Below, in pieces: positions 1 to 64,000 of a stretch of DNA of 64,000 nucleotides. Location: NCBI RefSeq assembly GCF_048403405.1, contig NZ_CP183129.1. One strand, written 5' to 3'. This DNA comes from Escherichia coli. Lineage in GTDB: Bacteria; Pseudomonadota; Gammaproteobacteria; Enterobacterales; Enterobacteriaceae. The notes below the pieces were generated by a model. It was not told the origin of the DNA. It did no database searches and was given only the letters and a program-made list of their open reading frames with translations. How positions within the stretch are numbered: position 1 is the stretch's first letter; each line of letters opens with the position of its first letter. A program made the position numbers and the translations under genes.

Positions 1-264
1 GAAGCTATTTATGGCAATTATCAAAATAATGTTTTAGCCAATATTATTTTCGTCGACTTCCAGCAACAAGGTGCAAGAGGACTGACGAACGCGCCTGATG
101 AAGATCCGGACGATTTAAGCACGGGATATTACGGTTCAGCGTACCGGTCACCGGAAAACTGGACGACGGCACTGCGAAGCAGTCATTTCAGCGCGGCAGC
201 CCGTCGGGGGATTATTTCTGACAGGTTTGTAGAAGCAATTTTGCAGTTTTGGCGCGAAAGGTGA
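1..264 (+). CDS. 3' end of an unidentified protein-coding gene (5' part lies outside the window)
   Basis: Frame +1 is open from base 1 to TGA at 262-264 (EAIYGNYQNN...ILQFWRER*). It is absent from the ORF track because it has no start in the window. No family recognised. Confidence 0.4.
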   Translation, partial: EAIYGNYQNNVLANIIFVDFQQQGARGLTNAPDEDPDDLSTGYYGSAYRSPENWTTALRSSHFSAAARRGIISDRFVEAILQFWRER

Positions 265-271
265 GCGTTCA

Positions 272-922
272 TTAATTTGATTTATTTGCATCCATCAACG
301 CTTTTAACTGCTCCGGCGAAAACGGTGGTTTGCGTCGGTGCAGCATCGCATGGCAATTAGGGCACACAGGAAGCAAATCATTAACTGGATCCAGCTGGTA
401 ATCCTCTTTAATGGCTGAAAGCGGCACCAGGTGATGCATATGGATAAAGCCTTCTGCGATATCACCATAGATCTTCACCAGATCAACGCCGCATACGTTG
501 CACTGGCATCCATGATGTTCGACCGCTTTATCTCGGGCCTTTTTATCGCGTTCATAGCGGTTTACTGTCACCTTTATCGCCGCACCTTCAACGTATGTCT
601 CCTGCGACGGCAACTCATCCGGGAACAGAACGTCGGCTATGGTAGCTGCAGCGGCTTTATCCTGATGAATATGAAATCCCTGCTCTATGAGTAGCTTGAC
701 ACATTTAGATTTTATTCCGCCGGTGAAATCCGCAGGGGTAAATTGCGTCCCCGTCATCAATGTCGCTGCGATGCCAGCAATCGCCTTCGAGGGGTAACGT
801 CGGCCATGATATTCAATCTCATACAACCGTGCAGGCTGGAACTGATGAGTTTCTCCCGCATCCCATAAATGGATAGCTTCGATGATATACCGCCGCGGAA
901 GATGGTCGGGAAGTTTATTCAT
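272..922 (-). CDS. HNH endonuclease with an N-terminal putative DNA-recognition domain (type IV restriction-like)
   Basis: 216-aa ORF. The C-terminal HNH/zinc motif is visible: CQCNVCG...HMHHLVPLS...VCPNCHAMLH. The roughly 100-aa N-terminal domain (YIIEAIHLWDAGE...YHGRRYPSKAIAGIA) is unassigned. Convergent with the partial gene at 1-264. Confidence 0.8.
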   Translation of the reverse strand: MNKLPDHLPRRYIIEAIHLWDAGETHQFQPARLYEIEYHGRRYPSKAIAGIAATLMTGTQFTPADFTGGIKSKCVKLLIEQGFHIHQDKAAAATIADVLFPDELPSQETYVEGAAIKVTVNRYERDKKARDKAVEHHGCQCNVCGVDLVKIYGDIAEGFIHMHHLVPLSAIKEDYQLDPVNDLLPVCPNCHAMLHRRKPPFSPEQLKALMDANKSN

Positions 923-1001
923 GGGGAATACCCTTATACGTTCTCAGAACAGGCAGCAAAAAAACAAATGAGATCAAGGTAATATATCTTCACTTGCAGG
1001 C

Positions 1002-1244
1002 TTGAACAGCAGAAAATTTGCGAGCATGATCGCAATTATTTCACTGCCAGGGATATCAATGGCTTCCAGTAAATCGCTACAGCAGGCAATTGCCAATATA
1101 AAAATCTGGCATAAGGGTGAACAGCGCGCACCGCATAAGCCATTGTTATTGCTATACGTATTAGCGGGATACCTGAATGGACATCCACGCCTTTTCGATT
1201 ATTGTAGTGGAACAGTCTACGAGGATGCAGTTCGAAGTGAGTAA
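1002..1244 (+). pseudogene. Truncated N-terminal fragment of a restriction-endonuclease-like protein
   Basis: 80-aa ORF containing WHKGEQRAPHKPLLLLYVLAGYL. I recall this motif type from N-termini of modified-DNA-binding HNH restriction proteins (ScoMcrA-like, phosphorothioate-binding class). The ORF stops after 80 codons with no catalytic domain following. Confidence 0.4.
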
Positions 1245-1300
1245 GTAAAGGTTGCTGGAAACGATCAATGCCGCCATACAATGATATTTGAGGATCAACA

Positions 1301-1486
1301 ATGAGTAATAAAAACTACGAAAGTCACCGCAAAGCGATTGTTAGTAAAGGTATACCACCCGCTCTATTAAATAGGCTCACCAATTCGGATGTTCAGGTGA
1401 TCAATACCTTCTTAACACGAGTGAGCAAACTGGAACTATCTCAACAAGAGAAAGACTGGATCATAAAAATCATCTCTATGGTTTAG
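1301..1486 (+). CDS. Small hypothetical protein (61 aa)
   Basis: ATG preceded by GAGGA about 6 nt upstream. No recognisable family. Convergent with the AbiEii-like gene. Confidence 0.3.
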   Translation: MSNKNYESHRKAIVSKGIPPALLNRLTNSDVQVINTFLTRVSKLELSQQEKDWIIKIISMV

Positions 1487-1523
1487 AGAATTTCAGAATT
1501 TCAAGTAAAGACAATGCTGCATA

Positions 1524-2471
1524 TCAAGCATTCAGGATGGCTAGCGCTAAGCTCCTAAACCTGGAGTAAACCTCATCCCATGTGATCTTTCGCTCTCCAT
1601 ACACCATTGGCGAAACAAACTGCTGATAGCGCATCTGGTAGAGAGGATTGTTCGCCAACTCATCCAGTCCCATTTTTAGCTCATCAACTGGAGACGCGCA
1701 AAACTGCGGGTACTGGTTGCCGTAACGCTGAATGTCCTGCTCAATAGTTTGTTGAACAAAATCAACGAGCAGACTCATATCAACATGACTCGTCTCAACA
1801 ATACAGTTTGTATCGTAGATATGACGTACCAGCGATGCATCATCAAATCGCTCAACATCTCGCACAACTGCCGCAGTACGACGTAACATCGCCACCAGCT
1901 TTTCAGCCTGTGTGCTAATGATAGTTGCGCATGGAAACGCTGAAACAATAGCCGCTTTTCCCGTGATCCCTGTTACCAGTGAATGAATATCCCGTAATTC
2001 AGAAGGCTCCAGTAACTTCGCTTCCATCAATTCCAGCCGGATAAAAGGACGCAAACAAGGTGCCTGCACCACTCGCTGTGGATAACGAACAGGTATGTCA
2101 TTATAACGATATTCATCCCGCGTCACTTTTGGGTAATCATCATCAAAATTGAACACACCCGATGAAGCTATTGCACTGGAAACTGCCTGAACAATTTCTT
2201 TACGGGTATTTTTTCGCTGAGTGCGGGAAAGTGCCTGAAATGCATCCTTAGGCACCAGTTTGATATCCACATCTTCCGACATGCGATTAAGTGCGACACC
2301 TGATTTTGCCAGAGCGGTTCCTCCGGCAAACACCAATTGATGAGTATCGAACACCAGAGGTTTAAGCAATTGCAAAAGCTCAACGATATAGTGATCTTTT
2401 TCCACAATTGCGACAGACTCAATACCAAGCGCGTCAGCCACTTCAGAAAAAAGAGTGGTTAAATCATCCAT
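1524..2471 (-). CDS. Nucleotidyltransferase, AbiEii/AbiGii toxin family (DUF1814-like)
   Basis: 315-aa ORF. Its size, the N-terminal region (EKDHYIVELL...LVFAGGTALAKS...RMSEDVDI) and the 8-nt overlap with an upstream small wHTH-like gene fit the AbiEi/AbiEii type IV TA layout. Confidence 0.7.
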   Translation of the reverse strand: MDDLTTLFSEVADALGIESVAIVEKDHYIVELLQLLKPLVFDTHQLVFAGGTALAKSGVALNRMSEDVDIKLVPKDAFQALSRTQRKNTRKEIVQAVSSAIASSGVFNFDDDYPKVTRDEYRYNDIPVRYPQRVVQAPCLRPFIRLELMEAKLLEPSELRDIHSLVTGITGKAAIVSAFPCATIISTQAEKLVAMLRRTAAVVRDVERFDDASLVRHIYDTNCIVETSHVDMSLLVDFVQQTIEQDIQRYGNQYPQFCASPVDELKMGLDELANNPLYQMRYQQFVSPMVYGERKITWDEVYSRFRSLALAILNA

Positions 2472-2859
2472 TTAATCTGCTGTTCCCTACAGATAATACG
2501 CGTTTAAAACGCCGGGGGGTTTTTATCTCGGGTGAAGCTGGGATCTGCGTAGAAGTACCGCTATTGTATGCCTGCGTTGCGCCAGCAAAACGATAGCGTA
2601 CTTTCAGGCGTTCCAGCGTTTCGACAATCACCGCTGAAGAGCCTCCGGGAGCCGCTGGCATTACCTTGCCTGTAATACCGTTCCGCCGTGCTTTGGTATA
2701 CACGCCATAACCAACCTTCAACAGTTGCCCTTCCCTGACAAGCTCGCGCAATACCCGACCAACCTGATCGTAGCCTGCAATATCTTTAAAGTCGTCACGA
2801 GTGAATACGTAACGTTTAGAACGTTTCAGTCGTGACTGAATGCGTGCTTTTATCGTCAT
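2464..2859 (-). CDS. AbiEi/DUF6088-like antitoxin or transcriptional regulator
   Basis: I chose the start MTIKARIQ... (ATG at 2857-2859) because AGGAGG lies 5 nt upstream, giving 131 aa. The product contains VFTRDDFKDIAGYDQVGRVLRELVREGQLLKVGYGVYTKA, a winged-helix-like segment typical of AbiEi N-termini. It overlaps the toxin start by 8 nt. Confidence 0.6.
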   Translation of the reverse strand: MTIKARIQSRLKRSKRYVFTRDDFKDIAGYDQVGRVLRELVREGQLLKVGYGVYTKARRNGITGKVMPAAPGGSSAVIVETLERLKVRYRFAGATQAYNSGTSTQIPASPEIKTPRRFKRVLSVGNSRLNG

Positions 2860-2928
2860 ATTCGCCTCCTGAGTCATTGCATAAAGAGTAGCAAAAATAC
2901 GACATTTTAGATAGCAAACATACGACAT

Positions 2929-3783
2929 TCATTTTGCTGATAACGCTGACGGAAAGTGCTTCGCCACGATATCATTCATCTTCTCCACCAGATCCAAACG
3001 TTTGAAAGTGATATGCCCACTGCCCTTCTGAAAGTAGCGAATAGTGAACAACTCATCTTCGAAAATCTGCTGATGCGGATTATCGCGCACAAAATCCATA
3101 AACCGGATGGAGATATCATGCCGATTATCGGGGATAGGTTTGCCATCCAGCAAATAGAGCATACGCTCCAGATCGGCAAGCTGATCTCGCCGCCAGCCCC
3201 AGTTCAGGCTGTAGCCCCATCTGTCATGATTCACCAGATTGTTAACGATAATCTTCTTACCGAAATAACAGGGATTATTGGTTTTGTAGTCCCAGCTCAA
3301 TCCCTTAAATACATTGATAACCCCACGTTCGAAAACGTCCTGCTTATTGTGGTGGAGTTGTTCAAAGGTACTCAGGATGTTGGCTTCGCTAATCGCCGGG
3401 AGATCGCCCTCCTCCAGGTTCTTTGCCCACTGACTGCGAGCTTCGGCATCCATCAGAGTCAACATACCGGACTTCAGCATGAGCTCGCGCCAGATGCTGC
3501 GGTCGATATTGCGGGTGATCACCGGCATCGCTTTGTCGGTTGGCTGCATCAGCCAGCAGTCAAAGGCATATCCATTCCGCATTGCCCAGGTTCCAGCCAC
3601 ATCACCGCCAATACTGGATGTCAGGCTGGAGATATCATGAAGTTTTTGGATTAACGTCGCTATCTGGTTCAGTGCACTATCACGACCCGTCACGATACGC
3701 TCAATGCTGGTCGAGCAAATTAGCTCGTTATGATCGGTTAAGACTTCAGCTTCTGTTTGCATAATCTTTTGTCCGTATAGCAA
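2929..3783 (-). CDS. DUF4942-like protein (the YeeW-position gene of CP4-type islands)
   Basis: 284-aa ORF directly downstream of the CbtA-like toxin, where CP4-type elements carry DUF4942/YeeW. The start is ambiguous (M1 at 3783 or M8 at 3762). Confidence 0.55.
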   Translation of the reverse strand: MLYGQKIMQTEAEVLTDHNELICSTSIERIVTGRDSALNQIATLIQKLHDISSLTSSIGGDVAGTWAMRNGYAFDCWLMQPTDKAMPVITRNIDRSIWRELMLKSGMLTLMDAEARSQWAKNLEEGDLPAISEANILSTFEQLHHNKQDVFERGVINVFKGLSWDYKTNNPCYFGKKIIVNNLVNHDRWGYSLNWGWRRDQLADLERMLYLLDGKPIPDNRHDISIRFMDFVRDNPHQQIFEDELFTIRYFQKGSGHITFKRLDLVEKMNDIVAKHFPSALSAK

Positions 3784-3873
3784 ATGCGCCAGCCATGAAC
3801 AGCAGGCGCATTATGCAGGGAGTTATGAGAGAAGTAATTTTGGCGATGTAAATCGGGAAGGAGACTCGCAGAT

Positions 3874-4215
3874 TCACCGTGCCGTGGTGTTATGGCAGCG
3901 GCGCAGCAGACCTGTAGCCTGTCGCGCCCGTAAAATATCGACCGCACGAAGATAAGGCGTCTGTTCCTTCCAGCTAAATCCTTTCCTGTCGATACGGATC
4001 AATTCGTACTTCTCCACCAGAAAATTGACGGCATCGACCAGAGTGATCCCGGCGTCTATGTGTTCCTGAATCACCTTTTCATTGTTGAATGGTGTGTCAT
4101 TAAGATTCAGCCCGTAGTGCTGCTCCAGTAGGCGGGTCAGTAATGTTTGCCAGACCACGACGGGCGACAGGTATGACGTCGTCGCCCGCAGCGTCGTTGC
4201 AGGTATAATTTTCAT
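3874..4215 (-). CDS. CbtA/YeeV/YpjF-family type IV toxin
   Basis: 113 aa. [53 protein letters not shown] closely parallels E. coli CbtA-family toxins as I remember them. Confidence 0.85.
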
Positions 4216-4245
4216 AACGATGTTCCGTATTAAGGAGGTTAAAAC

Positions 4246-4581
4246 TCAGCGTTGAGCGGGATAAATAGCGATATAGACGTAACCACTGGAACCCAGCGTA
4301 TCGGCTTCGCAGGTTAGTTCTTTGGCGTATAGCGTGACGGTACGTTGTTGGCAGGGGGAGAGTTCACCGTCAGCCAGTTTCAGCTCCAGTTGTTTCATCA
4401 GCACCGGAAAAGCCTGGTCGATATGCAGCAGATCCGGGGAGCTGAATTTCCCGGTGATTGCGGCCCGATCAGCCAGGTAATGCAGGTTATGTCTTTCCTG
4501 TACCAGTCGAGCAGTGAAGCGTGGTGTTACGGTACAGGGAAGCCCCCATTCTTGTTGCATGACCTTGTCCTTTTGCAGCAT
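4246..4581 (-). CDS. CbeA/YeeU/YfjZ-family type IV antitoxin
   Basis: 111 aa. WGLPCTVTPRFTARLVQERHNLHYLADRAAITG...DQAFPVLMKQLELKL...TVTLYAKELTCEADTLGSSGYVYIAIYP matches the CbeA family. Its start overlaps the radC-like stop (TAATG). Confidence 0.85.
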   Translation of the reverse strand: MLQKDKVMQQEWGLPCTVTPRFTARLVQERHNLHYLADRAAITGKFSSPDLLHIDQAFPVLMKQLELKLADGELSPCQQRTVTLYAKELTCEADTLGSSGYVYIAIYPAQR

Positions 4582-5054
4582 TACAACCAGCCCCGTTCGG
4601 CAAAAGAGAGGACATCCCCCGCCCCAATAATGAAATGATCCAGCACCCTCACTTTCACCAAATCCAGTGTCTTAACAATATTCGTTGTAATAAGTCTGTC
4701 GGCCCGACTGGGTTCCGTCACGCCGGAGGGATGGTTATGCGCAAGGATCACTGCTGCGGCATTGTGCCGTAGCGCAGATTTCACAATCTCACGGGGATGT
4801 ACTTCTGTGCTGTTAATCGTGCCGAGAAATAGCGTTTCGTGTTCCAGCAGTCGGTTCTGGTTATCGAGGTAGAGCACAACAAACATTTCCCGCTCCTGTC
4901 GTGCCAGATGCAGTTGCAGCCAGGTTTTTGTGGAGTCAGAGGAAAGAAAAGATTCGCCAGGATTGCGTTGATATTTCTCCAGCAGACGCATCGCACGGCG
5001 GATAACGCGTTGTTCACTCACCGAAAATACCGGTGTTAGCATCAGTTCAGACAT
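4581..5054 (-). CDS. RadC-like JAB/MPN domain protein (YeeS/YkfG/YfjY family)
   Basis: 157 aa. The JAMM-type motif LAHNHPSGVTEPSRAD is visible. This is the typical CP4-type island position, upstream of the cbeA/cbtA pair. Confidence 0.85.
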   Translation of the reverse strand: MSELMLTPVFSVSEQRVIRRAMRLLEKYQRNPGESFLSSDSTKTWLQLHLARQEREMFVVLYLDNQNRLLEHETLFLGTINSTEVHPREIVKSALRHNAAAVILAHNHPSGVTEPSRADRLITTNIVKTLDLVKVRVLDHFIIGAGDVLSFAERGWL

Positions 5055-5083
5055 CGTATTTCCTTTACTATTAATAGCGTTGT

Positions 5084-5902
5084 TTATGAGGCCAGTTGCA
5101 ACATGTTTTCAGCCATCACCCACAGGGCGCGGTTGAGCCTGACATCGCCGTCGATGCCTTTAATGGCGCGGGTGTGCGTGCGACCACCTTTTGCCGTCCG
5201 CCCGTTTAAACCACCTTTGATCAGGTTCTCCTGAATACGCTGGTAGGTCGTCCACAGATCGCCGGATTCATCCTGCCAGCGGCGGGGAGCCAGCAACTGG
5301 GATTCCGTCACCGGCTGGTGCTCTTCGCCAAAGCGGTACGTCAGCGCCGCCTTTGCCAGCGCCTGTTGCGCAGGGGGAGGCAGCATCAGCGACTGCATGG
5401 CATCGCGTTTCTCTTCTACCTGGTCAAAAACACTGAGGACTTCATAAGCGCCTTCAATCACTTTCTCCACCACATTGCCTTTATGCGGTACCCGTACTTC
5501 ACCAAACGACTCGCCGCAGACCAGTCCGTTACAACAAACAGATCGAAACAGCCCTGGCAGCATCTGATAAGAACTGGAACCGTCATGGCTGTTGAGCAGA
5601 ATAATTTCCGGCACCTGGTTGCGATTGATCTTGTCTTCCCGGCGCAGACGCAGCATGTGTTTTGTATGCTCACGTTTACCCACATCACGAACACGGGTCT
5701 GGCAGGCAAAAAAAGGATGAAATCCTTCACGCTGGAGGTTATCGAGCAGGGTAATGGTGGGAATATAGGTATAGCGTTCGCTGCGTGATTCGTGCTTATT
5801 TTCCCCGAATACGCTGGGGACATACTGCATCAATTCGTCATGCGTTAATGGGCGATCGCGACGGATTTGATTTACGCGGCCAAAGCGGCTGGCTAAATTC
5901 AT
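5084..5902 (-). CDS. DUF932-family protein (YfjQ-like)
   Basis: 272-aa ORF. Its size and synteny (upstream of radC-like and cbeA/cbtA) match the conserved DUF932 gene of CP4-type islands. Assignment is from memory. Confidence 0.65.
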   Translation of the reverse strand: MNLASRFGRVNQIRRDRPLTHDELMQYVPSVFGENKHESRSERYTYIPTITLLDNLQREGFHPFFACQTRVRDVGKREHTKHMLRLRREDKINRNQVPEIILLNSHDGSSSYQMLPGLFRSVCCNGLVCGESFGEVRVPHKGNVVEKVIEGAYEVLSVFDQVEEKRDAMQSLMLPPPAQQALAKAALTYRFGEEHQPVTESQLLAPRRWQDESGDLWTTYQRIQENLIKGGLNGRTAKGGRTHTRAIKGIDGDVRLNRALWVMAENMLQLAS

Positions 5903-6089
5903 GGTAAATTCCTTAATAAAGAATATAAAAAACAGGGCCGCAGCTTCTGAAAAATTGCGGCTAATTTAATGCGTGATTAAAACGGACGGTAGTATAGGTG
6001 GGATAAAATAACAGGTACGTGCAGATATTAAATTACATTCCGGCAGTGCATATATGAAAGTGATATAGTGCTGAAATAATACATATCTG

Positions 6090-6120
6090 AATTCTCCCGG
6101 TGATAGTCACCGGGAGAATT
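6090..6120 (-). terminator. Perfect 14-bp-stem hairpin downstream of the 317-aa gene
   Basis: aattctcccggtga-tag-tcaccgggagaatt. It lies 19 nt after the stop at 6139. There is no strong U-run, so the terminator function is inferred. Confidence 0.45.
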
Positions 6121-6138
6121 TAAGTTTGAAATGACACC

Positions 6139-7092
6139 TCAACCACGGGATAATCTTGTTTCTATTCCCTGAACTCTTTCGTCTATTAACCTTTCAATAA
6201 CAGATATTTTATCTGACTTGTAAAATTCAACCAGAAAATCCAGACGCTCTTTATGCGTATCACTGATAGACTCCCGTTCCCGTTTTTCAGAAAGTTTACG
6301 TCTGAAGTTTTTTTGGTAAAACGCTTTATTTATTTTCTTTACCGCTTTCTGCTGGAGATCATCATCCGCTGACCATAAATCCAGCATGGAATAAACGGCG
6401 TGATAGGTTTCTACACTATTAAGTGGTTCCGGGATCTGAACGGGGTCCAACTGGTTTCCTATATTACTACCGTGCTCTTTCTGGAATTTATTAATGTAAT
6501 TATAAGCCCATATACAGACTTCGTCATTATCCTCATTAAGCCAGCGTAATTTTATTCTCTTATGTTCATTTGCCCTCCAGAATACAAGCCTCTCATATAG
6601 CCACTGTCTCATCAACGGTGCCTGATTAGTCTCAATATTAATATAGTCCAGTAATGCAACGATGATTGAGTATCTTTCGCTATGGCTTGCAGGAGAATCT
6701 GTTATTCCGGCTTTCTGATACCAGTTAATGTTTAAATTTGTGCCCAGCTTTTCGTTAATTGACTCCATACAGCGGTAATCAAGACACATCACGCCCCATA
6801 GCCAGAACGTCGCTCTTTCATTTTCTTTTAACCAACTAAAATATTTCTCCGGCAGAAGCATCGTATTAATCGACAGCTCCAGTGAGCGAATAAAATTACT
6901 TCGCTGAATGGGATCGGGATACCCGGCCTCGAGGGCTGTATTAATAATTCTCTCCGAAAGAGATGTATCTGGATTGTTCCCGTCAAACGCAAATTGATTT
7001 GCTCCCTGAATGTTTTTCCTGATGTACCAGAAAAGAAACCTGCTGGTTCGGATGTCCTTCACTGCTATTGATGAGCGCACATTAACGGCCAT
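6139..7092 (-). CDS. Hypothetical protein (317 aa), family not recognised
   Basis: Long AT-rich ORF with its own 5' region and a downstream hairpin. No motifs recognised. Confidence 0.55.
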   Translation of the reverse strand: MAVNVRSSIAVKDIRTSRFLFWYIRKNIQGANQFAFDGNNPDTSLSERIINTALEAGYPDPIQRSNFIRSLELSINTMLLPEKYFSWLKENERATFWLWGVMCLDYRCMESINEKLGTNLNINWYQKAGITDSPASHSERYSIIVALLDYINIETNQAPLMRQWLYERLVFWRANEHKRIKLRWLNEDNDEVCIWAYNYINKFQKEHGSNIGNQLDPVQIPEPLNSVETYHAVYSMLDLWSADDDLQQKAVKKINKAFYQKNFRRKLSEKRERESISDTHKERLDFLVEFYKSDKISVIERLIDERVQGIETRLSRG

Positions 7093-7683
7093 TGTTCTAC
7101 CTCGTCATCCTTGTTAAATCAGTCGAAATCAATAGCGTAATTATGACGTGTTTTCGAAGTAAAACCGTAGCAATAAATCAATAAAAGTGGAAAACACGTA
7201 GTAATATCGTATTATTCCATAGTAATAGAGTACCATTAACGTAGTTTTTTATTTATCACCATACTCACAGCTTCCGCCCGTAGAAAACGGCTGGATAGTC
7301 TTCAATTTTTCCACGTATAGCCCTGGTGGCTTTACGGGTGAAACCTCCCAGGATAACGAGTTGACATCTGGAAGATGTCATTCATGACCGCACTCATAGA
7401 TTAAATCAATGTATTAATTATAACTTAAGTGTAAAACTCTTTGTCTTCAAGAACAGATAATTAACTACGAACACCAGTAAATACCGGGCTTCTACTCTTT
7501 TTATCACCCTTTCTTTATGAATCAACATTGCCGGTATTAATATTATGTTTATCACTCATTCATTAGATTCAGCATATAGAGGGATGACACCAGAGACAGG
7601 GAAAAGTAATCCAGATCGGCATAGTTCAGTGAAAAGTTACTACAGCACTTATGGATATGTAACCAACCACAAGGAACTGAAGC

Positions 7684-8298
7684 ATGAAACTGAATGAACG
7701 ATATGGCAAGCCTAATGCACACTATATGAAACGTCTGGAAGAGATTACCCGTTATGCGATGGATGATTACGCCAGAATACTGGCTTTCAGAGTGGATTTA
7801 TTACTGCCAGTGGATAATAGCCATAAAGGGTATGACTCAGCGGTTATTACCCGTTTTATAGCCTCACTGAAAGCGCAGATAGCCGCATATTTACAACGGC
7901 GCAGGAGAGACGGTAAACGTGTTTATCCCTGTAAGCTGCGATATGCATGGGTAAGAGAATTTGGTGAACTGAATGGCAACAAGCATTATCACATGCTGTT
8001 GCTGGTTAATCGGGAAGTATTCAGAAACACCATGCTGAATACGGAGAATTCAGCGCAACCTCGCGGATTGCTGGTGGGAATGGTGGCGCGGGCATGGGCT
8101 GTGGCGCTTAGGCGTACCGGAGATATGGCAAATAAAGTCCCCTTTCATTTACCGGGCGTCTCTTATGAACTTGATCGCAGAAATGGCACAAATACGGACT
8201 TTTTCCGCAGCTACATATATCACATCAGTTATCTGGCGAAGGAGTACACCAAAAACCACGATGACGGTGAACGTAACTTTGGTTGTAGTCAGGGATAA
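7684..8298 (+). CDS. YagK/YfjJ-family protein (inovirus Gp2-like)
   Basis: 204 aa. The N-terminus (YMKRLEEITRYAMDDYARILAFRVDLLLP...) and HYHMLLLVN resemble the YagK/YfjJ proteins of CP4-type elements. Confidence 0.65.
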   Translation: MKLNERYGKPNAHYMKRLEEITRYAMDDYARILAFRVDLLLPVDNSHKGYDSAVITRFIASLKAQIAAYLQRRRRDGKRVYPCKLRYAWVREFGELNGNKHYHMLLLVNREVFRNTMLNTENSAQPRGLLVGMVARAWAVALRRTGDMANKVPFHLPGVSYELDRRNGTNTDFFRSYIYHISYLAKEYTKNHDDGERNFGCSQG

Positions 8299-8415
8299 GT
8301 AATTTATTACCGGAGAAGTGATTGTAATGGCGGAGTATGCAACATCATCTTAAATCAACGGGTTAGTGTTGCTGCTCCTGTCTTTTATCAACGTAAAGAC
8401 AGAAGGACAATCGTC

Positions 8416-8634
8416 ATGAGCAATCAACTGAATACCGATACTGACCTGATGAATGACAAACTGGTGACGATGGCATTTATTACCACGTTTACTGGCCTGA
8501 CTGACAAATGGTTTTATAAACTGATTAGTGAAGGCAAGTTTCCAAAGCCTATCAAACTGGGGCGTAGTTCCCGCTGGCGGGAAAGTGAAGTTAAACGCTG
8601 GCTGACGGAACGTATTGAAGAATCCCGCTATTAA
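8416..8634 (+). CDS. AlpA-family phage/island transcriptional regulator (MerR-like HTH)
   Basis: 72 aa. FITTFTGLTDKWFYKLISEGKFPKPIKLGRSSRWRESEVKRWL is the characteristic AlpA-family sequence. Confidence 0.8.
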   Translation: MSNQLNTDTDLMNDKLVTMAFITTFTGLTDKWFYKLISEGKFPKPIKLGRSSRWRESEVKRWLTERIEESRY

Positions 8635-8779
8635 TCCCCTGACACTATCTCTACACGCTTTACCCGTAACGCTATATCAGTGAGCGCCTGACAGGACCGT
8701 TGCGGTGCATCTATCGACGCGTAACTTCATTATACCCGGATGAAATACATTTCGTTTAACGTTGTCGAAAAATAATTAA

Positions 8780-8817
8780 CCGGGGAATAGCCTCCTTATT
8801 TAGCAGGAATTCCCCGG
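8780..8817. terminator. Hairpin between convergent alpA-like and 261-aa genes
   Basis: ccggggaat ... attccccgg. 9-bp stem with a large loop of about 20 nt. Function inferred. Confidence 0.3.
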
Positions 8818-8835
8818 ATGCTGCTACAGGTAAAA

Positions 8836-9621
8836 TTAGGAATTAAATGTCCAGCTCCCCGTATCGGTCACAATATCAGCTTCAATGATACGGTCACACT
8901 TCATATATTTGAACGTAGCCACATCACCGAATTTATATTTGGCTGGCAGGGTTCTGTTACCGACGCTCTCCATTTTACAGTTCCCTCTGTTTACCCGAAT
9001 GGATTTCAGCACCACGTTGTCATCAGTGATAGTGAGCTGAATAACACCATATTTGGTATTCCAGCCTTCATTGCTGACGGAGCTGCCGAACTGAACTTTA
9101 AACGGTGGTGTCGTAGATTGCTGTGCCTGCTGTTGCTGAGAGGGATCAGGTTTATTAGCCTGCTGGCTACCAACGCCATTAATGCCATTCTGAAGGAGGC
9201 TTCTGGAAACCTTAATGGTACCCGGCTTGCATGATACTGTGCTGGTTTCCTGCCCCATTGCATTCATGACAGTGTAATAAGCATCACCTGTACCATCATA
9301 TTCTGAGTAATTGACTGCAACCGCGCCTTCGATATCTTCATTTTCTCCACGTAATGTGAAAGAAGCGGTTCCTGCTCCCGGATTAGCCGCCAGAATCTGT
9401 TTCGCTTCGCCGGAAGGAATATCCAGTTTAATAACAGAGCCGCTCTCTTCGGAGTCACCGCCAGGATTTTCAAAACTGATATAAACGGTATTGCTGACGT
9501 GGCTGAGTGTCATTTGCTCGCCGTTATCAAGCATACATTGCAGGTCATAGGCCCCGACTGCATAAGCAGGGTGGAATGCAAATAAAGATACAAACAATGC
9601 AGGTATAATGATTAGTTTCAT
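8836..9621 (-). CDS. Exported hypothetical protein (261 aa)
   Basis: The N-terminus MKLIIIPALFVSLFAFHPAYA looks like a Sec signal peptide. A Q-rich linker (PDPSQQQQAQQSTTPP) separates two domains. The gene sits 12 nt downstream of the GTPase pseudogene. Confidence 0.55.
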   Translation of the reverse strand: MKLIIIPALFVSLFAFHPAYAVGAYDLQCMLDNGEQMTLSHVSNTVYISFENPGGDSEESGSVIKLDIPSGEAKQILAANPGAGTASFTLRGENEDIEGAVAVNYSEYDGTGDAYYTVMNAMGQETSTVSCKPGTIKVSRSLLQNGINGVGSQQANKPDPSQQQQAQQSTTPPFKVQFGSSVSNEGWNTKYGVIQLTITDDNVVLKSIRVNRGNCKMESVGNRTLPAKYKFGDVATFKYMKCDRIIEADIVTDTGSWTFNS

Positions 9622-9632
9622 TAAGCACTTCC

Positions 9633-10645
9633 CTATCCAAAAAAATGGTCCCAGGCATTACCAGCCCACTCGATAAGTTTGTCTTTACCCTTACGGGTAA
9701 GCTCTTTGACAGGCTTTGGTAACGGAAAAGAATCAATAACGTCGTCGAGTATCCCGGAGATTACGCTGCCGAAGCCGTTTTTTGCTTCCGTCTTGACCTC
9801 TTCGGTTTTGAACTCATCCTTAAACTGCGAAGCCGTGCTACTTTTAGCCCGATCAGGCAAAGCCCGAATAATAGTCTCTACCAGACGAAGAATGTTGTAG
9901 CCCTCATCGGCGGAGACAGGTGTCACCGGATAGTGCGTAAAACCAAATCGTTCAGTAATGTAGGCTTCTTTCTTTTCGATGTTGATGCGCTGTGCAGGAG
10001 ATGGCTGATGCAGATGAGTATCCCACTCGCGGAATGGCTCAATTTTATCAACCTGGTTAAGGACGAATAAAACGCGCTCACCCCCACCAGCAGGGAGCAG
10101 AACATTGTTGTAGAAATGCTCATCCGCAGAAAAGGCCCGATCGTCACCTTTTATTACCCACAGGATGAGATCCAGGGAGGGAAGCAAATTGCGGTATAAA
10201 TCTTCATACTCCTATCCCGCCGGGCATTCTCACCGACACCAGGTATATCAATTATCTTCAGCGAATGTTTTCCGAAGCGTATATGCAATTCCTGAACTTC
10301 ACGAGTACATGCCTCAACGTCGCTAACTGCACAAACCTCCCCTTTAAACAGCGCATTACATACGCTGCTTTTCCCCGCGCCAGTTTTTCCCATGGCACCA
10401 ATCACGGGTTCATAGTCGATGGCTTCACTGATTTTGTTCAACAGCTTTTCCCGCAGTGGCTGAGGGAAAATATCAAGAATATCCCTGATGTCGGGTATGT
10501 GCGGTGTGCTATCACCTTTTTGCTCGTTGCTACCATTACGTTCTGGAAATATATTGCTCCACATTCCCAAAATCCCGCCTTCCCTTCTGGTGACGCCACT
10601 GGCATCAGTAATCATCCGGCCTTCGCCCTTTACCGGGTCATCCAT
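9633..10645 (-). pseudogene. YfjP/YeeP/YkfA-family GTPase, frameshifted
   Basis: Two ORFs (163 aa and 184 aa) together make one GTPase. It has the P-loop GKTGAGKSS, then IIDIPGVGEN. The frame is lost near 10205-10215, where reading ...ARRDRSMKIY should be ...EYEDLYRNLLPSLDLILWVIKGDD. The NQVDK G4 motif lies in the second ORF. Confidence 0.75.
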
Positions 10646-10684
10646 ACGAGGTCTCCTTTTTTAATTTGAAATAAACGTTGTCTG

Positions 10685-11368
10685 TTACTCTCTGAAGGTC
10701 TGAATTACGTCACTTATGAAACGAAAGTGAGGGAGGGCTGAAATAAACTCTTCACTGGCAGTCAGAGCATCAAGTTCAGGCTTTCTGCGGAAAGAGGTAT
10801 CCAGAACGGTTACGGCGTTAACGTCTTCCATCCGAAACACCTGTAAATTTCTGGTGCGGGTAGCAACAAGAAACCAGTTTTTGGACTGAAATATCAGACG
10901 GCGGGGAGCTACTGCTTCGTAGCTTTTACCGTTAACCAATAATGTAACGGCGCGGTAGTCGCGGATAGCTTCCGCCAGTTTCAGAAAACAGGCAGTCTGC
11001 GTGACGGGAGAAGATAATGCCCCATGCCCAATAAGACACGGCGATACGCCGGAATTGCTGGCAATCAACCGGATCAACTTGCGGTTCTGAGCCGGAATGA
11101 TTCCTGAAATTCCTGAATTACGTATAAACGCAAATGTATTGGGTAAGTGCTCCCGGCCTGTTTGGCGGATAAGTCGGTAACTTCCGCTGCGATGCTCAAG
11201 ATCCAGATGGATCAGGCGTTGCTGAAAATCCCGCTGTAGGGTGCGTTCTGAGACACCAAATTCATCAGCTAATACTTTAAGCTCCAGAGATTCACCAGCC
11301 AGTAAGCGGCTGATAATGACTGATAGCCTGACAGACAGGCGGTCATGATGATCATGCTGTGTTTTCAT
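10685..11368 (-). CDS. HTH plus WYL-domain transcriptional regulator (YfjR-like)
   Basis: I chose the start MKTQHDHHD (227 aa). The product has an N-terminal HTH (LKVLADEFGVSERTLQRDFQ) and a C-terminal WYL-type segment (RRLIFQSKNWFLVATRTRNLQVFRMEDV). The ORF track extends 24 codons further upstream. Confidence 0.65.
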   Translation of the reverse strand: MKTQHDHHDRLSVRLSVIISRLLAGESLELKVLADEFGVSERTLQRDFQQRLIHLDLEHRSGSYRLIRQTGREHLPNTFAFIRNSGISGIIPAQNRKLIRLIASNSGVSPCLIGHGALSSPVTQTACFLKLAEAIRDYRAVTLLVNGKSYEAVAPRRLIFQSKNWFLVATRTRNLQVFRMEDVNAVTVLDTSFRRKPELDALTASEEFISALPHFRFISDVIQTFRE

Positions 11369-12036
11369 AGTGGGGACAGTCCTGTTCTCCCAAAATATCA
11401 TGGTGTTGATACGGGAGATTATGCCGTACAGGTACGACACGTTATGTCGTACTAAAGGGGAGTTGATTGAAAAAATAGTGGGGTAACTGCAGTTATCTAA
11501 TACTCTGAAATATAAGTTAATTGATTAACTCTAAGGCAAGGTCATCATCACAGAAACGACACAACCTGTCGCGTTGCGCATTGTAAGAAAGAGGGTATCT
11601 GATGCGTACGAAAATGATTTAGTTCTGAAAATAGTTGCAAATGAATCAATACATTCTTATTTTTACAAAAAGTTGGAATGCATAAGCCAATTGACCATTA
11701 GCAATGACAAATCCTTCTAGCGCACTTCGTTGATTAAATATAGATTTAGGTATCCAATCTATTCACACATAACGATTTGCTCCGCTGAACTAACCGAGCA
11801 ACACTGCAAAAAAATATACCACGCCGACAATCAAGAAAAGTACTCACCAGTATAAAGTATCAAGTAAATCAATGCGATGTAGAATAAACACCGGCCCTTA
11901 ATGTGATAGGAATCACATTCCTTCAGCCCTGCATTCCGGCATAATCATATCGGAAGGTTAAACTGCTCACGCCATATCCCTTTTTAGGGGGATATCTATG
12001 AATACCGTTTCAATCCACTAATACATAAGGTAATAA

Positions 12037-12579
12037 ATGGACGCAGAGAAAATTCAGTCAGATATAGATGCTCTTTTGACATACATGAACGATGACATGG
12101 AGAATCTTGGTGAAACAATAAAAACCGTTACATTTGGATTCGAAACAGGCCAGAACGACCGCATTGCTATAGACGAGTTGCTTCACTGGCGGGAAGAGTA
12201 TTTGTTCAAAATCATCAATATTTGCCATTCCCGCTCTCTATTACGTAAGGACTTTGGAGATTTTGAGCATGTATCCTTGACAGAAGAGGGTCAGAGTCGT
12301 GCTATATCAATCAAACACGGAAAAAATCGCTCTTACGAGTTAGGGGCCAGCATGCAAATCGCAACGTTAAATGTTCATGGGCCTGCACAGGTTGGTAACG
12401 GTAATACGCAAAACATCCACAATGTATTTAATCAATTACTTCAGCAGATCGAGAAATCTTCCGCTTCTGATGAAGAAAAACAGGAAGCCAAAAAACGCCT
12501 GGCGAAATTTTTGGAACATCCTTTGGTTGGTTCTATTGTCGGCGGTCTTGCTGGTTCCCTTCCTGGTCTAATGGGATGA
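12037..12579 (+). CDS. Hypothetical protein (180 aa) with a C-terminal glycine-zipper-like hydrophobic tail
   Basis: AAGG lies about 9 nt upstream of the ATG. The C-terminus is LVGSIVGGLAGSLPGLMG. The central segment HGPAQVGNGNTQNIHNV is low complexity. The stop overlaps the next start (ATGA). Confidence 0.6.
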   Translation: MDAEKIQSDIDALLTYMNDDMENLGETIKTVTFGFETGQNDRIAIDELLHWREEYLFKIINICHSRSLLRKDFGDFEHVSLTEEGQSRAISIKHGKNRSYELGASMQIATLNVHGPAQVGNGNTQNIHNVFNQLLQQIEKSSASDEEKQEAKKRLAKFLEHPLVGSIVGGLAGSLPGLMG

Positions 12580-12848
12580 TGGAAGATCTTAAAAAAACGA
12601 TCCGACTGCGCTGTGCATTCTGCCGTTCGGAACAGTTCGCCTTACCTTACGAGGGTTACTCCCCCCCAAGTCATAGCTTTGTCGTTTGTGCCAACTGCGG
12701 GAGGGAAAACGACGTCACATCTCTGCTCATCGTTGCTAAATCGAAAGGGATGGAAATAGCTGAAGAGTATGCTGATGAACTAGTTGAACAGATGACGAAA
12801 GATCTGTTTAAAACTTTTAAAAACCGTAAATTCATAAAGATAAAGTAA
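12576..12848 (+). CDS. Small zinc-ribbon protein (90 aa)
   Basis: Two CxxC pairs are visible (CAFCRS ... CANCGRE). The gene is translationally coupled to the upstream ORF by a 4-nt ATGA overlap. Confidence 0.6.
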   Translation: MMEDLKKTIRLRCAFCRSEQFALPYEGYSPPSHSFVVCANCGRENDVTSLLIVAKSKGMEIAEEYADELVEQMTKDLFKTFKNRKFIKIK

Positions 12849-12875
12849 CTGTTACAAAAGTTACATGGAGGACAT

Positions 12876-13850
12876 ATGTCAAGGACTAAAGTACTTTTTG
12901 CTTATTGCCATGAGTTAGATCGGTGTTTATCGATTGATGAAGCAAGAACAGAATTCTTTTCAAAAAAACCGCAAGACAGACAACGATTCACTTTCTCCTG
13001 CAGCGATCGCAACTGCAATGTCACCATTAGTGGTGTTAATTACCATGTCAAAGCGGAAGATGGTGAAAAATTCAAAGTTGCACATTTTCGTTCTCCACAT
13101 CCCCATAATCTGGGATGTGAATGGATGCAGTTTTCTGAGGAAGCTAACCAGCCCCGTCAGGCTAGTGAAACAGAGGCTGACTACACAGAAAGAAAGGCAA
13201 GGCAGAAGCTAAATGATTTTATCAATTGCTTCGATCCTTGTACTGATGAGACAGATTCTGGGCAAAAAAAAACTGGACAACTTACATCACTTTCGCAGGT
13301 AAACCATCTCGCCAAAGACAATGATTTGTCTAACGATAAATCCCACAAGTGGAGCCGTTATACACGAACTAACCAGCTACAGCGCCTAGTAGACACCTGG
13401 CAGGAAGCCAAGAAAACTCTTACATACGACGAGTTCAGAACATTAAAACTAAGAGTCACAAACTACGGAAAGGTTTATTTCCATGAATACATAACGCATA
13501 TTCAGAAAGGGCTAAAAAACCAATATGAAGGCGTCATTTTCGGCGGTGGTTCTTTGGTTAAACGTTATGGTCGTGGCTTTCTCATTCACTTTTTCGATAA
13601 ACATAACGATAAACCAATTCGTCTGTATATCGATAAGAACCTTATGGAGAAAGGGCGATTCAGTCATTATATTGATGAAATATTATCAACAGAGAATGTG
13701 AGATATTTTCGTGTCTTTTTGTTAAACCCAGAAGTTTCCGAAAAAAAAGACCGAACTGGCAAGCCAGTTATCAACCTTGAGATATCAAGCCTGCGACAAT
13801 TGGCGATTTACTACGAACTCAACTCTTCTGAAGATAATGATTTTGTTTGA
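12876..13850 (+). CDS. Hypothetical protein (324 aa) with an N-terminal Cys/His cluster
   Basis: Strong RBS (GGAGG 5 nt upstream). The N-terminus carries C42-x4-C47 ... H70-x4-H75-x-H77-x3-C81 (FSCSDRNCNV...VAHFRSPHPHNLGC), then an acidic/polar linker, then a roughly 160-aa C-terminal domain. No family recognised. Confidence 0.65.
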   Translation: MSRTKVLFAYCHELDRCLSIDEARTEFFSKKPQDRQRFTFSCSDRNCNVTISGVNYHVKAEDGEKFKVAHFRSPHPHNLGCEWMQFSEEANQPRQASETEADYTERKARQKLNDFINCFDPCTDETDSGQKKTGQLTSLSQVNHLAKDNDLSNDKSHKWSRYTRTNQLQRLVDTWQEAKKTLTYDEFRTLKLRVTNYGKVYFHEYITHIQKGLKNQYEGVIFGGGSLVKRYGRGFLIHFFDKHNDKPIRLYIDKNLMEKGRFSHYIDEILSTENVRYFRVFLLNPEVSEKKDRTGKPVINLEISSLRQLAIYYELNSSEDNDFV

Positions 13851-13887
13851 CAGTAGCATGCTAAATTTATAAAAAGGAGAAGTATTT

Positions 13888-14181
13888 ATGGTCCCTGGAT
13901 ATGTATACATATTAATCAACACAAGCATGCCTGGTTTAATTAAAATAGGTCGAACGCTACGCGACTCACGCATGCGTGCGCGTGAACTCTTCTCCACCGG
14001 AGTGCCAACACCGTTTCAAGTTGCTTTTGAGCTGTTCGCTGAACAACATGAAGCTCTCGAGGCTACGGTACATAATGAATTGAATGATTTTCGAGCTAAT
14101 GTGGCACGCGAGTTTTTCCGCTACCCACTCGACAAGGCCGTTGCATTACTAATTCAGCTGCCCCCTCCAAAACGCCACTGA
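13888..14181 (+). CDS. T5orf172 / GIY-YIG-like (MUG113-type) domain protein (97 aa)
   Basis: GYVYILINTSMPGLIKIGRTLRDSRMRARELFSTGVPTPFQVAFELF...HNELNDFRANVAREFF is the T5orf172 domain pattern. AGGAG lies 8-9 nt upstream. The ORF may be the 5' half of a frameshifted longer gene. Confidence 0.7.
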   Translation: MVPGYVYILINTSMPGLIKIGRTLRDSRMRARELFSTGVPTPFQVAFELFAEQHEALEATVHNELNDFRANVAREFFRYPLDKAVALLIQLPPPKRH

Positions 14182-14188
14182 ACAGTAT

Positions 14189-14539
14189 GTGGCCGAAGAT
14201 ATAACACAACGGCTTAGAGAAAAATATCCTTTATATATACCTCCAGAAATTGTAGCGGTGAGGATTGTTCAAATGCCCGGAGGTGTCTGGCTAGAGATAA
14301 CGACTGAGAAAAAAATCGCTAGATACCTCGTAGATCAGATAATCCAACGAACAGATCTAGCATTCATTGTTGACACAGACGAGGCATTCTTTCGGTCAGA
14401 AGATGATGTCCGTTTAAATGCGAATAAACTGGTAAATGATTACGATATTTACTCTATCGTCATGACTACGGACCTCTTTCATGATTACGCCTGCCAACAA
14501 ATAACACGCGCGCATCATGCCCAGAGAAATTTCGTCTGA
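14189..14539 (+). CDS. Hypothetical 116-aa ORF (GTG start), possibly the detached C-terminal part of the T5orf172 gene
   Basis: It starts 8 nt after the T5orf172 stop, in the +1 frame, with no RBS. Its frame is open back to 14153, overlapping a C5 run at 14161-14165. Confidence 0.4.
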   Translation: MAEDITQRLREKYPLYIPPEIVAVRIVQMPGGVWLEITTEKKIARYLVDQIIQRTDLAFIVDTDEAFFRSEDDVRLNANKLVNDYDIYSIVMTTDLFHDYACQQITRAHHAQRNFV

Positions 14540-14586
14540 TGCAACAGGCGTAACGATACCCCAAATTCGTTACTCACAGTAATCCA

Positions 14587-15800
14587 TGTCCAGTTTGGGT
14601 GTAAATATCACGCATAATCGTGCCATTCATATTTAGAGATCATCCGGCATAATCAATCTGCCAACGAAGGAGATCGCTACGCGTAAAGCCCGTTTTACTG
14701 AGCATCAGATCATCGCTGTGATTAAGTCAGTTGAAGCCGGACGAACCGTTAAAAATGTCTGCCGGGAGGCCGGTATCTCTGAAGCCACCTACTACAACAG
14801 GAAGTCCAGATACGGCGGCATGGAAACTTCTGATATTAAAATCTTGAGGACGAAAACCGCCGTCTCAAACAGATGTTTGCTGACCTGAGTCTGGAGAGCC
14901 GAGCGCTGAAAGACGTTATCGAAAAAAAGCTTTAAAACCAGCCTTTAAGCGTGAGCTGGTCACTCATCTGATAACGACATTCGGACTCAGTATCAGTCAG
15001 GCCTGCCGGAGTCTGAACCTGAGCATAACGTTTACCGTTACCGCCCGGATACCACGCGTGATGAACCCGTTATTGCCGCCCTGTAGGCTGCGGCTGAGCG
15101 ATACCCACGATACGGCTTTCCGAAGCTTTTCCAGATTCTGCGACGGCAAGGATACTCGTGGAATCACAAAAGGCTCCACCGTATTTACTGTCTGCTGAAG
15201 CTGAATTTTCGCCGTAAGGGCCAGCAACGGCTGCCGGTACGCATCCCTCACCACTGGCTACGCCAGAAGCGCTGAACCAGTGATGGTCTGTCGATTTCAT
15301 GCATGATGCGCTGGCCTGTGGCCGTCATTTTCGCACGTTCAATGTTATTGATGACTTTAATCGTGAGGCGTTATCGATTGAAATCGATCTGAATCTGCCA
15401 TCTCTGCGGGTGGTCCGTGTACTTGACAGGATCGCGGCAAACCGCGCTTATCCGGTCATGCTGCGCATGGATAATGGTCCGGAATTTATCTCTCTGGCGC
15501 TGGCTGAATGGGCAGAGATACACGCAGTAAAACTGGAGTTCATCCAGCCGGGTAAGCCGACGCAGAACGCTTTCATTGAGCGTTTTAACAGGATATACCG
15601 TACAGAAATACTCGATTTTTATCTGTTCAGAACGCTGAATGAAGTACGGGAAATTACGGAGAAATGGTAATCAGAATATAACTGTGAACGCCCGCATGAA
15701 TCACTGAACAATATGACACCGGAGGAATACCGACTTCACAATTATTTGGCCGGGATCTCAAAAAATGCATGGAACTAAAACGGGTCTATTTACAGGGCCA
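14587..15800 (+). mobile_element. Decayed IS3-family insertion sequence (orfA/orfB remnants); boundaries approximate
   Basis: An orfA-like segment (KARFTEHQIIAVIKSVEAGRTVKNVCREAGISEATYYN) has no ATG and is then frameshifted. The orfB-like DDE/rve core is spread over more than one frame (AERYPRYGF...HKRLHRIYCLLKLNFRRKG...). There is an in-frame TGA at 15281-15283, then FMHDALACGRHFRTFNVIDDFNREALSIEIDLNLP...PGKPTQNAFIERFNRIYRTEIL, then ...ERPHESLNNMTPEEY after another break. Terminal inverted repeats not confidently found. Confidence 0.75.
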
Positions 15801-16057
15801 TCAGTTAGAAAATGTGGCGTACAACGATAAACAGTTTGGTTGCATAAAAAAACGTAAGAGTTGGTTATCATTCTTTCAACGTAAGGGAATTACAGTAGCG
15901 GTAGGAAAAACTGATAGGTTATTTTACATTGAATTCAAAAAACTGTTTATTTAAGCCGTTAGCGATAAGTTTCATTGTAATTTAGCCGGAAAATGTTCCA
16001 TTGGGAAAACTGAATTGAGACTAATATTATATTAGATGAGAATATTTCTGATGTAAA

Positions 16058-16089
16058 TATACCGAGGAATGGAGGCATCCCTCGGTATA
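16058..16089 (-). terminator. Hairpin immediately downstream of brxL
   Basis: tataccgagg-(11 nt)-cctcggtata, 10-bp stem, 3 nt after the brxL stop. An AT-rich tract follows on the transcribed strand. Confidence 0.4.
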
Positions 16090-16091
16090 TG

Positions 16092-18167
16092 TTAATTCAC
16101 ACCCAGCGCCTTATAAACCGCATCAACCGGGTCTGAGTAAAAACTCACCTGAAACTTGGTAAATAACTCTGCCGGAACCGTTGGAATATCCATAGCCGAG
16201 GACATCGGCAACAGAACCCGTTTTGCGCCGCTGTCGAAGGCGAGCTGTAAACTGGCGGCAAGATCCTGCACCGGGTTAATTACTCCACCAAGGGTCATAC
16301 TGCCCAACACCACCATCTGTTCCTGCACCGGCTTTGCCAGCAATATCGAACATAAAGCGATAAGCGCAGCAAGACTGGTTGCGGTGCTAGGGCCAGTATT
16401 ATGCAGTTCAACGACATGAAGGTGATATTCATGATCAGAGAATTTCGCTGCCGCGCTTACCCGATTCAAATTGCCTTTGAAGTAATCGAAACCGACGCGG
16501 ATAGCTTCTTTCGCGGAGGTATTTGAACCCAGGCCCGATACACTATGCTTACCATTACCGGCAGTCATCTGCGTTTCAAAACGATACAGCCCGGTCATAC
16601 CGCTTTCTGCCTGAGTGACCAAATGCACAACGCCCGGCTTTGGCATTCCGGCAGGAATTAGTTCGCTGCCGCCCTGTTCCGGTACGCTTACAAAAAACTC
16701 TTCCAGCGTTTCGTTATCGATGTAGCTAAAGTTCACATCGAAGAACTCCAGGCCGCCCAGTTTTTTAAGTTGCTCTTTCACTCGACGACGAACTTCCATC
16801 GCATAGGTCAGGCAGACTCGTACATCTTCTTTGCTGTACGCGCCATCGGGATGCATGAGTTTTAACAACCCCGACACTGTACGTCGAACAGCAATCACGT
16901 CACGCTGATTGAGGTTATTTCCCAGCTTGAAGAATTTATCAATTGCATCGGAGAAGCTACGTTTACGCATCTCGCGCATGTATTCAGCGAGATAATCCGT
17001 AATCAAACCATAGCGATTGGTGAAAAATTCCGGGCGCATCTTAGGAATTTCCCAACCAGGAATATAGGCATGGAAGCGGTCAAAAAATGCAGTATCAATC
17101 ATCGCATCCGGGAACGGTGCTAGCAGATGGCTGGTTTTGACCAGTGTATCTACGCTCTGATTGATGTTGCCAACAAACACCATGGAGGCTTTGCCTTCAA
17201 TGGAGTCCCGACCACGAGAGAATGAGCCTGATGCCATGTAATCCTTCATGATCTGCACGCCATCTTTGTCTTTGAAGGTGATCCCTGCCACTTCATCAAA
17301 CGCGACGACGTCCCACATTCCCACAAGACCAATCTGCCGGCTGGCCATGTTGTAAAACAAGTTCGCCACCGTGGTTTGCCCGCCAGATACCAGCAGGGAG
17401 TTAGGAGAGCACTCTTTATAAACATGACTCTTACCTGTACCACGTGGACCAAGCTCGCAGACGTTATAGTTGTTTTCCACAAAGGGAATCATGCGAGTAA
17501 TCAGATGCCACTTGGTACGCTGCTCAATATTTGCAGGTTCCATCCCGACCGAACGTAACAGCACATCAATCCACTGGTCGCGATCAAACTGCTTGCGGGC
17601 TTCAAATACCTCGTCCATATCCATATTTGGCATCTGGATCGGCTTCAGTGTGAACAGCGAGAAAGGAGACGTTTTTTGCCCCTCTTCATAAAAGTAGTTC
17701 ACGGTGATCATGCACCAGATGCCACCAGTCAGCAGTTTCTCGTTGTCTTTCACCATCTGCGACGGCACCAGGGCATCTTTAATGCCAAGGTTAGAGAGCT
17801 GGGCTTCGTAAACGTCTTTCTTCTGATTTAGCTTTACCGTGACCTTATCGATAATCTTGTAAGAACCACGCTCGCGAATTAGTGATTTCACTTTTTCTGC
17901 TTCATCCGGGCGGACGTAGTTATCAGAAAGAATACGCTTAACCGACTGTAGCCCCTGCTCGACAACCTCATCGTCATCGGAGGCACAGTACATACCGAGT
18001 AGATATTCCAGTACGTAAACCGGAACATTCGCCCCTTCTTTAAGTTGCTTAGTCAGATCCTTACGCACCACGCGACCGCGAAAGTGCTGATTCAACAATG
18101 AATCCAGGTCCTGAGCCAACACAGAGGCCGTTTCCATGTTACTGGCTGAGTTATCCTGCTGTTGCAT
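16092..18167 (-). CDS. brxL: BREX protein BrxL (Lon-like protease/AAA+ domain)
   Basis: 691 aa. Walker A GPRGTGKSH and a C-terminal Lon-protease-like region. It is the last gene of the canonical type 1 BREX order. Confidence 0.9.
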   Translation of the reverse strand: MQQQDNSASNMETASVLAQDLDSLLNQHFRGRVVRKDLTKQLKEGANVPVYVLEYLLGMYCASDDDEVVEQGLQSVKRILSDNYVRPDEAEKVKSLIRERGSYKIIDKVTVKLNQKKDVYEAQLSNLGIKDALVPSQMVKDNEKLLTGGIWCMITVNYFYEEGQKTSPFSLFTLKPIQMPNMDMDEVFEARKQFDRDQWIDVLLRSVGMEPANIEQRTKWHLITRMIPFVENNYNVCELGPRGTGKSHVYKECSPNSLLVSGGQTTVANLFYNMASRQIGLVGMWDVVAFDEVAGITFKDKDGVQIMKDYMASGSFSRGRDSIEGKASMVFVGNINQSVDTLVKTSHLLAPFPDAMIDTAFFDRFHAYIPGWEIPKMRPEFFTNRYGLITDYLAEYMREMRKRSFSDAIDKFFKLGNNLNQRDVIAVRRTVSGLLKLMHPDGAYSKEDVRVCLTYAMEVRRRVKEQLKKLGGLEFFDVNFSYIDNETLEEFFVSVPEQGGSELIPAGMPKPGVVHLVTQAESGMTGLYRFETQMTAGNGKHSVSGLGSNTSAKEAIRVGFDYFKGNLNRVSAAAKFSDHEYHLHVVELHNTGPSTATSLAALIALCSILLAKPVQEQMVVLGSMTLGGVINPVQDLAASLQLAFDSGAKRVLLPMSSAMDIPTVPAELFTKFQVSFYSDPVDAVYKALGVN

Positions 18168-18177
18168 AACGCCTCAC

Positions 18178-20775
18178 TTAAAAGAAGTCATCCTGAAATG
18201 CCAGGTCGATCGTGATCGGGTAGCGACCATACTCTGTTGCGCTGTCCGCATTCTCCAGGATAAGAACATACTTGTTTTTACGATTGAATGCCGTCCCCAT
18301 GAGTTTCATGGTTACATCGCGGGTGCGTTTACCCATATCTTCGTTATCACTGTCGAAGCATACTGTTTCCGTGCCGGAGACGACCTGGTTGTTTTCATCG
18401 ACGATAAAGATATTCAGCGTGCGCGGCTCATTTAAATCATTCACTGCCGAAGTCTGAATAAAACCAATTTTATCAATGCTGTTAACCAGTTTGATCACCT
18501 GATCCCGCGCAACGACGGGCACGGGCTGCCGCTGGGGTTGCTTCTCAGCCGCTTTCTTTTCAAGCGCGCGAATCTTCAACACAGGAACACACACTTCCTG
18601 CAGCATGGCTCCGCCATGAACGAAACGAGCACCCCCTACGAAGTGGAAACGCTGTACTCCTTTGGGTAACAGGAATTCACTTTCATCGCTTGCGCCTGCA
18701 GTATCAGCCAGTTTGCCGTGCCAGCAAAATTCACTTTCAGGCAGTTGATGGCCTACAATAAAACGCTTATTCGCTTCAATCGTGTCTTTGGCTTTACTTT
18801 CCAGCTTCGTTTTATCCTGCTCCACCAGCGCTTGTTGTTGGAACAGGAAGCCGTGATCGGCGGTAACAAAAATTCGGCTGGCATTAAATCGGCTACGCAG
18901 GCGTGAAACCAGATCTTTTAGCTCAGTGATTGCACTTCGGCAGGCCTCAAACGTTTTATCTTCCGTTGCAGCCTTATCACCCATGGCATCTATAGTGTCG
19001 TGCCAGATATAAACTACGGAAGCGTTGCGGATTTGCTCGTTCACTTCCTGGTTATTGGCGTTCTGCAAGTCCTTTGCTTTCAGCGCTACACCATTCACCT
19101 TCGCAAGAATAGCGGCTCTTTTTTCAAACCCGGAAGTGGACATCCCATCGGCGTATACTACACCAGAATTATCAGGAAGATAGCTCAACGACTCATGAGG
19201 CAACAGTGCGGCCATGCCCAGTTGGGTATAGCTTGGGAGCACTCCGGTCTGGGAGCGCAGCTCTGCACTGAAGTGCTTCTCATAGTTGATATGCCTGCCC
19301 AGCTCTTCCGCCACTTCGTAGCGCAATGCATCCGAGATCACGACAAAAACACGTTTGACCTGCGAGGTGTCAAACTGACGTTTAACATTCTCTTTATAGA
19401 AATTGCGCTGCAGGGGTATGCCGCTAAACTGCCAGGCCTGCATACGGTTTTCCGCTTCCAGCAGTTTGTTCCAGCCGCGACTTAGTTCAGTCAGATACCA
19501 ATTGCTGTATAACTCTTCGATGAATTTATCCAGTTCATGCAGGATCATCGCCCCTTTGCTGTGCACTGGTGCAGCATATTCATTGAACAAACGATAGGTC
19601 TGATCGAAGCGATAAATTTCGTCACAATAGGCCTTCCAGAACGCACCTGTATCGGGGAAATTAAACCCGTCGGTGTAACGGTTACGCAAATTCAGCAAGC
19701 GTTCTGCCTGACGAATAGCATTCCAGATAGAAAGATACTCTGGGCGGGTTTGGCTCCAGTATTTCGCACTGCGCTCTGAAACCAACGCTTTAAACGCATC
19801 TCTGTCCAGAGTGGTGCTCTCTTCCTGCAACTGTGTCACCAGACCACGGATAATAAGTTGCTCAATAGCCTCGAAGGTTTCACATTTTGCCAGTGTATAT
19901 GGTGAGCTGTAGTTGTAGTGTTCTTTTGGCTGGAGCGTCTGCTGCAAATCCTCTGCACAGTAATCGTATTCTACTTTATAGCGACGATCGTTGCGCCACG
20001 CCCCCATAAAGGCCAGTGACGAGGCCCGACCAGCCGCGGTAGCCAGCACATTTTTACTCAACCAGTCACGATGTGCTTCATCACCCTGCGCCCAGAGATC
20101 GGTACAGAACAGTTTCAGAAGCAGATTTTCCATTGAAGGAGATTCAGACTGGTATCCCAACTCAAGGCGAAGAATTTCCCAAAGTACCTCATCCAGGCCA
20201 AGCTTCGTCAGTACGGCGAAAGTGTTCTCGAGTGCGCTATCATCTTGCTGCCGTGCTGCGACAAACTGCTGAACCAAAGCAAATAGTATTTCTTTGGTTT
20301 CGAAGGTACTGGCCCCGACCACCACCGCCAGCATTTTCTTATCGAGAGAGTTTTCCGTTTCGCGCTCGGTGACCCATCCCTTCAGGATCTGAGTTCGCTT
20401 AACGGTAAAGAAGGCTTTGCGAAGCTGAATATGTTCGCGTAAACCGAGTTGCGGGATACCCAGAGAATTCAGGGTGATCGCCGCATAATCAGCGTGGAAT
20501 TCGGTACTATAGAGGCGGATATCCAGCAACCAGTCCTGCTCGCGAGCAGGAACCTCACAGGTGAAATAGAGTAAAAATTTCTGCTCAGGCTCGTCGATTT
20601 CGAGTCGTTTTTTTGTTGCGAGCACAGAAACGCCACGCATATCCAGCAGCGTGACATTGTCGAGATCCAGCTCATTAATTGAATCAGTGAAGCGTTGTTC
20701 CGGGTCGTGCCAGAAGACGATACGGTTGTCGGTAAACTTCTGACGAAGCCCTGATTCCAGTTCTTTAAATTGCAT
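18178..20775 (-). CDS. pglZ: BREX protein PglZ (alkaline-phosphatase-superfamily)
   Basis: 865 aa. The N-terminus (FTDNRIVFWHDPEQRF) and the central PglZ-type region (VVISDALRYE...TADHGF) are visible. It sits between the embedded pair and brxL. Confidence 0.9.
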   Translation of the reverse strand: MQFKELESGLRQKFTDNRIVFWHDPEQRFTDSINELDLDNVTLLDMRGVSVLATKKRLEIDEPEQKFLLYFTCEVPAREQDWLLDIRLYSTEFHADYAAITLNSLGIPQLGLREHIQLRKAFFTVKRTQILKGWVTERETENSLDKKMLAVVVGASTFETKEILFALVQQFVAARQQDDSALENTFAVLTKLGLDEVLWEILRLELGYQSESPSMENLLLKLFCTDLWAQGDEAHRDWLSKNVLATAAGRASSLAFMGAWRNDRRYKVEYDYCAEDLQQTLQPKEHYNYSSPYTLAKCETFEAIEQLIIRGLVTQLQEESTTLDRDAFKALVSERSAKYWSQTRPEYLSIWNAIRQAERLLNLRNRYTDGFNFPDTGAFWKAYCDEIYRFDQTYRLFNEYAAPVHSKGAMILHELDKFIEELYSNWYLTELSRGWNKLLEAENRMQAWQFSGIPLQRNFYKENVKRQFDTSQVKRVFVVISDALRYEVAEELGRHINYEKHFSAELRSQTGVLPSYTQLGMAALLPHESLSYLPDNSGVVYADGMSTSGFEKRAAILAKVNGVALKAKDLQNANNQEVNEQIRNASVVYIWHDTIDAMGDKAATEDKTFEACRSAITELKDLVSRLRSRFNASRIFVTADHGFLFQQQALVEQDKTKLESKAKDTIEANKRFIVGHQLPESEFCWHGKLADTAGASDESEFLLPKGVQRFHFVGGARFVHGGAMLQEVCVPVLKIRALEKKAAEKQPQRQPVPVVARDQVIKLVNSIDKIGFIQTSAVNDLNEPRTLNIFIVDENNQVVSGTETVCFDSDNEDMGKRTRDVTMKLMGTAFNRKNKYVLILENADSATEYGRYPITIDLAFQDDFF

Positions 20776-21344
20776 TATTGATTCTCAAACCATTCGACCA
20801 GTTCATGAGCGCTAGGGCAAGCAGGGTGTCTGGCAGAACTCTGAATATCAAAACCGTGATGCGTTACCATTCTCCTGGCAAATGCGGTTTTAGAACTTCC
20901 CGGTCCCTGTTTTCCTAGCTCGCGTGAAATTACTTTTAAACGATCCCATGGCATTTCAGTTGTAGCTTCAGGTAACTCTTCATTAAATGTGTCTACTTTA
21001 AGCCATTTTTTCATTGCCTCTGAATCGGCAAGAAACCAAGCCTCAACTGCTTTGACTGCGATAAACGAGATGTCGACATCTTGATGGGCAATTCGGGCCC
21101 GTACATCAGCAACAGATGCCGCATCTTCCAGGTCGGTCAGAATACAGATCCGTTCAGCACCTACATTTCTGAGCCTAGCAACGAAATTATCAACATACTT
21201 CGGTAACAGGTTACCACCACCTTTGGCATCAATAACGGGAGTTACCAATTCAAAATTATTCGTGCGCAGAAATGCAATGAACGCTGGTGAATTCACGATG
21301 ATTGACTCAGTATCACCTTCAACGATAAAACCTATTTTTACCAT
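20775..21344 (-). CDS. Small TOPRIM-like protein (DUF4276/DUF4435/RloB class), partner of the upstream ATPase
   Basis: 189 aa. Candidate TOPRIM residues are visible: IGFIVEGDTE (conserved Glu) and ICILTDLED (DxD-like). The start overlaps the ATPase stop (ATGGTAA) and the stop overlaps the pglZ start (TAATG). Confidence 0.6.
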   Translation of the reverse strand: MVKIGFIVEGDTESIIVNSPAFIAFLRTNNFELVTPVIDAKGGGNLLPKYVDNFVARLRNVGAERICILTDLEDAASVADVRARIAHQDVDISFIAVKAVEAWFLADSEAMKKWLKVDTFNEELPEATTEMPWDRLKVISRELGKQGPGSSKTAFARRMVTHHGFDIQSSARHPACPSAHELVEWFENQ

Positions 21345-22459
21345 GGCAAACCGCCATCAAACATATTCATCAGCCACGCGGTATCCAGTGGGATTTCCTT
21401 TTTATCAACCCCCGCATCTGAAGCATGCATCAGCTGAGTTTTCCCCTCTTTTTTACTAACAAACCACAGTTCGTCTGGTTCCAGATTGCGAACAATAGAT
21501 TCACTATGGGTAGTAATAACAATTGGATGATTCAAAGAGGCATTTTCACGCATCAATTGCACAAGTTCCCCAATGGCTTTTGGGTGAATACCGCGTTCAG
21601 GCTCTTCAATAATGGTCATCCCCGTTTGCTGTGCTCGACTCAAGATGGCCGTCATAATACAAAGCGTGAAGATGGTGCCGTCAGAGATAAGATGGGCAGG
21701 AAAGCGGGCACGAGTTCCCTGTTCTTTAAAGGTCAATACCGTTGAGCCATCCAATTTTTGTTTCTCGGTCGATACATTTTCCATCCCCGGAACGATGAGT
21801 TCCATCCACTCCAGTATTTGCTCTTTAAATTCGCTATTCGATTCGAGAGCAGCAAGCACAGAAGCAATGTTTCGACCATGACTGTCCAGAAATGTCGAGT
21901 CAGTTTTGGCGCTATCGGGCTCTTTAGCACGTAACGGATCGATGCGAAAAACAACAATATTGGTCAAAAAAGCGTACAGTTCACTTTTCCCCAGTAGCAT
22001 TAGTGCCGTCATATCTGACGAGTAGTTAGGGATTAAAGTCGCAGGGATTTCATCACTATCGCTCAGGCGAATCATAAGAGTATCAGGGTGCTTACGATCA
22101 ATATAAATATCTCCATCAATGACCAACTTTTCAGTGATTGTTGGTTTTTTATCCATGTTTTTGATCGTCAAGTCATAGGTAAACTGTTTTCCTCCCAGCT
22201 CAATTTGAAGGTGCAGTGAAGCCGTAGTCCGATTTTCCTTACGCAGCTTGTAGCAATGAATCTGCTGAAAACCGCCAAAATCACGGATTGCTTGTGTCGC
22301 CCCGGTTTTCACTACGGCACCAAAAAAAGCCAATGCATCGGTAATGTTACTTTTGCCCGCACCATTGGCTCCAGCAAAGGTGATAAATGGTGGGCTTTCC
22401 ACAAGGGAAAGCTCCGCGATGCTCTTGTAGCCTTTAATAATCAGGGGATGTTGATCCAT
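21338..22459 (-). CDS. ABC-type (AAA_15/AAA_21-like, OLD/RloA/AriA-class) ATPase
   Basis: 373 aa. Walker A GANGAGKSN, an SDG signature-like motif, Walker B MTIIEEPERGIHP and His-loop VITTHS. The start overlaps the pglX stop (TAATG). Confidence 0.8.
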   Translation of the reverse strand: MDQHPLIIKGYKSIAELSLVESPPFITFAGANGAGKSNITDALAFFGAVVKTGATQAIRDFGGFQQIHCYKLRKENRTTASLHLQIELGGKQFTYDLTIKNMDKKPTITEKLVIDGDIYIDRKHPDTLMIRLSDSDEIPATLIPNYSSDMTALMLLGKSELYAFLTNIVVFRIDPLRAKEPDSAKTDSTFLDSHGRNIASVLAALESNSEFKEQILEWMELIVPGMENVSTEKQKLDGSTVLTFKEQGTRARFPAHLISDGTIFTLCIMTAILSRAQQTGMTIIEEPERGIHPKAIGELVQLMRENASLNHPIVITTHSESIVRNLEPDELWFVSKKEGKTQLMHASDAGVDKKEIPLDTAWLMNMFDGGLPW

Positions 22460-25400
22460 TATGCCTCCTGTGGCGCACTGCCGGTGATCGCCTTGACATC
22501 CGCCAGCAGATCGCCAAATTTGCCGTAGTTAACCTTAACGCCGTCATCCAGATCAATAGTGATACGTCTATCAGCATAGTGACGCAAGCGATCGTCAAAA
22601 TTGCGCAGCTCGTTGAATTTTTTAGTCAACCCATCCAGCTCTTTTTTCAGGCGTGTGGTGGCAGCGCCCGATTCTGCATTTTTAAGCTGATCGTTAACAA
22701 GATCGATATTTCCCTGGTAGCGTGCCAGCAGCGGAACTACATATTCGGTACGCATACGTGACAATGTGCCTTCATTATAACGGTGCAGATACACCAGGCA
22801 CTCAAACGCCTTCTCTTTACCTGAGCTGAATAGCCAGTAAATTGGGCGCTTCTTGTACATCTTCATATGATCTTTCCAGAACTGGGTGGAAAGATAGCGA
22901 CGGATGGTATCCAGCGAAGACTCGCCTTTTTTCGGCTTGATTGCGTACAAGCAGAGGCTTTCGGCGATGAAATCGAGGTTTTCTTGTAAATGTTCTTCGC
23001 CCCAGACTGTGCGAACGAACTCTTTAACGCGGGAGGTAACATCGTCATCGAACCAGTCAGAATCCATTAATGGCAGGATACCATCTTCATCGGCAGGGAA
23101 GGTTTGGTAGGCGCCTTCATCTACTAATTCAGAAAAGCCTTTGTTACCTTCGTGGGCGTAGACCAAGCCTTCGCGATCAAGGGAATAGCGGCCCATCATG
23201 CAGCCAATAGCCAGGCTAAGTGAGTTTATAACCTGAATCGCCTTAAATTGGTTATATTCATCTTTTGAAATTGAGCTTAATGACTGGAAAACATTATTTT
23301 CCAATGTTATTTCTGCCAAGGCAAGATTGTTTTCGTTTAAAATATTGCATTTTTCATAAAATATTTTGTTATTATCACATTCTAGCTCATGTGTTTTGAT
23401 TAACTTTTGATAAAAAACTTCAGTCTGGTTTTTTAATATGTTTACTAGGCTGCCGTTTTGAAACGCATCCTGATTGAAGGAAAACTGATAACTATTTTCC
23501 TGCTGACTCCAATTTTCTTTAGCCAGAGAAATTAGTTCAGCAGTGTTCAAGGATAGGCTCTCAATCATTTTCTCATCAAAAAATGCTGGTAATTTACTTA
23601 TATCCCCCGGTTGATAATTTAATGTTGGAGAGATAGCCTTTATTAAAGAGATAATAATATCACTATTAATAAATGCTAACACAGGCAGGTAAAGGTCTTC
23701 ATTATTAACAAATAACGAAGACCCTGCATTGTCAAATAATGAGGACTCTGAGACTCTTGCAGATGTCTTGCTTGAGGAAAGAGCGTTCCATGTAATCCCT
23801 TTTTTAAATATAAAATCTAAATTATAGTTATGCGAACGTACCTTTCCTGATTTTTCATCGGTAAAATTTTGAATTTCCCGACCATCGTCGAACCAATTTA
23901 CGACATAATCAAGATTACCGTACCACTTTCTATATTCACCACCTTTCTGATAAGGGAACCATTTCAGACCGGATTTTTTAGCTTGAATACGATCAGTAAA
24001 ATCAAAACCGATATTCGCGAAATTAACTTCATGCCAAAAACGTAAAAAACGCTCATTATCCGCTGTTGCCATTCCAAGGCGTGTTGAGGCAATTTGAGAT
24101 ATTTTTTTATTATCAAATAAATTAACCTCACTTTCGCTGAGCCAATACGCAATCGGTGCACCGGGGATTTTTTGGAAGTCATCGGCAGCGGCAGTCTTTA
24201 AACGATCGTTTTTAACCGGAAATTCTTTTGGATATCCTTCATCATTGATATCGTCATTCTCAGTATAAGAGAATGCCCCTTGATAAGAAGGAATGTGAAC
24301 ATTTCTAAACACTGTTGCATTGGTACCAAAGGCAATTTTCATAACGCCATTGCCCATATGTACCATCGTCTCAATAGTGTATTTATCCAATATATTCGCA
24401 CGCATATTTTCATAGCTAGACAAAAACATCCATGATTGCATAGTCACCATTGAGTTGTACGCAGCATCTTTGAGCCAGGAAAAACCCCGCTCAATAAACA
24501 TCGCAAACAAATCTGACTTACTGTCCGGGAATTGTTTCTTAGCGAACTCTTTCAGTTCACCGTTCATCCCTTTCCCACCCATATACGGCGGGTTCGCCAC
24601 AACCGCATCGTAACGCTGCGCCAAAATCCACGCCTGCTGAATATACGGAATCAGCTCTGCTGCCGCTTCTTTCTGCGGGATATCACCCTCGACAGCCAGA
24701 CGATATAGTCCACCCAGGAATGTCTTCAGCGCCGTTTCATCTTCCTGCGGCACCTGAATCAGTGATCCCAGCGTTTTTGCACTAGTGAACAAAGCCAGAG
24801 TACGCATCAGTAGCTTATATTCCGCGCTGTCGGTATTGGCCAGTGACGTCCCTTGGGTAAACATATCTCCCATGCTGCCGCGTTGCGCCTGCTGATGAAA
24901 GTTCAGCTTGGTCCACAGTTCAGCGATATCCAGTTTACTTTCCTGCAGCGAAACGATATTCAGGCGAACGCCACGGCCCAGAATACGACGATCGTCCTGA
25001 CGGGCAAGCATCAGCATCGCAAAACCGGAAAGCTGCGCCGCACGGTCATCAATATCTAGGCCGAAAATATTGTTTTCCAGAATCAGCTGCGGAATGTCAC
25101 GGGTACGGTAGCCACGCTCTTCGTAAATGGCCTTCAGCACGTTATAGGCTTCGGTCAGGATATGCCCGGAGCCGCAGGCCGGGTCCAGCACCTTAATACT
25201 TTCTGGTTCAATGCTTGATGGGGTAATAGCCGCCAGCTGTGCCTGCACTTCCGGCGTTTGTTCCGCTGGCTCAATGTAGTACGGCATTTTGCCTTTCAGG
25301 CTGGAGTCCGGATAGGTTTGCAGCCACTGGCGGCCCACCGAGTTCTGCACCAGATACTGCACAATCCAGTTCGGAGTAAACAGCTGGGTAGCGGCAGGAA

Positions 25401-26112
25401 TATCTTCGCTCTTCACCACCTTGCCGATCACATCATCTTTTTTCTCGGAAATATAAAACTGATACAACCAGCCGATCACTTCGACCTGTTTCCAGTCTTC
25501 TTCAGGAATCGTGTCCACCAGCCCGCGCAGAATAGAGTCGGTGCGAGTCAGGTTATCCGGCAATACCAGTTCGATATCATCATTGACTGCTTCGAACAGG
25601 AAAGGCATAGCGCCGTGCAGCGCATGGCACTGTGCAAGCAATAGTTCACGGTACAGCTCTTCGTCACGATCGCCCGCCAGCTTCATCTCCACCAGGCGTG
25701 ATTTGTCCAGCCCAAGTGCATCAGCCACTTCCGGCACATGATCCAGAACCTCAAAACTCCCTTCCAGGGTCGGGTGAGACAGCATACGGAAACCGTGATC
25801 AAGATAGCCATGCAGCTCCATATAGCGAATAGCGCAAAAGCGGTTAAACCAGGTGTAAGCGATGTGCTCCACCAGCACGTCATAGCCCTGCTTTTCTGCA
25901 CGCTTGACCAGACGTTCACGGCGTGAAGCCAGTGATTTATCCAGCGAGAACTGACCATATCGCACACTGTCGCCAAGATCGGTTGCTTGCGCTATTTGCA
26001 GGTTGCCTTTTTTATCGGCGTCAATACCCAGCGTGGTCAGTTTTTGCATGACCGCATCGCGGAACTGTTTACGTGCCACCGGGGCGTATTTTTTGATATT
26101 TGACGTATTCAT
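22459..26112 (-). CDS. pglX: BREX N6-adenine DNA methyltransferase PglX
   Basis: 1217 aa. SAM-binding VLDPACGSGHIL and catalytic VVANPPYMG motifs are visible. Canonical position after brxC. Confidence 0.9.
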   Translation of the reverse strand: MNTSNIKKYAPVARKQFRDAVMQKLTTLGIDADKKGNLQIAQATDLGDSVRYGQFSLDKSLASRRERLVKRAEKQGYDVLVEHIAYTWFNRFCAIRYMELHGYLDHGFRMLSHPTLEGSFEVLDHVPEVADALGLDKSRLVEMKLAGDRDEELYRELLLAQCHALHGAMPFLFEAVNDDIELVLPDNLTRTDSILRGLVDTIPEEDWKQVEVIGWLYQFYISEKKDDVIGKVVKSEDIPAATQLFTPNWIVQYLVQNSVGRQWLQTYPDSSLKGKMPYYIEPAEQTPEVQAQLAAITPSSIEPESIKVLDPACGSGHILTEAYNVLKAIYEERGYRTRDIPQLILENNIFGLDIDDRAAQLSGFAMLMLARQDDRRILGRGVRLNIVSLQESKLDIAELWTKLNFHQQAQRGSMGDMFTQGTSLANTDSAEYKLLMRTLALFTSAKTLGSLIQVPQEDETALKTFLGGLYRLAVEGDIPQKEAAAELIPYIQQAWILAQRYDAVVANPPYMGGKGMNGELKEFAKKQFPDSKSDLFAMFIERGFSWLKDAAYNSMVTMQSWMFLSSYENMRANILDKYTIETMVHMGNGVMKIAFGTNATVFRNVHIPSYQGAFSYTENDDINDEGYPKEFPVKNDRLKTAAADDFQKIPGAPIAYWLSESEVNLFDNKKISQIASTRLGMATADNERFLRFWHEVNFANIGFDFTDRIQAKKSGLKWFPYQKGGEYRKWYGNLDYVVNWFDDGREIQNFTDEKSGKVRSHNYNLDFIFKKGITWNALSSSKTSARVSESSLFDNAGSSLFVNNEDLYLPVLAFINSDIIISLIKAISPTLNYQPGDISKLPAFFDEKMIESLSLNTAELISLAKENWSQQENSYQFSFNQDAFQNGSLVNILKNQTEVFYQKLIKTHELECDNNKIFYEKCNILNENNLALAEITLENNVFQSLSSISKDEYNQFKAIQVINSLSLAIGCMMGRYSLDREGLVYAHEGNKGFSELVDEGAYQTFPADEDGILPLMDSDWFDDDVTSRVKEFVRTVWGEEHLQENLDFIAESLCLYAIKPKKGESSLDTIRRYLSTQFWKDHMKMYKKRPIYWLFSSGKEKAFECLVYLHRYNEGTLSRMRTEYVVPLLARYQGNIDLVNDQLKNAESGAATTRLKKELDGLTKKFNELRNFDDRLRHYADRRITIDLDDGVKVNYGKFGDLLADVKAITGSAPQEA

Positions 26113-26127
26113 ATGAAGTCCTGAAAA

Positions 26128-26146
26128 GGGCAGACAATGTCTGCCC
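26128..26146 (-). promoter_or_regulatory. Stem-loop in the 48-nt brxC-pglX spacer
   Basis: gggcagac-aat-gtctgccc (8-bp stem). On the mRNA strand it is followed by UUUUCAGG and then the pglX start region. It could be a weak attenuator or an RNA-stability/processing element. Confidence 0.35.
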
Positions 26147-26160
26147 TGAAAATGGGGAAA

Positions 26161-29100
26161 TTACTGAAGCTGTACGCGTTCACCTGCGTTAATGGCATCC
26201 ATTAGCGTTTTACGGAGTTGTTCCAGCGCTTTGTCTACCTGTTCGGCGTTATCCAGCGTTGTCACACCCGCCGCTCGTTCCATCGTTTTACGCGTGTTTA
26301 CGTAGATGGTTTTTTTCAGCTTGGGTTCAGGCTTAACTACGGGGTCGATAATCCCAGGCTGAGGAGCAGGTTTTGGATCAGACACTTTCTTACGCTGATC
26401 CTCAACCCAGCCGTTCAGCCGTTCATTCGCTTTAAATTGTAGCGCTCGAACCTCAGCCTGTTCTTCCATAATCTGTGGGATCAGGCCGTTCTGCTCCACT
26501 TTCTTACGCGATTGTTGCATCGGGTGTAAAAGCGAGTGTTGCAAGTCAGCAGGGACGTGCATCTCCTGCATGCTTTGCTTAAGTTCATTGATATGACCAT
26601 CGATCTGTAGCAGCGCATGGCTTCGATATTCTTCGACCAGACGCTGGTTGATGGTTTCAACGGTTTCAATCAGCGGGATAATCCGATGCAGTTCTCCATA
26701 AGGTCGTGCCTTGCTGTAGATCCCTTCCAGTTCCTGTAACGCCTTTTGGGCCGTTTCGTCTTTATCCAGCGCGTTACGGTTAGCTTTAAAACTGCCATTC
26801 AACGCCATACTCAAGCGCTGCCAGGTAGCGTATTGGTTTTTGTAGAAGCTAACCAAATCGTCCCAGTCTTCCGAGAAATCTTTAAGATCGTCAGCCGCTG
26901 CGGTGATTTTTTCAATGACCGCGTATTCCTCTTTCTCGTTAAGGATCCCGTTCAGCAATACCAGACCTTCTTCTATCTCTTTACGGCCAGGGTTTTGTCC
27001 ACTCTCTGCACGAGTTTTAAAAACAGTCAACTCGCTATTCCAGCGGCCAAAGAGTTCGCGAATATGAGAGACCAACGACTGTTCTTCACGCTCGTTAAAC
27101 GGCTCTCCAGCAATCTCTGCCATCAGCTGCGCAGCTTTAGTCAACTGTGCTTCATCATGGCGACGAACTTTATGCAGACGCAAATCGCTGTAACGACGTG
27201 AATTATTAAACGCGTCCCACGCCTGCTTCAGTGCGATTTCACTGCCTTGCAGAGTGAAGCTGTATTTACCGCTGCGTGCCAGCCGAGCAACCAGCAATTT
27301 GACTTCATCTTCCGGCCAGCCAAACGGGCGACGGCCAAAAGTGGTGAGAATATCCCGCAGGTAAACTGGCTTATGAGTCTCAATACTCATGCTGATCCAG
27401 TTATCCACTTCACGCATCGCCTCTGGGTTGGATTCTTCCATACCCCCGAGATCGAGCTGGGTATCATTTTCTACTGTCAACAGCGCGTGAGTTTCACGAT
27501 TTACGTCTCCGGTACTAAGACGCAGCAATTTTAGTTTAGAGAAACTGTTCTCGATAACGTAACCGCAGGCTGCATCCACGATAGCTAACGGCGAAGAGGA
27601 TTTCTTATCCAGCCGTTCGCCCAGCGCCCAGACATCAGCTTGAGCCAGCAAGCCTTCAATCTGCGCCTTAAGCGTTTTTTCACGCATACTATTTTCACGG
27701 CCTTTTTCCGCCAACAGCGTTGCCTGTTCCGGGCGCTGGCCGCTTTGCTTGCTGAGGAAAGCTTTGGTCTGAGCGTACATGGTCAGGTCTTGCCAGGTAC
27801 GAGCCTCATCAGGCAGGCAAATTAAGATGCAGTCTTTACTGTCCGTCATCAGCAGACTATTAGAATGCGCACCCTTATAGCTCTCGTAGTTCGAGTCCAG
27901 TGGCGTGAGCACTTTAACCACCAGATCGTTAAGATTCGCACCATCCAGCGGATGTCCGTTACAAAAACGACTGATATCAAAATCCTGCTTATTGGCCGGA
28001 TAGCGATATCTTTTGTTTTTCAGGATCTCTTCGAAAATGATGGTTGAGAGTTGCTTATTGATGGTGGTGAATTCCACGTCAATATTGCGGATTTCGTTTT
28101 CAATCTCTTTTTCTTCGTTAGTGAGAAAAACAAATTTGTCATCAATACGCGAGATCAGCATCTCAGCCTGCAGACGATTAAGGCTGGCTTCAATCTGTCG
28201 ACGGAGTTCCACTTTATCAGTATCAATACGCTCAATAGAGAGCGTGACGAGATTGTCGAGAGTACTTTTCAGCACATCGACGTAGCGGATCAGGAACAGT
28301 GTCTTTAGTAGTTTGCCGTCAAATTCAGTCAGTGACGGAGACTGGCAGGCCTGAATAATAGTGCGGCTAACTGCAGGTTCCAGGAAGCTTTCAATCGCTG
28401 AATAGAAGCGCCAGAACGGGACCAGACTATCCAGACCATCTGCGGAGATTTGCACAGCAGCCGACTGGAAGGCATCTAGCAAAGAGCGCTCCCCCATTGC
28501 CAGCTGCTTACCTGCGGCCCCTTTAGTACGGATTGATTCAAAGACTTTTTGCAGGATCTGGTAATGCCACGGTACAAACGGATAGTTATCCACGAACTCG
28601 CGGCTGTTTGTATAGGCTCGCAGAGTAGCGGTCGTTGTCGTGTCAAACGCCAACTGGTTACGCAGAATATCGCCTTTTTCCTGCCAGATAGCTTCCAGCG
28701 CCGGTATTGCCGCATCGGTTTTTACCAGCAGACGTTTCTGGATAACTTCTGAAGTATTCGAGCTGGAGAGTTGTAAGCGCGTTGAGAAACGTCCCTGAAT
28801 CTTGGAGAAGTCCTGACCATCACGACTGCTCATACCGCCAATAGCAGCATTAATGTCAGCCTGGGAGGTAACTATCACCCATGCCCGCCCACCACAAATA
28901 ACGCCCAAGTTTTCGGTGATAGTTTGCAGCTTGAGCATCATCTGAGCATCTTTACCAATGAACTGACCAACTTCATCGACCATAAACAGGATATTGCGAT
29001 TACCATGGCTGTCGAGCCACTCTTTCACCCACGTACAGAAATTTTTGATATCCAATGGGAAGTTCTTATCAAGTTGCTCGATCCATTGACGAGAAGACTC

Positions 29101-29775
29101 TTCACTCTGGCCTGTAGCAATACTCAGTGCCTGAGCCATCTGATCGTTTATCATCAGATAAACATCACGTTCGTCTTCCCAGCGAGACCCTGTAATGTCC
29201 GCGAAGGCTGCCCTAAAGGTATCAAATTGTCCACGCTTATCGAGCTCACGTTCCAGATGTGCAATATGTGGGAAGTCGCCACAATAACCAGCTAGTTCGT
29301 TAAAGACTTTCAGAAAGACTTTGAGTATGGCATCAACGCCATCTTCAACATTCGCACGTGAGTCAATATTGAATAATATGACATCGGTCGGATGTTGTAC
29401 CGATTTCCGAATATCAGCCAATAGCAGTGCATCATCAATTTTCTCTTCAAAGAAGGAAAGTGCATTACGAGTGACACCATTATGGCTTACTTCGCGGTTC
29501 GCCAGTAGATAGGATAAGATCTTAATGAAGTGTGATTTACCCGAACCAAAGAAGCCTGAAACCCAGACGCCTATTTTGTCAGCAAGCTGTAATCTGCCAG
29601 GGCCAGTAGCAGGGGCATATACTTCAAAGAACTGACGCAGGTGACCATCCAGCTCTCTGGTAATGACATACTCATCCAGTTCTATCCAGGCGCTTTCGTC
29701 GTCGGTCTGCTCGGCTTTAACCACGCCGTTAATATTACGTTTTAGCTGTTTCTCAAAAATTTGTTCAATATTCAT
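26161..29775 (-). CDS. brxC: BREX ATPase BrxC/PglY
   Basis: 1204 aa. P-loop GFFGSGKSHFIK near the N-terminus and Walker B-like ILFMVDEVGQ. Canonical position. Confidence 0.9.
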   Translation of the reverse strand: MNIEQIFEKQLKRNINGVVKAEQTDDESAWIELDEYVITRELDGHLRQFFEVYAPATGPGRLQLADKIGVWVSGFFGSGKSHFIKILSYLLANREVSHNGVTRNALSFFEEKIDDALLLADIRKSVQHPTDVILFNIDSRANVEDGVDAILKVFLKVFNELAGYCGDFPHIAHLERELDKRGQFDTFRAAFADITGSRWEDERDVYLMINDQMAQALSIATGQSEESSRQWIEQLDKNFPLDIKNFCTWVKEWLDSHGNRNILFMVDEVGQFIGKDAQMMLKLQTITENLGVICGGRAWVIVTSQADINAAIGGMSSRDGQDFSKIQGRFSTRLQLSSSNTSEVIQKRLLVKTDAAIPALEAIWQEKGDILRNQLAFDTTTTATLRAYTNSREFVDNYPFVPWHYQILQKVFESIRTKGAAGKQLAMGERSLLDAFQSAAVQISADGLDSLVPFWRFYSAIESFLEPAVSRTIIQACQSPSLTEFDGKLLKTLFLIRYVDVLKSTLDNLVTLSIERIDTDKVELRRQIEASLNRLQAEMLISRIDDKFVFLTNEEKEIENEIRNIDVEFTTINKQLSTIIFEEILKNKRYRYPANKQDFDISRFCNGHPLDGANLNDLVVKVLTPLDSNYESYKGAHSNSLLMTDSKDCILICLPDEARTWQDLTMYAQTKAFLSKQSGQRPEQATLLAEKGRENSMREKTLKAQIEGLLAQADVWALGERLDKKSSSPLAIVDAACGYVIENSFSKLKLLRLSTGDVNRETHALLTVENDTQLDLGGMEESNPEAMREVDNWISMSIETHKPVYLRDILTTFGRRPFGWPEDEVKLLVARLARSGKYSFTLQGSEIALKQAWDAFNNSRRYSDLRLHKVRRHDEAQLTKAAQLMAEIAGEPFNEREEQSLVSHIRELFGRWNSELTVFKTRAESGQNPGRKEIEEGLVLLNGILNEKEEYAVIEKITAAADDLKDFSEDWDDLVSFYKNQYATWQRLSMALNGSFKANRNALDKDETAQKALQELEGIYSKARPYGELHRIIPLIETVETINQRLVEEYRSHALLQIDGHINELKQSMQEMHVPADLQHSLLHPMQQSRKKVEQNGLIPQIMEEQAEVRALQFKANERLNGWVEDQRKKVSDPKPAPQPGIIDPVVKPEPKLKKTIYVNTRKTMERAAGVTTLDNAEQVDKALEQLRKTLMDAINAGERVQLQ

Positions 29776-29787
29776 TGCTGTCGTCTT

Positions 29788-30390
29788 TTAACGAGGAGTC
29801 AAAGTCGCCGCCGGTCTGGTTTCTGGTACCAGTCTGAAGGCGCGGTAATAGTTACGAGAATTAATGCCAGCGAGTGGAGAAAGATCGTATCCGCTATAGG
29901 TGCCTGGATAGAACATCAGCAATGGTGTAAATCCCATCACGTCCTGAAGTGCGCTCATTAGCTCATGACCACGAACCAACGGCCAGGCGTTACCAAGTCC
30001 CGTCAGAATGACAAATTGCTGCGCAGGAAGATCGACCGTGCGTGCAATATATTCCGCGATTTTTTTCTGGCTTAGCGGGGCAGCCAGATGCTTTTTCAGT
30101 GTCTCAAGGCCAAGCTCAGGCTCTCGTTGGCAGATACGTTCAAAGAGCTTACGTTCTTCCAACATATCGATGATAATCTGGAAGATATTTAGCGTTTTAT
30201 AGGTGTACTTTTTATCCAGTTTTTTGAATAAAAAGTGCAAGTACTCGCGGACCTGAAGCTCTTGTTTTGCCGGATAATCAAAGATCCAGAAGCCAATCTC
30301 ATTGCCGGAACCTTGGTTTTTCAAAAAACGGTCGTCGCCGATACGTTCTTCTAACTGTTTTAATCGGTATTCAAGGATCGGGTCATTCAT
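29788..30390 (-). CDS. brxB: BREX protein BrxB (DUF1788)
   Basis: 200 aa. Size and position between brxA and brxC fit. The start overlaps the brxA stop (4 nt). Confidence 0.8.
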   Translation of the reverse strand: MNDPILEYRLKQLEERIGDDRFLKNQGSGNEIGFWIFDYPAKQELQVREYLHFLFKKLDKKYTYKTLNIFQIIIDMLEERKLFERICQREPELGLETLKKHLAAPLSQKKIAEYIARTVDLPAQQFVILTGLGNAWPLVRGHELMSALQDVMGFTPLLMFYPGTYSGYDLSPLAGINSRNYYRAFRLVPETRPAATLTPR

Positions 30391-31007
30391 GCGTTACCCT
30401 CCAGAATAGGGAGCAGTTCGGCTTTGTTTAAACGATGCAAGGCCGCTGCAACAACTGGTAGCAGGAAAACGTTTTGTAAATTGCGGCGGCGTGGGCTATC
30501 CAGGTAACCAGCTTCTGCGAGAGCCTTAATAAGATTGTTACCCATCTTTTGGATCGATGAATCAGAAAAAGCTGCCAGTTCCGGGTGTAAACGGAGATTC
30601 TCATCCACAAACTCACTCCAACAATTTATACCAAGCTTTTCTTTAAACTGCTGACGAGCTGGATTTACAACTTCAGCAATAAACGTCGCAACAACTGGAG
30701 ACTGGATCATCAACGCAACCAACAACATTTGCAGACGCTCGCTTTCACTGCCATCAGCAATCAGTTGCCAGCACTCCCGATCCAGGGTCATCAATCGCAG
30801 CCTTAAGGTTCGGGCATAACGATTTGCCGTACTCGTGGAGGACGCCTGAAGAATATTTTCATTGATTATTTGCTGCTGCCAGGTTGTTTCATCTGGTTCA
30901 GAGAGCAACAGCTCAGCAATGGTTCGGCTCTCACGAACCATCAACGAACCACCCAGCAGATCGCCAATCCAGCGTTTGTCATTTTTTGTCATGGTATTTA
31001 TCATCAA
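30387..31007 (-). CDS. brxA: BREX protein BrxA (DUF1819)
   Basis: 206-aa ORF, first gene of the operon. The true start may be the internal MTKNDKRW (30990), and no strong RBS is seen at either candidate. Confidence 0.75.
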   Translation of the reverse strand: MMINTMTKNDKRWIGDLLGGSLMVRESRTIAELLLSEPDETTWQQQIINENILQASSTSTANRYARTLRLRLMTLDRECWQLIADGSESERLQMLLVALMIQSPVVATFIAEVVNPARQQFKEKLGINCWSEFVDENLRLHPELAAFSDSSIQKMGNNLIKALAEAGYLDSPRRRNLQNVFLLPVVAAALHRLNKAELLPILEGNA

Positions 31008-31530
31008 AAATCCGGAATGCTGCTCGCAAAAATCAAGTAATGATTGTAATCGGCATGCAAGATAGATGCTATGACTATGGTCAGCTCAATATACGTTCAT
31101 AGTACGAGTACAGTTATAAAAATGGGAGGGTTAACCAGTTCCGGTATCTTTTCCTACACAAACATATACTTGAGATCGTGCCCGCATCGTGGACAATGTT
31201 TAACCATGATGATTTTATATCAACGAAATCAATAGTTTTATTTGAGTTACGGGACGGGGAATGGACAGCAATACTCAAGAATTTACTTCATGCTGGCGAA
31301 TACCTTAGCTGATGCCGAGTCTGGAAAATGTAATGATGTGATGGACGACCTTTCCTGAAGCAGACAGTGCCATACTTTTACTGTCTGCGTTTGCTAAGGG
31401 AGTAAATCACATCACTACAAATAGTCCTTCTGTGTCAGCTTTTACGCCGAATGCTAAGCTCCTCTTTAGGGGGCGATCTTATGATTCCGGTGGCATTAGC
31501 TGGAATAAAAAAGAATTTATTGAGCCGGTT

Positions 31531-31553
31531 GCTCTTCCCCCCAGGGGAAGAGC
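31531..31553 (-). terminator. Hairpin downstream of the integrase remnant
   Basis: gctcttcccc-cca-ggggaagagc, 10-bp stem, about 20 nt after the integrase stop. There is no adjacent U-run. Confidence 0.3.
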
Positions 31554-31574
31554 ATGTGTGTGAATAGCGTTCTG

Positions 31575-32845
31575 TCACCTTCTCAGCGGATTGTTAACCT
31601 TTGCATATTCAAACGGACTGATACCCTTCTCTCTGTTCGCATCCAGAAAATCCGCCCACCACTGTAACATCAGCTTGCGCTCATCCAGATGTTCCGCTTT
31701 ATGGATATACGCCGCCCTCACCGAATTGCGTTCCATATGGCTCATCTGCCTTTCCACCGCATCCTTCGACCATAGCCCTGACTCAATTAACGAACTACAG
31801 ACCATTGTGCGGAAGCCGTGGCCGCAAACTTCAACCTTAGTGTCATAACCCATCACCCGTAGTGCACTGTTTACCGTGTTCTCGCTCATGGGCTTACGCG
31901 GATCATGATCGCCAATAAAAATCAGCTCATGTTCGCCACAGAACTGTTTTATCTGCTTCAGGGTCGCTAGCGCCTGCTTTGAAAGCGGCACTAGATGAGG
32001 TGTACGCATCTTTGATCCTCGCTGAGAATGTTTCACGCCGGGAATAGGCTCTCGCTCAGGCGGGATGGTCCACATCGACGTGTCGAAATCTATCTCCGAC
32101 CAGCGAGCAAAACGCAGCTCACTGGATCGAATAAAGATAAGCAGAGTAAGTTCAGTTGCCCAGCGGGTTAGTGGCCTGCCGGTGTATTCATCGATTTTCT
32201 GGAGTAATTCCGGGATACGCTTTAACTCCAGCGCCGGACGATGCTGTCGATTACTGGAAGCAACCGCCCCCGCCATCTCTTGCGCCGGATTGTAATCAAT
32301 TAACCCGCTTTGCACTGCATAACGCATGATGGCCGTAGTGCGCTGTTGAAGGCGGGAAGCCACTTCAAGACGTCCGGACTTCTCCACGGCTTTAATAGGA
32401 ATTAACAGATCGCGGGTGCCTAGTTCAGCAATGTTGCGAGTACCAATTGCCGGGAAGATATTCTCCTCCAAGCTCTTTTTAGACGATTAGCATGATATTC
32501 CGACCATTTTTGGTTGGTCACGAGCCACTATTTGGCAACCTTCTCGAAAGTAATAATCTCTTTCGCCTGCTCTTCTTTCACAGCACGTTTATGCTCACGA
32601 GGATCGATACCAGCAGCTACCAGCTTTCTGGCCTCTTCCCTTTTCTTCCGCGCATCCGCCAGCGAAACATCCGGGTAAACGCCGAACGCCATCAAATGTT
32701 GTTTACCACCAGAACGGAAACGAAATCACCAATACTTTGAACCGCCAGGTTTTACAAGTAAAGACATGCCGTCGCCGTCAACAAGTGAATACTCTTTCTC
32801 CTCTGACTTCACAGAACGAACTTTAGTATCCGTTAGGGCAATAAT
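31575..32845 (-). pseudogene. P4-type (tRNA-associated) tyrosine integrase, inactivated
   Basis: The N-terminus is ALTDTKVRSVKSEEKEYSLVDGDGMSLLVKPGGSKYW. An in-frame TGA follows at 32726-32728, then FRFRSGGKQHLMAFGVYPDVSLADARKKREEARKLVAAGIDP..., then an in-frame TAG at 32528-32530. A frameshift occurs in the T5/A5 run at 32476-32480. The C-terminal 298 aa are intact and carry tyrosine-recombinase motifs (HGFR...RAAYIH). The expected ATG position reads ATT. Confidence 0.85.
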
Positions 32846-33005
32846 GGTCTTCCTTCCATTGGTATCTCGTGAGTATACAAGCAATATCGAATCGGCAAAT
32901 ATGCTTATTAGTATACTCACAAGCCTGTTGATGTGGGTTGAGTCAGGTTGACTTCAGTTGAGGAGAAAAGCTGGAAAAGCCTTGCGTGGTGCGGATTTCA
33001 GGCAT

Positions 33006-33029
33006 AAAAAAAGACCTCAGTTGAGGTCT
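33006..33029 (-). terminator. leuX rho-independent terminator
   Basis: On the minus strand: agacctcaactgaggtct followed by a U-run (plus-strand A-run 33006-33011). It lies 14 nt downstream of the tRNA 3' end. Confidence 0.7.
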
Positions 33030-33042
33030 ATTTACATACTTT

Positions 33043-33127
33043 TGGTGCCGAAGGCCGGACTCGAACCGGCACGTATTTCTACGGTTGATTTTGAATCAAC
33101 TGCGTCTACCGATTTCGCCACTTCGGC
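33043..33127 (-). tRNA. leuX: tRNA-Leu (anticodon CAA)
   Basis: The reverse complement reads GCCGAAGTGGCGAAATCGGTAGACGCAGTTGATTCAAAATCAACCGTAGAAATACGTGCCGGTTCGAGTCCGGCCTTCGGCACCA. It has a cloverleaf with a long variable arm, a CAA anticodon in the loop TTCAAAA and an encoded CCA. Confidence 0.95.
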
Positions 33128-33322
33128 ACTGAAGAGGTATGCGGAAAACGTTGTGGATTATACCTGTCGCACGCCACCATGCAAGCGCCAGCTTGCTCGC
33201 ACCTCGCTAAGTGCTGAAATTTTCAGCATTGCATACAGCGATGTGTAACCTTTGTCACACTCCAGGCACCCCGCCCTGCCATGCTCTACACTTCCCAGAC
33301 AACACCAGAGAAGGACCAAAAA

Positions 33323-34342
33323 ATGTCGATGATAAAAAGCTACGCCGCAAAAGAGGCTGGCGGCGAACTGGAACTTTATGAGTACGATCCCGGTGAACTG
33401 AAGCCACAAGATGTTGAAGTGCAGGTGGATTACTGCGGGATCTGCCATTCCGATCTGTCGATGATCGACAACGAATGGGGATTTTCACAGTATCCGCTGG
33501 TTGCCGGGCATGAGGTGATTGGGCGCGTGGTGGCACTCGGGAGCGCCGCGCAGGATAAAGGTTTGCAGGTCGGTCAGCGTGTCGGGATTGGCTGGACGGC
33601 GCGTAGCTGTGGTCACTGCGATGCCTGTATTAGCGGTAATCAGATCAACTGCGAGCAAGGCGCGGTGCCAACAATTATGAATCGCGGCGGCTTTGCCAAG
33701 AAGTTGCGTGCGGACTGGCAATGGGTGATCCCACTGCCAGAAAATATTGATATCGAGTCCGCCGGGCCGCTGTTGTGCGGCGGTATCACGGTCTTTAAAC
33801 CACTGTTGATGCACCATATCACTGCTACCAGCCGCGTTGGGGTAATTGGTATTGGCGGGCTGGGGCATATCGCTATAAAACTTCTGCACGCAATGGGATG
33901 CGAGGTGACAGCCTTTAGTTCAAATCCGGCGAAAGAGCAGGAAGTACTGGCGATGGGTGCCGATAAAGTGGTGAATAGCCGCGATCCACAGGCACTGAAA
34001 ACTCTGGCGGGGCAGTTTGATCTCATTATCAATACTGTGAACGTCAGCCTCGACTGGCAGCCTTATTTTGAGGCGCTGACGTATGGCGGTAATTTCCACA
34101 CCGTCGGTGCGGTTCTCACGCCGTTGCCGGTTCCGGCCTTTACGCTGATTGCGGGCGATCGCAGTGTCTCTGGCTCTGCTACCGGTACACCTTATGAGTT
34201 GCGTAAGCTGATGCGCTTTGCCGCCCGCAGCAAGGTTGCGCCGACTACCGAACTGTTCCCGATGTCGAAAATTAACGACGCCATCCAGCATGTGCGCGAC
34301 GGTAAGGCGCGTTACCGCGTGGTGTTGAAAGCCGATTTTTGA
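33323..34342 (+). CDS. ahr: NADPH-dependent aldehyde reductase Ahr (zinc ADH family)
   Basis: The start [14 protein letters not shown] gives 339 aa. The zinc-ADH motif GHEVIGRV and the GIGGLGH Rossmann motif are visible. The product matches K-12 Ahr/YjgB from memory. Confidence 0.9.
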
Positions 34343-34345
34343 AAA

Positions 34346-34909
34346 TCATTCGCAGCGCTGATCTGAGGCGCTGCCCTCTTTCGCACATATTCTGTTTTGT
34401 CGTATCGCCAGCACAGCCTGCCGACATTGTTCGGTGACATTGGCAATATCATGGTTGATATCAATGCGCACAATATCCTGCTCATCTTCTTGTGGACGCT
34501 CCAGTGCCTCAAACTGACTTTTTAGTAACGCTACCGGCATAAAATGCCCAGCCCGACGCTGCATTCGCGCGAGAATAGTTTCATAGTCGCCATCTAACCA
34601 GAGGAAATGAACATGGGGGCTACCCTTGCGTAAAATATCACGATACTGTTTTTTTAATGATGAACAGACAATAAATCCTGTTTCATTCTTTTTATAAAGA
34701 CTGTATGAAGCATCATTTAAGCGTTCCAGCCAGGGAAGTCGATCTTCATCAGATAATGGAATACCCTGCGACATTTTATCTATATTTTTGGCTGGATGAA
34801 GATCGTCACCATCAATAAATTTAGCAGATAATAACGCGGCAACCTTGCTACCAATTAATGTTTTACCACTCCCTGAAACGCCCATCAAAATAAAGCTTTC
34901 ACCCGCCAT
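34346..34909 (-). CDS. idnK: D-gluconate kinase, thermosensitive
   Basis: 187 aa with P-loop GVSGSGKT. Matches K-12 IdnK. Divergent from idnD. Confidence 0.9.
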   Translation of the reverse strand: MAGESFILMGVSGSGKTLIGSKVAALLSAKFIDGDDLHPAKNIDKMSQGIPLSDEDRLPWLERLNDASYSLYKKNETGFIVCSSLKKQYRDILRKGSPHVHFLWLDGDYETILARMQRRAGHFMPVALLKSQFEALERPQEDEQDIVRIDINHDIANVTEQCRQAVLAIRQNRICAKEGSASDQRCE

Positions 34910-35010
34910 TTAAAATCTCCTGAATCATCTTACCTGCTGTGATACTACGCCTGGTGGCATAATAATTTCACGTTTTTTTATTTCTGCTGATAAGAATTAC
35001 AAGGCACATC

Positions 35011-35038
35011 ACGTTATGCGTAACATAGTAATGTAACA
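35011..35038. promoter_or_regulatory. Putative IdnR/GntR operator in the idnK-idnD divergent control region
   Basis: acGTTAtgcgTAACat (inverted repeat GTTA-N4-TAAC) followed by atgtaaca. GntR/IdnR-type operators are of the form ATGTTA-N4-TAACAT (recalled). Confidence 0.45.
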
Positions 35039-35125
35039 ATTTTCTAACGTGATCTTCATCACAAATAATGACAATTAAAACCGCTTAAATGCTTCCGAGG
35101 TGTCTACCTGACCAGTGAGAAATTT

Positions 35126-36157
35126 ATGCAAGTGAAAACACAGTCCTGCGTTGTTGCAGGCAAGAAAACTGTTGCCGTTACCGAGCAGACGATAGATTGG
35201 AATAATAATGGAACATTAGTACAAATAACCCGAGGTGGAATTTGCGGTTCCGATTTACATTATTATCAGGAAGGAAAAGTAGGTAATTTCATGATAAAGG
35301 CACCGATGGTGTTAGGTCATGAAGTTATCGGTAAAGTTATTCATAGCGACTCATCAGAATTACATGAAGGGCAAACGGTAGCCATTAATCCGTCTAAACC
35401 GTGCGGTCACTGCAAATACTGCATTGAACATAACGAGAATCAGTGTACAGATATGCGTTTTTTTGGCAGTGCCATGTATTTCCCTCATGTTGATGGTGGT
35501 TTTACCCGTTATAAAATGGTCGAAACGTCGCAATGTGTCCCTTATCCGGCCAAAGCTGACGAAAAGGTTATGGCTTTTGCCGAACCTTTAGCCGTCGCGA
35601 TTCATGCCGCACATCAGGCCGGCGAGTTACAGGGCAAGCGAGTATTTATTTCTGGTGTTGGGCCCATTGGCTGCCTGATTGTCAGTGCTGTGAAAACACT
35701 GGGGGCCGCGGAAATTGTCTGTGCCGATGTGAGTCCCCGTTCCCTTTCGCTGGGCAAAGAGATGGGGGCGGAGGTGCTCGTAAACCCACAAAACGACGAC
35801 ATGGATCACTGGAAAGCGGAAAAAGGCTATTTCGATGTCAGCTTTGAAGTGTCCGGTCATCCTTCATCAGTGAATACCTGTCTGGAGGTCACTCGTGCAC
35901 GCGGCGTAATGGTGCAGGTAGGTATGGGAGGCGCGATGGCAGAATTCCCAATGATGACATTGATTGGTAAGGAGATTTCACTCAAAGGCTCTTTCCGTTT
36001 TACCAGCGAATTTAATACCGCAGTGTCATGGCTGGCGAATGGCGTTATCAATCCACTGCCTTTACTGAGTGCTGAATATCCCTTCACTGACCTGGAAGAG
36101 GCGCTACGTTTCGCCGGTGATAAAACCCAGGCAGCAAAAGTCCAGCTTGTTTTCTAA
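35126..36157 (+). CDS. idnD: L-idonate 5-dehydrogenase
   Basis: 343 aa. Zinc-ADH family (GHEVIGKV, GVGPIGC). Matches K-12 IdnD. Confidence 0.9.
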   Translation: MQVKTQSCVVAGKKTVAVTEQTIDWNNNGTLVQITRGGICGSDLHYYQEGKVGNFMIKAPMVLGHEVIGKVIHSDSSELHEGQTVAINPSKPCGHCKYCIEHNENQCTDMRFFGSAMYFPHVDGGFTRYKMVETSQCVPYPAKADEKVMAFAEPLAVAIHAAHQAGELQGKRVFISGVGPIGCLIVSAVKTLGAAEIVCADVSPRSLSLGKEMGAEVLVNPQNDDMDHWKAEKGYFDVSFEVSGHPSSVNTCLEVTRARGVMVQVGMGGAMAEFPMMTLIGKEISLKGSFRFTSEFNTAVSWLANGVINPLPLLSAEYPFTDLEEALRFAGDKTQAAKVQLVF

Positions 36158-36180
36158 GAGATAAATAAAGGAATAATACA

Positions 36181-36945
36181 ATGAACGATCTATTTTCACT
36201 GGCAGGAAAAAATATCTTGATTACCGGTTCAGCACAGGGCATTGGCTTTTTACTGGCAACCGGCCTGGGTAAATATGGCGCACAAATAATTATTAATGAT
36301 ATTACTGCCGAACGCGCAGAACTTGCTGTAGAAAAACTCCACCAGGAGGGTATTCAGGCCGTTGCCGCACCTTTTAATGTTACTCATAAACATGAAATTG
36401 ATGCCGCCGTTGAACATATCGAAAAGAACATCGGCCCCATTGATGTGCTGGTGAATAACGCCGGTATCCAGCGCCGTCATCCTTTTACTGAGTTCCCTGA
36501 ACAAGAGTGGAATGATGTGATCGCAGTAAACCAGACCGCCGTGTTCCTGGTATCGCAAGCGGTAACTCGTCACATGGTTGAACGCAAGGCAGGTAAAGTT
36601 ATTAATATTTGCTCGATGCAAAGCGAACTGGGACGTGACACCATCACCCCTTATGCCGCATCGAAAGGGGCGGTAAAAATGCTCACCCGCGGCATGTGCG
36701 TCGAGCTGGCGCGCCACAATATTCAGGTCAACGGTATTGCGCCGGGCTATTTCAAAACAGAAATGACTAAAGCACTGGTTGAGGACGAAGCCTTCACCGC
36801 CTGGTTGTGCAAACGGACCCCCGCCGCACGCTGGGGAGATCCGCAGGAACTGATTGGTGCTGCGGTGTTCCTTTCTTCAAAAGCCTCTGATTTCGTAAAC
36901 GGCCACCTGTTGTTTGTTGATGGCGGCATGTTAGTGGCTGTTTAA
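36181..36945 (+). CDS. idnO: 5-keto-D-gluconate 5-reductase (SDR)
   Basis: 254 aa. SDR motifs TGSAQGIG and YAASKGA. Matches K-12 IdnO. Confidence 0.9.
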   Translation: MNDLFSLAGKNILITGSAQGIGFLLATGLGKYGAQIIINDITAERAELAVEKLHQEGIQAVAAPFNVTHKHEIDAAVEHIEKNIGPIDVLVNNAGIQRRHPFTEFPEQEWNDVIAVNQTAVFLVSQAVTRHMVERKAGKVINICSMQSELGRDTITPYAASKGAVKMLTRGMCVELARHNIQVNGIAPGYFKTEMTKALVEDEAFTAWLCKRTPAARWGDPQELIGAAVFLSSKASDFVNGHLLFVDGGMLVAV

Positions 36946-36962
36946 CAGCCACCACCCTACGT

Positions 36963-36984
36963 GCAGCGCGAAAGCGCTGCTTTT
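36963..36984 (+). terminator. Intra-operon hairpin between idnO and idnT
   Basis: gcagcgc-gaaa-gcgctgc followed by tttt. It could be an attenuator or a partial terminator within idnDOTR. Confidence 0.4.
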
Positions 36985-37009
36985 CTGGCACTAATAAGAG
37001 ATAAAGACT

Positions 37010-38329
37010 ATGCCATTAATCATTATTGCGGCAGGCGTCGCGCTGCTTCTTATCCTGATGATCGGCTTTAAAGTTAACGGCTTTATTGCCCTCGTTCTGG
37101 TAGCTGCCGTCGTCGGATTTGCCGAAGGGATGGATGCACAGGCCGTCCTGCACTCTATACAAAATGGTATCGGCAGCACGCTCGGCGGGCTGGCAATGAT
37201 CCTCGGTTTCGGGGCCATGTTAGGCAAGCTGATTTCTGATACGGGCGCGGCACAACGTATCGCCACTACGCTGATTGCTACTTTTGGTAAAAAACGCGTG
37301 CAATGGGCGCTAGTGATCACCGGTCTGGTTGTGGGCCTCGCCATGTTTTTTGAAGTGGGTTTTGTCCTGCTGTTGCCGTTGGTATTTACCATCGTGGCAT
37401 CATCTGGATTACCCCTGTTGTATGTTGGCGTACCGATGGTAGCAGCGCTCTCTGTAACCCACTGTTTTCTGCCGCCACATCCAGGGCCTACTGCCATCGC
37501 GACTATCTTTGAGGCTAATCTCGGAACGACTTTACTGTATGGATTTATCATTACCATTCCGACAGTTATTGTCGCAGGACCGCTGTTTTCTAAACTGCTA
37601 ACTCGCTTTGAGAAAGCACCACCGGAAGGCTTATTTAATCCTCATCTGTTTAGCGAAGAGGAGATGCCCTCCTTCTGGAACAGTATTTTCGCTGCCGTGA
37701 TCCCGGTCATCCTGATGGCTATCGCCGCCGTTTGTGAAATTACGTTACCGAAAACTAACGCCGTGCGCCTCTTCTTTGAATTTGTCGGTAACCCTGCCGT
37801 TGCGCTGTTTATTGCCATTGTTATTGCGATTTTCACACTGGGCCGACGTAATGGACGCACCATCGAGCAAATCATGGATATCATTGGGGATTCTATAGGC
37901 GCTATCGCGATGATTGTGTTTATTATCGCTGGCGGCGGCGCGTTTAAGCAGGTATTAGTAGATAGCGGTGTCGGGCAGTATATTTCACACTTAATGACCG
38001 GAACTACACTTTCGCCGTTATTGATGTGCTGGACTGTTGCGGCGCTGTTGCGTATCGCTCTGGGCTCTGCCACCGTCGCGGCCATTACCACCGCGGGTGT
38101 GGTGTTGCCGATTATCAACGTTACCCATACCGATCCCGCTTTAATGGTACTGGCAACCGGTGCGGGCAGCGTGATCGCATCACACGTAAACGACCCTGGC
38201 TTCTGGCTATTTAAAGGGTATTTTAATCTGACGGTTGGTGAAACGTTGCGTACCTGGACGGTGATGGAAACCCTTATTTCTATTATGGGTTTGCTGGGCG
38301 TGTTAGCCATTAACGCCGTATTGCACTGA
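37010..38329 (+). CDS. idnT: L-idonate/5-ketogluconate/gluconate transporter (GntP family)
   Basis: 439 aa polytopic membrane protein. Matches K-12 IdnT. Confidence 0.9.
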   Translation: MPLIIIAAGVALLLILMIGFKVNGFIALVLVAAVVGFAEGMDAQAVLHSIQNGIGSTLGGLAMILGFGAMLGKLISDTGAAQRIATTLIATFGKKRVQWALVITGLVVGLAMFFEVGFVLLLPLVFTIVASSGLPLLYVGVPMVAALSVTHCFLPPHPGPTAIATIFEANLGTTLLYGFIITIPTVIVAGPLFSKLLTRFEKAPPEGLFNPHLFSEEEMPSFWNSIFAAVIPVILMAIAAVCEITLPKTNAVRLFFEFVGNPAVALFIAIVIAIFTLGRRNGRTIEQIMDIIGDSIGAIAMIVFIIAGGGAFKQVLVDSGVGQYISHLMTGTTLSPLLMCWTVAALLRIALGSATVAAITTAGVVLPIINVTHTDPALMVLATGAGSVIASHVNDPGFWLFKGYFNLTVGETLRTWTVMETLISIMGLLGVLAINAVLH

Positions 38330-38394
38330 AAGAATAAAATATTGTGATGTAGTTTCGGGGGAAGATTGAAGATTCCCCGACGTTGGGAGAAGTT

Positions 38395-39393
38395 ATGCGC
38401 AATCACAGAATTTCTTTACAGGATATCGCTACGCTGGCTGGCGTAACAAAAATGACCGTGAGTCGTTATATCCGCTCGCCGAAAAAGGTGGCAAAGGAAA
38501 CAGGCGAGCGCATCGCCAAAATTATGGAAGAGATCAATTATATCCCTAATCGCGCTCCCGGCATGTTGTTGAATGCACAAAGTTATACCCTCGGTATCTT
38601 GATTCCGTCATTTCAAAATCAACTCTTCGCTGACATTCTCGCGGGAATAGAATCCGTCACCTCTGAGCATAATTATCAGACCCTTATTGCTAATTACAAT
38701 TACGATCGCGATTCCGAAGAAGAGTCGGTGATTAACCTGCTCTCTTATAACATTGACGGGATTATACTTTCGGAAAAATATCACACCATCAGGACGGTGA
38801 AATTTCTGCGTTCAGCCACCATTCCGGTCGTGGAATTGATGGATGTACAGGGAGAACGGCTGGATATGGAGGTCGGTTTTGATAATCGGCAGGCCGCTTT
38901 TGACATGGTGTGTACCATGCTGGAGAAGCGAGTCAGGCACAAAATTCTGTATCTCGGTTCCAAAGATGACACCCGCGATGAACAGCGTTATCAGGGGTAT
39001 TGCGATGCGATGATGCTGCATAATCTTTCCCCATTACGCATGAATCCACGCGCCATCTCATCCATTCATTTAGGAATGCAGTTAATGCGTGATGCCCTTA
39101 GCGCAAACCCGGATTTAGACGGTGTATTTTGCACCAATGACGATATTGCGATGGGTGCGCTTCTGCTGTGCCGCGAGCGAAACCTCGCCGTGCCAGAACA
39201 AATTTCCATTGCGGGTTTTCATGGGCTGGAGATTGGCAGGCAAATGATCCCAAGCCTCGCCAGCGTAATTACTCCCCGTTTTGATATTGGTCGGATGGCC
39301 GCCCAAATGTTGCTGAGCAAAATTAAGAATAACGATCACAACCACAACACTGTTGACCTCGGGTATCAGATTTATCACGGTAACACGCTTTAG
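38395..39393 (+). CDS. idnR: LacI-family regulator of the idn operon
   Basis: The start [26 protein letters not shown] gives 332 aa. The LacI-type HTH is visible. The ORF-track start at 38383 is a non-ATG extension. Confidence 0.9.
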
Positions 39394-39470
39394 GTTATTT
39401 TCTCTGCATTACACATATTCTCTTTGCCGGACGTTGCCTATACTCCAGGCAGGAAACTGGAGGAAATCTC

Positions 39471-40973
39471 ATGAGCGAACCCCTGTTAATTGCCCGCACG
39501 TCGGATACAGAACTGTTTTTATTGCCGAGAATGGCGAATCGTCACGGGCTGATTACTGGCGCAACGGGGACGGGTAAAACCGTTACGCTGCAAAAACTGG
39601 CAGAGTCATTGTCGGAAATCGGTGTTCCGGTGTTTATGGCCGATGTGAAAGGCGATCTGACCGGCATCGCGCAGGCAGGAACGGCGTCGGAAAAACTGCT
39701 CGCAAGGCTTAAAAATATCGGCGTAAATGACTGGCAACCTCATGTTAATCCGGTGGTGGTGTGGGATATCTTTGGCGAGAAAGGCCACCCGGTGCGGGCG
39801 ACGGTTTCGGATCTGGGGCCGCTGTTGCTGGCACGACTGTTGAATCTCAACGATGTGCAATCTGGCGTGCTGAATATCATCTTCCGCATTGCTGATGATC
39901 AGGGGCTGTTACTGCTCGACTTTAAAGATTTGCGGGCGATTACCCAGTACATCGGCGATAACGCCAAATCCTTCCAGAATCAGTATGGTAATATCAGTAG
40001 CGCATCGGTTGGTGCCATCCAGCGCGGGCTGTTATCGCTGGAACAGCAAGGCGCGGCGCACTTTTTTGGTGAGCCGATGCTGGATATCAAAGACTGGATG
40101 CGTACCGATGCCAACGGTAAAGGCGTTATCAATATCCTCAGCGCCGAGAAGCTTTATCAGATGCCGAAACTGTACGCCGCCAGCCTGCTGTGGATGCTTT
40201 CAGAATTGTATGAACAATTGCCTGAAGCGGGCGATCTGGAGAAACCAAAACTGGTGTTTTTCTTCGACGAAGCACATCTGCTGTTTAACGATGCACCGCA
40301 GGTACTGCTGGATAAGATTGAGCAGGTGATAAGGCTTATCCGCTCGAAAGGCGTGGGCGTCTGGTTCGTTTCGCAAAACCCGTCAGATATTCCGGATAAC
40401 GTGCTCGGGCAGCTCGGTAATCGCGTTCAACACGCTTTGCGTGCTTTTACGCCTAAAGATCAGAAAGCAGTGAAGGCAGCGGCGCAAACCATGCGCCCCA
40501 ACCCTGCATTTGATACGGAAAAGGCGATTCAGGAACTGGGCACCGGCGAGGCGTTGATCTCTTTTCTGGATGCGAAAGGAAGCCCTTCTGTGGTGGAACA
40601 GGCGATGGTGATTGCGCCTTGTTCGCGGATGGGACCGGTGACGGAAGATGAGCGTAATGGCTTGATTAATCACTCTCCGGTGTATGGCAAGTACGAGGAT
40701 GACGTGGACCGGGAATCCGCCTATGAGATGTTGCAAAAAGGCTTTCAGGCCAGTACCGAGCAGCAAAATAATCCTCCCGCGAAAGGGAAAGAGGTGGCGG
40801 TGGATGACGGTATTCTCGGTGGATTGAAGGATATTTTGTTTGGCACTACCGGACCACGCGGCGGGAAGAAAGATGGTGTGGTGCAAACAATGGCGAAAAG
40901 CGCCGCCCGCCAGGTGACGAATCAGATTGTGCGTGGTGTGCTGGGGAGTTTGCTGGGGGGGAGAAAAAGATAA
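39471..40973 (+). CDS. yjgR: DUF853-family P-loop NTPase (HerA/FtsK-like)
   Basis: 500 aa. Walker A GATGTGKT and Walker [10 protein letters not shown]. Matches K-12 YjgR. Confidence 0.85.
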
Positions 40974-40991
40974 GTCAGACGTGATCTGTGC

Positions 40992-41030
40992 CCCTCACCC
41001 TAACCCTCTCCCCAAAGGGGCGAGGGGACC
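40992..41030. repeat. Small GC-rich intergenic palindromic repeat, copy 1 (boxC-like; name uncertain)
   Basis: ccctcaccctaaccctctccccaaaggggcgaggggacc. It shares a 21-nt core (ccctcaccctaaccctctccc) plus a hairpin with the copy at 45065-45102. Confidence 0.55.
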
Positions 41031-41091
41031 GTTCGAACTCGTATTTGACTTTGTCAACAATAATAAAGGGAGCTTTCGCTCCCTTGTTAGA

Positions 41092-42174
41092 TTACGATTT
41101 TCTCATTAACAGCCACAGGCTGATTAAGAAGAAGCTGGCGCTTGGCAACAGTGCGCCGATAATCGGCGGGATGCCGTAAACCAACGTCAGCGGGCCGAAG
41201 ATCTGGTCCAGTACGTAGAAGACAAAACCGAAGCTGATACCGGTGACCACACGCACGCCCATCGGTACGCTACGCAGTGGGCCAAAGATAAACGACAGCG
41301 CCATCAGCATCATCACCGCCACGGATAGCGGCTGGAAGATTTTGCTCCACATGTTGAGCTGATAACGTCCAGCGTCCTGACCACTCGACTTCAGATACTT
41401 CACATAGTTGTGCAAACCACTGATGGAGAGTGCATCCGGGTCCAGCGCCACCACGCCCAGTTTGTCTGGCGTGAGGTTGGTTTTCCAGGTGCCGCTCACC
41501 GTCTGCGAACCGGTAATCTGTTTCGGATTGGTCAAATCAGATTCATCAACCTGCGACAGACGCCAGACTTTATGTTCAGGGTCAAACTTCGCGGTAGCGG
41601 CATAGCGTACGGATTGCAGACGACGATTCTCGTTAAAGGCATAAATACTGATGCCACCTAACTCTTCGTCACCTTTAACCCGCTCAATGTAGACGAAGTT
41701 GTTGCCATCTTTCGCCCATAAACCTTGCTGGGTAGAGAGCAACGAGCCGCCGTACATCGCCTGCGCACGGTAGTTACGCGCCATCTGCTCGCCCTGCGGC
41801 GCGACCCATTCACCAATCGCCATCGTCAGCAAGACCAGCGGAATGGCGGTTTTCATCACCGACAGCGCCACCTGCATACGGGTAAAACCAGAAGCCTGCA
41901 TGACTACCAGTTCGCTGCGCTGCGCCAGCATCCCAAGACCAAGCAACGCCCCAAGCAGAGCCGCCATCGGGAAGAAGATTTGCACATCTTTCGGCACGCT
42001 CAGCAAGGTATACATTCCTGCGCCTAACGCGTCGTAACTCCCCTGCCCGGCTTTTTTCAGCTGATCGACAAACTTGATAATGCCCGACAGCGACACCAGC
42101 ATGAACAGCGTCATCATGATGGTGGTGAAAATAGTTTTACCGATATAGCGGTCAAGTACGCCAAAAGGTTGCAT
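41092..42174 (-). CDS. lptG: LPS export ABC transporter permease LptG
   Basis: The start MQPFGVLDRYIGK gives 360 aa. The ATG overlaps the lptF TGA (TGATG). Matches K-12 LptG. Confidence 0.9.
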   Translation of the reverse strand: MQPFGVLDRYIGKTIFTTIMMTLFMLVSLSGIIKFVDQLKKAGQGSYDALGAGMYTLLSVPKDVQIFFPMAALLGALLGLGMLAQRSELVVMQASGFTRMQVALSVMKTAIPLVLLTMAIGEWVAPQGEQMARNYRAQAMYGGSLLSTQQGLWAKDGNNFVYIERVKGDEELGGISIYAFNENRRLQSVRYAATAKFDPEHKVWRLSQVDESDLTNPKQITGSQTVSGTWKTNLTPDKLGVVALDPDALSISGLHNYVKYLKSSGQDAGRYQLNMWSKIFQPLSVAVMMLMALSFIFGPLRSVPMGVRVVTGISFGFVFYVLDQIFGPLTLVYGIPPIIGALLPSASFFLISLWLLMRKS

Positions 42175-43274
42175 CACACCGCTCCTTTACGCGAAAAACT
42201 GGCGCGCAGGCGGCGGACCGGCACGGTGTCCCAAAGGTTGAGAACAATCGCCAAAGCCAGATAAATCAGGTTAACGGTCCACATCCACAGCGTCGGGTCC
42301 AGCTTACCTTTACCACCGTTCGATTTCAGGGAGGTCTGGATCAGGAAGAAAAGTAGATACAGCAGCATGGCTGGCAGCATCGACAGTACGCGTCCCTGAC
42401 GTGGGTTAACCACGCTCAACGGTACAACCATAAGTGCCATCATAAACACGGTGAATACCAACGTGATACGCCAGTTCAGTTCTGCGCGGGCACGATCGGT
42501 GTCAGTGTTCCACAATGTGCGCATGTCCATCTGGTCGGTATCGTTCGGGTCGAGCGCCACCGCCTGGTGACCAATGATCGCCTGATAATCCTGGAAGTCC
42601 GTAATGCGGAAATCACGTAACAGTGCAGTGCCTTCGAAGCGCGTTCCCTGGTTGAGAGTGACGACCTGGGAGCCGTCGCGCAGCTGGGTTAAATGTCCGG
42701 AATCGGCCACCACCACAGAAGGACGTGCATTACCTTTTGGTCGAATTTGCGCGAGGAATACATCTTTGAAATCGCTGCCGTCAACGCTTTCGATGAACAG
42801 CACCGAGCTGCCATTAGTCGCTTGCTGGAATTGCCCTTGCGCCAGCGCCGCCATGCCAGGGTTCGCTTTCGCTTCTGCTAACACTTCATCCTGATGACGC
42901 GATGACCACGGTCCCGCCCACATCACGTTAACCGCCGCGACGATTGCCGTGAATACCGCAAGGATCATTGCCGCTTTCACCAGAACCGCTTTGCTCAGGC
43001 CGCAGGCATGCATTACCGTAATTTCACTTTCGGTATACAGTTTGCCCAGCGTCATCAGCAGCCCGAGGAACAGGCTTAATGGCAGGATAAGCTGCGCCAT
43101 TTCCGGCACGCCCAACCCGAGAAGGGAGAGCACCAGATTCGCCGGAATATCGCCGTCAACCGCTGCGCCGAGGATCCTCACTAACTTTTGACAGAAGAAG
43201 ATCAAAAGCAAGATGAAGAGTATCGCCAGCTGGCTTTTGAGCGTCTCCCGCACCAGATATCTTATGATTATCAC
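42174..43274 (-). CDS. lptF: LPS export ABC transporter permease LptF
   Basis: 366 aa. Matches K-12 LptF. Divergent from pepA. Confidence 0.9.
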   Translation of the reverse strand: MIIIRYLVRETLKSQLAILFILLLIFFCQKLVRILGAAVDGDIPANLVLSLLGLGVPEMAQLILPLSLFLGLLMTLGKLYTESEITVMHACGLSKAVLVKAAMILAVFTAIVAAVNVMWAGPWSSRHQDEVLAEAKANPGMAALAQGQFQQATNGSSVLFIESVDGSDFKDVFLAQIRPKGNARPSVVVADSGHLTQLRDGSQVVTLNQGTRFEGTALLRDFRITDFQDYQAIIGHQAVALDPNDTDQMDMRTLWNTDTDRARAELNWRITLVFTVFMMALMVVPLSVVNPRQGRVLSMLPAMLLYLLFFLIQTSLKSNGGKGKLDPTLWMWTVNLIYLALAIVLNLWDTVPVRRLRASFSRKGAV

Positions 43275-43537
43275 TTTAAATACGCCCGTAAAAACTCGTC
43301 TTTTGCAGGATTTTAGCTTGTTTCATGGCTTAAACGTCATTTATTCTCTTGAGTCGTCGAAATCGTCGCTAAGATAATTATACTCAACGGATTCACCTCT
43401 CAGATTTTGTTCTGACGTGCCAATGCCGTAATAACGTTAAGATTAACACGAAGTCATCGCAACAGCGGACATGAGTTACGAAAGCTTGCAATTCTATCTG
43501 TAGCCACCGCCGTTGTCTTTAAGATTCAGGAGCGTAG

Positions 43538-45052
<1,515 letters not shown>

Positions 45053-45064
45053 GTTTGCGTTTTA

Positions 45065-45102
45065 CCCTCACCCTAACCCTCTCCCTAAGGGAGAGGGAAC
45101 CG
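45065..45102. repeat. Small GC-rich intergenic palindromic repeat, copy 2
   Basis: ccctcaccctaaccctctccctaagggagagggaaccg. It has the same 21-nt core as copy 1 and sits between pepA and holC. Confidence 0.55.
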
Positions 45103-45185
45103 ATCGAGCGCAATAGAAATTCATTGCTCATCTTTCAGGGTGAGGAATGCAGCAATATTTAAATCCACCACAAGAAGCCCCATAT

Positions 45186-45629
45186 ATGAAAAACGCGACG
45201 TTCTACCTTCTGGACAATGACACCACCGTCGATGGCTTAAGCGCCGTTGAGCAACTGGTGTGTGAAATTGCCGCAGAACGTTGGCGCAGCGGTAAGCGTG
45301 TGCTCATCGCCTGTGAAGATGAAAAGCAGGCTTACCGGCTGGATGAAGCCCTGTGGGCGCGTCCGGCAGAAAGCTTTGTCCCGCATAATTTAGCGGGAGA
45401 AGGACCGCGCGGCGGTGCGCCGGTGGAGATCGCCTGGCCGCAAAAGCGCAGCAGCAGCCCGCGCGATATATTGATTAGTCTGCGAACAAGCTTTGCAGAT
45501 TTTGCCACCGCTTTCACAGAAGTGGTAGACTTCGTTCCTTATGAAGATTCTCTGAAACAACTGGCGCGCGAACGCTATAAAGCCTACCGCGTGGCTGGTT
45601 TCAACCTGAATACGGCAACCTGGAAATAA
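45186..45629 (+). CDS. holC: DNA polymerase III chi subunit
   Basis: The start [13 protein letters not shown] gives 147 aa. The stop overlaps the valS start (TAATG). Matches K-12 HolC. Confidence 0.9.
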
Positions 45630-48484
45630 TGGAAAAGACATACAACCCACAAGATATCGAACAGCCGCTTTACGAGCACTGGGAAAAGCAGGGCTACTTT
45701 AAGCCTAATGGCGATGAAAGCCAGGAAAGTTTCTGCATCATGATCCCGCCGCCGAACGTCACCGGCAGTTTGCATATGGGTCACGCCTTCCAGCAAACCA
45801 TCATGGATACCATGATCCGCTATCAGCGCATGCAGGGCAAAAACACCCTGTGGCAGGTCGGTACTGACCACGCCGGGATCGCTACCCAGATGGTCGTTGA
45901 GCGCAAGATTGCCGCAGAAGAAGGTAAAACCCGTCACGACTACGGCCGCGAAGCTTTCATCGACAAAATCTGGGAATGGAAAGCGGAATCCGGCGGCACC
46001 ATTACCCGTCAGATGCGCCGTCTCGGCAACTCCGTGGACTGGGAGCGTGAACGCTTCACCATGGACGAAGGCCTGTCCAATGCGGTGAAAGAAGTTTTCG
46101 TTCGTCTGTATAAAGAAGACCTGATTTACCGTGGCAAACGCCTGGTAAACTGGGATCCGAAACTGCGCACCGCTATCTCTGACCTGGAAGTCGAAAACCG
46201 CGAATCGAAAGGTTCGATGTGGCACATCCGCTATCCGCTGGCTGACGGCGCGAAAACCGCAGACGGTAAAGATTACCTGGTGGTTGCGACTACCCGTCCG
46301 GAAACCCTGCTGGGCGATACCGGTGTAGCCGTTAACCCGGAAGATCCGCGTTACAAAGATCTGATTGGCAAATATGTCATTCTGCCGCTGGTTAACCGTC
46401 GTATTCCGATCGTTGGCGACGAACACGCCGACATGGAAAAAGGCACCGGCTGCGTGAAGATCACCCCGGCGCACGACTTTAACGACTATGAAGTCGGTAA
46501 ACGTCACGCCCTGCCGATGATCAACATCCTGACCTTTGACGGCGATATCCGTGAAAGCGCCCAGGTGTTCGATACCAAAGGTAACGAATCTGACGTTTAT
46601 TCCAGCGAGATCCCGGCAGAATTCCAGAAACTGGAGCGTTTTGCTGCACGTAAAGCGGTCGTTGCTGCGGTTGACGCACTCGGCCTGCTGGAAGAAATTA
46701 AACCGCACGACCTGACCGTTCCTTACGGCGACCGTGGCGGCGTAGTTATCGAACCGATGCTGACCGACCAGTGGTACGTGCGTGCCGATGTCCTGGCGAA
46801 ACCGGCGGTTGAAGCGGTTGAGAACGGCGACATTCAGTTCGTACCGAAGCAGTACGAAAACATGTACTTCTCCTGGATGCGCGATATTCAGGACTGGTGT
46901 ATCTCTCGTCAGCTGTGGTGGGGTCACCGTATCCCGGCATGGTATGACGAAGCGGGTAACGTTTATGTTGGCCGCAACGAAGACGAAGTGCGTAAAGAAA
47001 ATAACCTCGGTGCTGATGTTGTCCTGCGTCAGGACGAAGACGTTCTCGACACCTGGTTCTCTTCTGCGCTGTGGACCTTCTCTACCCTTGGCTGGCCGGA
47101 AAATACCGACGCCCTGCGTCAGTTCCACCCAACCAGCGTGATGGTATCTGGTTTCGACATCATCTTCTTCTGGATTGCCCGCATGATCATGATGACCATG
47201 CACTTCATCAAAGATGAAAATGGCAAACCGCAGGTGCCGTTCCACACTGTTTACATGACCGGTCTGATTCGTGACGACGAAGGCCAGAAGATGTCCAAAT
47301 CCAAGGGTAACGTTATCGACCCGCTGGATATGGTTGACGGTATTTCGCTGCCGGAACTGCTGGAGAAACGTACCGGCAATATGATGCAGCCGCAGCTGGC
47401 GGACAAAATCCGTAAGCGCACCGAGAAGCAGTTCCCGAACGGCATTGAGCCGCACGGTACTGACGCGCTGCGCTTCACCCTGGCGGCGCTGGCTTCTACC
47501 GGTCGTGACATCAACTGGGATATGAAGCGTCTGGAAGGCTACCGTAACTTCTGTAACAAGCTGTGGAACGCCAGCCGCTTTGTGCTGATGAACACAGAAG
47601 GTCAGGATTGCGGCTTCAACGGCGGCGAAATGACGCTATCGCTGGCGGACCGCTGGATTCTGGCGGAGTTCAACCAGACCATCAAAGCGTACCGCGAAGC
47701 GCTGGACAGCTTCCGCTTCGATATCGCTGCAGGCATTCTGTATGAATTCACCTGGAACCAGTTCTGTGACTGGTATCTCGAGCTGACCAAGCCGGTAATG
47801 AACGGTGGAACAGAAGCCGAACTGCGCGGTACTCGCCATACGCTGGTGACTGTACTGGAAGGTCTGCTGCGCCTCGCGCATCCGATCATTCCGTTCATCA
47901 CCGAAACCATCTGGCAGCGTGTGAAAGTACTTTGCGGTATCACTGCCGACACCATCATGCTGCAGCCGTTCCCGCAGTACGATGCGTCTCAGGTTGATGA
48001 AGCCGCACTGGCCGACACCGAGTGGCTGAAACAGGCGATCGTTGCTGTACGTAACATCCGTGCAGAAATGAACATCGCGCCGGGCAAACCGCTGGAACTG
48101 CTGCTGCGTGGTTGCAGCGCGGATGCAGAACGTCGCGTAAATGAAAACCGTGGCTTCCTGCAAACCCTGGCGCGTCTGGAAAGCATCACCGTGCTGCCTG
48201 CCGATGACAAAGGTCCGGTTTCCGTTACGAAGATCATCGACGGCGTAGAGCTGCTGATCCCGATGGCTGGCCTCATCAACAAAGAAGATGAGCTGGCGCG
48301 TCTGGCGAAAGAAGTGGCGAAGATCGAAGGCGAAATCAGCCGTATCGAGAACAAGCTGGCGAATGAAGGCTTTGTCGCCCGCGCACCGGAAGCGGTCATC
48401 GCGAAAGAGCGTGAGAAGCTGGAAGGCTATGCGGAAGCGAAAGCGAAGCTGATTGAACAGCAGGCTGTTATCGCCGCGCTGTAA
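45629..48484 (+). CDS. valS: Valyl-tRNA synthetase
   Basis: 951 aa. Class I motifs [13 protein letters not shown] (HIGH) and KMSKSKGN (KMSKS) are visible. Confidence 0.95.
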
Positions 48485-48506
48485 TCAAAACACAGTGATG
48501 AAAACG

Positions 48507-48534
48507 AAGGCCGGAGCATGCTCCGGCCTTTTTT
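48507..48534. terminator. Bidirectional rho-independent terminator between valS and yjgN
   Basis: aaggccggagc-atg-ctccggcctt followed by tttt. An A-run lies upstream. Confidence 0.8.
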
Positions 48535-48539
48535 ATCTC

Positions 48540-49736
48540 TTACAGAAATGGTAAAGAAGGCATAACTCCCCGAGAAATACCGGCTAAGAAGCCTTTATCT
48601 GGTTGTTCTTCTTTATTGATTAAAGGAAGGTCATCCAAATCGCCCAGCAAATACGTATTTTTTGCCTGCCAGTCAATCATCCATATTTTCAACAGTGGAT
48701 AAGCCAGACCGCCCGTAATCCCGGATATCACCACCAACGCACACATGCGATAAAGCATACCGTGGTACGTTAAAGTTGAGCGAAAACGAATACGCCCATC
48801 ATTCAGTGACAGGTTGCTCATAAAATGATTTCGCAACGACACCGTTAAATAACTGGTGCTAACAGCAATCCCAAAATAATAAATTAACTGCGCGATTATC
48901 ATTTTACGTTGCATTTCCATAAATTGCTGTAAATTCTCAATATCATCATTTGCATACCCAGAACTATCATACTCATTTAATATTTGTTCGAAGATAATAT
49001 AACCAGCAACAGCGAGAAAAGGTAATAAAGCTAAAAATGCGAGGATGGCATATTTTATACAATACGCAGTATCTAATTTCACCTTGAAACGATGTATACC
49101 GAAACTGGTATTGCTCCAGAGAAAACTCATTACCAGACTATATAAAGTACCATTAAAAATACCAATGGAAACAATACCAACTATTGTCATCAGAACCACA
49201 GATATAATAACGCTACTTGAACTATTGGCATGTAGCATCTTTGTCGAGATAAAGAAAACAGTCCCCATCCCAACGGCCATTAAAATCGGCAAGAAAAAGG
49301 TCACCCACCAGAACCCTTTCATAGAGCAATTAAAACTAAATCTTACGCCGTTGAGACTGGTCATCAAGGCCTGATAACGCAGTCCTTTTGCTGCCATAAA
49401 TATAAGCAAAACCAACAGTGACAAAGTCAAAACACAGCCAACAAGCGGCATATCTGCTGACACTGTCATTAAGATTGCGAAATAGAAAAAAACAAAAACA
49501 AGACAACTAAAAAAAACATTCCCACCGGTAATTCCATAAGAAAATCGTTGTCCGTTAACTTCCATATTAGCATAGAGATAACGCTTACATTTCATTAATG
49601 CCCATGGTAAATAGATACCTAGCGTTATAATCGTTAACAACACATTCACCACACAAATAAGAAAATATCTCTCACCTGTACCATGAAAAACAAACGAATG
49701 GGACGGAACATCCATTTCATTAATAACTTGAGCCAT
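48540..49736 (-). CDS. yjgN: DUF898-family inner membrane protein
   Basis: The start MAQVINEMDVPSH gives 398 aa, as in K-12 YjgN. Polytopic membrane protein. The ORF-track start is 9 codons upstream. Confidence 0.8.
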   Translation of the reverse strand: MAQVINEMDVPSHSFVFHGTGERYFLICVVNVLLTIITLGIYLPWALMKCKRYLYANMEVNGQRFSYGITGGNVFFSCLVFVFFYFAILMTVSADMPLVGCVLTLSLLVLLIFMAAKGLRYQALMTSLNGVRFSFNCSMKGFWWVTFFLPILMAVGMGTVFFISTKMLHANSSSSVIISVVLMTIVGIVSIGIFNGTLYSLVMSFLWSNTSFGIHRFKVKLDTAYCIKYAILAFLALLPFLAVAGYIIFEQILNEYDSSGYANDDIENLQQFMEMQRKMIIAQLIYYFGIAVSTSYLTVSLRNHFMSNLSLNDGRIRFRSTLTYHGMLYRMCALVVISGITGGLAYPLLKIWMIDWQAKNTYLLGDLDDLPLINKEEQPDKGFLAGISRGVMPSLPFL

Positions 49737-49928
49737 AAAAATTCCCTGAATTAAAAAATCCATTGATATAATTTATAGATACAGACAGTAAAATGTTCTG
49801 CCACGTTACAATACTCTTATCAGTAATAGGCTGGCAAAAACTTTATTGCTTTATAAGATGCTTGCGCACGTAAGAAGAGAGTGGTATTAAACAAATGTAT
49901 AATTACTTTATTTTTATTGGGTTAAACT

Positions 49929-50432
49929 ATGAATAACATTGCGCCGCAATCACCTGTAATGCGTCGCCTGACGCTGCAGGATAATCCTGCTATTGCCCGC
50001 GTCATTCGTCAGGTATCCGCCGAATACGGTCTTACCGCTGATAAAGGCTACACCGTCGCCGATCCGAATCTTGACGAGCTGTATCAAGTGTATAGTCAGC
50101 CTGGCCATGCATATTGGGTGGTTGAGTACGAGGGTGAAGTGGTCGGCGGCGGTGGGATTGCGCCATTAACCGGGAGTGAGTCGGACATTTGCGAACTGCA
50201 AAAGATGTATTTTCTTCCGGCTATTCGCGGTAAAGGGCTAGCGAAAAAACTGGCCGTAATGGCGATGGAGCAGGCACGAGAGATGGGCTTCAAACGCTGC
50301 TATCTGGAAACGACCGCTTTTTTAAAGGAAGCCATTGCGCTTTATGAGCATTTGGGCTTTGAGCATATCGACTATGCGCTTGGCTGCACGGGCCATGTCG
50401 ATTGTGAAGTGCGGATGCTACGCGAACTCTAA
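49929..50432 (+). CDS. yjgM: GNAT-family N-acetyltransferase
   Basis: 167 aa. Acetyl-CoA motif RGKGLAKKL. Matches K-12 YjgM. Confidence 0.85.
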
Positions 50433-50436
50433 AAAA

Positions 50437-50468
50437 ATGCCCGCTAGTATGTGCTATCGGGCATTTTA
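50437..50468. terminator. Bidirectional terminator between yjgM and rraB
   Basis: atgcccg...cgggcat stem flanked by an A-run (50431-50437) and a T-run (50464-50467). Confidence 0.6.
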
Positions 50469-50477
50469 ATCAATTAA

Positions 50478-50894
50478 TTAGTGGCGAACCCCGTCATCGT
50501 CTTCATCGACAAAATCTTCATCGTCGCCATCTTCGCCGTTAGGATCTTCAAAGTAAGTGCCCCAACCGTCGTACTCAACGTCAAATTTCTCCGCCAGCGT
50601 CATCAGTTGTTCAACCTGGGCATCGATCAGATCGGCATTCAACGCGCACTCGCTGAGGATGTCGCAGCAAATCACGATATCACCATCTTCAACTTCCAGC
50701 TCTTCTGGATCGGTCACTTCGTAACCGAGTTTAAACGCTTCAACTGCCGCTTTTTCCAGAGTTTCCAGATCGTCTGCGGAAAGATGGTGTTCGATGGTGT
50801 ACAGCGCGTCCGGATCGCTGCCATCTTCCAGTAATTCTTCAATAATCAAACGTGTTTCTTCACGCTGTTCTTCCAGTTGTTCCGGGTTTGCCAT
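50478..50894 (-). CDS. rraB: RNase E inhibitor RraB
   Basis: 138 aa, highly acidic. Matches K-12 RraB/YjgD. Confidence 0.9.
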
Positions 50895-50991
50895 GGCTCA
50901 TTCCTCTTAATGTCCTGCCGATACTCTTATTGTCACACACCACTGACATTGCCTCCACCTTTGTGATAAAGATTTATGCTTTAGACTTGCA

Positions 50992-51030
50992 AATGAATAA
51001 TCATCCATATAAATTGAATTTTAATTCATT
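50992..51030 (+). promoter_or_regulatory. argI operator: two ARG boxes separated by 3 bp
   Basis: aaTGAATaatcATcCAta (50992-51009) and atTGAATtttaATTCAtt (51013-51030). The recalled consensus is wnTGAATwwwwATTCAnw. The site lies just upstream of argI. Confidence 0.65.
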
Positions 51031-51055
51031 GAGGCGTTAGCCACAGGAGGGATCT

Positions 51056-52060
51056 ATGTCCGGGTTTTATCATAAGCATTTCCTGAAATTACTCGATTTC
51101 ACGCCAGCTGAACTCAACAGCCTGCTGCAGTTAGCCGCGAAGCTGAAAGCCGATAAGAAAAGCGGTAAAGAAGAAGCCAAACTCACTGGTAAAAACATCG
51201 CGCTCATCTTCGAAAAAGACTCGACCCGTACCCGATGCTCTTTCGAAGTTGCCGCATATGACCAGGGTGCTCGCGTTACTTATCTCGGCCCAAGCGGCAG
51301 CCAAATTGGTCATAAAGAGTCGATTAAAGACACTGCCCGCGTGCTTGGTCGCATGTATGACGGTATTCAGTATCGCGGCTATGGTCAGGAGATTGTCGAA
51401 ACACTGGCGGAATACGCTGGCGTGCCGGTATGGAACGGCCTGACCAATGAGTTCCACCCCACTCAGCTGCTGGCGGATCTTCTCACCATGCAGGAGCATT
51501 TGCCCGGCAAAGCGTTCAACGAAATGACGCTGGTCTATGCAGGTGACGCACGTAACAACATGGGCAATTCGATGCTCGAAGCTGCAGCGCTTACCGGTCT
51601 GGATTTGCGTCTGGTCGCGCCACAGGCATGCTGGCCAGAAGCTGCGCTGGTTACGGAATGCCGCGCCCTGGCACAGCAAAATGGCGGGAATATTACGCTA
51701 ACGGAAGATGTAGCCAAGGGAGTAGAAGGTGCTGACTTTATCTATACCGATGTATGGGTGTCGATGGGGGAAGCAAAAGAGAAATGGGCAGAACGGATTG
51801 CATTACTGCGTGATTATCAGGTGAACAGCAAGATGATGCAGTTGACCGGTAACCCGGAGGTCAAATTCCTCCACTGCCTGCCCGCGTTTCATGACGACCA
51901 GACGACGCTTGGTAAGAAAATGGCGGAAGAGTTTGGCCTACATGGCGGAATGGAAGTGACTGATGAGGTCTTCGAATCTGCTGCCAGCATTGTTTTTGAT
52001 CAGGCGGAAAACCGCATGCATACCATCAAAGCGGTGATGGTCGCGACGCTCAGTAAATAA
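51056..52060 (+). CDS. argI: Ornithine carbamoyltransferase chain I
   Basis: 334 aa. The STRTR carbamoyl-phosphate motif and HCLP motif are visible. The position next to rraB is as in K-12 argI. Confidence 0.9.
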
Positions 52061-52076
52061 TTGACATCGCTATAAA

Positions 52077-52109
52077 GATGCCGGGAAATACAAAAAATAT
52101 CCCGGCATC
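52077..52109. terminator. Terminator hairpin between argI and yjgL
   Basis: gatgccggga-(13 nt)-tcccggcatc, with an AT-rich tail. Confidence 0.55.
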
Positions 52110-52117
52110 ATATTATT

Positions 52118-53785
52118 TTATGCAGTGTGAGTTCTATTCTTCCACCCCAATTTTTCTATTACTGTTCGTAAATCTTCCGGAGGATTTAATTTTTCTAACT
52201 GTTCTTTATTAATATATTCATATATATTTATTTTCCCATTCCGGAGGATTTTCATCATTCTTGTTCTAATTTTTAATTCATTCCCCATCTTTTCTTCAAA
52301 AATCTTAACGACATAACCCGGTTGTTTTTTTACAATTTCATTTGTTTTTTCTTCATTACCATAAACATATCCTAACTCATTAAGATACAGCTGTTCGCCC
52401 TCATACTTCTTAAGTAATTGATAGAAGTACCATTTAGCAAAATCAGGTTGCTTCATGAAAAAACCCTTCAAAAAAATATCATTTACTAAAATGCTGACAG
52501 GCACTTCATTAAATAGCAACTTAACATCATCAAATAACCTTAGTATTAATCGTGATTTTTCTTGATTGCTTAAGTTAAAATCATTGACATATGCAACCAA
52601 CTTATCCCAAATCAATTCCTGTAATTTACGGCTATTTTTATAGGGTTCTTTATCGAGATTGAAAAATAAGGTCTCAGCTATTTTAATTTTAGATTGATCG
52701 CAGCTAAAATCTTTAGATTGATCGCGGCTAAAATCAATATGATTTATCACAGAGCATGCATGCTTTATCTTTGCTGAATCACCAATATATTGCATGCTTT
52801 TATTAAAACACCAATCCAGTATTCTTACATCATTAATATATGGGGATTTTAAAAAAGTCTCCAGAATCGAAACGATGACCGGTGCAAGGTTAACTTTTGC
52901 ATCATCTAAGGAATCAATAAGAATATGAGACAGGTTAACTTTGATGTCGTTAATTTCATTGTCAGTAGCTTTTTTATTATTAATAAGATAATTATTTAAT
53001 ACGTTAAGGTCATCTATTTCTTTCAGTATCCCTTTATTACCCAGCAAGTATGAAATCGATTCATTACATACATAAGGCATGAATAGCAGATGTTCTTTCC
53101 TTATTGCTAATAATGCATTATTCAATGGTTTTTCTAATAAATCCGTAATCGTAGAATCAACTGAACCTTTACAACTCACCTGCGAGTTATTTAAGTCATG
53201 AGAATTATTTAACTCCTGCGGAATATTTAATAGACGAGCTATTTCCTTGTTAGCTTCGCGTTGGTAACACGCCAGAATCTTGTTAGTAATCAGGTGTAAT
53301 GAACTCTCATCTTTTCTTTCAAAGGACTTCCCTTCATAACGATTAGTCGAACCATCAGATTGTTGAAATATAATAGCCGTATGTCCTTGACGAGTCCCCA
53401 TAGTAGTGATAGTGGAAAGTGTAATTTCTATTTCCACCTTAGATAAATCCGCTCGTTCCCCTTCAGGATTATTCATAACAAACTTCATTATCTCACTGCC
53501 ATCATTATTTTTGATATAAGATGAGGACTCAATATGAGCCATCATATTTCTTCCCGCTTCATTGGAGCGTTTGCTAAAATCCACATAACCCAGGGTAAAT
53601 ATTTTTACCAAAAACTCCAAAAATGTCTTAGGATCAAGGATATTTCTTGTATTATCCTGCCCCTCGGCATTACGGGCAAAATTATTTATTCCAACACGCC
53701 AGGTATTTAAAACTTCATTTTTTTGTTTAAAATTGTCGGCTAATGTAATGTGTTGAGAATAATTCAAATCTGATATTTTGCTCAT
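52118..53785 (-). CDS. yjgL: YjgL-like protein of unknown function (AT-rich gene containing repeats)
   Basis: 555 aa. The N-terminus MSKISDLNYSQHITLADNFKQK... matches K-12 YjgL from memory. It is shorter than the roughly 604 aa I recall for K-12, with few ELNN-type repeats and an in-frame 24-bp tandem duplication. Confidence 0.75.
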   Translation of the reverse strand: MSKISDLNYSQHITLADNFKQKNEVLNTWRVGINNFARNAEGQDNTRNILDPKTFLEFLVKIFTLGYVDFSKRSNEAGRNMMAHIESSSYIKNNDGSEIMKFVMNNPEGERADLSKVEIEITLSTITTMGTRQGHTAIIFQQSDGSTNRYEGKSFERKDESSLHLITNKILACYQREANKEIARLLNIPQELNNSHDLNNSQVSCKGSVDSTITDLLEKPLNNALLAIRKEHLLFMPYVCNESISYLLGNKGILKEIDDLNVLNNYLINNKKATDNEINDIKVNLSHILIDSLDDAKVNLAPVIVSILETFLKSPYINDVRILDWCFNKSMQYIGDSAKIKHACSVINHIDFSRDQSKDFSCDQSKIKIAETLFFNLDKEPYKNSRKLQELIWDKLVAYVNDFNLSNQEKSRLILRLFDDVKLLFNEVPVSILVNDIFLKGFFMKQPDFAKWYFYQLLKKYEGEQLYLNELGYVYGNEEKTNEIVKKQPGYVVKIFEEKMGNELKIRTRMMKILRNGKINIYEYINKEQLEKLNPPEDLRTVIEKLGWKNRTHTA

Positions 53786-53907
53786 GACGAACTCCTTGAG
53801 TTAATAAGAACGTCTAAGCATTACAAATTTTACTCACAAAAAAATATCAAAAAACGCTCTTTTCACAAACTCGCCGTAAACCTGGAGTTATTTACGGCGA
53901 AAAGTCA

Positions 53908-54372
<465 letters not shown>

Positions 54373-54504
54373 TTAATTAAAACAACGTTTCATTTCTATC
54401 GTTATACGAAAAGATGATCAATTCCGCTAGCCTTAACGCGTGAATTATTGTCTTATCACAACTTATCGGCAGGCGCGTTCCCGCCTTTCGGGTCAAGGCC
54501 CGCA

Positions 54505-55098
54505 TCACTCCTTGAGAATAGTTTTTATCGCTTCCCCCGCCAGCGCAGCTGTTGCACAGAGTTGTTCGATGGAGTGCCCCTCCCGTGCCTTCGCAGAAAG
54601 CCCTGACATCACGGTACTCATAAAATCAGTCACACATTGTGCGCTTTGTGGATGCCGCCTGGCGATATAGTCATAAATGGTCGTTTCTGCGGCGTGATAA
54701 TATTGAACGGCAATATCACGCGCTTGTGGATCATGACAATGAATACCTTCAAGAACCATACAGCCAGCGCAGCCGCCGTTTTGGCTATATCTGCGCGCCG
54801 CTTCTTTTAATACCTCAACCAGGCACTCGCCTACCGGACGATCATCACGAAGAATATCGGCAAGCGGAATAGCTTCCGTACCGACATATTCATTGAGTAC
54901 ACGGCTAAATAACCCAGCCTTACTGCCAAAAGCCGCGTAGAGGCTCGGGGGGTTAATACCAAGATAATCAGTAACTTCAGCAACACTGACAGCATCGAAA
55001 CCTTTTTGGTGAAAAAGCACTTTTGCCGCAGAGACTGCCTGCTCAGGAGCGAAACGTCTGGGACGACCTGGAACGCGAGATTGTTTTTTAGTGACCAT
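54505..55098 (-). CDS. bdcR: TetR-family repressor BdcR (YjgJ)
   Basis: 197 aa with a TetR N-terminal HTH. Divergent from bdcA. Confidence 0.85.
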   Translation of the reverse strand: MVTKKQSRVPGRPRRFAPEQAVSAAKVLFHQKGFDAVSVAEVTDYLGINPPSLYAAFGSKAGLFSRVLNEYVGTEAIPLADILRDDRPVGECLVEVLKEAARRYSQNGGCAGCMVLEGIHCHDPQARDIAVQYYHAAETTIYDYIARRHPQSAQCVTDFMSTVMSGLSAKAREGHSIEQLCATAALAGEAIKTILKE

Positions 55099-55168
55099 TA
55101 CAAAACTTGTTGACAGAAAGTTAAAACAGTTTTGTAATGCATGTTACATAATAAATCAAGGAGTCCTT

Positions 55169-55882
55169 ATGGGCGCTTTTACAGGTAAGACAGTTCTCAT
55201 CCTCGGTGGTAGCCGTGGAATCGGTGCCGCTATCGTACGTCGTTTCGTCACCGATGGGGCCAATGTACGATTCACCTATGCGGGGTCGAAAGATGCCGCT
55301 GAACGCCTGGCACAAGAGACTGGAGCGACAGCAGTATTCACAGATAGTGCTGACAGAGACGCTGTTATTGATGTCGTTCGTAAGAGCGGCGCATTGGATA
55401 TCCTGGTGGTAAATGCAGGTATTGGCGTCTTTGGCGATGCCCTGGAATTAAATGCCGACGATATTGATCGCCTTTTCAAAATCAATATTCATGCTCCTTA
55501 TCATGCCTCTGTTGAAGCCGCCCGGCAGATGCCCGAAGGCGGGCGCATCTTAATCATCGGCTCCGTGAATGGCGATCGTATGCCTGTTGCAGGCATGGCT
55601 GCTTATGCCGCCAGTAAATCTGCCCTGCAAGGCATGGCGCGCGGGCTGGCCCGTGATTTTGGACCGCGAGGGATCACCATTAACGTCGTCCAGCCTGGGC
55701 CAATAGATACCGACGCTAATCCCGCCAACGGGCCAATGCGCGATATGTTGCATGGTTTTATGGCTATCAAAAGACATGGGCAACCGGAAGAGGTCGCTGG
55801 AATGGTCGCATGGTTAGCAGGGCCAGAAGCCAGTTTTGTAACCGGCGCGATGCATACCATTGATGGCGCGTTTGGCGCATAA
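55169..55882 (+). CDS. bdcA: SDR-family c-di-GMP-binding biofilm dispersal protein BdcA (YjgI)
   Basis: The start MGAFTGKTVLILGGSRGIG gives 237 aa, with GGAG upstream. SDR motif YAASKSA. The ORF-track start at 55091 is rejected. Confidence 0.85.
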   Translation: MGAFTGKTVLILGGSRGIGAAIVRRFVTDGANVRFTYAGSKDAAERLAQETGATAVFTDSADRDAVIDVVRKSGALDILVVNAGIGVFGDALELNADDIDRLFKINIHAPYHASVEAARQMPEGGRILIIGSVNGDRMPVAGMAAYAASKSALQGMARGLARDFGPRGITINVVQPGPIDTDANPANGPMRDMLHGFMAIKRHGQPEEVAGMVAWLAGPEASFVTGAMHTIDGAFGA

Positions 55883-56013
55883 GCGACTACGCTCAATTAA
55901 GCCCAGCCATTATCCATGATGTCTGGGTTTTGTTTACTCACGTCGTCCCCCTAAAAGCGGCTCCCGGTAAATATAAATCTTCTGTTCATGTCGTAAATCT
56001 TGAGGATAACCAA

Positions 56014-56409
56014 ATGGTAGAAAGAACTCCTGTTTTCCCTGCTGGCCGACATTCACTGTATGCTGAGCATCGTTATTCTGCGGCTATTCGTTCCGGCGAT
56101 TTGCTGTTTGTTTCCGGGCAAGTAGGAAGTCGAGAGGACGGAACACCAGAACCCGATTTTCAGCAACAAGTCAGACTGGCATTTGATAATTTGCATGCGA
56201 CCCTGGCTGCCGCGGGATGCACTTTTGACGATATCATTGATGTTACGAGCTTTCATACCGATCCAGAAAAACAATTTGAAGACATCATGACGGTGAAAAA
56301 TGAAATATTTAGCGCCCCACCTTATCCAACCTGGACGGCGGTGGGCGTTACATGGCTGGCAGGCTTTGATTTTGAAATTAAAGTGATAGCGCGCATCCCT
56401 GAGCTATAA
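56014..56409 (+). CDS. yjgH: RidA/YjgF-family protein YjgH
   Basis: The start MVERTPVFPAGRH gives 131 aa, as in K-12 YjgH. Confidence 0.85.
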   Translation: MVERTPVFPAGRHSLYAEHRYSAAIRSGDLLFVSGQVGSREDGTPEPDFQQQVRLAFDNLHATLAAAGCTFDDIIDVTSFHTDPEKQFEDIMTVKNEIFSAPPYPTWTAVGVTWLAGFDFEIKVIARIPEL

Positions 56410-56689
56410 GCAATAGTGTTAGCCGTTCGTTTTCACCCTCCGCCCTATAAGTCGGATGAATGGAATAAAATGCATTTCTGATTGCGTGAAAATGAAAAAG
56501 AAAAAAGCAGGAAATGTCTGCAATTATTGATACCGAACGACACTTCCCCTCCAGAATCATAGAAAATAAAAATGCATATAGTTTGACTTTTAATTCAAAT
56601 AAACCGTTTGCGCCGACAAAATATTGCATCAAATGCTTGCGCTGCTTCTGACGATGAGTATAATGCCGGACAATTTGCCGGGAGGATGT

Positions 56690-56824
56690 ATGGTTCAGTG
56701 TGTTCGACATTTTGTCTTACCGCGTCTGAAAAAAGACGCTGGCCTGCCGTTTTTCTTCCCGTTGATCACCCATTCCCAGCCCCTCAATCGAGGGGCTTTT
56801 TTTTGCCCAGGCGTCAGGAGATAA
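56690..56824 (+). CDS. pyrL: pyrBI operon leader peptide
   Basis: 44 codons: MVQCVRHFVLPRLKKDAGLPFFFPLITHSQPLNRGAFFCPGVRR. The gene spans the attenuator hairpin and ends 3 nt before pyrB. Confidence 0.85.
   Translation: MVQCVRHFVLPRLKKDAGLPFFFPLITHSQPLNRGAFFCPGVRR
56778..56804 (+). terminator. pyrBI attenuator (UTP-sensitive intrinsic terminator)
   Basis: agcccctc-aatc-gaggggct followed by T8, inside pyrL. Confidence 0.85.
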
Positions 56825-56827
56825 AAG

Positions 56828-57763
56828 ATGGCTAATCCGCTATATCAGAAACATATCATTTCCATAAACGACCTTAGTCGCGATGACCTTAATCTGGTGC
56901 TGGCGACAGCGGCGAAACTGAAAGCAAACCCGCAACCAGAGCTGTTGAAGCACAAAGTCATTGCCAGCTGTTTCTTCGAAGCCTCTACCCGTACCCGCCT
57001 CTCTTTCGAAACTTCCATGCACCGCCTGGGTGCCAGCGTGGTGGGCTTCTCCGACAGCGCCAATACATCACTGGGTAAAAAAGGCGAAACGCTGGCCGAT
57101 ACCATTTCGGTTATCAGCACTTACGTCGATGCGATAGTGATGCGTCATCCGCAGGAAGGGGCGGCGCGCCTGGCCACCGAATTTTCTGGCAATGTACCGG
57201 TACTGAATGCCGGTGATGGCTCCAACCAACATCCGACGCAAACCTTGCTGGACTTATTCACCATTCAGGAAACCCAGGGGCGTCTGGACAATCTCCACGT
57301 CGCAATGGTTGGTGACCTGAAATATGGCCGCACCGTTCACTCCCTGACTCAGGCGTTAGCGAAGTTCGACGGCAACCGTTTTTACTTCATCGCGCCGGAC
57401 GCGCTGGCAATGCCGCAATACATCCTTGATATGCTCGATGAAAAAGGGATCGCCTGGAGTCTGCACAGCTCTATTGAAGAAGTGATGGCGGAAGTAGACA
57501 TCCTGTACATGACCCGCGTGCAAAAAGAGCGTCTGGACCCGTCCGAGTACGCCAACGTGAAAGCGCAGTTTGTTCTTCGCGCCAGCGATCTTCACAACGC
57601 CAAAGCCAATATGAAAGTGCTGCATCCGCTGCCGCGTGTTGATGAGATTGCGACGGATGTTGATAAAACGCCACACGCCTGGTACTTCCAGCAGGCAGGC
57701 AACGGGATTTTCGCTCGCCAGGCGTTACTGGCACTGGTTCTGAATCGCGATCTGGTACTGTAA
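56828..57763 (+). CDS. pyrB: Aspartate carbamoyltransferase catalytic chain
   Basis: 311 aa. The STRTR and HPLPR motifs are visible. Confidence 0.95.
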
Positions 57764-57775
57764 GGGGGAATAGAG

Positions 57776-58237
57776 ATGACACACGATAATAAATTGCAGG
57801 TTGAAGCTATTAAACGCGGCACGGTAATTGACCATATCCCCGCCCAGATCGGTTTTAAGCTGTTGAGTTTGTTCAAGCTGACCGAAACGGATCAGCGCAT
57901 CACCATTGGTCTGAACCTGCCTTCTGGCGAGATGGGCCGCAAAGATCTGATCAAAATCGAAAATACCTTTTTGAGTGAAGATCAAGTAGACCAACTGGCA
58001 TTGTATGCACCGCAAGCCACGGTTAACCGTATCGACAACTATGAAGTGGTTGGCAAATCGCGCCCCAGTCTGCCGGAGCGCATCGACAATGTGCTGGTCT
58101 GCCCGAACAGCAACTGTATCAGCCATGCCGAACCGGTTTCTTCCAGCTTTGCCGTGCGAAAACGCGCCAATGACATCGCGCTCAAATGCAAATACTGTGA
58201 AAAAGAGTTTTCCCATAATGTGGTGCTGGCCAATTAA
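57776..58237 (+). CDS. pyrI: Aspartate carbamoyltransferase regulatory chain
   Basis: 153 aa. The C-terminal zinc cluster CPNSNCISH...CKYCEKEF is visible. Confidence 0.95.
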
Positions 58238-58309
58238 TTGCGGTTGGTAATAAAAGTCTGGCTCCCTATAATGAGCCAGACTTTTTACCGCTGTAATAAA
58301 GGAGAAATC

Positions 58310-58696
58310 ATGAGCAAAACTATCGCGACGGAAAATGCACCGGCAGCTATCGGTCCTTACGTACAGGGCGTTGATCTGGGCAATATGATCATCACCTCCG
58401 GTCAGATCCCGGTAAATCCGAAAACGGGCGAAGTACCGGCAGACGTCGCTGCACAGGCTCGTCAGTCGCTGGATAACGTAAAAGCGATCGTCGAAGCCGC
58501 AGGCCTGAAAGTGGGCGACATCGTTAAAACCACCGTGTTTGTGAAAGATCTGAACGACTTCGCAACCGTTAATGCTACCTACGAAGCCTTCTTCACCGAA
58601 CACAACGCCACCTTCCCGGCACGTTCTTGCGTTGAAGTTGCCCGTCTGCCGAAAGACGTGAAGATTGAGATCGAAGCGATCGCTGTTCGTCGCTAA
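58310..58696 (+). CDS. ridA: Enamine/imine deaminase RidA (YjgF)
   Basis: The start MSKTIATENAPAAIGPYVQG gives 128 aa, with GGAG upstream. The ORF-track extension is rejected. Confidence 0.9.
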   Translation: MSKTIATENAPAAIGPYVQGVDLGNMIITSGQIPVNPKTGEVPADVAAQARQSLDNVKAIVEAAGLKVGDIVKTTVFVKDLNDFATVNATYEAFFTEHNATFPARSCVEVARLPKDVKIEIEAIAVRR

Positions 58697-58706
58697 TCTT
58701 GATGGA

Positions 58707-58730
58707 AATCCGGGCTATCATGCCCGGATT
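58707..58730 (+). terminator. Hairpin after ridA
   Basis: aatccgggc-tatcat-gcccggatt. A degenerate second copy (aatccgggccaccatgcccag) lies at about 58871-58891. Confidence 0.45.
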
Positions 58731-58754
58731 AAGTCTGATGACAAACGCAAAATC

Positions 58755-58843
58755 GCCTGATGCGCTACGCTTATCAGGCCTACGTGATTCCTGCAATTTA
58801 TTGAATTTGTAGGCCGGATTGGGCGTTTACGCCGCATCCGGCA
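58755..58843. repeat. REP/BIME element (two inverted REP units)
   Basis: gcctgatgcgctacgcttatcaggcctac and gtaggccggattgggcgtttacgccgcatccggca are classic E. coli REP sequences in opposite orientation. Confidence 0.8.
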
Positions 58844-58901
58844 TGAACAAAGCTCACTTTGTCTGCAATCTGAATCCGGGCCACCATGCCCAGTTTATTC
58901 T

Positions 58902-61598
58902 TTACTGCCAGCCGTAACGACGGCTATAGAACCCTTTCACCAACTGGGTTAACGTCATATACCCTGCCAGAATCGCAACCAGCCACGGGAAATAGCTTAA
59001 CGGCAGCGCCTGCAGCTGCAGATAACTGGCCAGCGGTGAAAACGGCAATGCGATCCCGACAATCATCACGATCACGGTCATGATCATTAACGGCCACGAT
59101 GCACAGCTCTGAATAAACGGTACACGACGGGTGCGGATCATATGCACAATCAGCGTTTGCGACAGTAAGCCCACCACAAACCAGCCCGACTGGAACAGCG
59201 TTTGCGTTTCCGGCGTGTTGGCATGGAATACCCACCACATCAGGCAAAACGTCAGAATATCGAAGATCGAGCTGATCGGTCCGAAGAAGATCATAAAGCG
59301 CCCCAGATCCGCCGGATTCCAACGCTGCGGCTTTTGAATTTGCTCGTCGTCGACGTTATCAAACGGGATCGCCACCTGTGACACATCGTACAGCAGGTTC
59401 TGAATAAGCAAGTGTAACGGCAACATCGGCAGGAAGGGCAAGAAAGCACTCGCCACCAGCACGCTGAACACATTACCGAAGTTAGAACTCGCCGTCATTT
59501 TGATGTATTTCAGCATGTTGGCGAAAGTGCGACGTCCCTCAATAACCCCCTCTTCCAGCACCATCAGGCTTTTTTCCAGCAGGATGATATCAGCCGCTTC
59601 ACGGGCAATATCTACCGCGCCGTCCACAGAAATGCCGATATCCGCAGCACGTAAGGCGGGCGCATCATTAATACCATCGCCCATAAAGCCAACCACATGC
59701 CCTTCGCGCTTCAGTAAGGTCACAATGCGTTCTTTATGCATCGGCGTCAGGCGAGCAAACAGCGTGGTGCGCTGTGCGAGATTTGCCAGTTCATCGTCAG
59801 ATAGCGTTTCAATATCACTACCAATGACCACCTCTCCCGCGTCCAGCCCCACTTCATGGCACACTTTCGCTGCAACTAACTCACTGTCGCCAGTAAGGAT
59901 TTTTACGGTAATGCCACTCGCTTTTAATGCCTTCAGTGCCGGAGCAGTTGTCTCTTTTGGCGGATCAAGGAAAGCAATATATCCTTCGAGGATCAGGTCG
60001 GATTCATCCGCTCGCTGGTAATCGCCTTCACGCGCTGGCAGGTATTTCGTCGCCACCGCAACCACGCGCAGCCCCTGACGATTCAGCGTATCAGTAACCC
60101 GCTTAATCTTACGCAGCATGGTGTCATCGAGCGGCACAATCTCGCCATTGTGACGCACCTGCGAACACACATTGAGGATTTCCTGCAATGCGCCTTTGCA
60201 AACCAGCTGATGGTGCTCGGTATTTTCTGCCACTACCACCGACATCCGGCGACGCTCGAAATCAAACGGAATCTCATCAATTTTTTGCCAACGGCTGGCC
60301 AGCGAGCGCGCTGACTCTTCATCCGTACCTTCGAGCACCGCGGTATCAAGCAGGTTTTTAAGTCCGGTCTGGTAATGACTGTTCAACCACGCGCTATGCA
60401 GCACGCGTTCGCTGGTTTTACCGGAGATATCGGTATGATTCTCCAGCACAATTTTGTCCTGCGTCAGGGTGCCGGTTTTATCAGTGCACAGAATATCCAT
60501 TGCGCCAAAGTTCTGAATGGCATCCAGATGCTTGACGATCACTTTCTGTTTCGACAGCTTTACTGCGCCGCGCGCCAGCGTCGAGGTAACAATCATCGGC
60601 AACATTTCTGGCGTTAAGCCTACCGCGACCGAAAGCGCAAACAGTGCCGCTTCCCACCAGTCACCTTTGGTGTAACCGTTGATAAGCAACACCACCGGAG
60701 CCATCACCAGCATAAAGCGAATCAGCAGCATACTGACGCGGCTGATCCCTTGCTGAAAGGCATTCGGCTCGCTTTCCTGCTCACTAACACGCCCCGCCAG
60801 TTGACCAAACCAAGTGTTGGCTCCTGTAGCAATCACCATTGCTTGTGCCGTGCCGCTCACCACGGTGGTGCCCATAAAACACAGGGTGTCGCACTCCAGC
60901 GGATTGCTGTGCTCCGGCTGGCGAGTAGTAGCGGCTTTTTCCACGGGCAGAGACTCACCGGTTAACGACGCCTGAGCGACGAACAGATCCCGCGCCTGCA
61001 AGATACGTAAATCTGCCGGGATCATATCCCCTGCCGCCAGTTTTATAATATCGCCGGGCACCAGCTGGTCGATCGGGATCTCCAGCCAGCCATTTTCGCC
61101 TTTGTCGTTAATTACGCGCAGCACCGTCGCAGTATTGCTGACCATCGCTTTCAGGGCATCTGCCGCTTTAGTGGAACGTGCTTCCTGAATAAAGTTCAGC
61201 AACGTAGAAATAGCGACCATTAGCGCGATAACGCCCGCGGCAAATAAATCTTCCGTGGCGTAAGAAATAGCGCCGAGAATGGTGAGTAAAATATTAAAGG
61301 GGTTGCGATAGCAGACCCATAAATGTACCCACCACGGCGACGGTTGTTGTGCGGGTAATTTATTTTCACCATGTTGTTCGCGGGCAGATTCCACTTCCGC
61401 CTGATTTAATCCCTCCGGATGGGTGTCGAACGTTTTCCACAATTCTTCTTCGGGCATCACCGCCATTTTCAGGCAATGCGCACTTAAGGACGGCGGGACC
61501 GCCGTATTCACTGTCTGCTGCGCGCCAGGCAATGGATCGCGATGAACCAGACGGGAAGGTAAATGGCGAATGAACCGGGTAAAAATTTCTTTAAACAT
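58902..61598 (-). CDS. mgtA: Mg2+-importing P-type ATPase
   Basis: 898 aa. The P-type phosphorylation motif CTDKTGTLT and hinge motif MGDGINDAPAL are visible. Confidence 0.95.
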   Translation of the reverse strand: MFKEIFTRFIRHLPSRLVHRDPLPGAQQTVNTAVPPSLSAHCLKMAVMPEEELWKTFDTHPEGLNQAEVESAREQHGENKLPAQQPSPWWVHLWVCYRNPFNILLTILGAISYATEDLFAAGVIALMVAISTLLNFIQEARSTKAADALKAMVSNTATVLRVINDKGENGWLEIPIDQLVPGDIIKLAAGDMIPADLRILQARDLFVAQASLTGESLPVEKAATTRQPEHSNPLECDTLCFMGTTVVSGTAQAMVIATGANTWFGQLAGRVSEQESEPNAFQQGISRVSMLLIRFMLVMAPVVLLINGYTKGDWWEAALFALSVAVGLTPEMLPMIVTSTLARGAVKLSKQKVIVKHLDAIQNFGAMDILCTDKTGTLTQDKIVLENHTDISGKTSERVLHSAWLNSHYQTGLKNLLDTAVLEGTDEESARSLASRWQKIDEIPFDFERRRMSVVVAENTEHHQLVCKGALQEILNVCSQVRHNGEIVPLDDTMLRKIKRVTDTLNRQGLRVVAVATKYLPAREGDYQRADESDLILEGYIAFLDPPKETTAPALKALKASGITVKILTGDSELVAAKVCHEVGLDAGEVVIGSDIETLSDDELANLAQRTTLFARLTPMHKERIVTLLKREGHVVGFMGDGINDAPALRAADIGISVDGAVDIAREAADIILLEKSLMVLEEGVIEGRRTFANMLKYIKMTASSNFGNVFSVLVASAFLPFLPMLPLHLLIQNLLYDVSQVAIPFDNVDDEQIQKPQRWNPADLGRFMIFFGPISSIFDILTFCLMWWVFHANTPETQTLFQSGWFVVGLLSQTLIVHMIRTRRVPFIQSCASWPLMIMTVIVMIVGIALPFSPLASYLQLQALPLSYFPWLVAILAGYMTLTQLVKGFYSRRYGWQ

Positions 61599-61862
61599 AA
61601 GGAGTCCCTCCGCACTGTCTGAAACAGTACAGAAATGTCTTCAGGCGTGGCGAAGCCTTACCTGAAGGTAATAAAGCTGAGCTGGGACGTTAAAACGTCA
61701 CGGCCTTACGCATCCGGTAACGCCGTGAAAAGACGGGCTTACCGGAAAAGTTTTAATCTCCGTCGAGGGAGAGGCGTGGGATCAGGTTCCATATAACCTC
61801 CGGTAAGTGAAAAAAGCGCCGCAAATAATAAGGAGAATCCAATAATATTCGTAGCATCTATG
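61599..61862 (-). promoter_or_regulatory. mgtA 5' leader (Mg2+- and proline-responsive attenuator region)
   Basis: A long untranslated leader contains the mgtL mini-ORF. The upstream limit is set from the recalled leader length of about 264 nt, not mapped here. Confidence 0.55.
61739..61792 (-). CDS. mgtL: mgtA leader peptide
   Basis: 17 codons: [17 protein letters not shown], stop TAA. Read directly from the reverse complement. Confidence 0.85.
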
Positions 61863-61976
61863 GCGATATAATACCTGCTGGCAACTAAACCAACGATAAA
61901 CCAGACTTTACCCATTGCTGAATGCACGGGTAAAGTTAGGCTCAAATAATTAAACAACACGTTACGGGACAACAGG

Positions 61977-62924
61977 ATGCAAAATCGGCTGACCATCAAA
62001 GACATCGCGCGCTTAAGCGGCGTGGGGAAATCTACGGTTTCCCGGGTGCTGAATAACGAAAGCGGCGTGAGCCAGCGCACGCGCGAGCGTGTTGAAGCAG
62101 TGATGAATCAGCATGGATTTTCCCCTTCCCGCTCTGCGCGCGCTATGCGTGGTCAAAGCGATAAAGTGGTCGCCATCATTGTTACCCGTCTGGATTCGTT
62201 GTCAGAAAATCTCGCCGTTCAAACCATGCTGCCAGCGTTCTATGAACAAGGTTACGACCCAATCATGATGGAAAGTCAGTTTTCCCCGCAATTAGTTGCC
62301 GAACATTTGGGGGTGCTGAAACGGCGTAATATCGACGGCGTAGTGCTGTTCGGTTTTACCGGCATAACAGAAGAAATGTTAGCCCACTGGCAGTCATCGC
62401 TGGTTCTGCTGGCGCGTGACGCAAAAGGCTTTGCTTCGGTCTGTTATGACGACGAAGGGGCAATCAAGATCCTGATGCAACGGCTGTATGACCAGGGACA
62501 TCGTAATATCAGTTATCTCGGCGTGCCGCATAGTGACGTGACGACCGGTAAGCGACGTCACGAAGCCTACCTGGCGTTCTGCAAAGCGCATAAATTGCAT
62601 CCCGTTGCCGCTCTGCCAGGGCTTGCTATGAAGCAAGGCTATGAAAACGTAGCAAAAGTGATTACGCCTGAAACTACCGCGTTACTGTGCGCAACCGACA
62701 CGCTGGCACTTGGCGCAAGTAAATACCTGCAAGAGCAACGCATCGACACCTTGCAACTGGCGAGCGTCGGTAATACACCGTTAATGAAATTCCTCCATCC
62801 GGAGATCGTCACCGTTGATCCCGGTTACGCCGAAGCTGGACGCCAGGCGGCCTGCCAGTTGATCGCGCAGGTAACCGGGCGCAGCGAACCGCAACAAATC
62901 ATCATCCCCGCCACCCTGTCCTGA
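61977..62924 (+). CDS. treR: Trehalose operon repressor (LacI family)
   Basis: 315 aa. The N-terminal HTH LTIKDIARLSGVGKSTVSRVLN is visible. Matches K-12 TreR. Confidence 0.9.
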   Translation: MQNRLTIKDIARLSGVGKSTVSRVLNNESGVSQRTRERVEAVMNQHGFSPSRSARAMRGQSDKVVAIIVTRLDSLSENLAVQTMLPAFYEQGYDPIMMESQFSPQLVAEHLGVLKRRNIDGVVLFGFTGITEEMLAHWQSSLVLLARDAKGFASVCYDDEGAIKILMQRLYDQGHRNISYLGVPHSDVTTGKRRHEAYLAFCKAHKLHPVAALPGLAMKQGYENVAKVITPETTALLCATDTLALGASKYLQEQRIDTLQLASVGNTPLMKFLHPEIVTVDPGYAEAGRQAACQLIAQVTGRSEPQQIIIPATLS

Positions 62925-63042
62925 TCGTTTCCTGAACGATAAATTGTGATCTTCGCTGCGTTTCGGGAACGTTCCCGTTTTTAAATTTTTCCGCGCAATA
63001 TATTCTGCAGCCAACCAAAAATGTCATCTGCCATGGGGCTTT

Positions 63043-64000
63043 ATGATGAGCAAAATAAACCAAACGGATATCGATCGGTTGATTGAACTGGTCGGCGGGC
63101 GCGGCAATATTGCGACAGTGAGCCACTGTATAACTCGCCTGCGCTTTGTCCTCAACCAACCGGCCAATGCCAGACCGAAAGAAATTGAGCAACTCCCCAT
63201 GGTGAAAGGCTGTTTCACCAATGCCGGGCAATTTCAGGTGGTAATTGGCACCAACGTGGGTGATTACTATCAAGCACTGATAGCGTCAACCGGACAGGCG
63301 CAGGTTGATAAAGAGCAGGTAAAAAAAGCCGCACGGCAGAATATGAAATGGCATGAGCAGTTGATCTCTCATTTCGCGGAGATCTTCTTCCCGTTGCTGC
63401 CCGCGTTGATTAGTGGTGGTTTGATCCTCGGTTTTCGCAATGTGATCGGCGATTTGCCCATGAGCAACGGTCAGACGCTGGCGCAAATGTACCCTTCCCT
63501 GCAAACGATCTACGATTTTCTGTGGTTGATCGGTGAAGCGATCTTCTTCTACCTACCGGTCGGGATTTGCTGGTCAGCGGTGAAAAAAATGGGCGGTACA
63601 CCGATCCTCGGTATCGTGCTTGGCGTAACGCTGGTTTCTCCACAGCTGATGAACGCTTATCTGCTCGGGCAGCAGCTGCCGGAAGTATGGGACTTTGGCA
63701 TGTTCAGCATCGCCAAAGTGGGCTATCAGGCGCAGGTGATCCCGGCACTGTTAGCCGGGCTGGCGCTGGGCGTTATTGAAACTCGTCTTAAGCGCATCGT
63801 GCCGGATTACCTCTATCTGGTGGTGGTGCCCGTCTGTTCGCTGATCCTCGCGGTGTTCCTCGCCCATGCGCTGATTGGTCCGTTTGGTCGCATGATTGGC
63901 AATGGCGTTGCCTTTGCGGTACGTCACCTGATGACCGGCAGCTTTGCTCCGATTGGCGCGGCATTGTTTGGCTTCCTGTACGCCCCGCTGGTGATCACCG
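63043..64000 (+). CDS. treB: PTS trehalose-specific EIIBC component (5' part; continues beyond the window)
   Basis: The frame is open from ATG 63043 to the window end: MMSKINQTDIDRLIELVGGRGNIATVSHCITRLRF. The EIIB Cys motif is followed by membrane segments. It is absent from the ORF track because it has no stop in the window. Confidence 0.9.
   Translation, partial: MMSKINQTDIDRLIELVGGRGNIATVSHCITRLRFVLNQPANARPKEIEQLPMVKGCFTNAGQFQVVIGTNVGDYYQALIASTGQAQVDKEQVKKAARQNMKWHEQLISHFAEIFFPLLPALISGGLILGFRNVIGDLPMSNGQTLAQMYPSLQTIYDFLWLIGEAIFFYLPVGICWSAVKKMGGTPILGIVLGVTLVSPQLMNAYLLGQQLPEVWDFGMFSIAKVGYQAQVIPALLAGLALGVIETRLKRIVPDYLYLVVVPVCSLILAVFLAHALIGPFGRMIGNGVAFAVRHLMTGSFAPIGAALFGFLYAPLVIT

What the first reader, a model, noticed from the sequence alone, without database searches (positions are those of the whole stretch)
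23200..24450. Sharp AT-rich mosaic block inside pglX, downstream of the methyltransferase core: probable exchanged specificity region
Several 60-nt stretches between about 23.2 and 24.4 kb, counted by eye, are about 32-40% GC. Immediately flanking pglX sequence (22.5-23.1 kb and 24.5-26.1 kb) is about 50% GC.

The block corresponds to roughly residues 555-970, directly after the NPPY catalytic motif. In BREX methyltransferases the region C-terminal to the catalytic domain has been implicated in motif recognition.

The compositional discontinuity suggests a cassette-like swap that would change the BREX target motif relative to related loci.
Basis: partly seen in the sequence, partly recalled or inferred. 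Interest (0 to 1): 0.5.

Follow-up and report, generated by a model that had tools for sequence, protein, structure and literature searches.

The report
Swapped specificity cassette in BREX methyltransferase
The AT-rich stretch inside pglX is real and encodes the DNA-reading part of the BREX anti-phage methyltransferase; related E. coli and Salmonella-like loci exchange this part by recombination, a clear case of a known kind of variation.

Summary
pglX (22459-26112, minus strand, 1217 aa) contains a block at 23218-24459 (residues 552-965) with 34.6% GC, against 51.2% in the rest of the gene. GC3 is 0.32 against 0.55-0.58, and 0 of 300 codon shuffles reach the observed signal.

By alignment to solved BrxX/PglX structures, the block covers three parts: the last ~95 residues of the methyltransferase domain (module A, with the loop that reads base 6), the target recognition domain (TRD), and the helical spacer.

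Near-identical BREX loci (99-100% elsewhere) fall to ~40% identity only here. Each of 13 distinct alleles among 15 E. coli sequences has its own TRD.

The window's TRD, spacer and proximal CTD (24182-22766) is 98.9% identical to a metagenome locus whose backbone is ~92-95% identical. Module A is 100% identical to a different E. coli allele. The junction falls within 10 nt in the conserved DDF|QKIPG hinge.

The cassette-swap reading is therefore supported. Two caveats apply. AT-richness is shared by all alleles and by 34 of 37 distant pglX genes, so it marks the variable module, not a recent event. The swapped tract and the AT-rich block only partly coincide.

The change of motif is inferred, not shown. 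This is known biology and a new allele.

The parts
22459..26112 (-). pglX (brxX), the BREX type 1 N6-adenine DNA methyltransferase and specificity factor, 1217 aa
   Evidence: ORF. Pfam hits to Eco57I, N6_Mtase and MmeI_Mtase. PADLOC PglX. Full-length match, E = 0, to solved BrxX (8zek, 9ewz) and PglX (8c45). 100% identical to the annotated pglX of E. coli TUM14771.
23218..24459 (-). AT-rich hypervariable block, residues 552-965. GC 0.346, GC3 0.316.
   Evidence: Breakpoint fit and permutation test. Mean pairwise amino-acid identity among 15 E. coli alleles is 0.20-0.65 here, against 0.75-1.0 in the flanks.
24583..24594 (-). NPPY catalytic motif IV (residues 507-510), in the conserved part upstream of the block
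   Evidence: Translation.
24183..24510 (-). Module A: the C-terminal sub-part of the methyltransferase domain (residues 535-644). The variable sequence begins after the conserved SKSDLFAMF.
   Evidence: Alignment of alleles. At least 4 sequence families cross backbone lineages. 317 of 317 nt identical to L001, but 54.5% to L061.
24325..24357 (-). Loop MGNGVMKIAFG (residues 586-596), equivalent to the E. coli HS BrxX loop 587-601 that reads base pair 6. It is 4 residues shorter here, and the E598/V599 equivalents are deleted.
   Evidence: Alignment mapping. The role of the loop in HS BrxX is taken from PMC11842806.
24142..24183 (-). Conserved hinge motif DDFQKIPGAPIAYW (residues 644-657), the junction between module A and the TRD. 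It is the left crossover point of the exchanged tract (between 24183 and 24174).
   Evidence: Informative-site runs. The same junction is seen against L016 at CDS nt 1931. Split pglX genes in L059/L060 are divided at the same place.
23575..24171 (-). Target recognition domain (residues 648-846), equivalent to HS BrxX 651-837
   Evidence: Mapping to HS BrxX. The AF2 model has pLDDT 80-97 here and best matches PglX 8c45 and BrxX 9ewz. Every distinct E. coli allele has a different sequence, at 38-56% nt identity.
23218..23574 (-). Helical spacer after the TRD (residues 847-965), the most AT-rich part (GC 0.311)
   Evidence: Long helices in the model. Spacer helices 850-960 are described in Salmonella PglX (PMC11341690). 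32-49% nt identity among alleles.
22766..24182 (-). Tract shared with L061 at 98.9% (1401 of 1417 nt): TRD, spacer and the first ~150 residues of the C-terminal domain. This is the segment actually exchanged in this allele.
   Evidence: Fisher exact test against the flanks (92.5% and 95.2%) gives p = 1e-18.
22462..23217 (-). Conserved C-terminal domain (residues 966-1217). The metal-site residues D1008, D1010, D1023 and Y1124 are conserved.
26161..31007 (-). brxA (30387-31007), brxB (29788-30390) and brxC (26161-29775), upstream in the same operon
   Evidence: Pfam hits to BrxA, BrxB and BrxC domains.
16092..22459 (-). Downstream genes: an embedded ATPase (21338-22459) plus a DUF4276 gene (20775-21344), which together match the PADLOC HEC-01A/B pair; pglZ (18178-20775); brxL (16092-18167)

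Best explanation
The AT-rich block is the specificity-determining middle of PglX. It comprises the C-terminal sub-part of the methyltransferase domain with the loop that reads the sixth base (module A), the TRD that reads bases 1-4, and the helical spacer.

In the population this middle exists as many unrelated cassettes set in a conserved gene. Homologous recombination in the conserved sequences on either side moves cassettes between BREX loci. One of those conserved sequences is the short DFxKIPGxPIAYW hinge between module A and the TRD.

The window's allele is such a chimera. It has an E. coli ws5-3-like backbone and module A, joined at the hinge to a TRD, spacer and proximal CTD tract otherwise found in a Salmonella-like locus.

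Shown here: the composition step, the hypervariability, the chimeric structure and its breakpoints, and the fold.

Inferred here: that the new cassette gives BREX a different 6-bp motif. A different motif would change both which host sites are methylated and which phages are excluded.

The AT-richness is a standing property of these cassettes in all lineages, not a scar of this particular event.
For: Composition.

Domain identity: there is a full-length alignment to solved BrxX/PglX. HS domain limits and DNA-contact residues map into the block (with PMC11842806 and PMC11341690). The AF2 model of residues 530-990 best matches 8c45 and 9ewz, at E of 1e-33 to 1e-28.

Divergence island: L001 and L002 are 99-100% identical across the ~15-kb locus but ~40% identical inside the block. 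The 15 E. coli sequences comprise 13 distinct alleles. They fall into two backbone lineages, yet every distinct allele has a unique TRD and spacer at 32-56% nt identity.

Same cassette, different backbone: L061 shares 24182-22766 at 1401 of 1417 nt (98.9%). Its brxC/pglX 5' region is 92.5% identical, pglZ 95.2% and module A 54.5%, giving p = 1e-18. The S. enterica contig L016 is 98.7% identical from CDS nt 1931 onward, on an 87% backbone with an HS-type module A.

Breakpoints: with the window as child, there are 163 consecutive L001-type sites (24751-24183). About 430 L061-type sites follow (24174 to ~22798), and L001-type sites return from ~22489.

Independent recombinant: pX14-3-NDM (L004) is window-like up to residue ~405-419 and L001-like after that, with 68 then 595 informative sites.

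Specificity residues differ from HS BrxX at K681R, D684M, R751Y, Q784N and G785A, and the base-6 loop carries a 4-residue deletion.
Against: No methylation or phage-exclusion data exist for this allele, so the motif change is an inference. The TRD alignment to HS BrxX is only ~30-35% identical, so the mapping of individual contact residues may be off by a few positions. The direction and order of the exchanges cannot be determined, meaning which allele is the recombinant. L061 is an unidentified metagenome contig, and the Salmonella contig covers only part of the tract. The GC-dip survey of distant loci used fixed offsets from the TRD match rather than individually annotated domain limits.
Confidence: 0.85

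Rival explanations
1. The AT-rich block marks a recent import from a low-GC donor that is specific to this allele. This is classical compositional evidence of horizontal transfer that has not yet ameliorated.
For: GC3 is 0.32 against ~0.57 in the flanks. The closest TRD relatives outside the E. coli/Salmonella group are only 46-59% identical and come from very diverse phyla.
Against: All 15 E. coli alleles have the dip at the same place (mean GC3 0.24-0.37). So do E. fergusonii and Acinetobacter pglX and 34 of 37 distant pglX genes. In those distant genes the depth of the dip scales with host GC. Module A is equally AT-rich but was not part of the last exchange. The dip is therefore a family-wide standing feature.
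Confidence: 0.1
2. The block diverged in place by rapid point mutation under diversifying selection, without any cassette exchange.
For: TRDs are known to evolve fast. Identity within the block is uniformly low among most alleles.
Against: The boundaries are abrupt, going from 100% to ~45% within about 10 nt. The same cassette occurs at 98.9% in a 92% backbone. Module A and the TRD assort independently. L004 is a clean two-parent recombinant.
Confidence: 0.04
3. The variation is programmed. A site-specific invertase would switch the middle of pglX between stored cassettes, as in Lacticaseibacillus rhamnosus.
For: PglX is strongly enriched among targets of programmed inversions, and it is the middle part of the protein that is switched (PMC9881135).
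Against: The 64-kb window contains no second pglX fragment and no repeat of pglX DNA (tblastn and blastn). The only recombinase nearby is the frameshifted island integrase next to tRNA-Leu. The eight E. coli genomes with this allele are 100% identical.
Confidence: 0.01
4. The block is a foreign element inserted into pglX, such as an insertion sequence, an intein or an embedded gene, or it serves as an internal regulatory region.
For: BREX loci do take up foreign genes: the HEC-01 pair lies between pglX and pglZ here, and a DRT gene splits pglX in L059. All seven promoter-like sites found in 22.0-26.5 kb lie in the block.
Against: The reading frame is continuous and aligns collinearly with solved PglX structures across the block. 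The number of promoter-like sites equals the shuffled expectation, 7 against 7.3.
Confidence: 0.01

Closest known systems
E. coli HS BrxX (PDB 9ewz, 8zek; motif GGTAAG) and Salmonella D23580/LT2 PglX (PDB 8c45; motif GATCAG)
   Same: The architecture is the same and collinear: NTD, gamma-class methyltransferase domain with NPPY, TRD, helical spacer, and CTD with conserved metal-site residues. The operon context is the same. Like the Salmonella system, this locus sits in the tRNA-Leu island with an extra gene pair between pglX and pglZ. [quoted passage not shown]
   Different: The TRD and spacer are only ~30-35% identical to either protein. Four of the five positions aligned to the HS TRD residues that read bases directly differ. 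Module A belongs to another family, with a base-6 loop 4 residues shorter. The motif is unknown.
TRD exchange in Type I HsdS subunits and in MmeI-family Type IIL/IIG enzymes
   Same: Hypervariable DNA-reading domains are set between conserved segments that serve as recombination substrates, and new specificities arise by domain reassortment. PglX is homologous to the MmeI family in its methyltransferase domain and TRD, as stated in PMC11842806 and PMC11341690.
   Different: Here the TRD is fused to the methyltransferase, there is one TRD rather than two, and the system restricts without a known nuclease step. A second variable sub-module lies inside the methyltransferase domain itself.
Programmed-inversion (shufflon-like) pglX loci, e.g. 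Lacticaseibacillus rhamnosus GG and Brevibacterium casei (PMC9881135)
   Same: The same middle part of PglX is the unit of variation, with constant N- and C-termini.
   Different: This locus has no spare cassettes, no inverted repeats and no invertase. Variation is between strains through homologous recombination, not within a clone.
E. fergusonii pEFER PglX (GCTAAT) and Acinetobacter sp. NEB394 PglX (GTAGAT)
   Same: Both show the same GC dip over the variable middle. They share one module A family (70% identical, against 52-60% for their backbones), and both read T at position 6. This supports module A being a specificity sub-module.
   Different: The window's module A is only 22-23% identical to theirs and belongs to a third family whose base preference is unknown.

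Membership tests
BREX type 1 PglX/BrxX methyltransferase | Gamma-class N6-adenine methyltransferase motifs: motif I (GxG) and motif IV (NPPY) | tested here: met
   DPACGSG at about residues 309-315 and NPPY at 507-510. Pfam hits to Eco57I, N6_Mtase and MmeI_Mtase.
BREX type 1 PglX/BrxX methyltransferase | Encoded in a brxA-brxB-brxC-pglX-pglZ-brxL cluster | tested here: met
   All six genes were identified by Pfam, in that order on the minus strand.
BREX type 1 PglX/BrxX methyltransferase | Full-length collinear similarity to solved BrxX/PglX, including the BREX-specific NTD and a CTD with metal-site residues | tested here: met
   phmmer E = 0 over residues 1-1215 to 8zek, 9ewz and 8c45. D1008, D1010, D1023 and Y1124 are conserved.
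BREX type 1 PglX/BrxX methyltransferase | Methylates the fifth adenine of a 6-bp non-palindromic motif and is required for phage exclusion | not testable with these tools
   This needs a methylome and plaque assays.
Exchangeable specificity (TRD) cassette | A hypervariable segment bounded by conserved sequence in otherwise near-identical loci | tested here: met
Exchangeable specificity (TRD) cassette | The same cassette in different backbones, and different cassettes in the same backbone (phylogenetic incongruence with defined breakpoints) | tested here: met
   L061 and L016 against the window, and L001 and L004 against the window.
Exchangeable specificity (TRD) cassette | The segment folds as the DNA-reading domain and contains the base-contacting positions | tested here: met
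   AF2 model with Foldseek against 8c45 and 9ewz. HS contact residues map into residues 586-596 and 678-832. The residue-level mapping is approximate.
Exchangeable specificity (TRD) cassette | Different cassettes confer different recognition motifs | not testable with these tools
   This is known for HS, Salmonella, E. fergusonii and Acinetobacter from the literature. It is not known for this allele.
Programmed-inversion pglX (shufflon type) | A spare partial pglX copy in inverted orientation, together with an adjacent invertase | tested here: not met
   No second pglX-like sequence in the 64-kb window. The only recombinase is the frameshifted island integrase.

The most novel reading that the evidence does not exclude
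PglX specificity may be assembled from two cassettes that are exchanged independently. The first is module A, a sub-part of the methyltransferase domain whose loop reads base 6. The second is the TRD with its spacer, which reads bases 1-4. They would recombine at the conserved DFxKIPGxPIAYW hinge.

Module A occurs in a few old families that cross genera and track the sixth base. The long-loop family occurs in HS and Salmonella, which read G. The LEYSGF-DGATVPIC family occurs in E. fergusonii and Acinetobacter, which read T. The window carries a third family whose base preference is unknown.

Under this reading, the window and L061 form a natural pair with the same TRD but different module A. 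Their motifs should differ only at position 6.

The same hinge is where pglX is split into two genes in some marine loci. This suggests that PglX is in effect a fused M + S pair.
Probability: 0.45. Interest if true: 0.5.

Novelty: new member of a known kind. Interest (0 to 1): 0.3.

Why it matters
BREX distinguishes self from phage DNA by a single 6-bp motif read by PglX. Which cassette a strain carries therefore decides which phages and plasmids it excludes. Natural chimeras with base-pair-level junctions show where PglX tolerates domain swaps. Published loop grafts between the HS and E. fergusonii proteins lost anti-phage defence (PMC11842806), so these junctions could guide engineering of BREX specificity. 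The window and L061 share a TRD but differ in module A, which offers a ready-made test of how base 6 is read. For genome annotation, the result warns that a GC dip inside pglX marks the variable module and is not a sign of an insertion or of recent foreign origin.

Tried and rejected
(1) I searched for this TRD in PLSDB plasmids by DNA. Only module A matched: 98.7% in pX14-3-NDM and ~64-69% in Acinetobacter plasmids. No plasmid carries the TRD.

(2) A scan of 185,579 species-representative genomes found nothing above 50% amino-acid identity to the TRD. The donor lineage therefore remains unknown.

(3) The search for homologous proteins with the block returned only partial or half-length PglX entries of 722 aa or fewer. 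That was useful for finding the Salmonella fragment and the split genes, but not for collecting full-length alleles.

(4) A look-up of the context of the Marinobacter C-half protein P0025 found no record.

(5) The promoter/terminator scan of pglX gave no excess of promoter-like sites over shuffles.

(6) I hypothesised that the window's short base-6 loop resembles the E. fergusonii loop, which reads T. This was rejected: E. fergusonii and Acinetobacter belong to a different module A family, only 22-23% identical to the window's.

(7) I searched the window for spare pglX cassettes or repeats and found none.

(8) I did not attempt to predict the actual motif. At ~30% TRD identity to the one DNA-bound structure, a prediction would not be reliable.

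Full report
**1. Observation**

pglX is the 1217-codon ORF at 22459-26112 on the minus strand. It lies in a complete BREX type 1 cluster:
- brxA 30387-31007
- brxB 29788-30390
- brxC 26161-29775
- pglX 22459-26112
- an embedded ATPase/DUF4276 pair, 21338-22459 and 20775-21344
- pglZ 18178-20775
- brxL 16092-18167

A 300-nt sliding window gives 31-39% GC from about 23.1 to 24.5 kb, against 46-57% on either side within the same gene. A two-breakpoint likelihood fit places the block at 23218-24459, residues 552-965, with GC 0.346 against 0.512. None of 300 codon-order shuffles approaches the observed likelihood gain, 43.5 against a null maximum of 11.5.

GC3 falls from 0.55-0.58 to 0.32 and GC1 also falls. 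This is therefore a nucleotide-composition shift, not merely a shift in amino-acid content.

**2. What the block encodes**

The protein aligns end to end (E = 0) with the solved E. coli HS BrxX (8zek, 9ewz) and Salmonella PglX (8c45). I transferred the published HS domain limits through an alignment of alleles. Those limits are NTD 1-210, methyltransferase domain 211-650, TRD 651-837 and CTD from 838 (PMC11842806). In Salmonella PglX the TRD is 662-849 and the spacer helices are 850-960 (PMC11341690).

On this mapping the AT-rich block contains three parts:
- **Module A**, residues ~535-644: the last part of the methyltransferase domain.
- **The TRD**, residues 648-846.
- **The helical spacer**, residues 847-965.

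The conserved CTD, with its metal-site residues intact, starts at AIGCMMGRYSLD.

An AlphaFold2 model of residues 530-990 has mean pLDDT 75.5, and 80-97 over the TRD. It best matches 8c45 and 9ewz (E of 1e-33 to 1e-28), followed by CamA, M.BseCI and M.TaqI.

In HS BrxX the TRD reads bases 1-4 and a loop of the methyltransferase domain (587-601) reads base pair 6. That loop lies in module A. In the window it is MGNGVMKIAFG, four residues shorter, and it lacks the E598/V599 equivalents.

**3. Comparison with related loci**

The window is E. coli. It is 100% identical to TUM14771 and seven other complete genomes. Of 5426 complete E. coli genomes, 350 have a pglX match. Only those eight carry this block, and four more share only its first 318 nt.

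Across the ~15-kb BREX locus, L001 (ws5-3 chromosome) and L002 (plasmid pPSS-08-1_1) are 99-100% identical to the window. The exception is inside pglX, where identity drops to ~40%.

I compared 15 E. coli pglX sequences, which comprise 13 distinct alleles. The backbones form two lineages:
- a window-like lineage carrying the embedded gene pair, 88-99% nt identical within the lineage;
- an HS-like lineage, ~76-84% identical to the first.

Every distinct allele nevertheless has its own TRD and spacer, at 32-56% nt identity, which is close to noise.

All alleles are AT-rich over the same columns, with mean GC3 of 0.24-0.37. E. fergusonii and Acinetobacter NEB394 pglX show the same dip. So does the TRD region in 34 of 37 pglX genes from many phyla (mean -0.07, up to -0.17 in high-GC hosts, about 0 in low-GC hosts, which used approximate offsets). 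The composition step is thus a family-wide mark of the variable module.

**4. Direct evidence of exchange**

- **Same cassette in another backbone (L061).** This metagenome contig has the same locus architecture. It is 92.5% identical to the window in brxC and the pglX 5' part, and 95.2% in pglZ. From 24182 to 22766 it is 1401 of 1417 nt identical (98.9%; Fisher p = 1e-18), while its module A is of the HS type (54.5%).
- **Same cassette in Salmonella (L016).** This S. enterica contig shows the same pattern: an 87% backbone, an HS-type module A, then 98.7% identity from CDS nt 1931 to the end of the contig.
- **Breakpoints.** Taking the window as the child of L001-like and L061-like parents, there are 163 consecutive L001-type informative sites (24751-24183). 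About 430 L061-type sites follow (24174 to ~22798), and L001-type sites return from ~22489. The left crossover therefore lies within 10 nt, in the codons for DDF|QKIPG. The right crossover lies in the conserved CTD.
- **An independent recombinant (L004).** Plasmid pX14-3-NDM is window-like up to residue ~405-419 and L001-like thereafter.
- **No programmed switching.** No spare pglX fragment, repeat or invertase exists in the window. The variation is therefore allelic, not programmed.

**5. Two sub-modules**

Module A falls into at least four families that cross the backbone lineages. The window's module A is 100% identical to that of L001 and L004, and 75-78% identical to those of L008 and L010 in the HS-like lineage.

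Module A families may track the sixth base:
- E. fergusonii (GCTAAT) and Acinetobacter NEB394 (GTAGAT) share one family. Their module A is 70% identical, although their backbones are only 52-60% identical.
- HS (GGTAAG) carries the long-loop family. Salmonella (GATCAG) is reported to have a very similar loop (PMC11842806).
- The window carries a third family, whose base preference is unknown.

This agrees with, and extends, the published role of the loop, but it rests on only four systems.

The same hinge is where pglX is split into two genes in the marine loci L059 and L060. There the N-half corresponds to window residues 1-614 and the C-half to 641-1216.

**6. Comparison with what is known, and verdict**

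Several points are already published:
- PglX is the BREX specificity factor.
- Point changes in the TRD alter the motif.
- The middle of PglX is the unit of programmed variation in some Firmicutes (PMC11341690, PMC11842806, PMC9881135, PMC12707154).

What this window adds is modest:
- a new TRD allele of unknown motif;
- a clean natural chimera with mapped junctions;
- evidence that the variable region is two independently assorting modules;
- the observation that the GC dip is general.

Its reasoning from composition alone would not have been sufficient, and the motif change remains to be shown experimentally.

Noticed in passing
L059 5017-11794 (and L060), marine metagenome contigs: pglX is split into a 645-aa N-half (NTD plus methyltransferase domain) and a 597-aa C-half (TRD plus CTD). 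The split falls at the hinge where the window's cassette junction lies. A 1015-aa reverse-transcriptase/nitrilase defence gene (PADLOC RT_UG5-nitrilase, E = 5e-297) is inserted between the halves, and the stop and start codons overlap. The C-half protein is recorded in 54 blocks of the collection, so the arrangement is common. Many other ~580-600-aa C-half PglX proteins exist, and PADLOC has separate models for the two halves.
   Followed up: partly
window 20775-22459 (minus strand): An AAA_21 ATPase and a DUF4276 gene, which match the PADLOC HEC-01A/B pair, are embedded between pglX and pglZ. The slot is itself variable. In L003 it holds an unrelated ATPase pair (~30-40% identity), in L061 the ATPase is only 60-85% identical, in L006 the second gene is shortened, and HS-like loci lack the pair altogether.
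   Followed up: partly
window 24772-26600 (pglX 5' half and brxC 3' end): Short alternating runs of L001-type and L061-type informative sites form a fine-scale mosaic. There are also local identity dips to 85-91% between otherwise 99% identical loci, for example 24681-25124, 26319-26468 and 27369-27518. This suggests many small recombination patches beyond the main cassette swap.
   Followed up: no
window ~31576-32843 and ~33044-33128: The BREX island sits next to a tRNA-Leu gene. Its P4-type integrase is annotated as frameshifted with an internal stop in the identical E. coli TUM14771 record, whereas it is intact in L001 and L002. An IS3 pseudogene follows brxL.
   Followed up: no
window 51795-53954: This is the only other stretch of the window as AT-rich as the pglX block. 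It contains a 555-aa ORF (52118-53785, minus strand; GC 0.32, GC3 0.29) with no Pfam match, lying between an ornithine carbamoyltransferase gene and a DUF386 gene.
   Followed up: partly
L009 3001-6667 (E. coli SC422): pglX is annotated as frameshifted in this strain and in similar records. Some natural BREX loci therefore have an inactivated specificity gene.
   Followed up: no
L141 and L142 (E. fergusonii plasmid; Acinetobacter sp. NEB394 pBspH3): These two systems both read T at motif position 6. Their module A sequences are 70% identical although the rest of the proteins are only 52-60% identical, and their TRDs are 35% identical.
   Followed up: partly
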